A stretch of DNA of 24,000 nt from Acidimicrobiia bacterium. Lineage in GTDB: Bacteria; Actinomycetota; Acidimicrobiia; Acidimicrobiales; Bin134. The stretch covers positions 23,910-47,909 of the forward strand of contig JAJDTA010000212.1 of assembly GCA_022827405.1 (NCBI GenBank), given 5' to 3'. The notes beneath the pieces were generated by a model, which was not told the DNA's origin, did not search any database, and saw nothing but the letters and a program-made list of their open reading frames with translations. The position numbers and the translations under genes were made by a program. Below, piece by piece: positions 1 through 24,000 of this stretch (positions are counted from its first letter, which is position 1; each line of letters starts with the position of its first letter).

Positions 1-1721
1 TCGGCTCCAATCTGGGCGTGGTGGAATTGACGCTGGCCCTTCACCTGGTATTCGACTCTCCCCGCGACATCATCCTGTGGGATACCGGCCACCAAGCCTA
101 CGTACACAAGATGCTCACCGGGCGTACCGACCAGTTCAAGTCACTCCGCAAGCCCGGGGGCCTGTCGGGTTACCCGAGCCGGGAAGAGTCGCCCCACGAC
201 TGGATCGAGAACAGCCACGCCTCCACCGTGTTGAGCTACGCCCACGGCCTGGCCACCGCCCAGGAGGCTACCGGTGGCGAACAGCGCCGAGTGATTGCGG
301 TAGTGGGCGACGGCTCCCTTACCGGTGGGGTGGCCTTCGAGGGGCTCAACAACATCGGACACTCGGGCTGCAATGTGACCTTGGTGCTCAACGACAACGG
401 GCGCTCGTATGCCCCCACCATCTCCCGGCTGTCGGAGAGCCTTCTGCGGGTGCGGATGGACCCCCGCTATGTCCGCACCGACAACCAGGTTCGCAAGGTT
501 CTCCAGAACATCCCCTGGGTGGGCGACCTGGCCGGCCGGACCGTGGGGGCAGCCAAGGCGGCGGTGCGGGAGATGGTGGAGCCCCGCACGTTCTTCGACG
601 AGCTGGGCATCAGCTATTTCGGCCCGTTCGACGGCCACGACCTGGCCAAGCTTGAGCGGGTGTTCAGCCGGGTGTCCCATCTTGAAGGGCCGTGTTTGGT
701 ACACGTGCTCACCCAAAAGGGCCGGGGGTACGCGCCGGCTGAGAACGACCCGGTCAAGAACATGCACGACATGTCGATGGCCAAGCCCGGCAGCTACACC
801 GAGGCGTTCACGGAGGCGATGATCAAAGAGGCCGAGGCCCGGCCCGAAATGGTAGCCATCACCGCGGCCATGCCCGACTCCACCGGCCTGTTGCCGTTCG
901 CCGAGCGGTTCCCTGATCGGTGCTTCGACGTGGGCATCGCCGAGCAGCACGCGGTGACCGCAGCCGCCGGCATGGCCATGGGCGGGCTCCGCCCGGTGGT
1001 GGCCATCTACTCCACGTTTTTGACCCGGGCCATCGACCAGGTGAACCTCGACGTGGGATTGCACAACCAGCCGGTGGTGTTCTGTCTCGACCGGGCGGGC
1101 ATCACCGGCGACGACGGACCGTCGCACCATGGGGTGCTCGACATGGTGCTGCTCACCAAGATTCCCGGTATGACCGTGTTTGCCCCCTCGTCCTATCAAG
1201 AGATCCAGCAGATGCTGCACGATGCCTTGGAGATCACCACCGGTCCGGTGGCCTTGCGGTGGTCCAAGACTGCCGCCCCGTCGGTGCCCGAAGATGAGGT
1301 GGGTCACGGCCTCAAAGGCCGCAAGGTGAAAGAGGGCTCCGACGTGTGCCTGCTGGCGGTGGGCAAGATGCTGGCTTCCGCCCAAGAAGCTGCCGAGTTG
1401 TTGGAGGCCGACGGCGTGTCGACCACCGTGTGGGACGTCCGCTGCGTCAAACCCCTAGACGACGACATGCTGGCCAATGCCGCCAGCCATAAAGCCGTAG
1501 TGACCGTCGAAGACGGCTGGCGGGAGGGCGGTGCCGGCAGCTCTGTCGCTCACCACCTGGCTCACTCAGGCCGCGAGGGCCCCTTGCCCGCCATCCGAGT
1601 GCTGGGGGTGCCCAACGAGTACATCCCCCAGGGCGTGCCCGATCAGATCCTCGCCGATTGCGGCCTCGACGCCACCGGGATCGCGGCCTCCGCCCGCGAA
1701 GCGCTAGCCGTCACGGTTTAG
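1..1721 (+). CDS. dxs: 1-deoxy-D-xylulose-5-phosphate synthase (5'-truncated by window edge)
   Basis: The ORF is open at the window edge, and the frame from nt 3 reads GSNLGVVELTLALHLVF...DTGHQAYVHKMLTGR. It carries the TPP-binding block VVGDGSLTGG...LNDNGRSY, the DVGIAEQHAVT block and a transketolase-like C-terminal domain. Stop TAG is at 1719-1721. The N-terminus lies upstream of the window. Confidence 0.95.
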   Translation, partial: GSNLGVVELTLALHLVFDSPRDIILWDTGHQAYVHKMLTGRTDQFKSLRKPGGLSGYPSREESPHDWIENSHASTVLSYAHGLATAQEATGGEQRRVIAVVGDGSLTGGVAFEGLNNIGHSGCNVTLVLNDNGRSYAPTISRLSESLLRVRMDPRYVRTDNQVRKVLQNIPWVGDLAGRTVGAAKAAVREMVEPRTFFDELGISYFGPFDGHDLAKLERVFSRVSHLEGPCLVHVLTQKGRGYAPAENDPVKNMHDMSMAKPGSYTEAFTEAMIKEAEARPEMVAITAAMPDSTGLLPFAERFPDRCFDVGIAEQHAVTAAAGMAMGGLRPVVAIYSTFLTRAIDQVNLDVGLHNQPVVFCLDRAGITGDDGPSHHGVLDMVLLTKIPGMTVFAPSSYQEIQQMLHDALEITTGPVALRWSKTAAPSVPEDEVGHGLKGRKVKEGSDVCLLAVGKMLASAQEAAELLEADGVSTTVWDVRCVKPLDDDMLANAASHKAVVTVEDGWREGGAGSSVAHHLAHSGREGPLPAIRVLGVPNEYIPQGVPDQILADCGLDATGIAASAREALAVTV

Positions 1722-2019
1722 CGAACTGGCCAGTGATCTCCTTTACCGCTTCTCCGTAGGCGGCCAGCTTGGCGGGGCCAATGCCACTAATAGCCCGCAG
1801 TCCCGCATCGGTGGTGGGGCGATGGGTGGCCAATTCAGTGAGGGTGGCGTTGCTGAAGATTACGTAGGCGGGCACGTTGTCGGCTCGGCTGCGTTTGAGC
1901 CGCCACTCTTTCAAGGCTTCAAACGTGGCTGCGCCTACCGGGTCGGCGGGGGGCTGGGCCTTGGTCCGCTTCGACGACTTGGCAGCCGCTGTCCTCGGCG
2001 ATGAGGCCGGGGCGACCAC
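1711..2019 (-). CDS. HRDC domain protein (probably the detached C-terminal domain of the upstream helicase)
   Basis: 102-codon ORF with GTG at 2019. Residues ~30-100 (FEALKEWRLKRSRADNVPAYVIFSNATLTELATHRP...ISGIGPAKLAAYGEAVKEI) fit the HRDC pattern of RecQ/RNase D/UvrD2 C-termini. It is in the same frame as the helicase ORF, 30 nt downstream, separated by one TAG. Its 3' end overlaps the dxs 3' end by 11 nt (convergent). Confidence 0.75.
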   Translation of the reverse strand: MVAPASSPRTAAAKSSKRTKAQPPADPVGAATFEALKEWRLKRSRADNVPAYVIFSNATLTELATHRPTTDAGLRAISGIGPAKLAAYGEAVKEITGQFAKP

Positions 2020-2049
2020 AACCGGAGGTGTGAGCAGGCCGGTTGATGC

Positions 2050-4446
2050 CTATGGATCTGGTTCGGGCGGAGGCTGATACTGGGAGGTCAGTTCGCCTTT
2101 GAAGTCGGTGGGCGGGTTCCCGCAGATGAGGGTGACCGACTGCGAGCACCGGGTGATGGCCACGTGGAACACCCGCCGTTCTTCCTCGAGGTCGCCGGCC
2201 AGGCGGTGGGGCATCAGCCCCTTCGACGTCTCGTACACGATCACATGGGGCCATTCCCGGCCCTTCACCCGGTGAACGGTGGCCAGTTGCACGCCGTGAC
2301 CATGGCCTTCGCTCTCGTAGCCGTCGGCCAACCGGTCGGTCAGCCACCGGCGGAAATCGGTGGGATCGGGATGCAGGTGGGCCACCGAGATGAGCGCCCG
2401 CAGATCGTCGCCGTGGGCCGACCGGTCTACCGACCTGCGGGACGCATCCAGCCGGGTGTCGAGGCTTCCGCCGAGGCCCATCTCATCTCGCACTGTTTCC
2501 AACAGATACCGAGTGGTAGCACCGCCGTCGGCCTGCTTGGCCTTCGTTCGCAGCATCTCGACGTCGTCGGCGAACTCGCCCACCTTCTTGGACGACCGCT
2601 CGTCCTTGATGCGACCGGCCAGGGCCTTGATCTGCGAGGTGCTTTGCTGCTCGGCAATCCACTCGATGACCCGGGGGGAGATGCCCCGGGGCGGGCGGCG
2701 GGCGGCGTCCGACAGCGCCCGAGCTGGCAGGTCTCCCTCGGAGGCGGTGGCGATGTCGAGCCAGGCCAGGGCGGCGGCCACCCCCGTGCGCTCCAGGAAC
2801 AGCCGGCCCACCGGCTGATTGCACGGCACTCCCATGTCACCCAGCACGATCTGGGGGACCAGCAGCGTGCTGTTCACCCTGGTCAACACGGCCACATCCT
2901 GGGGCCGGGCACCGCTGTCGAGCAGCGATTCAACCGTTCGACTCAGCACCGGTGCCCCGTCGGCTGCCGTCTCGACAGTGATGGCCGAACCGGAGTCGCC
3001 ATTGTCTCGTCGAGCCCGACCCGACACGGCAGTGATCTGCTTGTCGATGCGGCGGCGGTTGTGAGACAGGAGGTTCGAAGCCGCTTCCACTACTTCAGGG
3101 GGACAGCGATAGTTGACATGCAGTTCGTGTCGTTGCGCCCCAGGAAAGTGCTTGTGGTAGTCGATGAGCCATTCCGGGGAGGCACCGGAATAGCCGTAGA
3201 TGGTCTGGTCATCGTCGCCCACCCCGAACACATCGGCCCTCGGTCCGGCCAGCAACCGCACCAACAGGAGGTGCGCGGGGGTGAGGTCCTGGAACTCGTC
3301 CACCAGAAGAACGCCACAAGTGCGCCGGGCCGCGGCCCGGGCGGCGGGGTCGCTCAGTAAGATGTCGATAGCCCGCATGATCTGCTGATCGAAGTCCACC
3401 AGTCCCTCGGCGTCGAGCAGGCTCACATATCGGGGGGCGATTTCAGAGAAGTCGGGAACATCGGGATGGAAATCGCGCTCCACCTCGGTGGGATCGCGCA
3501 AACCCAAACGGGACGCGCCCATCGCCTCAATCCAAGGGGCGAGCTGATCGGTCATAGCCCGCCGCTTGCGGGGCACCATCTCGCCGAGAAGATCCCGCAC
3601 CTGCCTCTCGTCCACCACCTCAACCCGACCGTGGTCTCGGGGTCGGGCGAACGGCCCGGTGCCGTTGCAGATGGCCAGGGCCAGGCTGTTGAGGGTGCGC
3701 ACTTCCAAGCCGGGCAGATCGGCGGTGCGCTCTTGCATCTCCGCCCGGGCCCGCACGTTGAACGCCACCAAGCAGACGGCTCTTGGGTCTACGCCGAGGT
3801 CGCGCACCAAGTACCGGGCCCGCTCGGTGAGCACCCGGGTCTTGCCCGACCCAGCTGGCGCCACAATGCTGGCAGCGCCCCCTAAGTGGCCGACAGCGGC
3901 ACGCTGGTCGTCGGCCAGATCGGCCTGGGAAACGGCCGGGTTGAGCGCTTCCAGGCAGCCCACCGCCAGATTCACCGCTGGAACCACAGCGGACCCGACC
4001 CCCTCGGGTGTGAACACGTCGAACGGCCCCCCGTCGCACCACATCGGCCCGGAATCGGTCACCACGTCCCCAGGCTCGCCAGCTTCCCCCGGCCGGGCCC
4101 CCAATGACAGCGCTCGCTCTTGCGGCTCAAACCGGGGCCGTTCCGGGTCTCGCCAATCCACCGTATTGGCCGTCAGAAGATGGCGGAGCACCTCAGCAGG
4201 CATGGTCAGACCTGGCCTGAGCTCCCACCACTGGGCGTGCATCACCGGCTCGGGCGGTGGCAGCTCGCCATCTAATTCGATTACCAGCGGAGTGCGATCC
4301 ACCCAGGCCCTCCTCAGCTCACGGCCCTTCTCAGGGTCGAATGCGTCGGTTCGGATCGTCAGCCGCTGACACCCCTCCCACGCTTCCGGCGTCGGCTGGC
4401 CCACGCGGACGAGGACGCTTCGACCCAGGCGCTCAGGTCCTCTCAT
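2050..4446 (-). CDS. UvrD/Rep/PcrA-family (SF1) ATP-dependent DNA helicase with ~170-aa N-terminal extension
   Basis: 798-aa ORF with ATG at 4446. Walker A is APAGSGKTRVL at about aa 196-206. Motif II is LLVDEFQDLTP and motif VI-like is TVHRVKGREWPHVIVY. A C-terminal ITRC block is typical of the UvrD_C domain. The ORF ends at TAG 2050-2052. Confidence 0.9.
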   Translation of the reverse strand: MRGPERLGRSVLVRVGQPTPEAWEGCQRLTIRTDAFDPEKGRELRRAWVDRTPLVIELDGELPPPEPVMHAQWWELRPGLTMPAEVLRHLLTANTVDWRDPERPRFEPQERALSLGARPGEAGEPGDVVTDSGPMWCDGGPFDVFTPEGVGSAVVPAVNLAVGCLEALNPAVSQADLADDQRAAVGHLGGAASIVAPAGSGKTRVLTERARYLVRDLGVDPRAVCLVAFNVRARAEMQERTADLPGLEVRTLNSLALAICNGTGPFARPRDHGRVEVVDERQVRDLLGEMVPRKRRAMTDQLAPWIEAMGASRLGLRDPTEVERDFHPDVPDFSEIAPRYVSLLDAEGLVDFDQQIMRAIDILLSDPAARAAARRTCGVLLVDEFQDLTPAHLLLVRLLAGPRADVFGVGDDDQTIYGYSGASPEWLIDYHKHFPGAQRHELHVNYRCPPEVVEAASNLLSHNRRRIDKQITAVSGRARRDNGDSGSAITVETAADGAPVLSRTVESLLDSGARPQDVAVLTRVNSTLLVPQIVLGDMGVPCNQPVGRLFLERTGVAAALAWLDIATASEGDLPARALSDAARRPPRGISPRVIEWIAEQQSTSQIKALAGRIKDERSSKKVGEFADDVEMLRTKAKQADGGATTRYLLETVRDEMGLGGSLDTRLDASRRSVDRSAHGDDLRALISVAHLHPDPTDFRRWLTDRLADGYESEGHGHGVQLATVHRVKGREWPHVIVYETSKGLMPHRLAGDLEEERRVFHVAITRCSQSVTLICGNPPTDFKGELTSQYQPPPEPDP

Positions 4447-4481
4447 GGCGTCGCCTGGTTCGTCGCCGCGGATGCGGTCTG

Positions 4482-6179
4482 CTAGTGGCGGATGAGGGTG
4501 CCGGGACGGTTGCCGGTGGGCTGGCCGTTGCGGAAGGTGATCTCACCGGCGCAGATGGTGGCGTCGTAGCCGTCGGCGGATTGCAGCAGGCGACAGGCGC
4601 CGGTGGGCAGATCGCCCACTACTTCGGGCAGATGCAGCCGCATGCCGTCGAGGTCAATCACGTTGACGTCGGCCCGCCGGCCCACCGCCAGTACGCCCCG
4701 ATCGTCGAAGCCGTACAGCTCGGCCGGCTCGGAAGTGAGCATCTTCACCGCCTCGGCAATCGACAGCTTCGGTCCTCGCTGCCGGTCGCGCACCCAATGC
4801 TGGAGCATGTAGGTGGGCAGGCTGGCGTCGGAGATCACGCTGCAATGGGCCCCGCCGTCGGCCAGCCCGACCACGGTCATGGGATGCACCATCATCTCCC
4901 GCAGGTCTTCCAGGTCGCCGTGGCGGTAACCGGTGAAGAACACCTGGAGCATCCCCCGCTCGCACATCAGGTCGTAAATCAGCTCGATCACGTCGGCGCC
5001 GGTCTTCTCGGCCATGGCGGCAACCGATTCGGACGGGTCGGGCTCGAACACTGGACCATCGTCGAACGGGAACGTGGCGTGCAGCGAGTGGCGCAAGATA
5101 CCCATGGCAGGATCGCCGGGGATGTCCTCGGCCAAGATGGCAGCCCGGACTTCAGGGCGGCGCAGCTCGACCAGCCGGTCCTCCAGCGGCAGGTTGTCGA
5201 GCAACTGATAGGCGGACCGCTTGGCGAACGGGTTGAACTGATCCCACCCGGCCAGCAGCCCGCCGGGGCGGCCCTGTACCTGGGGCACCAGCTTGGCCCC
5301 TTCGGCGTTGGCCCGCTCCACGATGTCCATCTGCTCGCGCCATTGGCCGGGGTTGACGTGTACCTGCACCATGGTGAAGGTGATGGCCCGGCCGGTTTCC
5401 AGGCTGAGGCGCCGATAGAGCTCCACCTCGCGTATGGGGGCGTCGGGATCCTCGCCCATCGATCCAGCCGGTACCACCTCTACCAGCGACTGGCCGTCGA
5501 GCGCGCCCATGATGGCGGCCAGCTCTTCATGATCGGCGAAGGTTCCCGGCACCGGCACTCCCGAAAGCGACGTGTGCATCGGCAGCCGGTTGGTGGAGAA
5601 CGCCACCGCGCCGGCCTGGGTTCCCTCGCCCACGATGCGGGCCATCTCGGTCAACTCCGCGGCGGTGGCCGACTCAGGCGTGGCCCCCCGCTCTCCCATC
5701 ACATAGGCCCGCACCGCTCCGTGGGGTACTTGGGCGGCCACATCGATGGTGCGGCCCAGCCTTTCCAGCTCGTCGAGATACTCGGGGAAGGTCTCCCACC
5801 GCCAGGTGATCCCCTCGTGGAGGGCGGCGCCGGGGATGTCCTCGACACCCTCCATCAGCTCGATCAGCCAGTCGTGGCGGCTGGGATCGGCGGGGGCGAA
5901 CCCCACGCCGCAGTTGCCCATCACCACCATTGTCACTCCATGCCACGCCGAGGGGGCCATGATCGGATCCCAGGTGGCCTGGCCGTCGTAGTGGGTGTGG
6001 ACATCGACAAACCCTGGAGTCACATAGCGGCCTGCGGCCTCAATCACCTCAACAGCATCGGCGTCGATACGGCTCTCGATGGCGGCCACCCGCCCGCCCG
6101 AAATCGCCACGTCGGCCACCGTCGGCGCAGTCCCCGTCCCGTCGACAACCGTGCCCCCGCGAATCAACAGATCAAGCAT
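4482..6179 (-). CDS. N-acyl-D-amino-acid deacylase (D-aminoacylase) family amidohydrolase
   Basis: 565-aa ORF. The N-terminus [13 protein letters not shown]...ISGGRVAAI is followed by the metal-binding [12 protein letters not shown] (HxH) block typical of the D-aminoacylase branch of the amidohydrolase superfamily. Confidence 0.85.
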
Positions 6180-6245
6180 GGGGCCATTCTTCCAGGCCGC
6201 AGTGACAGCGCCTACCCGGTGGGCGCTTCAGTTGAAGAAAAGAAC

Positions 6246-6875
6246 TCAGGCCCGGGCGAAATAGGGGTTGTCGCCGGCTTCGTGATCGGTGGCGTCCACC
6301 ACGTCGGTGATCTCGGGGATGGCCTCGGTGATCATCACGGTGATGCCCTCCCGCAACGTGGCCGCGCTCATGGCGCAACCCTGGCAGCCGCCGCCCATGG
6401 TGATGTAGGCGGTGTGCCCCTCCACCCCCAGCAAGTTGGCGAACCCGCCGTGGGAGGCCAGCGAGGGGTTGATGTGCTGGTCCAACAGCTGCTGGAGCTG
6501 CTCGGGGATGGTGCCCGAAAGCTCCAGGTCGGCGCCGGCCAGCAGATCAGGCTTGTTGGGGTTGCGGATCACCAGCCCGCCCTGCATGGGGTTGTTGGGC
6601 AGATCCAGGGTGGCACCGGTCAGGTTCTCCACCGACTCCTCGGGGATCATCACGGTGAGTCCACCGGTGATGATGTGGCGATGGCCCTCGGTGCAGTCGG
6701 CCACCTCCTCGAACGCCAGGTCGTAGGTGTAGTCGGCGCCGCTGGTGCCGGTGATCTCGATGCGCAGCCCTAAGGCTTCGGGATCGTCCTCGTTCGACCG
6801 GATGTCGAGCACCTTGTCGATGGCTGCTTCGCTGACTTCGAAAAGTTGGGCTTCCACGGTTTCGCTCACAACCAC
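6246..6875 (-). CDS. NfuA-like Fe-S cluster assembly/carrier protein (degenerate A-type N-domain + Nfu C-domain)
   Basis: Only the 3' ~207-209 codons of the 547-aa track ORF look protein-like. The N-terminal half resembles a HesB/IscA-like domain. The C-terminal half has INPSLASHGG...TMGGGCQGCAMS (Nfu CxxC motif). The start is GTG at 6875 or 6869, preceded by GGTAGGCTGG. The start position is uncertain by a few codons. Confidence 0.8.
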   Translation of the reverse strand: MVVSETVEAQLFEVSEAAIDKVLDIRSNEDDPEALGLRIEITGTSGADYTYDLAFEEVADCTEGHRHIITGGLTVMIPEESVENLTGATLDLPNNPMQGGLVIRNPNKPDLLAGADLELSGTIPEQLQQLLDQHINPSLASHGGFANLLGVEGHTAYITMGGGCQGCAMSAATLREGITVMITEAIPEITDVVDATDHEAGDNPYFARA

Positions 6876-6934
6876 CAGCCTACCCGAGCCCAACCTCTGC
6901 CACCATGGCCCAAAAGCCCGAACTGGGACTGGGA

Positions 6935-7753
6935 TCAACCGCGGCGGATTCGGCCGCGCAGCGCCCGGAAGGCCAATGATTGGGCCAAAAGCCCCACCAC
7001 GCCGATAGACAGCAGCGCCCGGCCCAGCGCCCATCCGTCCCAGCCCGAGAACAGCGAGCGCATGCCCTCCAGGGAATAGGTCATGGGGTTGAACCAGGTG
7101 ATGGCAGCCAGCCAGTCGGTCATCACATCGCGGCTTACCCAGGCGGTGGTCAAGAACATGAAGGGGAAGAACAACAAGAAGCTGGAGTTGACCGCGGCGG
7201 GGTTCCCGGTGCGCAGCGCGATGGCGTAGGGGAAGCCGGTGAAGGCCAGCCCCCACAGCGCGCCGAACAGCACGAACACCAACAGGCCCAGCACCCCGGT
7301 GGCGCCAAAGCTCACGCCGATGGCGAATCCCAACGCGATCACCGGTATGGCCATAACCACGAACAGGGTGAAGTCGGCCACCATGAGCCCCAACAGCAGG
7401 GCATAGCGGTTCACCGGGGTCATCAACAGCCGATCGAAGTAGCCGTCGGCGATGTCGATCACCAGCGAGTTGGCCCGGGACATGCCGGTCACCGCGGTCA
7501 TGATGGCCACCGGCAACTGGAAGGCCTTGTAGTCGATGTCGGAGACCACATCGCCGGCCAGGTTCTGGATGGCCCCGATGGTGACCATCAAGAAGAACAG
7601 GGGGATCAACATGGCGGGAATGATGGCTTCCAAGTCGCGGGGCAACAGCCGCAGCGCTCGGCTGGACACCGAGGCCATATCGCCGAAAAACCCCGACGGT
7701 CGGGCCCTGATCACATCGCCAGCAGGCCGGCCGGACAGAACGGCCTCGCTCAT
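6935..7753 (-). CDS. ABC-2 type transporter permease (DrrB-like)
   Basis: 272-aa ORF with about six hydrophobic spans. Its ATG overlaps the stop of the upstream ABC ATPase gene (ATGA, 7750-7753), indicating translational coupling. Confidence 0.85.
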   Translation of the reverse strand: MSEAVLSGRPAGDVIRARPSGFFGDMASVSSRALRLLPRDLEAIIPAMLIPLFFLMVTIGAIQNLAGDVVSDIDYKAFQLPVAIMTAVTGMSRANSLVIDIADGYFDRLLMTPVNRYALLLGLMVADFTLFVVMAIPVIALGFAIGVSFGATGVLGLLVFVLFGALWGLAFTGFPYAIALRTGNPAAVNSSFLLFFPFMFLTTAWVSRDVMTDWLAAITWFNPMTYSLEGMRSLFSGWDGWALGRALLSIGVVGLLAQSLAFRALRGRIRRG

Positions 7754-8691
7754 TCCTCCACCTCGATCCGGGCGCCGGTGAGCTCCAAGAACACGTCGTC
7801 GAGGGTGGTGGGATGGATCGACAGGTCCAACACCTCCACCCCGGCCGCCGACAGCGCCACCGCCACCGGGCTGACCACCGAGGCCCCATCGCCGGTGGCC
7901 GCGCTCACCTCGTTGCCATAGATATCGATATTGCTGATCCCCGACACCCCACCGATGGCCTCCGCCGCCACCTCGGGGTCGCCCGCTACCCGAGCCACCA
8001 CCACGTCGGACCCCACCGTGCGCTTGAGCTCATCGGGGGCGCCCTCGGCCACCAAACGGCCGTGGTCCAAGATACCCACCCGGTGGGTGAGAGCATCGGC
8101 CTCCTCCAGGTATTGGGTGGTGAGGAAGATGGTCATGCCCAGGTCGCGGTTCAGCCGGCGAATCTGCTCCCACACCACCGCCCGGCTTAAGGGGTCGAGG
8201 CCGGTGGTGGGCTCGTCCAAAAACAGCACCTCGGGGTTGTGCATCAGCGCGGCAGCCAGATCCAAACGGCGCTTCATGCCTCCTGAGTAGGTGGACACCC
8301 GCCGGTCGATGGCGTCCATCTCCAACAAGGGGGCCAATTCCTCGATGCGGGTGGCGATGTCTGGGCGCTCCAAGCCGTAGTAGCGGCCTTGCAGCATCAG
8401 CGTCTCCCGGCCGGTGAGCTTGCCGTCAAGAGCAGCATCTTGAAGGGCCACGCCGATGCTGAGCCGCACCAGATCGCCTTGCTGGGCCACGTCGTAGCCC
8501 GCCACCGAGGCCGACCCCGCAGTCAACGACGCCAAGGTGCACAGCATCCGCACCACAGTGGACTTGCCCGCGCCGTTTGGCCCCAAGAATCCGTAGACCT
8601 CTCCGGCAGCTACCTCCAGATCGAGCGAGTCGACCGCCACCACTTCGCCATAGGTTCGGCGCAATCCACGAGCGGAAATGGCAGCCGACAC
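7750..8691 (-). CDS. ABC transporter ATP-binding protein (DrrA-like)
   Basis: Walker A GPNGAGKST, signature YSGGMKRRL and Walker B LFLDEPTTGLD are present. GTG at 8691 is the preferred start because it gives the usual short lead-in to ISARGLRRTYG. The track ORF runs to 8748, which would overlap the divergent crotonase gene. The start is uncertain. Confidence 0.88.
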   Translation of the reverse strand: MSAAISARGLRRTYGEVVAVDSLDLEVAAGEVYGFLGPNGAGKSTVVRMLCTLASLTAGSASVAGYDVAQQGDLVRLSIGVALQDAALDGKLTGRETLMLQGRYYGLERPDIATRIEELAPLLEMDAIDRRVSTYSGGMKRRLDLAAALMHNPEVLFLDEPTTGLDPLSRAVVWEQIRRLNRDLGMTIFLTTQYLEEADALTHRVGILDHGRLVAEGAPDELKRTVGSDVVVARVAGDPEVAAEAIGGVSGISNIDIYGNEVSAATGDGASVVSPVAVALSAAGVEVLDLSIHPTTLDDVFLELTGARIEVEE

Positions 8692-8735
8692 GACTAATGA
8701 TGCTACCGATGAGCACCGCGATATTCTCATCGCCC

Positions 8736-9452
8736 ATGTCCGAAACATCGTGCCCTTCGGTCAGCTGCGAGCTGACGGGCGACGTCGCCCTCGTCCGGGT
8801 GGACGACGGCAAAGTCAACGTCTTGACCCACGAGGTGATCGCCGCCCTGCACGAATCGCTCGACCGGGCCGAGCAAGAGGCCAAGGCGGTGGTGCTGATC
8901 GGCCGGCCCGGCAAGTTCACCGCCGGCTTCGACCTCAAGGTGATGCAGTCGGGCCCCGAGGAGGCCAGCAACCTGTTCAGGGCGGGCATGGACCTGTTCG
9001 TGCGGCTCTATGAGTTCCCCATCCCAGTAGTGGCCGCCTGCACCGGCCACGCCTTTGCCGCCGGGGCCATCTGGCTCATGTGCTGCGATGTGCGCATCGG
9101 CGCCGACACGCCCACCAAGATCGGGCTCAACGAAACCGCCATCGGCATGGTGCTGCCTGCGTCGGTGATCAAGCTGGCCCGGGACCGCCTATCGCCTCGC
9201 CATGTCCACTCCTCGGTGCTGCTGGCCCGGCTTTATTCCCCGTCGGAAGCGGCCGAAGTCGGCTATTTGGACTGGGTCGTTCCGGCTGATGAGCTCGAAG
9301 AAGCCGCCATGTCCGAAGCGGCCGGGCTGGCCGAGGGACTCGCCTTGAAGGCCTTCGCCGGCACCCGGCGCTTGATCCGGGGAACGGTGGCCGAGTCGGT
9401 GCGGGAAATGCTCGACTACGACACCCGGTCGTTTACCGTCGGGTTGACGTGA
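8736..9452 (+). CDS. Crotonase / enoyl-CoA hydratase-isomerase family protein
   Basis: ATG at 8736 gives MSETSCPSVSCELTGDVALVRVDDGKVNVL..., then GRPGKFTAGFDLK and AACTGHAFAAGA, which match the crotonase oxyanion-hole regions. The upstream part of the track ORF (from 8577) is antisense to the ABC ATPase gene. Confidence 0.85.
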   Translation: MSETSCPSVSCELTGDVALVRVDDGKVNVLTHEVIAALHESLDRAEQEAKAVVLIGRPGKFTAGFDLKVMQSGPEEASNLFRAGMDLFVRLYEFPIPVVAACTGHAFAAGAIWLMCCDVRIGADTPTKIGLNETAIGMVLPASVIKLARDRLSPRHVHSSVLLARLYSPSEAAEVGYLDWVVPADELEEAAMSEAAGLAEGLALKAFAGTRRLIRGTVAESVREMLDYDTRSFTVGLT

Positions 9453-9501
9453 TGGGTGCCGGCTCGAATACAGAAGGCCTTACTACAGGAAGACAGCGAA
9501 C

Positions 9502-10299
9502 ATGAGTGATCCAGTTGTCGAACTGCTCGAAGCGGTGTGGGAGTCGATTGCCCGATTGGGCGCCGACTTAAGCGAAGAGCAGTGGAACACCCCCACCGAG
9601 TGCCCCGGCTGGTCGGTGCGCGACCAGGTGAGCCACATCACCGGCCTTGAGCGGATGTTGGCGGGAGAGAAGCCCGAGCCCCCCGCCACCGGGGGCGGCC
9701 TTGAGGGCATCGCCGCCTTCAACGAGGGCCAAATCGCGCCCCGGCGGTCACGGCCCGGCTCAGAGGTGCTGGCCGAGATGAGCGACATCTGCGCCCGGCG
9801 GCTGGAGATGCTGCGGGAATTGCCCGATGAGAAATGGGACGAGGTGGGCTTCACCCCCATCGGCGACGCCCCGTACCGGACGTTCATGCACATCAGGGTG
9901 TTCGACTGTTGGGCCCACGAGCAGGACATGCGCCGGGCGTTGGGCATTCCCGGTCACCTGAGCGGCCCAGTGGTCCGGCATTGCTTGGACTGGCATGCCC
10001 GCAACATGGGTTATGTGGTGGGCAAGAAGGCCGGCGCCCCCGAGGGCAGCACGGTGGTGTTCGCCATCGACGGCGACGCCGATGGCCCCCGAGGTGTAGC
10101 GGTGGCCGACGGCCGGGCCAAGCCCTCAGCACCGGCCGACAACCCCACCGTGGCGGTGCACACCGACGTGGACACCTACAACGCGCTGTGCTGTGGTCGG
10201 ACCGACCCGGCCGGTGCGCTGGCCGCCGGACTGGTGACCGTGGCCGGCGACAGTGATCTGGGCGAACGGGTGGTTTCGGCCCTGCCCTACGTGGCCTGA
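9502..10299 (+). CDS. DinB-like / mycothiol-dependent maleylpyruvate isomerase N-terminal domain family protein (TIGR03083-like)
   Basis: 265-aa ORF. The N-terminus reads ...LSEEQWNTPTECPGWSVRDQVSHI, which is characteristic of the actinobacterial MDMPI_N/DinB fold family. The C-terminal Ala/Gly-rich domain is SCP2-like. Confidence 0.8.
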   Translation: MSDPVVELLEAVWESIARLGADLSEEQWNTPTECPGWSVRDQVSHITGLERMLAGEKPEPPATGGGLEGIAAFNEGQIAPRRSRPGSEVLAEMSDICARRLEMLRELPDEKWDEVGFTPIGDAPYRTFMHIRVFDCWAHEQDMRRALGIPGHLSGPVVRHCLDWHARNMGYVVGKKAGAPEGSTVVFAIDGDADGPRGVAVADGRAKPSAPADNPTVAVHTDVDTYNALCCGRTDPAGALAAGLVTVAGDSDLGERVVSALPYVA

Positions 10300-10306
10300 A
10301 GGCGAA

Positions 10307-12157
10307 CTAGCCCCCGCCCATTCGGGCCTCTAGGGCAAGGGCCCGAGGGCTCACTGAGAGGTCGAAGTCGGTGCTGCCCAGCGTGCCCTCGTTCCACACC
10401 TCCCGGTCCACCAGCCAGTTGCCCCAACCCGAGAACCAGCCGTCGTGGTACGACTCGAACTGGGGGGCCCACCAGTCCCGCAGTGGCATTCGGGTGGTCT
10501 GATGGTCGGCCAGATCGGGAGCAGCTCCGGTGATGCCGCTCTCGGGGAGGGCGAGAACGAAATCAGCAGAGGTGTGTTGCGCCGAGGCGCGGTCGGTCCA
10601 CTGGCGCCCCTCGTAGTCGCGGAAGTACCACAGATTGGGCACCGAGATGGCGGTGTCCACCGCGACGGTCACCGGCCCCTCGCCCACGGAGGTGCTGTAC
10701 TCATTGAGCGCCTCGATGCGGTGCACAGTGTCGACGTAGTCATGGGTGGTGTGAACCTGGGTCAACAGCTCCCGGGGGTCGCGCTGGTTCACGTAGTTGG
10801 ATCTCCAGGAGACGAATAGCGTGCTGGCCAACAGCCCGGCCAGCACCGCCCAAACCGGAAGCATCCACGCCGTTCTCCTCGCCCGCCACAGCACCTGAAC
10901 GCCGTAGCCGGCCAGAAAGGCCATCGGCACCAGGATGTGCAGGGCCAGCCAGGGGAACCGCTCGCTGGCCCAGGAGTACGAGAACCAACTGGCCACCGCA
11001 GTCCACACCAGGAACTTGCCGACAAATGTGGGATTGCGGAACACGTGAACCGTGCCGATCACCGCCAGGATGCACACCAAGTACTCGTATAGCCCGATGG
11101 TGTACAGGTAGTAGTGCCACGGCTCGCTGCCCCGGTTGGTGTCCTGTTCGCCCCGCCAGTAGGTGATGCCCTCGGTGAAGCCGTCCAAAAAGCCCGCTGA
11201 ATTGGTGAAGAAGACGGTGAACCACAGGGCGAAGAAGAACAGGAAAACCGCGGCGGCCAGAGCCCACCCCCACCACGGCACGCGCCGAGCGGCCTGCACC
11301 ATCGGCAGACCCCAGATCTGGGCCGGGCTGGCCTGCATGAGGATGACCATCACCAAGAGCACCCCGTAGACGCCCAGGGTGACGAAGACCTCGGCCTCGT
11401 AGTAGGCGCTCACTCCGAAGGCGATGCCCATGGGCACCAGTCCGGCCGGCAGCATCCACGACCACCCGGCGAAGCCGCCGGGCCTGGGAGCGCGGTCCCC
11501 GCTGTTCTGTTGGGCGGCCTGCTCGGCCAACAGGGCCAAGAAGAACCCCCCGAAAATGAACACGACAATGAACGTGGTCTCTTTGACCGCGAAGCCCGCG
11601 GCCAGCAAGAAGCCCAACAGCGCGGGCAACAAGAGCCGAGGGCGGTCCAAAAGCCGGACGATCACCACCATCATCGCCAGCGTGATGAACGCGGTCAGCG
11701 AGTCTTCCCGGCCCAGTCGGGTCATGTAGAGGGCGATGGGGCTGAACGCCAGCACCGCCGAAGCGGTTACGGTCACCGCCGGGCCGAGCGACCGGCGCAG
11801 GAACCACGGCAACACAATCAGCCCTACCCCGGCCAAAACAGCCACCATGCGGGCGGTGGTGTGCGACTCCCCGAACACCCAAAAGAACGCAGCCGTCAGA
11901 TAAAAGCGCAGCGGCCCGTGGTACACCGGGTCGTACCCCTCGAAGGTGCCCTCCAGGAACTGCCATGAGTACCAGGCATCGATGCTCTCGTCATGGTGCA
12001 GGGGACGCTCGGCCAATTCCACGAGGCGTAGCACCAGCCCGGCCACCGCCATCGCCCCTACGGCAATGGCCAGCGCCGTCTCCGGGCGACGGCGCCAGAA
12101 CTCCAATGGACTCCAACCCTCCAGGGGAACTCCTCGCTCGCGGGTCATGGCTCGCAT
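10307..12157 (-). CDS. TIGR03663-family polytopic membrane protein (GT-C / PMT-like; 'Agl23-like')
   Basis: 616-aa ORF with more than 10 hydrophobic spans and a soluble C-terminal ~170 aa. The N-terminal loop carries RPLHHDESIDAW (DE) and VYHGPLRFY (HGP). As I recall them, these are the invariant residues named in the TIGR03663 definition. The start lies 3 nt after the stop of the upstream membrane-protein gene. Confidence 0.8.
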   Translation of the reverse strand: MRAMTRERGVPLEGWSPLEFWRRRPETALAIAVGAMAVAGLVLRLVELAERPLHHDESIDAWYSWQFLEGTFEGYDPVYHGPLRFYLTAAFFWVFGESHTTARMVAVLAGVGLIVLPWFLRRSLGPAVTVTASAVLAFSPIALYMTRLGREDSLTAFITLAMMVVIVRLLDRPRLLLPALLGFLLAAGFAVKETTFIVVFIFGGFFLALLAEQAAQQNSGDRAPRPGGFAGWSWMLPAGLVPMGIAFGVSAYYEAEVFVTLGVYGVLLVMVILMQASPAQIWGLPMVQAARRVPWWGWALAAAVFLFFFALWFTVFFTNSAGFLDGFTEGITYWRGEQDTNRGSEPWHYYLYTIGLYEYLVCILAVIGTVHVFRNPTFVGKFLVWTAVASWFSYSWASERFPWLALHILVPMAFLAGYGVQVLWRARRTAWMLPVWAVLAGLLASTLFVSWRSNYVNQRDPRELLTQVHTTHDYVDTVHRIEALNEYSTSVGEGPVTVAVDTAISVPNLWYFRDYEGRQWTDRASAQHTSADFVLALPESGITGAAPDLADHQTTRMPLRDWWAPQFESYHDGWFSGWGNWLVDREVWNEGTLGSTDFDLSVSPRALALEARMGGG

Positions 12158-12160
12158 GGC

Positions 12161-14083
12161 TCAGTTCACTTCGTAGACGGTGTAGGCGCCCTGGGCAAAG
12201 GCCGGGGTTCCCCGGGCCGCCCAGAACTGCTCGCTGACCCCGACCCGGCGCTCGATCGGCCCAACCACCACGTAATCCACCCCGTAGGCATTCAACAGTT
12301 CCTCGGTGCCCTCGGCGCCGCTCAGCATGGTACGGGCCTGCTGGTGACGGGTTGGCCAATCGGTGACGCCGAGGTCGTTTATCCAGCCGGCGAATCCCAC
12401 CACTGTCTGCCGCCCGCTGAGCGCCGGCACGGGGTGGGTGTGCTCGAAGCCGATCAGAAACACGCTGTCGGGCGGAGTCTCATCTCGGGCCCACTCCCCG
12501 GCGGCCACCCCGTCGCCCGAGGCAATGGGGTGGGGCCACACGTTCACTTTGGGGTCGACTGCCTTCCAGACATCCAGCGCACCGGCGAAGGTAAGGGTGA
12601 AGAACAGCGCTACCGCGGCCACCACCCCCAGCCACCCGATGGAGGCCAATCTCACCAGCACCGCGGCCACCAGCAGCGACCCCAACAGGATTACCGGGAC
12701 GAACCAGTGGGTGTTGTTCCACGGATGCGACGGGGCCACCCGCACGAAGTTGGGCACGATAAGCCACAGCCACACCGGGATCGAACCCCACAGCACAACT
12801 CGGGGCAGCGTGCCCTGCCACACCTGAGCAGCCAGCATCAGCAGCAGGAACACCCCGGCGTTGCGCCACCAGAAGGTGAGCGGGTTGTCCTGCCAGGCGG
12901 AGTAGGAGGGGGGCTGCATCCAGGGGCCGTTCACCCAGGTCTCCCACACGATCTCGGTGTTGAGCGGCTCGATCCACAGGGCCGCGGGCAGCGCGAACAC
13001 CAGGGCTGGTAGCGCGAACAGAATCCACTGCCAGCGGCGGTCGAGCACCGCCCAGATCAAGCCCAGCCCCAACGCCACCCCGAAGGAGTACACGTGGAAT
13101 ATCGGCATCAGCCCGACGATCACCCCGGCGGCGGCGAACAGGCGGCGCGATCCCGATTTGTGGGCCTCCCGCAGAAGCACGACCACAATCAGCAGCAGGG
13201 AGAACCCGGCCAGGGTCGGCCGCTGGGGGAACAGATTCCCGGTGACCGCGTTCTCCATCAAGATGTTGCCCGCGTGGTGGCGGGTGTAGTCGGTGGGCAG
13301 GTTCCAGATGACGCCCCAACCGCCCTCAGCCCGATCGTGAAAGAAGCGGAGCCATCCCAGCCCGCCGAACAGGGTGAACACCAGCACCACAGCCACCCCC
13401 ACCGCCCGGCTGGAGAACAGCCTCACCCCCACCAGGTACAGAACAGGCACGAAGGCAAACGCCAGGTATCCCGACGACACCTCCAATCCGCCGAAGGCAC
13501 TCAAGCCAGCCCGGTCGAGCATGGCGGCGAAGAAGTCGATGCCGAAGTGATAGGGCAGCCGGTCGACGCCGAAGGCGGTGGGCAGCTCGGGTGGGAAGTT
13601 CTCGGCATGGGCGAACGACGAGGCATAGGTCAGATGGGCCTGCCAGTCGGTCCACGACGAGAGGTGGCCGGCCCGCACGCCCCCTGAGCCGTCGGGCAGG
13701 TAGGCCTGGTTCAAGATCCAAGCGGTGATCGCCCAGGCCGGGGCGGTCAGCATGAGAAGGGGCGCCGGGTTCTCCGAGCGGGAGATGGGCCGCATCAGCC
13801 GGCGTCGGAAATCCCGGCACTCGGCGCCGATTTGCCGGATGCCCGTGTACCAACCGATGGCAGAGACCGCGGTGGCCACCAAGGCTGCTGCCACGATCAC
13901 CGGTCCGCTCAACCGGCCGACAGCCCAGGCCGCGGCATAGCCCACCAGGGTGATGGCCATGAATCCGACCACCGCGCCGTAGGCCACCCGCTCCTCGATG
14001 CGGAGCTTCAATCCCGTCAGGTAGGTGAGCCCGATGCCGATGAGCACGCAGTCGGCCAGCAGCAACGCCACCCACAGCTTCAT
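12161..14083 (-). CDS. Large polytopic membrane protein with C-terminal extracytoplasmic domain (GT-C-like, function unknown)
   Basis: 640-aa ORF with ATG at 14083 and more than 12 hydrophobic spans. A loop reads FPPELPTAFGVDRLPYHFGIDFF. The C-terminal soluble tail (...LLNAYGVDYVVVGPIERR...) resembles the tails of DUF2298/PMT_2-type proteins. Family assignment is not secure. Confidence 0.7.
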   Translation of the reverse strand: MKLWVALLLADCVLIGIGLTYLTGLKLRIEERVAYGAVVGFMAITLVGYAAAWAVGRLSGPVIVAAALVATAVSAIGWYTGIRQIGAECRDFRRRLMRPISRSENPAPLLMLTAPAWAITAWILNQAYLPDGSGGVRAGHLSSWTDWQAHLTYASSFAHAENFPPELPTAFGVDRLPYHFGIDFFAAMLDRAGLSAFGGLEVSSGYLAFAFVPVLYLVGVRLFSSRAVGVAVVLVFTLFGGLGWLRFFHDRAEGGWGVIWNLPTDYTRHHAGNILMENAVTGNLFPQRPTLAGFSLLLIVVVLLREAHKSGSRRLFAAAGVIVGLMPIFHVYSFGVALGLGLIWAVLDRRWQWILFALPALVFALPAALWIEPLNTEIVWETWVNGPWMQPPSYSAWQDNPLTFWWRNAGVFLLLMLAAQVWQGTLPRVVLWGSIPVWLWLIVPNFVRVAPSHPWNNTHWFVPVILLGSLLVAAVLVRLASIGWLGVVAAVALFFTLTFAGALDVWKAVDPKVNVWPHPIASGDGVAAGEWARDETPPDSVFLIGFEHTHPVPALSGRQTVVGFAGWINDLGVTDWPTRHQQARTMLSGAEGTEELLNAYGVDYVVVGPIERRVGVSEQFWAARGTPAFAQGAYTVYEVN

Positions 14084-14095
14084 TGGCTCACGAAG

Positions 14096-14998
14096 CTAGT
14101 TCGCAGGGAGCCACCGGCCGCAGTAGTCCCGGGGCCAAGGCTGGTCGCCCCTTCGGGCGTAGAGCAGGCGAGCTCGGGCATCTTGCTCTTCGGGCGGGGC
14201 GTGGGCCGGATTGCCGGTGCCGCCCACGGTCCTCCACGTTCGGGGTTCGAACTGGTACGCGCCGTAGAAGAGGCCGTTGGCGCTTTCGGCGGTGTAGTTG
14301 TTGGTGGACTCGCAAAAGCGGAGGTTGTACCAATGCCGCTCGGTGGGTGGGATAAACCCGTTCTGGGCCATCTCGCGGTCGGCCATGTCGTTGATCTCCG
14401 CGATGTACACCACCCACTCGGCCGCTTCCACCGACTGATTCGCATCGAACAGGCGGCTGTTCAGATAGGGGATGGTGTCGTTGAGCCGCCCAATTCGGGC
14501 CCCGGTTCGATCCCGCTCGCCCGATACATCGTCCACCGCGTCCAAGGCCTCATCTACGAGTTCGGAGATCTCTGACAATAGCGCTTTCCGCCACAGGGCA
14601 TCGGTGGCCTCTGACACCCCCAGAATGAAGGCAAAGTCCTCGACGTCGCCCCCCGATATGTACTCCTGCACGACCAATCGCTCGGCCTCCTCCATGAGGA
14701 GCTGCTGGCCGGTATCGGTGTTGTGGAGTTTGTCAAGCCGGGCTAATTCGAGGTGGAGTTCGTCCATCGTGCGGTCCATGGCCATCTGAACGGACTCGCG
14801 GGCCCCCAGGGCCGATTCCAAGTCCTGTTGGGCCCGGTCCAGATCACGCCACGCTGGTATCGCCGACTCGACCGTGACCGGCTGGGCGGCGTCGCCACCG
14901 CTGTCGGACTGTCCGAGCGCGACTCCGCCGGCGGCCACCAAGGAGGCGACCACCACTACAAAAAGAACCGTCAAGCGACTGCGTTCTCGAGCCCGCAA
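14096..14998 (-). CDS. Secreted/anchored coiled-coil protein with C-terminal Rpf-type transglycosylase-like domain
   Basis: 300-aa ORF with a TTG start at 14998 (start uncertain). The N-terminal hydrophobic segment is LTVLFVVVVASLVAAGGVALG. The central region is rich in E/L/A/D and looks like a coiled coil. The C-terminus WYNLRFCESTNNYTAESANGLFYGAYQFEPRTWRTVGG matches the W..CES..N...NG.YG..QF...TW core of resuscitation-promoting-factor domains. Confidence 0.8.
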   Translation of the reverse strand: MRARERSRLTVLFVVVVASLVAAGGVALGQSDSGGDAAQPVTVESAIPAWRDLDRAQQDLESALGARESVQMAMDRTMDELHLELARLDKLHNTDTGQQLLMEEAERLVVQEYISGGDVEDFAFILGVSEATDALWRKALLSEISELVDEALDAVDDVSGERDRTGARIGRLNDTIPYLNSRLFDANQSVEAAEWVVYIAEINDMADREMAQNGFIPPTERHWYNLRFCESTNNYTAESANGLFYGAYQFEPRTWRTVGGTGNPAHAPPEEQDARARLLYARRGDQPWPRDYCGRWLPAN

Positions 14999-15093
14999 AC
15001 CCTCTCCCCAGTTCGGCTACCCTCGAAACGGGTTTACCGCACTATCGCATTGGGCGGCAAAACCCCCTACTCGCCCCCAAAAGCCTACCGACC

Positions 15094-16092
15094 ATGCCCA
15101 CTACCCCTTCAAACGACCCTGGCCCTTCAAACGACCTTGGCCCACCCGGAGCCGCCGCCGACATCGACGCGATCCTGATCGTCTCCTTCGGAGGCCCCGA
15201 GGGGCCCGACGACGTGATGCCGTTTCTGCGCAACGTGACCCGGGGACGGGGCATCGGTGACGAGCGATTGGCTGCGGTGGCCGAGCACTACCACCTGTTC
15301 GGCGGGGTCAGCCCCATCAACCAGTGCAACCGCGACTTGATCTCCGCCTTGGCCGATGAGCTGGCCAGGCGCGGGGTAAAACTCCCGGTGTACTGGGGTA
15401 ACCGGAACTGGTCGCCCATGCTGGGCGACACGGTGGCCCAGATGCGCGACGACGGCATCTCCCAGGCGGTGGGATTCGTAACTTCGGCGTTCGGCTCATA
15501 CTCGGGCTGCCGCCAATACTCCGAAGACATTGAACAGGCTCGGGCCGCGGTCGGCCCCGACGCGCCAGTGGTGTACAAGCTGCCTCCGTTCTGGGACCAG
15601 GAGGGCTTCATGTCGGCCATGGCCGACTTTCTGGCCGCGGCCTGCCAGACCGACCCGACCGCCCCGGTGTTGTTCACCGCCCACAGCATTCCCGACACCA
15701 TGGCGGCCACCGCCCCCTACATCGCCCAGCTCAACGAGGCCTGCCTCCGGGTGGCGGCCCGCGCCGGAACGAGCCAATGGTCGCTGGCCTATCAGAGCCG
15801 CAGCGGCCCGCCCCACGTTCCCTGGCTCGAACCGGACGTCGGCAGCGAGTTGGATCGGCTGGCCGCGGGCGGAGCCGACGCGGTGATCGTGGTGCCGATC
15901 GGCTTCGTGGCCGACCACATGGAGGTGGTCTACGACCTCGACATCGAGGCCCGCCAGCACGCCGACATGCTCGGACTGCGATTCACCCGTGTCCCCACCG
16001 TCGGCACCCACCCCGCGTTCGTCGAGATGATCGCCAAACTTGTGCTGGGCCCTGCGCCGGTGGCCTGCCCCGCCGACTGCTGCCTGCGGTAA
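15094..16092 (+). CDS. hemH: Ferrochelatase (coproporphyrin ferrochelatase type)
   Basis: 332-aa ORF. Motifs present are ILIVSFGGPEGPDDVMPFLRNV, SPINQ, FTAHSIP (catalytic His) and PIGFVADHMEVVYDLD. No alternative in-frame start lies between 15094 and the conserved core. Confidence 0.92.
   Translation: MPTTPSNDPGPSNDLGPPGAAADIDAILIVSFGGPEGPDDVMPFLRNVTRGRGIGDERLAAVAEHYHLFGGVSPINQCNRDLISALADELARRGVKLPVYWGNRNWSPMLGDTVAQMRDDGISQAVGFVTSAFGSYSGCRQYSEDIEQARAAVGPDAPVVYKLPPFWDQEGFMSAMADFLAAACQTDPTAPVLFTAHSIPDTMAATAPYIAQLNEACLRVAARAGTSQWSLAYQSRSGPPHVPWLEPDVGSELDRLAAGGADAVIVVPIGFVADHMEVVYDLDIEARQHADMLGLRFTRVPTVGTHPAFVEMIAKLVLGPAPVACPADCCLR
15105..15140 (+). repeat. 18-bp tandem direct repeat (2 copies + 3 nt) inside hemH 5' end
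   Basis: cccttcaaacgaccctgg (15105-15122) and cccttcaaacgaccttgg (15123-15140) are 17/18 identical. The repeat is in frame and encodes PSNDPG/PSNDLG. Confidence 0.9.
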
Positions 16093-16118
16093 GTAGAGCT
16101 ACTCGCGAGAACCGATCT
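16084..16118. repeat. 35-bp perfect direct repeat, copy 1 (contains hemH stop codon)
   Basis: ctgcggtaagtagagctactcgcgagaaccgatct is identical to 16149-16183. It includes hemH ...CLR-TAA (16084-16092). Confidence 0.95.
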
Positions 16119-16148
16119 GGGCAGGCCCGCCTTCTCCAAGACCAGGAT

Positions 16149-16183
16149 CTGCGGTAAGTAGAGCTACTCGCGAGAACCGATCT
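16149..16183. repeat. 35-bp perfect direct repeat, copy 2 (contains AIM24-family gene 3' end)
   Basis: Identical 35-mer located 65 bp downstream of copy 1. On the minus strand it encodes the last residues ...EIGSRE-TAG of the 16164..16847 gene. Confidence 0.95.
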
Positions 16184-16847
16184 CGGTATTGATCCAGGCG
16201 ATGAGCTGGGCCTGGTTGCGGGTCTGGGTCAAAATGTCGCCGGGGCCGCTGAAGTGGAACACAAAGCCCTCGCCCGACTTCATCGACTGGATCGAGCGGC
16301 CCTCCACAGCCCGGCGGAGTTCGTAGCTCACGGTGTCGGGGAAGGCCAGCATGTGGCTGGTGTCCACCACCACCGTCTCGCCCGCGGCCAGCGAAATCAC
16401 GTCGATGGCCCCGTAAGAGGCCACCACCACGTTGCCGGTGCCGGTGGCGTGGGCCATGAACCCACCTTCGCCGCCGACCAGCGACTTGAAGCCGCTCCAC
16501 TTGGTGTCCATCACTACCGAGGCGTCGGAGGCCAGCCAGTTGCCTCGCTCGATGATCCATGATTGCGAGCCGTCCAACTCGATCACCCGGAGGTCGCCGG
16601 GCAATTTGGCGGCCACATCCACCCAGCCGCCCTCGGCGGGAGCGGTGTAGGTGGACACGAACAGCGATTCTCCGCCCAAAACGCTCCGCTTGAGCCCCTT
16701 GAGCATGCCGCCCTCCACCTTGGCCTCCAGCGACATCCCAGAGGAATGGGCCGACATGGCGCCCGCCTCGACCTTGACTTGCTCGCCCCCGCCCAGGGCG
16801 CACCGGGCGACCGCGAAGCTGGGGGCATGACGAATCTCTACCTGCAT
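16164..16847 (-). CDS. AIM24 / TIGR00266 (DUF124) family protein
   Basis: MQVEIRHAPSFAVARCAL...VKVEAGAMSAH...GGESLFVSTY...GGEGGFMAHATGTGNVVVASYGAI is the typical AIM24-family pattern. ATG at 16847 is preferred. An alternative start lies 6 codons upstream at 16865. Confidence 0.85.
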   Translation of the reverse strand: MQVEIRHAPSFAVARCALGGGEQVKVEAGAMSAHSSGMSLEAKVEGGMLKGLKRSVLGGESLFVSTYTAPAEGGWVDVAAKLPGDLRVIELDGSQSWIIERGNWLASDASVVMDTKWSGFKSLVGGEGGFMAHATGTGNVVVASYGAIDVISLAAGETVVVDTSHMLAFPDTVSYELRRAVEGRSIQSMKSGEGFVFHFSGPGDILTQTRNQAQLIAWINTEIGSRE

Positions 16848-16911
16848 GGGTGGGAGCCTACCCACCGTCTTCCGCCAACTGGTGGCGGTCTTGGGGGATT
16901 TCTATTGGCCG

Positions 16912-18480
16912 CTACCCGATGTTCTTGTCCTGGCCTTCCCAGTACGGCGCTCGCAGTTCCCGCTTGAGCACCTTCATGGCCCCGGACAGGGGCAGGGGCT
17001 CAGCCCGGAACTCCACCGACTTGGGCACCTTGTAGCCCGCGATGGTCTGGCGAGCGTGCTCGCAGACCTCCTCTTCGGTCAGCTCGTGGTCGGGCGTGGG
17101 AACCACCACCGCGTGGACCGCCTCCCCCCATACCGGGTCGGGAATCCCGATCACCGCCACTTGGGCCACACCGGGATGGGTGGAGATGGCGCTCTCCACC
17201 TCTGAGGAGTACACGTTCTCGCCGCCCGAGACGATCATGTCCTTCACCCGGTCGACCAAGAACAGATAGCCCTCTTCGTCGAGGTAGCCGGCATCGCCGG
17301 TGTGATACCAGCCGTCCCGGAACACCTCGGCGGTGGCCTCGGGCTTGTTCCAGTACTCCCGCATGTAGTTGCCGCCCCGGGCGCACACCTCGCCGATCTC
17401 GCCGGTGGGCAGCACGTTGCCGTCTTCGTCTTGGATGCAGAGGTTCACGCCGATCACCGAGCGGCCCACCGACCGCAGCCGAGGGCCGCCGGCCGAATGG
17501 TCTTCAGCCGAGAGAAACGTGAGCACCGACGAGCACTCGGTCATGCCGTAGCCCTGGAGCAGGTTCACGTCGGGCAGGTGCTCCAGCAGATGGCTCAAGA
17601 TGGCCTCGGGCATCGGAGAGGCGCCGTACACCAGCTCTCGCAGCGACGCCAGCCGCTCGGGCCGGTATTCGGGGTGCTGGATGCACAGGCCGATCATGGT
17701 GGGCACCATCACCGTTTGAGTGATGCCCTCGGCCTCGATGAGGTTCATCACCCCGGCGGGATCGAAGGCGGGAATGGTCACCATCTTGGAGCCGGCGGCC
17801 GGAATCACCAGCAAGCTGGCCATGGATGCAGCGTGGAACAGCGGCGTCTGGCTCAAGAACACGTCGTCGTCTCTCGTGCCTCCCAGCCCGATGGCCACGT
17901 GGTACACGTTGAGCATCTCGGCCCGCTGCTGGAGCAGCACCCCCTTGGGCAGGCCGGTGGTGCCGCCGGTGTACATGAGCACGACCGGGTCTTCTTCTTC
18001 GGGCTCGGGCGGCGTGGTATTGGCGCCGGCGGCCACCAGATCTTCGTAGGCCACATCGTGGGGCACGTCGCCTGAGCCGATGAGCACCACTTGGCGGATC
18101 GGGTTGTCGTCTGCGGCCTCCATGGCCTGGGCAAACAGCCCGGCGAAGAAGGCGTCAACAAAGACCACCTCGGTACCCGAGTCCCGCACGATGTATTCCA
18201 GTTCGGGACCGGCCAGCCGCAAGTTCAGCGGATTCACGATCCCGGCACCCAGGTAGCAGGCGTGGTACAGCTCCAGGTAGGACGCGCTGTTGAGGGCCAT
18301 GATGGCCACCCGGTCGCCCTTCTTCACCCCGAGCTCGCTCCCCATGGCATTGGCCAGCCGAGTAACCCGCTCGCCGTGGGTGGCGAAGTCGGTCCGGTAG
18401 GCACCGTCGACGATTGCCTCTCTGTTGGCGTACCGCTCCACTGCCGGGTAGAACAGCCGGTGATAGATCAGCTCTTTCAT
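16912..18480 (-). CDS. AMP-dependent acyl-CoA synthetase/ligase (FadD-like)
   Basis: ATG at 18480 gives MKELIYHRLFYPAVERYANREAIV.... AMP-binding motifs present are YTGGTTGLPKGV, GYGMTE and YHTGDAGYLDEEGYLFLVDRVKDMIVSGGENVYSSEVE. The 58 codons upstream in the track ORF are not protein-like. Confidence 0.9.
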   Translation of the reverse strand: MKELIYHRLFYPAVERYANREAIVDGAYRTDFATHGERVTRLANAMGSELGVKKGDRVAIMALNSASYLELYHACYLGAGIVNPLNLRLAGPELEYIVRDSGTEVVFVDAFFAGLFAQAMEAADDNPIRQVVLIGSGDVPHDVAYEDLVAAGANTTPPEPEEEDPVVLMYTGGTTGLPKGVLLQQRAEMLNVYHVAIGLGGTRDDDVFLSQTPLFHAASMASLLVIPAAGSKMVTIPAFDPAGVMNLIEAEGITQTVMVPTMIGLCIQHPEYRPERLASLRELVYGASPMPEAILSHLLEHLPDVNLLQGYGMTECSSVLTFLSAEDHSAGGPRLRSVGRSVIGVNLCIQDEDGNVLPTGEIGEVCARGGNYMREYWNKPEATAEVFRDGWYHTGDAGYLDEEGYLFLVDRVKDMIVSGGENVYSSEVESAISTHPGVAQVAVIGIPDPVWGEAVHAVVVPTPDHELTEEEVCEHARQTIAGYKVPKSVEFRAEPLPLSGAMKVLKRELRAPYWEGQDKNIG

Positions 18481-18534
18481 GAGCGCAACCGTAGCGCGAC
18501 GCAGGGTGGGCCGGAGCGGGTCGAAGGAGGCGAG

Positions 18535-19023
18535 ATGGACGTCGAAACCACAGTGCGATGGCTGAAGGATCGGGAGCTGATCAAGGAGGTTCCCCAGCGG
18601 TACGCCCGGGGAATCGATCGCATCGATTTCGACCTGGTGCGGTCTGCATTCCACCCCGACTGCCAGATCTCCGGGACGGTGATCTCAGGAGATCTCGATC
18701 CCTACCTCGACTGGACCGAAAAGGAGCTGCACAAGTTCGAGGCCACTCTGCACTTCATGGGCAACCAGTACATCGACTTGGAAGAGGGCGCCGACGAGGG
18801 CCATATCGAGACCTGGGCAGTGGCCTACCACATGCGCCCGGAGGACTCAGACGTGGGCGACCTCATCTTGGGCCTGCACTACTGCGACGACGTGGCCCGC
18901 TTCGACGACCGCTGGCTCATCACCGCCCGCACCGCCCGACCCCAATGGGCCCGCGGCGCCTTCCCCGCCCCACCTGAAGAGCTCAAAAGCACCTGGCACG
19001 ACGTGGATATCCGCCACGTGTGA
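18535..19023 (+). CDS. SnoaL-like / NTF2-fold family protein
   Basis: ATG at 18535 is preceded by a strong SD, GAAGGAGG (18522-18529). The 162-aa product reads DRELIKEVPQRYARGIDRIDFDLVRSAFHPDC...GHIETWAVAYH...RFDDRWLI, typical of SnoaL_4-type proteins. The last 10 codons plus the stop form repeat copy A. Confidence 0.8.
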   Translation: MDVETTVRWLKDRELIKEVPQRYARGIDRIDFDLVRSAFHPDCQISGTVISGDLDPYLDWTEKELHKFEATLHFMGNQYIDLEEGADEGHIETWAVAYHMRPEDSDVGDLILGLHYCDDVARFDDRWLITARTARPQWARGAFPAPPEELKSTWHDVDIRHV

Positions 19024-19041
19024 CCGAATGGCGGCGGCCAT
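18994..19041 (+). repeat. Recombination-core-like direct repeat, copy A (3' end of SnoaL-like gene)
   Basis: The sequence is tggcacgacgtggatatccgccacgtgtgaccgaatggcggcggccat. Its internal architecture is CACGACGTGG (18997-19006), ATATCCG (19007-19013) and CCACGTGTG (19014-19022). The arms are inverted repeats differing by one extra base. Confidence 0.85.
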
Positions 19042-19058
19042 CGGGAGGCCCAGTCAAA

Positions 19059-19086
19059 TTGGCATAGGTTATGCCATGCCTATGAT
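19059..19086 (+). promoter_or_regulatory. Candidate promoter with overlapping palindromic operator for vapBC module 1
   Basis: TTGGCA (19059-19064), a 16-nt spacer, then TATGAT (19081-19086). The perfect palindrome GGCATA-GGT-TATGCC (19061-19075) and a further CCTATG half-site (19079-19084) sit between them. The region lies 15-24 nt upstream of the antitoxin start candidates. Confidence 0.45.
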
Positions 19087-19100
19087 GCTATCTTGGTGTT

Positions 19101-19349
19101 GTGCGGACGATGATCATCCTTCCCGACCACCACCACGCTGAGGCCAAGCGCAAGGCCGCCCACGAGGGCATCTCGCTGTCGGAGTACATCCGCCGCCTGG
19201 TGGCCGACGACTTGGACCGGGCCAGCGCCGCGGCTGACCCCTCGATCGTGTTCGGGCTGTTCGACAGCGGAGGATCGAGGATCGCCAACGGAAAACAGGC
19301 CATGATCAGCGAGGCCATCGACAAGCAGTTCGCCGCCAAGGGCCTCTGA
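19101..19349 (+). CDS. vapB: Ribbon-helix-helix (CopG/Arc-type) antitoxin
   Basis: The 82-codon ORF starts at GTG 19101 or ATG 19110. IILPDHHHAEAKRKAAHEGISLSEYIRRLVADDL fits an RHH beta-strand plus helix pattern. The PIN gene follows 3 nt after its stop. Confidence 0.8.
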   Translation: MRTMIILPDHHHAEAKRKAAHEGISLSEYIRRLVADDLDRASAAADPSIVFGLFDSGGSRIANGKQAMISEAIDKQFAAKGL

Positions 19350-19352
19350 GCA

Positions 19353-19772
19353 GTGGCTCCGGTCTTCGTCGACACCAGCATCTGGTACGCCGCGGCCGAC
19401 GCCGGCGATGCCCACCGAGACGTCGCCCAGTCGCTGTTGGCCGAACGCGCCGGGGATCTCGTCACCAGCGACGTCGTGCTGGCCGAGTTGTGGAACCTGG
19501 TGACCGCCCGCACCAACCACGCATTGGCAAATCGCACAGTGGCCGCCATCGCCTCCGGCGTCGCCCGAATCGAATGCACAACCCCAGCCGACTTCGAAGC
19601 GGCCCAAGCAATGCTGGCCGACTACCCCGACCAATCGTTCTCCCTCACCGACCGCACAAGCTGGGCCCTCATGGAGCGCCTCGCCATCACCCAAGCACTC
19701 GCCTTCGACACCGACTTCCGCATCCACCGCTACGGCCCCCACAAAACCCAAGCCTTCACAGTCCACCCCTAG
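19353..19772 (+). CDS. vapC: PIN-domain toxin (VapC family)
   Basis: 139 aa. VFVDTSIWYAAAD (first acidic residue), VTSDVVLAELWN, SFSLTDRTSWALM and ALAFDTDF match the four conserved PIN acidic/polar positions. Confidence 0.85.
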   Translation: MAPVFVDTSIWYAAADAGDAHRDVAQSLLAERAGDLVTSDVVLAELWNLVTARTNHALANRTVAAIASGVARIECTTPADFEAAQAMLADYPDQSFSLTDRTSWALMERLAITQALAFDTDFRIHRYGPHKTQAFTVHP

Positions 19773-19789
19773 CGGCCATTGCCCACGTT

Positions 19790-19823
19790 TGGCACGACGT
19801 GGACATCCGTTACGTGTGACCGA
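19790..19823 (+). repeat. Recombination-core-like direct repeat, copy B
   Basis: tggcacgacgtggacatccgttacgtgtgaccga is 31/34 identical to copy A. It lies 17 nt after the vapC stop. Read in frame it mimics the SnoaL gene tail (WHDVDIRYV-stop versus WHDVDIRHV-stop). Confidence 0.85.
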
Positions 19824-19831
19824 TTCGCTGG

Positions 19832-19987
19832 TCAGAGTCCGAGCAGGTCGGCGATGAGCTCTCGGATCTGCTGCAATGCGACGGATCCGACGTTCGTGTT
19901 CGTCGTCTCGACGACGCGGTCGACGCTGATGGTGGTCGGCAGGTGTGCTTGGGCCACACCGAATCCGGTGACATCAACCTCGCTCAA
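19832..19987 (-). CDS. Hypothetical small protein (51 aa), divergent from the ATPase gene
   Basis: In-frame TTG at 19987 lies 6 nt downstream of a perfect AGGAGG (19994-19999, minus strand). About 80% of third codon positions are G/C. No recognisable domain (MSEVDVTGFGVAQAHLPTTISVDRVVETTNTNVGSVALQQIRELIADLLGL). The track ORF extends to 20017. Confidence 0.35.
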   Translation of the reverse strand: MSEVDVTGFGVAQAHLPTTISVDRVVETTNTNVGSVALQQIRELIADLLGL

Positions 19988-20021
19988 CCATCCCCTCCTG
20001 TTGGTAGTGCAGGGCACAACT

Positions 20022-20112
20022 GCGATTTCAGGAAATCGCGGCTGAACACCTCAGGATTACGCGACTGTAAATGCAATAATTTCGTGATTGAGTAGTCAAT
20101 AATTCCGCGATT
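20022..20112. promoter_or_regulatory. AT-rich divergent control region with palindrome and iteron-like repeats
   Basis: Palindrome GCGATTTC-AG-GAAATCGC lies at 20022-20039. The 16-bp direct repeats CAATAATTTCGTGATT (20074-20089) and CAATAATTCCGCGATT (20097-20112) are 14/16 identical and 23 bp apart. All contain CG[CT]GATT. In 20041-20120, 35 of 80 bases are G/C, far below the surrounding DNA. Confidence 0.45.
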
Positions 20113-20154
20113 AGGGGCTGCCGTGTTGCGTATTGGCAGCTAGGGTGGTTGAGA

Positions 20155-21432
20155 ATGGATGATCGACTGACTCCGGCCGGTTACCGGCCTCGGGTGGTGG
20201 ACGCAGAGGTGGATGGGGCGCTGCGGGCCTCATCTGCGGTGGTCATCGAGGGGCCGCGGGCGTGCGGCAAGACGTGGACCGGCCGACGCCATTCCCGCAG
20301 CGAGGTGCCGTTCGACGCGGTGTTCGAGAACCGTTTGGCGGCCCAGATCTCCCCCCAGGAACTCCTGGAGGGGCCGGTGCCCCGCTTGTTGGACGAATGG
20401 CAGCTCGCCCCCGATGTGTGGGATGCCATGCGCCGGGCCTGCGACGACCGGGGCGAGAAAGGCCAGTTCATCTTGACCGGATCGGCCAACCCGCCAGATG
20501 ACGCCACCCGCCATACCGGCACGGGCCGGATCATCCGGGTGAAAATGCGCCCGATGAGCCTGCACGAGAGCGGGGAGTCGAGCGGAAACGTCTCCCTTGG
20601 CGGGCTGTTGGCCTCTGAGCCGTGCTCGGCGCCAGCGCCAGGCCTCACGCTTCCCGACATCGTCGGCCTGACCTGCAGAGGGGGGTGGCCAGGTCTGTTG
20701 GGCGATTCGCCAGTAGCGGCCCAAAGGCAGCTTCGCAGCTATTTGGACGAGACAAGCCGCACCGATATCTCCCGTGTCGACGGCATTGCCCGCGACCCCC
20801 AAGGAGTGCGCCGCCTACTCACCTCTCTCGGGCGGAACACCTCTACCAACGTGACGTTCAAGACGCTGGGCGAGGACGCGGGCGGTAATGGCCAGACCCT
20901 GCACCCCCAGACAGTAAAGAGCTACCTAGCCGCTCTGGCCCGGTTGTTCATTACCGATGAGCTTCCGGCGTGGAGACCGCACCTGAGGTCCCGGGCCGAG
21001 CTCCGCAAAACGCCCAAGCGCTACTTCGCCGACCCATCTTTGGCCGTTGCCGCCCTGCGGACCAACCAGGAACAGCTCATGGAGGAGCTGAGCTTCTTCG
21101 GGCTGCTCTTCGAGTCGCTGGTGCTGCGCGACCTGAGGATCTACGCCCAGGCCAACGACTGGGAGCTGTCCCACTACCACGACAGCTCCGGGCTGGAAGT
21201 GGACCTGATCCTCACCAGCATGGACAACCGCAGATGGGCAGCAGCCGAAGTGAAGCTCGGCGGCGACAAGCTCGTCGAAGAAGGCGTCCAGTCACTACGC
21301 CGACTGCGAGACCGCATAGACACCAACCAGATGAGCGACCCTGCCAAACTCATGGTCATCACCGCCGGCGGCTACGGCTTCGAGTACCCCGACGGCATTG
21401 CCGTCGTCCCCATAACCGCCCTCGGCCCCTAG
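20155..21432 (+). CDS. AAA (AAA_14-type) ATPase with DUF4143 / PD-(D/E)xK-like C-terminal domain
   Basis: ATG is at 20155 (track start TTG 20149). Walker A is EGPRACGKTW and the Walker B-like block is PRLLDEWQ. The central YFADPSLAVAAL block is typical of DUF4143. The C-terminus GLEVDLIL...AAEVKLG gives a D...(D/E)xK nuclease-like motif. Confidence 0.85.
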   Translation: MDDRLTPAGYRPRVVDAEVDGALRASSAVVIEGPRACGKTWTGRRHSRSEVPFDAVFENRLAAQISPQELLEGPVPRLLDEWQLAPDVWDAMRRACDDRGEKGQFILTGSANPPDDATRHTGTGRIIRVKMRPMSLHESGESSGNVSLGGLLASEPCSAPAPGLTLPDIVGLTCRGGWPGLLGDSPVAAQRQLRSYLDETSRTDISRVDGIARDPQGVRRLLTSLGRNTSTNVTFKTLGEDAGGNGQTLHPQTVKSYLAALARLFITDELPAWRPHLRSRAELRKTPKRYFADPSLAVAALRTNQEQLMEELSFFGLLFESLVLRDLRIYAQANDWELSHYHDSSGLEVDLILTSMDNRRWAAAEVKLGGDKLVEEGVQSLRRLRDRIDTNQMSDPAKLMVITAGGYGFEYPDGIAVVPITALGP

Positions 21433-21466
21433 CCTGATACCCCCTCCCCCAGCGCTGCGCAGCGAC

Positions 21467-21514
21467 AGACGCGACTTGGACATCCGCCGCGGGTGATCGA
21501 ATGGCGATGGTCAT
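21467..21514 (+). repeat. Recombination-core-like direct repeat, copy C (degenerate)
   Basis: agacgcgacttggacatccgccgcgggtgatcgaatggcgatggtcat matches copy A at 37/48 positions in a gapless alignment. The central ACATCCG is retained. Similarity to A extends further 3' (cgaatggcg..gg.cat) than in copy B. Confidence 0.7.
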
Positions 21515-21544
21515 GCAGATTGCATGTAAGTATGCTTAATGCAT
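21513..21544 (+). promoter_or_regulatory. Operator-like palindrome cluster upstream of the second RHH-PIN module
   Basis: The sequence ATGCA-gat-TGCAT-gtaagt-ATGC-ttaat-GCAT holds two adjacent palindromes built from ATGC/GCAT half-sites in an AT-rich stretch that abuts the ATG at 21543. I could not place the -35/-10 hexamers confidently. Confidence 0.4.
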
Positions 21545-21770
21545 GGCTTCGCTTCAGATCCGCAACGTTCCCGACGATCTCCACCGCCGCCTGAAGGCCC
21601 GCGCCGCCCTTGAAGGGCGGTCGCTGTCGGAGTATGCGCTGGCCGAGCTGCGCCGGGCCATGCAGCGGCCCACAAGGCGCGAGCTGGTGGAGCGGGTGGC
21701 CGCATTCGAGCGCACCACCCTCACCGAGTCGTCCGCCGACGCGGTGCGCGCTGAGCGCGACGCGAGGTGA
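21543..21770 (+). CDS. FitA/VapB-like ribbon-helix-helix antitoxin
   Basis: 75 aa. MASLQIRNVPDDLHRRLKARAALEGRSLSEYALAELRRAM is the canonical FitA-like RHH N-terminus. Its stop overlaps the GTG of the PIN gene (GTGA at 21767-21770). Confidence 0.85.
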   Translation: MASLQIRNVPDDLHRRLKARAALEGRSLSEYALAELRRAMQRPTRRELVERVAAFERTTLTESSADAVRAERDAR

Positions 21771-22180
21771 TCGTCCTCGACTCCTCCGCGGTGGTGGAGT
21801 GGCTGCTGGGCCTTCCCCTCGCCGACGAAGTGGCCGACCGGATCATGGCCGCCGACTCCCTCCACGTTCCCGCTCTGTTGGATGTGGAAGTGGCCCAAGT
21901 GGTCCGCCGCTACGCCGCCGCCGGCGAGATCACCGCACAAATCGGCGAGCGAGCCCTCAGAGCACTCGCCGAACTCGACGCCGTGCGCTACACCCACGAA
22001 CTGCTACTCCCCTTGATCTGGAAACTCCGAGACAACCTCACCGCCTACGACGCCGCATTCGCAGCCCTAGCCGCCACCCTCAAGGCCCCCCTGGTAACCC
22101 TCGACACCCGCCTAGCCCGGGCCATTGCGGCCGAGATATCCAACCAACCGATCACAGTCGACCTGATAACGGGCCACTAG
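21767..22180 (+). CDS. vapC: PIN-domain toxin (VapC/FitB-like)
   Basis: 137 aa. The PIN acidic positions are IVLDSSAVVEWL, LLDVEVAQV, LTAYDAAFAALA and LVTLDTRLA. It overlaps the antitoxin gene by 4 nt. Confidence 0.85.
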   Translation: MIVLDSSAVVEWLLGLPLADEVADRIMAADSLHVPALLDVEVAQVVRRYAAAGEITAQIGERALRALAELDAVRYTHELLLPLIWKLRDNLTAYDAAFAALAATLKAPLVTLDTRLARAIAAEISNQPITVDLITGH

Positions 22181-22182
22181 CT

Positions 22183-22245
22183 GCCGCCCAAGCAATGCTG
22201 GCCGACTACCCCAACCAGTCGTTCTCCCTCACCGGGGGCCCTAGT
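22183..22245 (+). pseudogene. Remnant of a vapC (module-1-like) PIN gene
   Basis: 22183-22234 is 49/52 identical to 19599-19650, which lies inside the module-1 vapC. It encodes AAQAMLADYPNQSFSLTG versus AAQAMLADYPDQSFSLTD. After a 12-nt gap relative to vapC it continues with gggccct, then decays. It has no start codon, no 5' two-thirds and no partner antitoxin. Confidence 0.65.
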
Positions 22246-22338
22246 CGGCCCATCCGCCCCACCAGCAGCGCCGATAATCGAGTATCTTCATGTCACACTC
22301 GTTTCATGCCTAAGCTGGCCGAGCACGCTAGTTAAAAG

Positions 22339-22806
22339 ATGTCAGACCGCTCCTTCCTCGTCGTGTGCCAGACGGCCCGGTCCTCCGCCGTGGCGGTCCC
22401 TTTGGGCGTGCTGTTCCCTTGGGTGCGGGTCAGCGGGGAGACGTCCTACACATCCGACAGCGGGCTGGTGGTAGGCGTGTCGTCCACCACCGTGGAGGGA
22501 TACGAGACCGCCGACGGCATATGGATTTTCATACTGGGGTTCGCTGCCATCGTGGCCGTCGCCGTCTACAAGAACTCCGAGCGGCTGTGGACCCTCGTTT
22601 TGGCAGCCATGTTGTCGCTGGCCATCCTCGCGACAGCGATCACGGATATGGCATCGCTGCAGCGGCTGGCGAGCGACTGGCCCGAACCGCGGGAGGCAAG
22701 TGTCCACTTTGGTCTGTACATCGTGCTGATCGCCAGCCTCTTCCTGGCCGCGTCAATCGCATTGCTGGTCTGGGAGTACGCGAAACAGGACAAGGCCGAC
22801 CGATAG
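22339..22806 (+). CDS. Hypothetical small integral membrane protein (3-4 TM)
   Basis: 155-aa ORF. Hydrophobic spans are AVAVPLGVLFPWV, IWIFILGFAAIVAVAVY, LWTLVLAAMLSLAILATAI and FGLYIVLIASLFLAASIALLVW, with charged flanks. There is no clear SD and no recognisable family. Confidence 0.55.
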   Translation: MSDRSFLVVCQTARSSAVAVPLGVLFPWVRVSGETSYTSDSGLVVGVSSTTVEGYETADGIWIFILGFAAIVAVAVYKNSERLWTLVLAAMLSLAILATAITDMASLQRLASDWPEPREASVHFGLYIVLIASLFLAASIALLVWEYAKQDKADR

Positions 22807-22953
22807 CAGGGCCCTTCCGCAGCCAGCCATCTCGAGACCAAGCCCCACCCTCGCCAGCCGCCACCCGCTTCGACCACGACTGAGCACCTCCCATAGCTGT
22901 CTCAATCTCGTCCGACGAGCAGCCTAAGGGGTCGAGCGGGCAGACTACGGGCC

Positions 22954-23886
22954 ATGGGTGATCGACCAGTGGCGTTTGTGACCGGGGCTAGCCGGGGGAT
23001 TGGGAAGGCTTGTTCGGTGCATTTGGCCCGGGCGGGCTTTGATGTGGCGGTGTCGGCCCGCACGGTGATCGACGGCGAGCAGCGGGAGCACTCGTCCACG
23101 GTGAAGCGGTCGGACACCTCGCCGCTGCCCGGCAGCTTGTCGGCTACCGCCGCGCTGGTGGCCGAGGCTGGGGGCGATGCGCTGATCGTGGCGGCCGACT
23201 TGCTCGACTATGACTCTTTGGAAGCGGCGGCCGCCACGGTGTTGGCGCAGTGGGGGCGGGTGGACGTGGTGGTAAACAACGGGCGATATATCGGGCCCGG
23301 CCACATGGACCGCCTGCTGGACACCCCCATCGAGCTGCTGGACAACCATCTGAAGGCAAATTGCCTGGCGCCGCTGGTGCTCACCAAGGCGCTGTTGCCC
23401 CAGATGATCGAACGGGGCAGCGGCACCATCGTCAACATTTCTTCGGCCTCGGGCTACGCCGATCCCACCGAGGCCGCCGGCGACGGGGGCTGGGGCATGG
23501 GCTACGGCATCAGCAAAGGGGCCTTTCACCGGGTGGCCGGTTTCTTGGCCGTGGAACACGGCAGCCAGGGCATCAACGCCTTCAACGTGCAACCGGGCTA
23601 CATCTCCACCGAGCGCATCGCCCAGGACATGTCCCAATTCGGCTTCGAGGACACCGGCCAGCCCCCCGACGTGATCGGCGCGGTGGTGGCCTGGCTGGCC
23701 ACCGACCCCGAGGCCGCAGAGCTGAACGGCACCAACGTGGAGGCCCAGTTCTTCTGCCACGAGCGGGGACTGCTGCCCGGTTGGCCCGGCCCGGAGCCCA
23801 ACACCGCGGCCATCCGCTACGACTTGAGCGGCGCCATCTTGGCCGAGAAGGAAGCGCTGCTTCTGGCCCAGAGCACCCAAGAGTGA
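22954..23886 (+). CDS. Short-chain dehydrogenase/reductase (SDR) family oxidoreductase
   Basis: 310 aa. The Rossmann motif is VAFVTGASRGIGKA, followed by an NNG motif (VVVNNGRY) and the catalytic Y-x3-K (YGISKGAF). Confidence 0.9.
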   Translation: MGDRPVAFVTGASRGIGKACSVHLARAGFDVAVSARTVIDGEQREHSSTVKRSDTSPLPGSLSATAALVAEAGGDALIVAADLLDYDSLEAAAATVLAQWGRVDVVVNNGRYIGPGHMDRLLDTPIELLDNHLKANCLAPLVLTKALLPQMIERGSGTIVNISSASGYADPTEAAGDGGWGMGYGISKGAFHRVAGFLAVEHGSQGINAFNVQPGYISTERIAQDMSQFGFEDTGQPPDVIGAVVAWLATDPEAAELNGTNVEAQFFCHERGLLPGWPGPEPNTAAIRYDLSGAILAEKEALLLAQSTQE

Positions 23887-24000
23887 CCGACCAGGGAGCG
23901 GCCGGCGGCGTAGCGGCCGACCGGCTTGAGTTGTGCGCGGTCATGCCGGTGTACAACGAAGAGGAAATCGTCGGGTCGGTGGCGGAAAGCTGGCTCGGAG
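23883..24000 (+). CDS. Glycosyltransferase family 2 protein (5' fragment, runs off window)
   Basis: GTG at 23883 overlaps the SDR stop (GTGA). The frame is open to the window end and reads ...LELCAVMPVYNEEEIVGSVAESWLG. The hydrophobic strand plus PVYNEE is the usual GT2 N-terminal signature. An alternative start is ATG at 23943. Confidence 0.6.
   Translation, partial: MTDQGAAGGVAADRLELCAVMPVYNEEEIVGSVAESWLG

Follow-up and report, generated by a model that had tools for sequence, protein, structure and literature searches.

A strain-variable insertion site at a SnoaL/SDR gene junction, probably layered by recombination anchored in its flanks

We analyzed a window of 24,000 nucleotides (the whole stretch of DNA introduced above) from an Acidimicrobiia bacterium, in which a repeat occurs three times between a SnoaL-like gene and a short-chain dehydrogenase (SDR) gene. 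The repeat is the SnoaL stop/SDR start codon junction, and the region is probably a strain-variable insertion hotspot located exactly where these two codons overlap ancestrally (ATGNNTGA). The pattern has the look of strain-to-strain recombination, not of a new integrase system. In our best model, to which we assign a probability of about two in three, homologous and illegitimate recombination anchored in the flanks built a layered array; the two internal copies of the repeat (B and C) are likely scars of displaced gene ends and not recombination sites. The trans-acting or lost integrase invoked by an earlier, sequence-only reading is unnecessary to explain the data.

The three-copy repeat described in that reading proved real and correctly placed. 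Copy A (18994-19032) is matched by copy B (19790-19828) at 34/39 positions and by copy C (21467-21505) at 31/39, and both values exceed the random maximum of 26/39 (300 Markov-1 sequences of 48 kb; best match to A, mean 22.8/39, never >26/39). The similarity between A and C is longer (18968-19041 versus 21441-21514, 70% over 74 nt), and no further match to A of at least 26/39 was found on either strand of the whole window. The same three-copy architecture appears in L001 (99.97% identical) and L003 (98.3%, from a different sample), which were assembled independently, so an assembly artefact is unlikely. Outside this interval, the motif was absent from the ~0.6 Mb of DNA fetched, mostly from other bacteria (15 SnoaL-bearing loci, ~0.2 Mb). 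The junction repeat motif carries the sequence TGGCACGACGTGGAYATCCG...

As had been proposed, the SnoaL 3' end is the source of the repeat: orthologues keep the tail ...WHDVDIRHV, the last ~30 to 120 nt of the gene are the copied part, and the in-frame readings given earlier for B (WHDVDIRYV-stop) and C (DLDIRRG-stop) are right. Copy A (18994-19041, + strand) is the functional SnoaL end with its stop, plus an 18-nt SDR 5' relic (CCGAATGGCGGCGGCCAT), and is identical in the sister strains L003 and L002. Copy B (19786-19831, +), which covers nhmmer model positions 70-103, is a nonfunctional, displaced SnoaL end (J -33 to +4) with a decayed SDR 5' relic. It shows 7/39 changes between the window and L003, while SnoaL shows 0; the idea of copy B as a conserved site found no support, given a decay far quicker than that of coding DNA. 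Copy C (21441-21514, +) is an older displaced SnoaL end (J about -55 to +18) that lines up collinearly with the genuine SnoaL end of L019 and L020. Its left half is the L019/L052 allele (CTGCGCAGCGAC, 12/12) and not that of A (6/12), and the 18 nt downstream in copy B match the L052 allele at 13/18 positions versus 9/18 for A. The SnoaL alleles differ from copy to copy, so the copies did not arise by local duplication.

The core flank on the left is an acyl-CoA ligase (AMP-binding) gene (16912-18486, - strand; Pfam AMP-binding, 5.6e-78), followed by the SnoaL_4/NTF2-like anchor gene (18535-19023, +; Pfam SnoaL_4, 3.1e-18, residues 10-133). The right border (22900-22965, +) consists of a flank common to all occupied genomes (..GGCAGACTACGGGCC) and then the start of the SDR gene (22954-23886, +; Pfam adh_short, 2.4e-32), the core flank on that side. 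L064, a close relative, has an empty site holding one junction copy: its SnoaL and SDR genes share 8 nt (ATGTCTGA), and no insert separates them. The same overlap occurs in L018, and these two loci are the basis for taking overlap of the SDR start with the SnoaL stop as the ancestral state. In the window, 3.9 kb (19028-22950) is inserted at this junction. Positions 16209-19027 are 94.6% and positions 22951-23998 are 91.4% identical to L064, with 15 nt common to both sides: L064 2805-2819 aligns to both sides of the array, and 22951-22965 is a 15-nt outer direct repeat of 19013-19027. The array, which the sequence-only reading had ended at 21514, runs on to the SDR start at 22951-22965, with a 72-nt PIN1-like relic and a membrane ORF. 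The relatives compared are sponge-symbiont bacteria, and the lineage is uncultured.

The cargo is made up of addictive or defensive genes, namely, VapBC-like toxin-antitoxin (TA) pairs, MazEF, and a PDC-S01 ATPase. The TA1 unit (19060-19775, +), whose limits follow from its homologues in L022-L026 and L050, where the surroundings are unrelated, comprises a palindromic operator region, an RHH antitoxin gene (19101/19110-19349), and a PIN toxin gene (19353-19772; Pfam PIN, 1.4e-13; RHH matches were weak). Beyond copy B lies the C-terminal half of a PemK/MazF-like toxin gene (19832-20026, -), a relic defined by homology to L052 (full protein, PemK_toxin 4.4e-9) and truncated by an AAA_14/DUF4143 ATPase unit (20027-21438, +). 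The latter has an AT-rich upstream region (20027-20148; GC falls to 0.525 at 20000-20199) and a gene at 20149/20155-21432 (Pfam DUF4143, 1.3e-33, and AAA_14, 8.2e-13; PADLOC candidate defence family PDC-S01, 4.6e-64). The small ORF that the earlier reading assigned to this unit (19832-20017, -) belongs to the mazF half gene and not to the ATPase unit. The TA2 unit (21515-22180, +) has operator palindromes, a FitA-like RHH antitoxin gene (21543-21770; FitA-like_RHH, 5e-13), and a PIN toxin gene (21767-22180; PIN, 3.8e-13). Next to it, an imprecise replacement has left 72 nt of another PIN1-like gene (22183-22254, +), equivalent to 19599-19670 (83% over 72 nt, 94% over 52 nt). The most distal cassette is a membrane-like ORF (22339-22806, +) with no Pfam match and 62% amino acid identity to the ORF directly after SnoaL in L014/L063.

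The checks suggested in the earlier reading turned out in its favour: besides the empty site in L064 and the confinement of the motif to this interval in the DNA fetched, cassette number and content vary among related genomes. Across 15 related loci we found nine different contents at the site, from empty via single TA modules to 7-kb islands. Copy A with TA1 corresponds to intact SnoaL with TA1 in L021 (88%), where TA1 directly follows SnoaL; copy B with the truncated mazF (19790-20026) corresponds to L052 9460-9696 (86.9%); and copy C with TA2 corresponds to intact SnoaL and then TA2 in L019 and L020 (86% DNA identity). Because each internal copy and its cassette match intact SnoaL and the same cassette elsewhere, serial stacking with replacement ends is supported, and the earlier proposal that the repeat divides the downstream DNA into serially acquired units, each with a replacement gene end, holds. 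Pseudo-copies in L019 (11201-11274) and L020 (15778-15839) run unbroken from the SnoaL 3' end into SDR 5' coding sequence, so the target was the fused junction. The ends of seven or more internal copies are scattered (left ends at J -29, -34, -41, -50, -54, -95, and ~-120; right ends from -25 to +55), which indicates imprecise joins, as do the PIN1' fragment, the truncated mazF, a TA2 5' remnant in L012, and a 176-nt TA1 piece within SnoaL in L018. Clean cassettes found no support, given half-deleted gene relics at joins, and neither did defined cassette ends, as the TA1 flanks on both sides differ between L021 and the window.

Comparison with L002 placed a sharp breakpoint of homologous recombination within the left flank, at the 5' end of the acyl-CoA ligase gene: there were 260 differences in 16163-18435 (11% divergent) and none in 18436-19503, an identical stretch of 1,068 nt covering SnoaL, copy A, and TA1. 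Our model, proposed alongside the observed architecture, polymorphism, collinearity with other strains, decay of copy B, and this one flank breakpoint, is as follows. Donor DNA from a related strain already carrying a SnoaL end and cassette X would recombine homologously in the acyl-CoA ligase/SnoaL flank, while its other end would join illegitimately inside or just behind the recipient SnoaL 3' end. Each event would install a fresh functional SnoaL end beside the new cassette and push the previous end and its cassette downstream, where the old end would decay as a pseudo-copy. A join falling further downstream would clip resident genes, which would account for the halved mazF and the 72-nt piece of a PIN gene, and variation on the right side may reflect similar events anchored in the SDR flank. 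The enzymology would be RecA-type homologous exchange plus an illegitimate join, via a linear fragment or a single-crossover circle. Only insertions that duplicate the 8-nt overlap spare both flanking genes, so selection guarantees a visible junction repeat. The presumed order of insertion events sits well with copy B being better preserved than copy C, but in L020 it is the distal copy that is better preserved, which counts against layering. Moreover, the first insertion into the fused junction is not explained by a cassette-bearing donor and needs a separate duplication or illegitimate event.

That first insertion, together with the outer 15-nt repeat, is explained most economically by a permissive spacer: slippage would first duplicate the overlapping junction and uncouple the genes, and unrelated insertions would then land in the neutral spacer by any mechanism, the repeats predating the cassettes. 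Duplications do occur in "empty" outgroups (L015 repeats 26/28 nt at an offset of 61 nt, L017 contains 3.6 copies of a 35-nt unit, and the shorter duplication of L016 is only marginally over background). We nevertheless consider this account unlikely, since it leaves unexplained the different SnoaL allele in each internal copy, the collinearity with SnoaL plus cassette in other strains, and the L002 flank breakpoint.

We regard as distinctly improbable that a tyrosine or serine recombinase, encoded elsewhere or lost, used the SnoaL 3' end as attB, with small integrase-less elements bearing attP replacement ends accreting in tandem, as the earlier reading had it. Direct repeats flanking the units, the empty site with one copy, and the polarity of the array would suit it, and the window's TA1 and L020's TA2 both start directly after the same ...GGCGGCGGCCAT. 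Three switch points (the left end of B, the L014 copy pair, and the second L052 copy) also share the short block TGGCAC(G), which could hint at a preferred crossover site; the block is the last one conserved among alleles ahead of the variable tail. However, no fixed crossover point of the kind earlier supposed emerged, as left and right copy ends differ in every independent case; the TA1 flanks, the partial gene relics at joins, and the lack of conservation of copy B between sister strains likewise speak against such integration. The supposed tyrosine-recombinase core was not supported either: CAC..GTG (His-Val) codons account for its inverted arms, its folding does not reach significance (z = -1.6 for A, +0.7 for B and C), and the hairpin is absent from B, C, and outgroup alleles. 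Nor is the 7-nt centre specially conserved, L003 copy B having ACCTGCA for ACATCCG with the 6-bp arms intact. TA1 homologues in other genomes had no conserved terminal motif, IMG/VR gave no match, and no integrase or transposase was found in the window or adjoining the site in the 20-kb loci (IS transposases occurred only inside two islands). Finally, although CACGTG-rich, GC-rich coding sequence can yield short spurious matches, the chance that the repeat is coincidental, a generic dispersed (REP/MITE) element, or an artefact is negligible, given an identity far over the random maximum, a motif confined to the interval in all fetched loci, and an architecture recurring in independent assemblies of two strains.

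TA cassettes are found in large chromosomal integrons, and as in integron arrays, units here are added at one array end; unlike in those arrays, there are no intI, attI, or attC-like folded sites, and each unit has its own promoter/operator and no precise bounds. Tandem accretion at tRNA or gene-3'-end att sites (including integrase-less elements of the CIME type) shares with this locus the gene-3'-end direct repeats separating inserts, the gene restored by incoming DNA, and the empty site in relatives, but here an integrase is lacking, the repeats vary in length and in their boundaries, and inserts are as small as 0.8 kb, without defined ends and with partial relics of imprecise joins.

Flank-anchored recombination, our preferred reading, has closer counterparts. 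Hotspots that lack an integrase and turn over through recombination at the core genes beside them have been described (Oliveira et al. 2017, PMC5635113); they resemble this site in the fixed interval between conserved core genes, the rapid accessory turnover among strains, the lack of mobile-element machinery in the window, and the evidence of homologous recombination in a flanking core gene. Double homologous replacement is scarless there, whereas one-sided events here leave stacked gene ends and clipped genes. A flank-anchored recombination model was proposed earlier for V. cholerae T6SS effector-immunity arrays and Rhs orphan strings (Kirchberger 2017, PMC5361080), and displacement arrays are described as Rhs and CdiA orphan strings (Jackson 2009, PMC2935791; Poole 2011, PMC3150448). 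In those systems, as here, a conserved upstream gene is the homologous anchor, the incoming module brings a new 3' end, and older 3' ends with their partner genes shift downstream into an orphan string separated by anchor-gene repeats, with no integrase involved. In contrast, a small SnoaL/NTF2-like gene serves as anchor here instead of a polymorphic toxin, the displaced ends are scraps of 30 to 120 nt without function and not toxin domains, and self-contained TA pairs with a defence-candidate ATPase make up the cargo instead of immunity genes. The target here, unlike in the Rhs, CdiA, and T6SS arrays, is an overlapping stop/start junction, so the start of the downstream gene is partly copied too.

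The SnoaL-like gene's 3' end, stop codon included, is present three times on the plus strand of the window: once as the functional gene end (copy A, 18994-19032) and twice internally (copy B, 19790-19828, and copy C, 21467-21505, with 34/39 and 31/39 identity to A, respectively). The likeness between A and C is longer, extending over 74 nt at 70% identity (18968-19041 versus 21441-21514). When both strands of the window were scanned, no further stretch with at least 26/39 identity to A was found, and in random sequences built with the window's dinucleotide statistics (300 sequences, 48 kb), the best match averaged 22.8 of 39 and never exceeded 26. The repeat is thus located as the sequence-only reading had claimed, and its similarity lies far above the best random match. 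The same three-copy layout was found in L001 (99.97% identical) and in the sister strain L003 (98.3%, from another sample), two independent metagenome assemblies, and an assembly artefact is therefore an unlikely source of the structure. The SnoaL orthologues come from sponge-associated Acidimicrobiia, two of them labelled Candidatus Poriferisocius. Close orthologues keep the tail ...STWHDVDIRHV, and remoter ones have a related tail (WHGK...); this conservation indicates that the repeat descends from the gene end, as had been proposed.

We recovered fifteen syntenic loci, all of which keep the order acyl-CoA ligase, SnoaL ... short-chain dehydrogenase (SDR), GT2, and gyrA-like gene. By Pfam, the window has the ligase at 16912-18486 (minus strand) and the SnoaL_4 protein and the SDR at 18535-19023 and 22954-23886 (plus strand). 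In the close relative L064, whose SnoaL protein is 95% identical to that of the window, no DNA separates the two genes: the SnoaL stop overlaps the SDR start by 8 nt (ATGTCTGA). Window positions 16209-19027 align to this empty site at 94.6% and positions 22951-23998 at 91.4%, and 15 L064 bases align on both sides of the insert (19013-19027 and 22951-22965). This two-part alignment shows that the window carries a 3.9-kb insertion (19028-22950) at the stop/start overlap, with an imperfect 15-nt direct repeat at its borders. In copies A, B, and C alike, 15 to 20 nt of decayed SDR start follow the stop codon, and pseudo-copies in L019 (11201-11274, E = 5e-10) and L020 (15778-15839) continue without a break from the 3' end of SnoaL into the 5' coding part of the SDR. 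These unbroken pseudo-copies show that insertions struck the fused junction, where the two genes overlap, and that the repeated unit is the junction and not the SnoaL end alone. The region under observation was extended to 18901-22965. A candidate fourth decayed SnoaL end in the ~50 nt upstream of the SDR ("copy D," CCGACGAGC...GGGCC) was rejected: identity in a shift control was 33% at register 0 versus 22 to 34% at other registers, and the demonstrably repeated stretch near the SDR start is only about 15 nt.

The insert contains, on the plus strand, the RHH-PIN pair TA1 (19101-19772; Pfam PIN, 1.4e-13), an AAA_14/DUF4143 ATPase gene (20149-21432 by Pfam; the gene caller places its start 6 nt further downstream), the FitA-like RHH-PIN pair TA2 (21543-22180; Pfam FitA-like RHH, 5e-13, and PIN, 3.8e-13), and a membrane-like ORF without Pfam assignment (22339-22806). 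What had been read as a small ORF is the C-terminal half of a PemK/MazF toxin gene (mazF'), complete in L052 (PemK, 4.4e-9) and truncated here by the ATPase unit at 20026/20027. Each unit has its own promoter-like region. Small antitoxin (RHH) and toxin (PIN or PemK) genes adjoin each other, with a 4-nt gap or overlap between partners, and TA1 and TA2 are accordingly predicted VapBC-like, and mazEF a predicted MazEF-like, type II module. The ATPase falls in the PADLOC candidate defence family PDC-S01 (E = 4.6e-64). In L020, a paralogue of this type (15895-17178, 67 to 71% identical) points the opposite way and is enclosed by two junction copies, and L011 has a further ATPase copy 10 kb downstream. 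The AT-rich region upstream of the ATPase gene (GC 0.525) includes a direct repeat at 20060-20110 (CAATAATTTCGTGATT and CAATAATTCCGCGATT) that may be an operator or promoter element. Starting 2 nt after the PIN2 stop, a 72-nt piece (22183-22254) matches positions 19599-19670, within PIN1, at 83% identity and is the relic of a second TA1-like module largely replaced by TA2. No recombinase or transposase domain was found among the genes of the whole 24 kb.

The presence/absence polymorphism to be looked for in relatives was evident, with nine different contents of the SnoaL-SDR interval in the fifteen loci. The interval holds nothing in L064; a 61-nt junction duplication in L015 and L016 (convincing by direct offset scan for L015 only); a 35-nt tandem repeat of 3.6 copies in L017; a 176-nt TA1 fragment inside SnoaL in L018; TA1 alone in L021; a TA2 5' remnant and another RHH-PIN pair on the minus strand in L011-L013; a membrane ORF, an 87- to 97-nt copy of the SnoaL end, and a VapBC pair on the minus strand in L014 and L063; MazEF on the minus strand and a partial SnoaL copy in L052; and TA2 followed by 6- to 7-kb islands with IS elements in L019 and L020. 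A metagenome scan with SnoaL yielded one new architecture only, that of L052.

Several of these loci have features of their own. In the "empty" outgroups L015 and L016 (10470-10560 in each), a second copy of the stop/start junction follows at an offset of 61 nt, and the spacer is a 22-codon mini-ORF that overlaps the SnoaL stop with its own ATG and the SDR ATG with its own stop, with ATGNNTGA at both ends. Tandem Repeats Finder detected nothing at the L015 and L016 junctions. The junction copies are alike within a genome and different between genomes (CCATGGGTGA versus CAATGAATGA), which points to concerted evolution or to selection for coupled translation. The 35-nt unit of L017 (10470-10598) derives from the SnoaL end. 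In L018 (10375-10560, protein P0010), the TA1 piece (window 19226-19401) breaks SnoaL at the equivalent of window position 18908, giving an in-frame fusion ORF of SnoaL and the antitoxin C-terminus (168 aa); the SnoaL remainder then overlaps the SDR. In L015 only (6909-8255), AIM24 and the acyl-CoA ligase are separated by a DUF222/HNH-type gene plus two small ORFs, which mark a second variable spot of the neighbourhood. Between the ferrochelatase and AIM24 genes, a 65-nt tandem duplication together with an 18-nt indel distinguishes L001 (2584-2751) from the window (16084-16186).

Differences between the window and L003 (98.3% identical overall) cluster at the cassette borders 19046-19069, 19773-19835, and 20046-20150 (6/24, 13/63, and 11/105 nt, respectively), with a further patch of 13 differences in 50 nt in the ATPase gene (20677-20726), while SnoaL and most of the TA coding sequence differ by 0 to 0.5%. 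Divergence in the border patches is 5 to 10 times the neutral expectation and could come from short conversion tracts or local hypermutation. Several independent Logan contigs end at shared bases (L005 and L008 at 19712; L004, L007, and L009 at 19931), suggesting assembly-graph branches, i.e., structural variants in the sampled populations, inside PIN1 and the mazF relic.

Each internal copy with its cassette is collinear with an intact SnoaL and cassette elsewhere. C and TA2 (21442-22188) correspond at 86% to L019 10435-11181 and L020 10437-11160, B and mazF' (19790-20026) correspond at 87% to L052 9460-9696, and A and TA1 are collinear with L021. In those loci the unit is gene-proximal, right after intact SnoaL: TA2 in L019 and L020, mazEF in L052, and TA1 in L021. 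The window has the layout of a displacement array (A-TA1, B-mazF', C-TA2), and analogous copies occur in L014, L019, L020, and L052. These correspondences suggest that the internal copies are former functional SnoaL ends, displaced by an incoming "SnoaL end plus cassette," and they bear out the serial stacking with replacement gene ends envisaged from sequence alone. The left half of C (CTGCGCAGCGAC) matches L019 and L052 at 12/12 positions and A at 6/12, and the 18 nt downstream of B match L052 at 13/18 and A at only 9/18. The copies thus carry different SnoaL alleles and did not arise by duplication in place. Relative to the fused reference, B is 85% and C 76% preserved, which is consistent with newest-proximal stacking; this gradient has no counterpart in L020.

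Between the contig L002 and the window there are 260 differences over 16163-18435 (11%) and none across the next 1068 nt, from the 5' end of the ligase gene through SnoaL and copy A into TA1, where the contig ends. A sharp homologous-recombination breakpoint thus lies in the left flank at about 18435, and the proximal part of the array has moved recently between lineages that had diverged. In L014, the functional end agrees with the pseudo-copy at 65/66 positions until TGGCACG, where the alleles switch (WHGKQLRHV versus WHDVDIRHV), the pattern that a crossover in the last stretch of allelic homology should leave. Our best reading is that flank-anchored one-sided homologous recombination, combined with an illegitimate join, built the array. 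Recombination would occur in SnoaL or the ligase gene (on the right side, in the SDR), and the incoming DNA would be either a linear piece or a circle that integrates via a single crossover. With overlapping flank genes, both would stay intact only if the insertion duplicated the overlap, so that selection would guarantee the junction repeat and no recombinase would be required. Microhomology at the joins, inspected by eye, was uninformative.

This model gives no account of the origin of the first insertion. Tandem duplications of the junction like those of L015-L017 may have provided a permissive spacer ahead of it, a step we regard as unlikely. We give even less credence to a trans-acting site-specific enzyme acting at the SnoaL end, for which an attP of the TGGCACGACGTGGAYATCCG type would be expected. 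The sole hint of such an enzyme is that switch points recur at TGGCAC(G), whereas copy boundaries are variable, with left ends of internal copies at about -29, -34, -41, -50, -54, -95, and -120 from the stop and right ends from -25 to +55. As at att-type sites, relatives offer a single-copy empty site, and direct repeats surround the inserts; no integrase lies in or beside the array in the window or the 15 related loci, where the only recombinases near the site are IS transposases within the L019 and L020 islands. The ends of an element also vary: TA1 starts 6 nt past the SnoaL stop in L021 and 34 nt past it in the window, with a different 3' flank too. TA1 homologues in unrelated contexts have only the genes and promoter in common, and flanking repeats around them (L021-L029) follow no consistent pattern, L023 being the only one among nine other TA1 contexts with a bracketing repeat. 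There, in an unrelated Acidimicrobiia MAG, the homologue sits amid pseudogene debris within a ~44-nt imperfect direct repeat (26-44 nt; 3311-3354 / 4570-4612).

The tyrosine-recombinase core with a conserved 7-nt centre, proposed by the sequence-only reading, was not supported. No fixed crossover core with conserved inverted arms is shared by all copies, and the arms are a product of CAC..GTG codons. A hairpin or core-site structure was rejected, as DNA folding was not significant (z = -1.6, +0.7, and +0.7 for A, B, and C) and the outgroup allele has no stem. Between the window and L003, SnoaL including A has 0 differences and B has 7 in 39 nt, the "conserved centre" among them. Imprecise joins have left relics, namely, the PIN1-like piece directly after PIN2, the TA2 5' stub in L012, and half of mazF. 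We consider it very improbable that a dedicated trans-acting mechanism (an unlinked recombinase or nuclease-triggered repair) recognises the SnoaL-stop/SDR-start overlap, perhaps around TGGCAC(G), and mobilises very small integrase-less TA and defence cassettes with a replacement gene end; if true, this would be a chromosomal cassette platform unrelated to integrons. A dispersed REP/MITE-type repeat, which would need many unrelated intergenic sites, was dismissed because the motif is confined to the SnoaL-SDR interval in the window and 62 fetched loci (~0.6 Mb, mostly of other bacteria, with roughly 0.2 Mb in the 15 SnoaL-bearing loci). An attP of phage or plasmid origin was dismissed as well, since a degenerate 30-mer of the motif had no match in IMG/VR. 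Rfam returned one sub-threshold chance match only (20024-20044) and no known RNA or structured element.

Under flank-anchored recombination, the growth of an integrase-free hotspot can be read here with unusual clarity, in an uncultured sponge symbiont of the Acidimicrobiia (Ca. Poriferisocius type): the layers are dated by stacked gene ends in decay, each intermediate state persists in other strains, and one contig (L002) catches flank recombination. An overlapping stop/start junction can serve as a hotspot, where selection for both genes imposes a junction repeat resembling an att site; att-like repeats therefore need not signal an undiscovered recombinase.

Integrons have intI, attI, and a folding attC per cassette, whereas the window has no integrase and its repeats fold no better than shuffles. 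The closer likeness is to Rhs, CDI, and T6SS effector-immunity (E-I) arrays, in which, as here, a conserved upstream gene is followed by a string of displaced 3' fragments with modules, and a displaced unit is the active proximal unit in another strain (here L021, L052, L019, and L020). A one-sided-recombination model has been proposed for V. cholerae T6SS effector-immunity arrays and Rhs orphan strings (PMC5361080). In those arrays, the 3' ends encode polymorphic toxins with cognate immunity, whereas the window has a short conserved SnoaL tail peptide, autonomous TA pairs, and an ATPase. The region thus works like these displacement arrays without belonging to the polymorphic-toxin family, and "sequential displacement" would reach beyond such loci to an ordinary metabolic gene pair with TA and defence cargo. 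Many hotspots lack mobile-element genes and show raised recombination in flanking core genes (PMC5635113), and the SnoaL-SDR interval has all the marks of the integrase-free hotspots of Oliveira 2017 (PMC5635113): a core-gene interval, high turnover, and flank recombination. The region is thus a displacement array at an integrase-free hotspot, a variant of a known pattern that is unusual in its TA and defence cargo, its metabolic anchor gene, and its overlapping-gene target.

What the first reader, a model, noticed from the sequence alone, without database searches (positions are those of the whole stretch)
19827..21466. Cassette 2: AAA/DUF4143 ATPase with nuclease-like C-terminus plus a divergent 51-aa ORF, sandwiched between two VapBC modules. 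Candidate two-gene defence or addiction module
The 426-aa protein has Walker A (GPRACGKT) and Walker B-like (LLDEWQ) motifs and a DUF4143-type C-terminal half ending in GLEVDLIL...AAEVK. This is a D...(D/E)xK arrangement. To my knowledge DUF4143 is classed with the PD-(D/E)xK nuclease clan. The gene is transcribed divergently from a small ORF (19832-19987, perfect AGGAGG SD, TTG start, no recognisable fold). Both sit across a strikingly AT-rich, repeat-laden control region. The pair forms a discrete unit bounded by repeat copies B and C and is flanked on both sides by toxin-antitoxin pairs. That context is typical of defence or addiction islands. ATPase-nuclease fusions of this family are abundant but essentially uncharacterised. 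A dedicated small partner protein has not, as far as I know, been described for them.
Basis: partly seen in the sequence, partly recalled or inferred. Interest (0 to 1): 0.65.

Follow-up and report, generated by a model that had tools for sequence, protein, structure and literature searches.

The report
Lone ATPase-nuclease gene beside toxin remnant
The supposed two-gene module is one ordinary member of a very common but uncharacterised ATPase-nuclease family sitting next to the dead stump of a MazF toxin gene, but its upstream "repeat-laden" DNA is an array of binding-site-like boxes spaced exactly 23 bases apart that recurs in front of relatives of this gene in several bacterial phyla.

Summary
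The sequence features are real, but the two-gene interpretation fails.

**The ATPase.** The ORF (ATG 20155-21432, 425 aa) is AAA_14 + DUF4143. It matches PADLOC's single-gene defence candidate PDC-S01 over its full length (4.6e-64). Walker A, Walker B and E-D-ExK residues are intact.

**The "51-aa partner".** It is the 3' end of a 104-aa MazF/PemK toxin gene, about 90% identical to intact copies. It was cut at about 20027-20029, exactly where the ATPase unit begins. Its "perfect SD + TTG" lies inside conserved MazF codons (RRGWL). It accompanies the ATPase only in the closest relative, not in about 80 other homologous loci.

**The transferable unit.** It runs from 20030 to 21432, control region plus gene. 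It sits in a variable TA-rich hotspot between a SnoaL_4 gene and an SDR gene.

**The control region.**
- It holds four 13-nt boxes at an exact 23-nt period (20032-20113).
- The same 23-nt periodic array lies upstream of 60 of 79 homologues, and of 30-43%-identical homologues in Collinsella, Bacteroides, Prosthecochloris, Actinomyces and Mycobacterium.
- The period is kept while the box sequence differs from paralogue to paralogue.
- I infer self-binding through the protein's winged helix. I found no description of this in the library searched.

**Function.** A defence role is unproven.

The parts
18535..19023 (+). SnoaL_4-family gene (162 aa). It is a conserved core gene, and its last ~40-100 nt is the sequence copied as repeats A, B and C.
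   Evidence: Pfam SnoaL_4 3.1e-18. Window 16371-19027 is 89% identical to L006.
18994..19032 (+). Repeat copy A. This is the genuine 3' end of the SnoaL_4 gene plus 9 nt.
   Evidence: the repeat finder family D1; alignment A4.
19101..19772 (+). VapBC module 1: RHH-like antitoxin at 19101-19349 and PIN toxin at 19353-19772.
   Evidence: Pfam PIN 1.4e-13; weak RHH hits for the antitoxin.
19790..19828 (+). Repeat copy B, a duplicate of the SnoaL_4 3' end. It is followed directly by the mazF stop codon, as at the SnoaL_4/mazF junction of L006.
   Evidence: Window 19790-20026 matches L006 2707-2471 at 87% and L001 2466-2702 at 89%.
19832..20029 (-). 5'-truncated mazF/PemK toxin pseudogene, covering residues ~41-104 of 104.
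   Evidence: 92% identity to the 104-aa MazF P0121, E 4.5e-29. The frame is closed upstream. There is no Pfam hit on the fragment. Homology to intact mazF ends at 20026.
20032..20113 (+). Array of four 13-nt boxes at an exact 23-nt period. The boxes are 20032-20044 GAAATCGCGGCTG, 20055-20067 GATTACGCGACTG, 20078-20090 AATTTCGTGATTG and 20101-20113 AATTCCGCGATTA. The clade consensus is AATATCGCGAyTG with the palindromic core ATCGCGAT. This is an inferred operator/iteron-like binding array.
   Evidence: Alignments A2 and A5. Relatives show 23-nt spacing. Family-wide lag-23 signal. Strongest periodic segment of the window.
20117..20148 (+). Conserved dyad GGCTGCC-N12-GGCAGCT (20117-20142), followed by TAGGGT (20143-20148). 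TAGGGT is a TANNNT-type -10 candidate ending 6 nt before the ATG, which suggests a leaderless transcript. This is inference only.
   Evidence: Conserved in L001, L002 and L008. No compensatory changes were seen, so there is no evidence for RNA structure. The consensus sigma-70 scan found nothing.
20155..21432 (+). AAA_14 ATPase, winged-helix and DUF4143 (PD-(D/E)xK-like) protein of 425 aa, PADLOC family PDC-S01. With 20030-20154 it forms the transferable unit.
   Evidence: Unit borders come from L002 (window 20030-21430, 86.5% identity).
21442..21505 (+). Repeat copy C, a degenerate copy of the SnoaL_4 3' end lying directly after the ATPase stop codon.
   Evidence: Window 21442-21500 matches L006 2732-2674 at 78%.
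21543..22180 (+). VapBC module 2: FitA-like RHH antitoxin at 21543-21770 and PIN toxin at 21767-22180.
   Evidence: Pfam FitA-like_RHH 5e-13 and PIN 3.8e-13. In L008 this module lies on both sides of the ATPase.
22183..22254 (+). Remnant of a vapC1-like gene, 83% identical to 19599-19670. It is debris from an earlier rearrangement.
   Evidence: the repeat finder family D2.

Best explanation
The locus holds a single-gene unit (20030-21432), not a pair.

**The protein.** The unit encodes a 425-aa protein with three parts:
- an N-terminal AAA_14 P-loop ATPase;
- a central winged-helix region;
- a C-terminal DUF4143 domain with the PD-(D/E)xK nuclease motif (E320, D350, E365-x-K367) and alpha-beta-beta-beta-alpha-beta core.

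It belongs to the COG1373 / PADLOC PDC-S01 family.

**The control region.** The unit carries its own control region of four palindrome-cored boxes at a 23-bp period (about -123 to -42), placed just upstream of the promoter.

**Family-wide pattern.** The 23-bp period and the position of the array are kept in relatives from several bacterial phyla. The box sequence differs between paralogues, even within one genome. No other gene travels with the unit.

**Most likely mechanism (inferred, not shown).**
- The protein itself binds the array cooperatively through its winged helix, as an ATP-dependent oligomer.
- This sets its own expression or holds the nuclease in check.
- Its cellular role is probably nucleic-acid-targeting conflict or defence.

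**History of the locus (shown by comparison).**
- The ancestral arrangement was SnoaL_4 -> <- mazF <- mazE.
- The ATPase unit joined at mazF codon ~40, leaving the stump at 19832-20029.
- VapBC1 and VapBC2 entered through junctions marked by copies of the SnoaL_4 3' end.

For: **Identity of the ATPase**
- Pfam AAA_14 and DUF4143 hits.
- PADLOC PDC-S01 model PDLC04790 at 4.6e-64 over residues 11-425.
- 7595 homologues at E<=1e-10.
- Invariant Walker A/B and E-D-ExK residues.
- The AF2 model has a confident C-terminal half (pLDDT 82-96), with a helix-helix-helix-hairpin region and an alpha-beta-beta-beta-alpha-beta core that carries D350 on strand 2 and E365/K367 on strand 3.
- The weak Pfam hits of the C-terminal domain include named nuclease families (REase-ARP, PDDEXK_10); DUF234 and UPF0102 belong to the same clan to my recollection.
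- DUF4143/COG1373 is listed among PD-(D/E)XK families (PMC3424549). PDC-S01 is described as an ATPase fused to PD-(D/E)xK (PMC12988326).

**Small ORF is a mazF stump**
-.

**Unit borders**
- L002-L005 homology spans exactly 20030-21430.

**The array**
- Four boxes at 23-nt spacing, conserved in A2/A5.
- Lag 23 is the best autocorrelation lag in 60 of 79 homologous loci. It is the best lag in 0 of 74-80 loci at each of four control regions, and in 6 of 78 just downstream of the stop.
- 25 of 27 strongly 23-periodic windows in ~870 kb lie within 250 nt upstream of the ATPase start.
- The array is present in 30-43%-identical homologues of cultured Collinsella, Bacteroides, Prosthecochloris, Actinomyces and Mycobacterium.
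- Boxes differ between paralogues of one genome, and box similarity tracks protein identity.
- Promoter elements lie after the array in Collinsella (TATAAT) and Bacteroides (TAnnTTTG), read from the sequences printed.

**No conserved neighbour gene**
-.
Against: - Binding of the array by the ATPase is inferred only. The covariation of boxes with the protein could partly reflect shared descent of the whole unit, and no protein sub-region stood out.
- Foldseek gave no significant PDB match for the isolated C-terminal domain. The best PD-(D/E)xK hits were Cap4 (E 0.07) and Kpn2I (E 0.17), mixed with unrelated folds.
- The N-terminal ATPase domain was modelled with low confidence, pLDDT about 50.
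- The window's own boxes each deviate by about one base from the ATCGCGA core that is intact in L002, so this copy's array may be partly decayed.
- A defence function is unproven. PDC systems are untested candidates. The one PDC-S01 tested in E. coli B was not among the systems that protected against T7, T5 or T4.
Confidence: 0.8

Rival explanations
1. One reading: the ATPase and the divergent 51-aa ORF form a dedicated two-gene defence or addiction cassette.
For: - The ORF is open.
- It is preceded by AGGAGG 6 nt before a TTG.
- It is divergent from the ATPase across a repeat-rich region.
- The same arrangement recurs in L001.
Against: - The ORF is the C-terminal 64 residues of MazF. It lacks the N-terminal ~40 residues, and the fragment gives no PF02452 hit.
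- The SD-like motif lies in conserved MazF codons RRGWL.
- Across the 87 loci searched it lies beside an ATPase only in L001, which shares the same inherited junction and also has an intact mazEF.
- Other homologues have unrelated upstream neighbours.
- MazF stumps exist without any ATPase nearby.
- The ATPase unit in L002 starts at 20030 and excludes the ORF.
Confidence: 0.02
2. The array-plus-gene unit is a selfish mobile cassette. The protein recognises the 23-bp array at the unit's left end, and its nuclease and ATPase activities promote duplicative insertion or excision as a circle. 'Defence candidate' would then be a mis-assignment or a secondary role.
For: - The left border of the unit coincides with the first box, and the right border with the stop codon.
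- In close relatives the unit is bracketed by direct duplications of whatever host DNA lies to its right: 237 bp in L001, 59 bp in L002 and 685 bp in L008.
- Flanking direct repeats within 600 nt occur at 8 of 64 ATPase loci against 8 of 512 shifted control positions (Fisher p 9.5e-5).
- There are several paralogues per genome, and copies on plasmids.
- A box-like sequence lies in mazF exactly at the junction.
- Iteron-like arrays next to an Orc1/Cdc6-like AAA+/winged-helix architecture recall replication or transposition proteins.
Against: - No terminal inverted repeats were found, and an array is at one end only.
- Paralogues within a genome are only 55-63% identical, so there is no sign of recent bursts.
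- The duplications vary from 20 to 685 bp. This fits homologous (Campbell-type) recombination in a hotspot as well as an element-encoded mechanism.
- 87% of the loci have no flanking repeat.
Confidence: 0.1
3. The tandem 23-nt repeats encode a repeat RNA that neutralises the nuclease, as in type III toxin-antitoxin systems such as ToxIN.
For: - Short tandem direct repeats lie immediately upstream of a nuclease-type gene.
- A conserved hairpin-capable dyad separates the repeats from the ORF.
- The architecture resembles toxI-terminator-toxN (from my own knowledge of ToxIN).
Against: - Recognisable promoter elements lie downstream of or overlapping the last repeat in Collinsella, Bacteroides and the window, so the array is probably not transcribed with the gene.
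- No conserved promoter lies upstream of box 1. Homology between the window and L002 starts at the first box.
- Many box cores are palindromes (ATCGCGAT, TTGGCCAA, TTTGCAAA), as expected for dimeric DNA binders.
- There are no compensatory changes in the dyad, and no Rfam match reaches its gathering score (one sub-threshold hit, E 0.15).
Confidence: 0.04
4. The truncated MazF fragment retains a function of its own, for example as a decoy for MazE or a dominant-negative subunit.
For: - The frame is still open for 61 codons in both the window and L001.
- Gene callers predict 63-84-aa MazF-like proteins in other genomes.
Against: - It lacks its native start and the first ~40 residues of the toxin.
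- No promoter or antitoxin gene remains upstream, because the ATPase array abuts it.
- Retention of an open frame over 200 nt at ~90% nucleotide identity is expected by chance for a recent event.
- No mazE is left in the window, since tblastn with MazF found no other copy there (one search covers the loci; one search shows no candidate).
Confidence: 0.03

Closest known systems
PADLOC phage-defence candidate PDC-S01 (COG1373; Pfam AAA_14 + DUF4143)
   Same: - Full-length HMM match (4.6e-64).
- Same single-gene architecture of an ATPase fused to a PD-(D/E)xK-type domain.
- Same habit of sitting among TA and defence genes.
   Different: Nothing structural differs; this is a member. The family's function is unproven. 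It was predicted by guilt-by-embedding, and one representative gave no protection against T7, T5 or T4. The 23-bp upstream array reported here is not part of the family's published description as far as I could find.
MazF/PemK type II toxin (PF02452), for the small ORF
   Same: Residues ~41-104 are 80-92% identical to 104-aa MazF proteins of Acidimicrobiia. The position and orientation next to SnoaL_4 are the same as in L006.
   Different: The N-terminal ~40 residues, the start codon, the promoter and the mazE partner are all missing. The fragment no longer reaches a Pfam hit. It is a pseudogene.
Iteron arrays of plasmid Rep initiators, and Orc1/Cdc6 with origin boxes
   Same: - Three to five direct repeats at about two helical turns (22-23 bp) next to the gene of a winged-helix protein.
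- Whole-protein Foldseek hits include DNA-bound Orc1/Cdc6 (AAA+ plus winged helix), E about 0.03.
- A box-like inverted copy lies near the promoter (L002).
   Different: - There is no evidence of replication function.
- The gene is chromosomal and solitary.
- The protein carries a nuclease-type domain that Rep and Orc proteins lack.
- The similarity is architectural only, and the structural scores are weak.
Arch_ATPase + DUF234 proteins (COG1672), from my own knowledge plus a weak hit
   Same: An analogous P-loop ATPase, winged helix and PD-(D/E)xK-clan C-terminal domain. DUF234 is among the weak Pfam hits of the C-terminal domain.
   Different: It is a different Pfam family for both domains. 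No significant sequence similarity was shown here.
Type III toxin-antitoxin systems (ToxIN)
   Same: A tandem short direct-repeat array lies immediately upstream of a nuclease-type gene.
   Different: The repeats here appear to lie upstream of the promoter and have palindromic cores, which marks them as DNA sites. The toxin fold is unrelated.

Membership tests
PADLOC PDC-S01 / COG1373 | Full-length match to a PDC-S01 profile HMM | tested here: met
   PDLC04790 at E 4.6e-64, residues 11-425 of 425. Five further PDC-S01 models also hit.
PADLOC PDC-S01 / COG1373 | Domain architecture of AAA_14 followed by DUF4143 in one polypeptide, working as a single gene | tested here: met
   Pfam hits. No conserved neighbour gene across 80 loci. 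The unit borders enclose one ORF.
PADLOC PDC-S01 / COG1373 | Protection against phage or other mobile DNA | not testable with these tools
   PDC systems are untested candidates. One PDC-S01 tested elsewhere was not protective against T7, T5 or T4.
P-loop AAA-type ATPase | Walker A GxxxxGK[ST] and Walker B hhhhDE | tested here: met
   G33-PRAC-G38-K39-T40 and L78-L79-D80-E81 are invariant or nearly invariant in 46 homologues. The structural model of this domain is low-confidence.
PD-(D/E)xK nuclease superfamily | Catalytic motif D...(D/E)xK on strands 2 and 3, plus a conserved acidic residue in the first helix | tested here: met
   E320, D350, E365 and K367 are invariant. In the model, D350 lies on strand 2 and E365/K367 on strand 3.
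PD-(D/E)xK nuclease superfamily | alpha-beta-beta-beta-alpha-beta core fold confirmed by structural comparison | tested here: inconclusive
   - The predicted topology fits.
- Foldseek against the PDB gave no hit at E<=0.001. PD-(D/E)xK enzymes (Cap4, Kpn2I, PspGI) appear only among weak hits.
- Weak Pfam hits include named PD-(D/E)xK nuclease families (REase-ARP, PDDEXK_10).
- Literature lists DUF4143 in the superfamily.
PD-(D/E)xK nuclease superfamily | Metal-dependent phosphodiester cleavage | not testable with these tools
   Needs biochemistry.
MazF/PemK toxin (small ORF) | Complete PemK_toxin domain (~100-110 aa) with its own start codon | tested here: not met
   Only residues ~41-104 are present. 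Stop codons lie upstream in frame, and there is no PF02452 hit.
MazF/PemK toxin (small ORF) | Adjacent mazE antitoxin gene | tested here: not met
   The region upstream of the stump is the ATPase array. Intact mazE-mazF pairs are seen in L006 and L001.
   tblastn with MazF against 87 loci puts it beside an ATPase only in L001. Clustering of upstream ORFs finds no recurrent family.
VapBC type II TA (flanking modules) | PIN-domain toxin preceded by a small RHH/AbrB-type antitoxin with overlapping or abutting ORFs | tested here: met
   PIN at 1.4e-13 and 3.8e-13. FitA-like RHH at 5e-13 for VapB2, and weak RHH hits for VapB1.
Iteron-type binding array | Three or more direct repeats at a constant spacing of about 2 helical turns, maintained across relatives | tested here: met
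   23-nt period in 60 of 79 loci and in 6 distant isolates, and specific to the ATPase upstream region.
Iteron-type binding array | Bound by the adjacent gene's product | not testable with these tools
   Inferred from paralogue-specific boxes and the lack of any other linked gene.
Type III TA (ToxIN-like) | Repeat array transcribed from a promoter upstream of it, with the toxin gene downstream | tested here: inconclusive
   Promoter-like elements are found after or overlapping the last repeat, not before the array. No transcript data are available.

The most novel reading that the evidence does not exclude
The 23-bp-period box array is an undescribed, phylum-spanning cis-element of the COG1373/PDC-S01 family. 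Each paralogue's AAA+/winged-helix/nuclease protein would assemble on its own private array of 3-5 palindromic sites. This would make array plus gene a self-recognising unit. The unit would be autoregulated, and possibly able to move or be captured with duplication of flanking host DNA. If so, one of the most abundant 'candidate defence' genes in prokaryotes has a built-in self-DNA docking site, which would be central to how it is kept silent or how it spreads.
Probability: 0.35. Interest if true: 0.65.

Novelty: new member of a known kind. Interest (0 to 1): 0.4.

Why it matters
- **For the finding as submitted:** little. It is one more copy of a very common uncharacterised ATPase-nuclease gene next to TA debris, and the proposed novel partner peptide does not exist.
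- **The useful by-product:** PDC-S01/COG1373 is reported as the fourth most common candidate defence across prokaryotes and has no known mechanism. A conserved array with a fixed 23-bp period and paralogue-specific sequence in front of the gene gives a concrete experimental handle: a specific DNA ligand, a promoter to test for autoregulation, and box-swap experiments.
- **Flanking duplications:** these raise the question of whether these genes are defence genes, selfish cassettes, or both.
- **The locus itself:** it is a clear example of how a TA/defence hotspot is built by serial junctions that reuse the 3' end of a core gene.

Tried and rejected
- **PDB sequence searches** with the protein and with the 46-sequence profile gave no meaningful hit.
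- **Foldseek on the full model** returned only weak multi-domain hits: NLR/STAND proteins, Orc1/Cdc6, clamp loaders and some restriction enzymes. Foldseek on the isolated C-terminal domain was inconclusive.
- **NCBIfam and PHROGs** gave no family.
- **Phage genomes** gave only 7 metagenomic records of 50,697, so this is not a phage gene.
- **Rfam at relaxed threshold** gave nothing relevant in 18500-23000.
- **Consensus promoter/terminator scan** gave no sites. The -10 and leaderless proposal is therefore by eye only.
- **RNA consensus folding of the leader** showed no supporting covariation.
- **A TCGCGA-type operator shared by all homologues** is rejected. That box is confined to the closest clade (the loci with at least about 73% nucleotide identity to the window gene). 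What is shared family-wide is the 23-nt period, not the sequence.
- **Which protein segment co-varies with the boxes:** no segment stood out.
- **Integron-like attC or integrase-driven cassettes:** there is no recombinase in the window. The repeats are copies of a gene's 3' end, not attC-like sites. The tyrosine recombinase next to the unit in L002 lies outside the duplicated flanks.
- **Assembly artefact as the source of the repeats** is rejected. The copies are 79-95% identical rather than identical, and L008 comes from a chromosome-level MAG record.
- **Literature searches** for DUF4143, COG1373, PDC-S01, Rv2008c and iteron/23-bp terms found no description of the array.
Full report
**1. What is at the coordinates**

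The window is high-GC (66%) chromosomal DNA. Its best matches are metagenome-assembled Acidimicrobiia genomes, many with sponge-associated genus names or sample labels. The rest of the window carries housekeeping genes: Dxs, a UvrD-like helicase, ferrochelatase, an acyl-CoA synthetase and others. It has no recombinase.

Within 19030-22900 lie, in order:
- VapBC1 (19101-19772);
- a small minus-strand ORF (19832-20017);
- a 119-nt segment of 49% GC;
- the ATPase ORF (20149/20155-21432);
- VapBC2 (21543-22180);
- a vapC fragment (22183-22254);
- a 155-aa ORF with no family hit.

The ATPase hits Pfam AAA_14 (8e-13) and DUF4143 (1.3e-33). Homologues begin MDDRL/MADRL and are 425 aa long, so ATG 20155 is the probable start.

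**2. The small ORF is a MazF stump**

A search of 5.8 billion proteins with the 61-aa translation returned about 200 hits. Most of those listed are 104-aa PemK/MazF toxins, with a minority of shorter MazF-like calls. Identity over the whole query is 75-92%.

Aligned to P0121, the window encodes residues ~41-104 (...EIAVVPCTTNRRGWLSEV...LLGL*). The frame upstream is closed by stop codons. The fragment no longer reaches any Pfam model. The "perfect AGGAGG + TTG" is the codon run N-R-R-G-W-L, which is conserved in intact MazF proteins.

In the related MAG contig L006 the same core genes are followed directly by a convergent intact mazF-mazE pair. Those core genes are the AMP-binding gene and SnoaL_4, 89% identical over window 16371-19027. 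That is the ancestral layout. At nucleotide level, homology to intact mazF stops at window 20026.

**3. The ATPase is a one-gene unit that starts at 20030**

In contigs L002-L005 (ATPase 91% identical) the homology to the window runs exactly from 20030 to 21430. There the unit sits in a different place, immediately upstream of the SDR gene that lies at 22954 in the window. The mazF stump is therefore outside the unit.

Only L001 (94% identical ATPase) shares the stump-ATPase junction. It also has an intact mazF-mazE on the other side of the ATPase. tblastn with MazF against 87 fetched loci found it next to the ATPase nowhere else. Clustering all upstream ORFs of 80 homologous loci found no recurrent neighbour. 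Truncated MazF genes also occur in unrelated contexts without any ATPase.

That criterion is met, and the two-gene hypothesis is rejected.

**4. What the protein is**

- It matches PADLOC's PDC-S01 model over its full length (4.6e-64).
- PDCs are 145 untested candidates derived from genes embedded in BREX, DISARM and type I RM loci (bioRxiv 10.1101/2024.01.29.577857).
- PDC-S01 is reported as the fourth most common candidate across prokaryotes, and is described as an ATPase fused to a PD-(D/E)xK domain (PMC12988326).
- DUF4143/COG1373 is family 100 in the PD-(D/E)XK census (PMC3424549).
- One PDC-S01 tested in E. coli B was not among the four candidates that protected against T7, T5 or T4.

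In 46 homologues (59-94% identity) the Walker A, Walker B, E320, D350, E365 and K367 positions are invariant or nearly so.

The AlphaFold model is confident for residues ~131-425. It shows a helical/winged-helix region (helices 215-263, hairpin 267-292). This is followed by helix 312-333, three strands (336-342, 348-355, 361-367), helix 371-387 and a strand at 398-403. That is the canonical nuclease core, with D350 on strand 2 and ExK on strand 3.

Structural database comparison was not decisive. No PDB chain reached E<=0.001 for the isolated domain, and PD-(D/E)xK enzymes appear only among weak hits. The weak Pfam hits of the C-terminal domain include named PD-(D/E)xK nuclease families. I treat the nuclease assignment as well supported by motif, topology and literature, and as unproven biochemically.

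**5. The "repeat-laden control region" is a 23-bp periodic box array, and this is a family trait**

In the window, four 13-nt boxes start at 20032, 20055, 20078 and 20101. Relatives L002 and L008 show the cleaner consensus AATATCGCGAyTG at exact 23-nt spacing. Over all lags from 8 to 60, this is the strongest self-similar 69-nt segment in the 24-kb window: 0.61 against a mean of 0.26 and sd of 0.053.

The TCGCGA box itself is limited to the closest clade. The period is not.
- Across 79 homologous loci (47-91% identity), the -170..-20 region shows mean identity at lag 23 of 0.40, against a background of 0.25 (sd 0.02). Echoes appear at lags 46 and 69.
- Those loci include MAGs labelled Gammaproteobacteria, Solirubrobacterales, Gemmatimonadales and Longimicrobiales.
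- Lag 23 is the best lag in 60 of 79 loci. It is the best lag in 0 of 74-80 loci at each of four control regions, and in 6 of 78 just downstream of the stop.
- Scanning all ~870 kb of these loci, 25 of 27 strongly 23-periodic windows lie within 250 nt upstream of the ATPase start.
- The array is also present upstream of 30-43%-identical homologues on plasmids of cultured Collinsella aerofaciens, Bacteroides ovatus, B. uniformis, Prosthecochloris aestuarii, Actinomyces oris and Mycobacterium riyadhense.

Box sequences differ between loci, including between paralogues in one genome (L008, L012 and L043 of OZ246892.1). Within each array the copies resemble one another. Box similarity tracks protein identity: pairs at >=65% identity share boxes, with 0 of 999 Mantel permutations reaching the observed value.

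Many cores are palindromes, for example ATCGCGAT, TTGGCCAA and TTTGCAAA. Recognisable promoter elements lie after or over the last box: TATAAT in Collinsella, TAnnTTTG in Bacteroides, and TAGGGT ending 6 nt before the ATG in the window.

My inference is that these are double-stranded DNA sites for a dimer-based, cooperatively assembling protein. No other gene travels with the unit and specificity is paralogue-private, so the binder is most likely the ATPase's own winged helix. None of the literature searches found this described.

**6. How the island was built**

Repeats A, B and C are copies of the last ~40-100 nt of SnoaL_4. Every module is bracketed by such copies. This includes mazEF in L006 and a different 98-aa cargo gene in L001.

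The ATPase unit in close relatives is flanked by direct duplications of whatever lies to its right:
- 237 bp in L001 (SnoaL_4 end plus the mazF 3' part);
- 59 bp in L002 (SDR ribosome-binding site plus 17 codons);
- 685 bp in L008 (SnoaL_4 end plus the whole of VapBC2).

Flanking direct repeats within 600 nt occur at 8 of 64 ATPase loci against 8 of 512 shifted control positions (p 9.5e-5). This fits single-crossover integration of circles that carry the unit plus a piece of host DNA. It could also reflect another duplicative insertion route. An element-encoded mechanism is possible but not shown.

**7. Verdict**

- The ATPase-nuclease is a new member of a known, abundant, functionally untested family.
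- The small ORF is pseudogene debris, and there is no two-gene module.
- The finding as submitted is ordinary.
- The conserved 23-bp array, and to a lesser degree the insertion signature, are the parts worth following up. They account for the moderate interest score.

Noticed in passing
window 20030-21432; L001 791-1027 / 2466-2702; L002 4775-4833 / 6325-6383; L008 4180-4864 / 6297-6981: ATPase units are bracketed by direct duplications of local host DNA of variable length (59-685 bp in the closest relatives). Family-wide, 8 of 64 loci show this against 8 of 512 control positions (p about 1e-4). This suggests Campbell-type or other duplicative insertion.
   Followed up: partly
window 18994-19032, 19790-19828, 21442-21505; L006 1984-2078 and 2674-2732; L001 53-87, 791-831, 2419-2501: Every module of the island is bounded by a copy of the 3' end of the SnoaL_4 gene. 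The modules are VapBC1, the mazF stump plus ATPase, and VapBC2, plus mazEF in L006 and a 98-aa ORF in L001. The slot between SnoaL_4 and the SDR gene behaves like a cassette hotspot with different cargo in different strains. No recombinase is present in the window.
   Followed up: partly
window 20017-20029 vs 20032-20044: A 13-nt inverted repeat (85% complementary) spans the mazF/ATPase-unit junction. The mazF codons E-I-A-V-V read as a box-like GAAATCGCAGTTG facing box 1, GAAATCGCGGCTG. This may be microhomology or site preference at the insertion point, or chance.
   Followed up: no
L074 about 6320-6400 (downstream of its ATPase): A second three-unit copy of that locus's own 23-nt array (TTTGATGCATTGA type) lies just after the gene, so the ATPase there is flanked by arrays on both sides.
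   Followed up: no
window 22183-22254; L001 3067-3159: Fragments of a vapC1-like gene lie after VapC2 in the window and next to mazE in L001. The L001 fragment is 97% identical to window 19682-19774. These are debris from earlier rearrangements of the island.
   Followed up: partly
L088 4001-4192; L090 4001-4252: N-terminally shortened MazF-like ORFs of 63 and 83 aa (89% and 82% identical to the window stump) occur in unrelated chromosomal contexts. One search lists several more of 63-93 aa without a PemK Pfam hit. MazF decay seems recurrent in these genomes.
   Followed up: partly
Genome-contig loci L008-L087: Several divergent paralogues occur per genome, for example three in OZ246892.1. Relatives at 47-55% identity sit in MAGs labelled Gammaproteobacteria or Pseudomonadales whose isolate names share a prefix (jk18x...) with an Acidimicrobiia MAG. 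This hints at exchange within one community.
   Followed up: no
L002 3686-4591: A XerC/D-like tyrosine recombinase gene (301 aa) lies just upstream of the duplicated SDR 5' fragment and the ATPase unit. It is outside the duplicated flanks.
   Followed up: no
window 16084-16121 and 16149-16186: Two 38-nt direct repeats, 97% identical and 65 nt apart, lie between the ferrochelatase gene and a divergent 234-aa ORF with no Pfam hit. Each contains the dyad AGTAGAGCTACT and a TCGCGA. This is probably an operator pair for an unrelated regulator.
   Followed up: no
window 22339-22806: A 155-aa ORF with hydrophobic segments and no Pfam hit lies between the vapC remnant and the SDR gene. It is absent from that position in L001, L002 and L008, so it is probably another cargo gene of the hotspot.
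   Followed up: no
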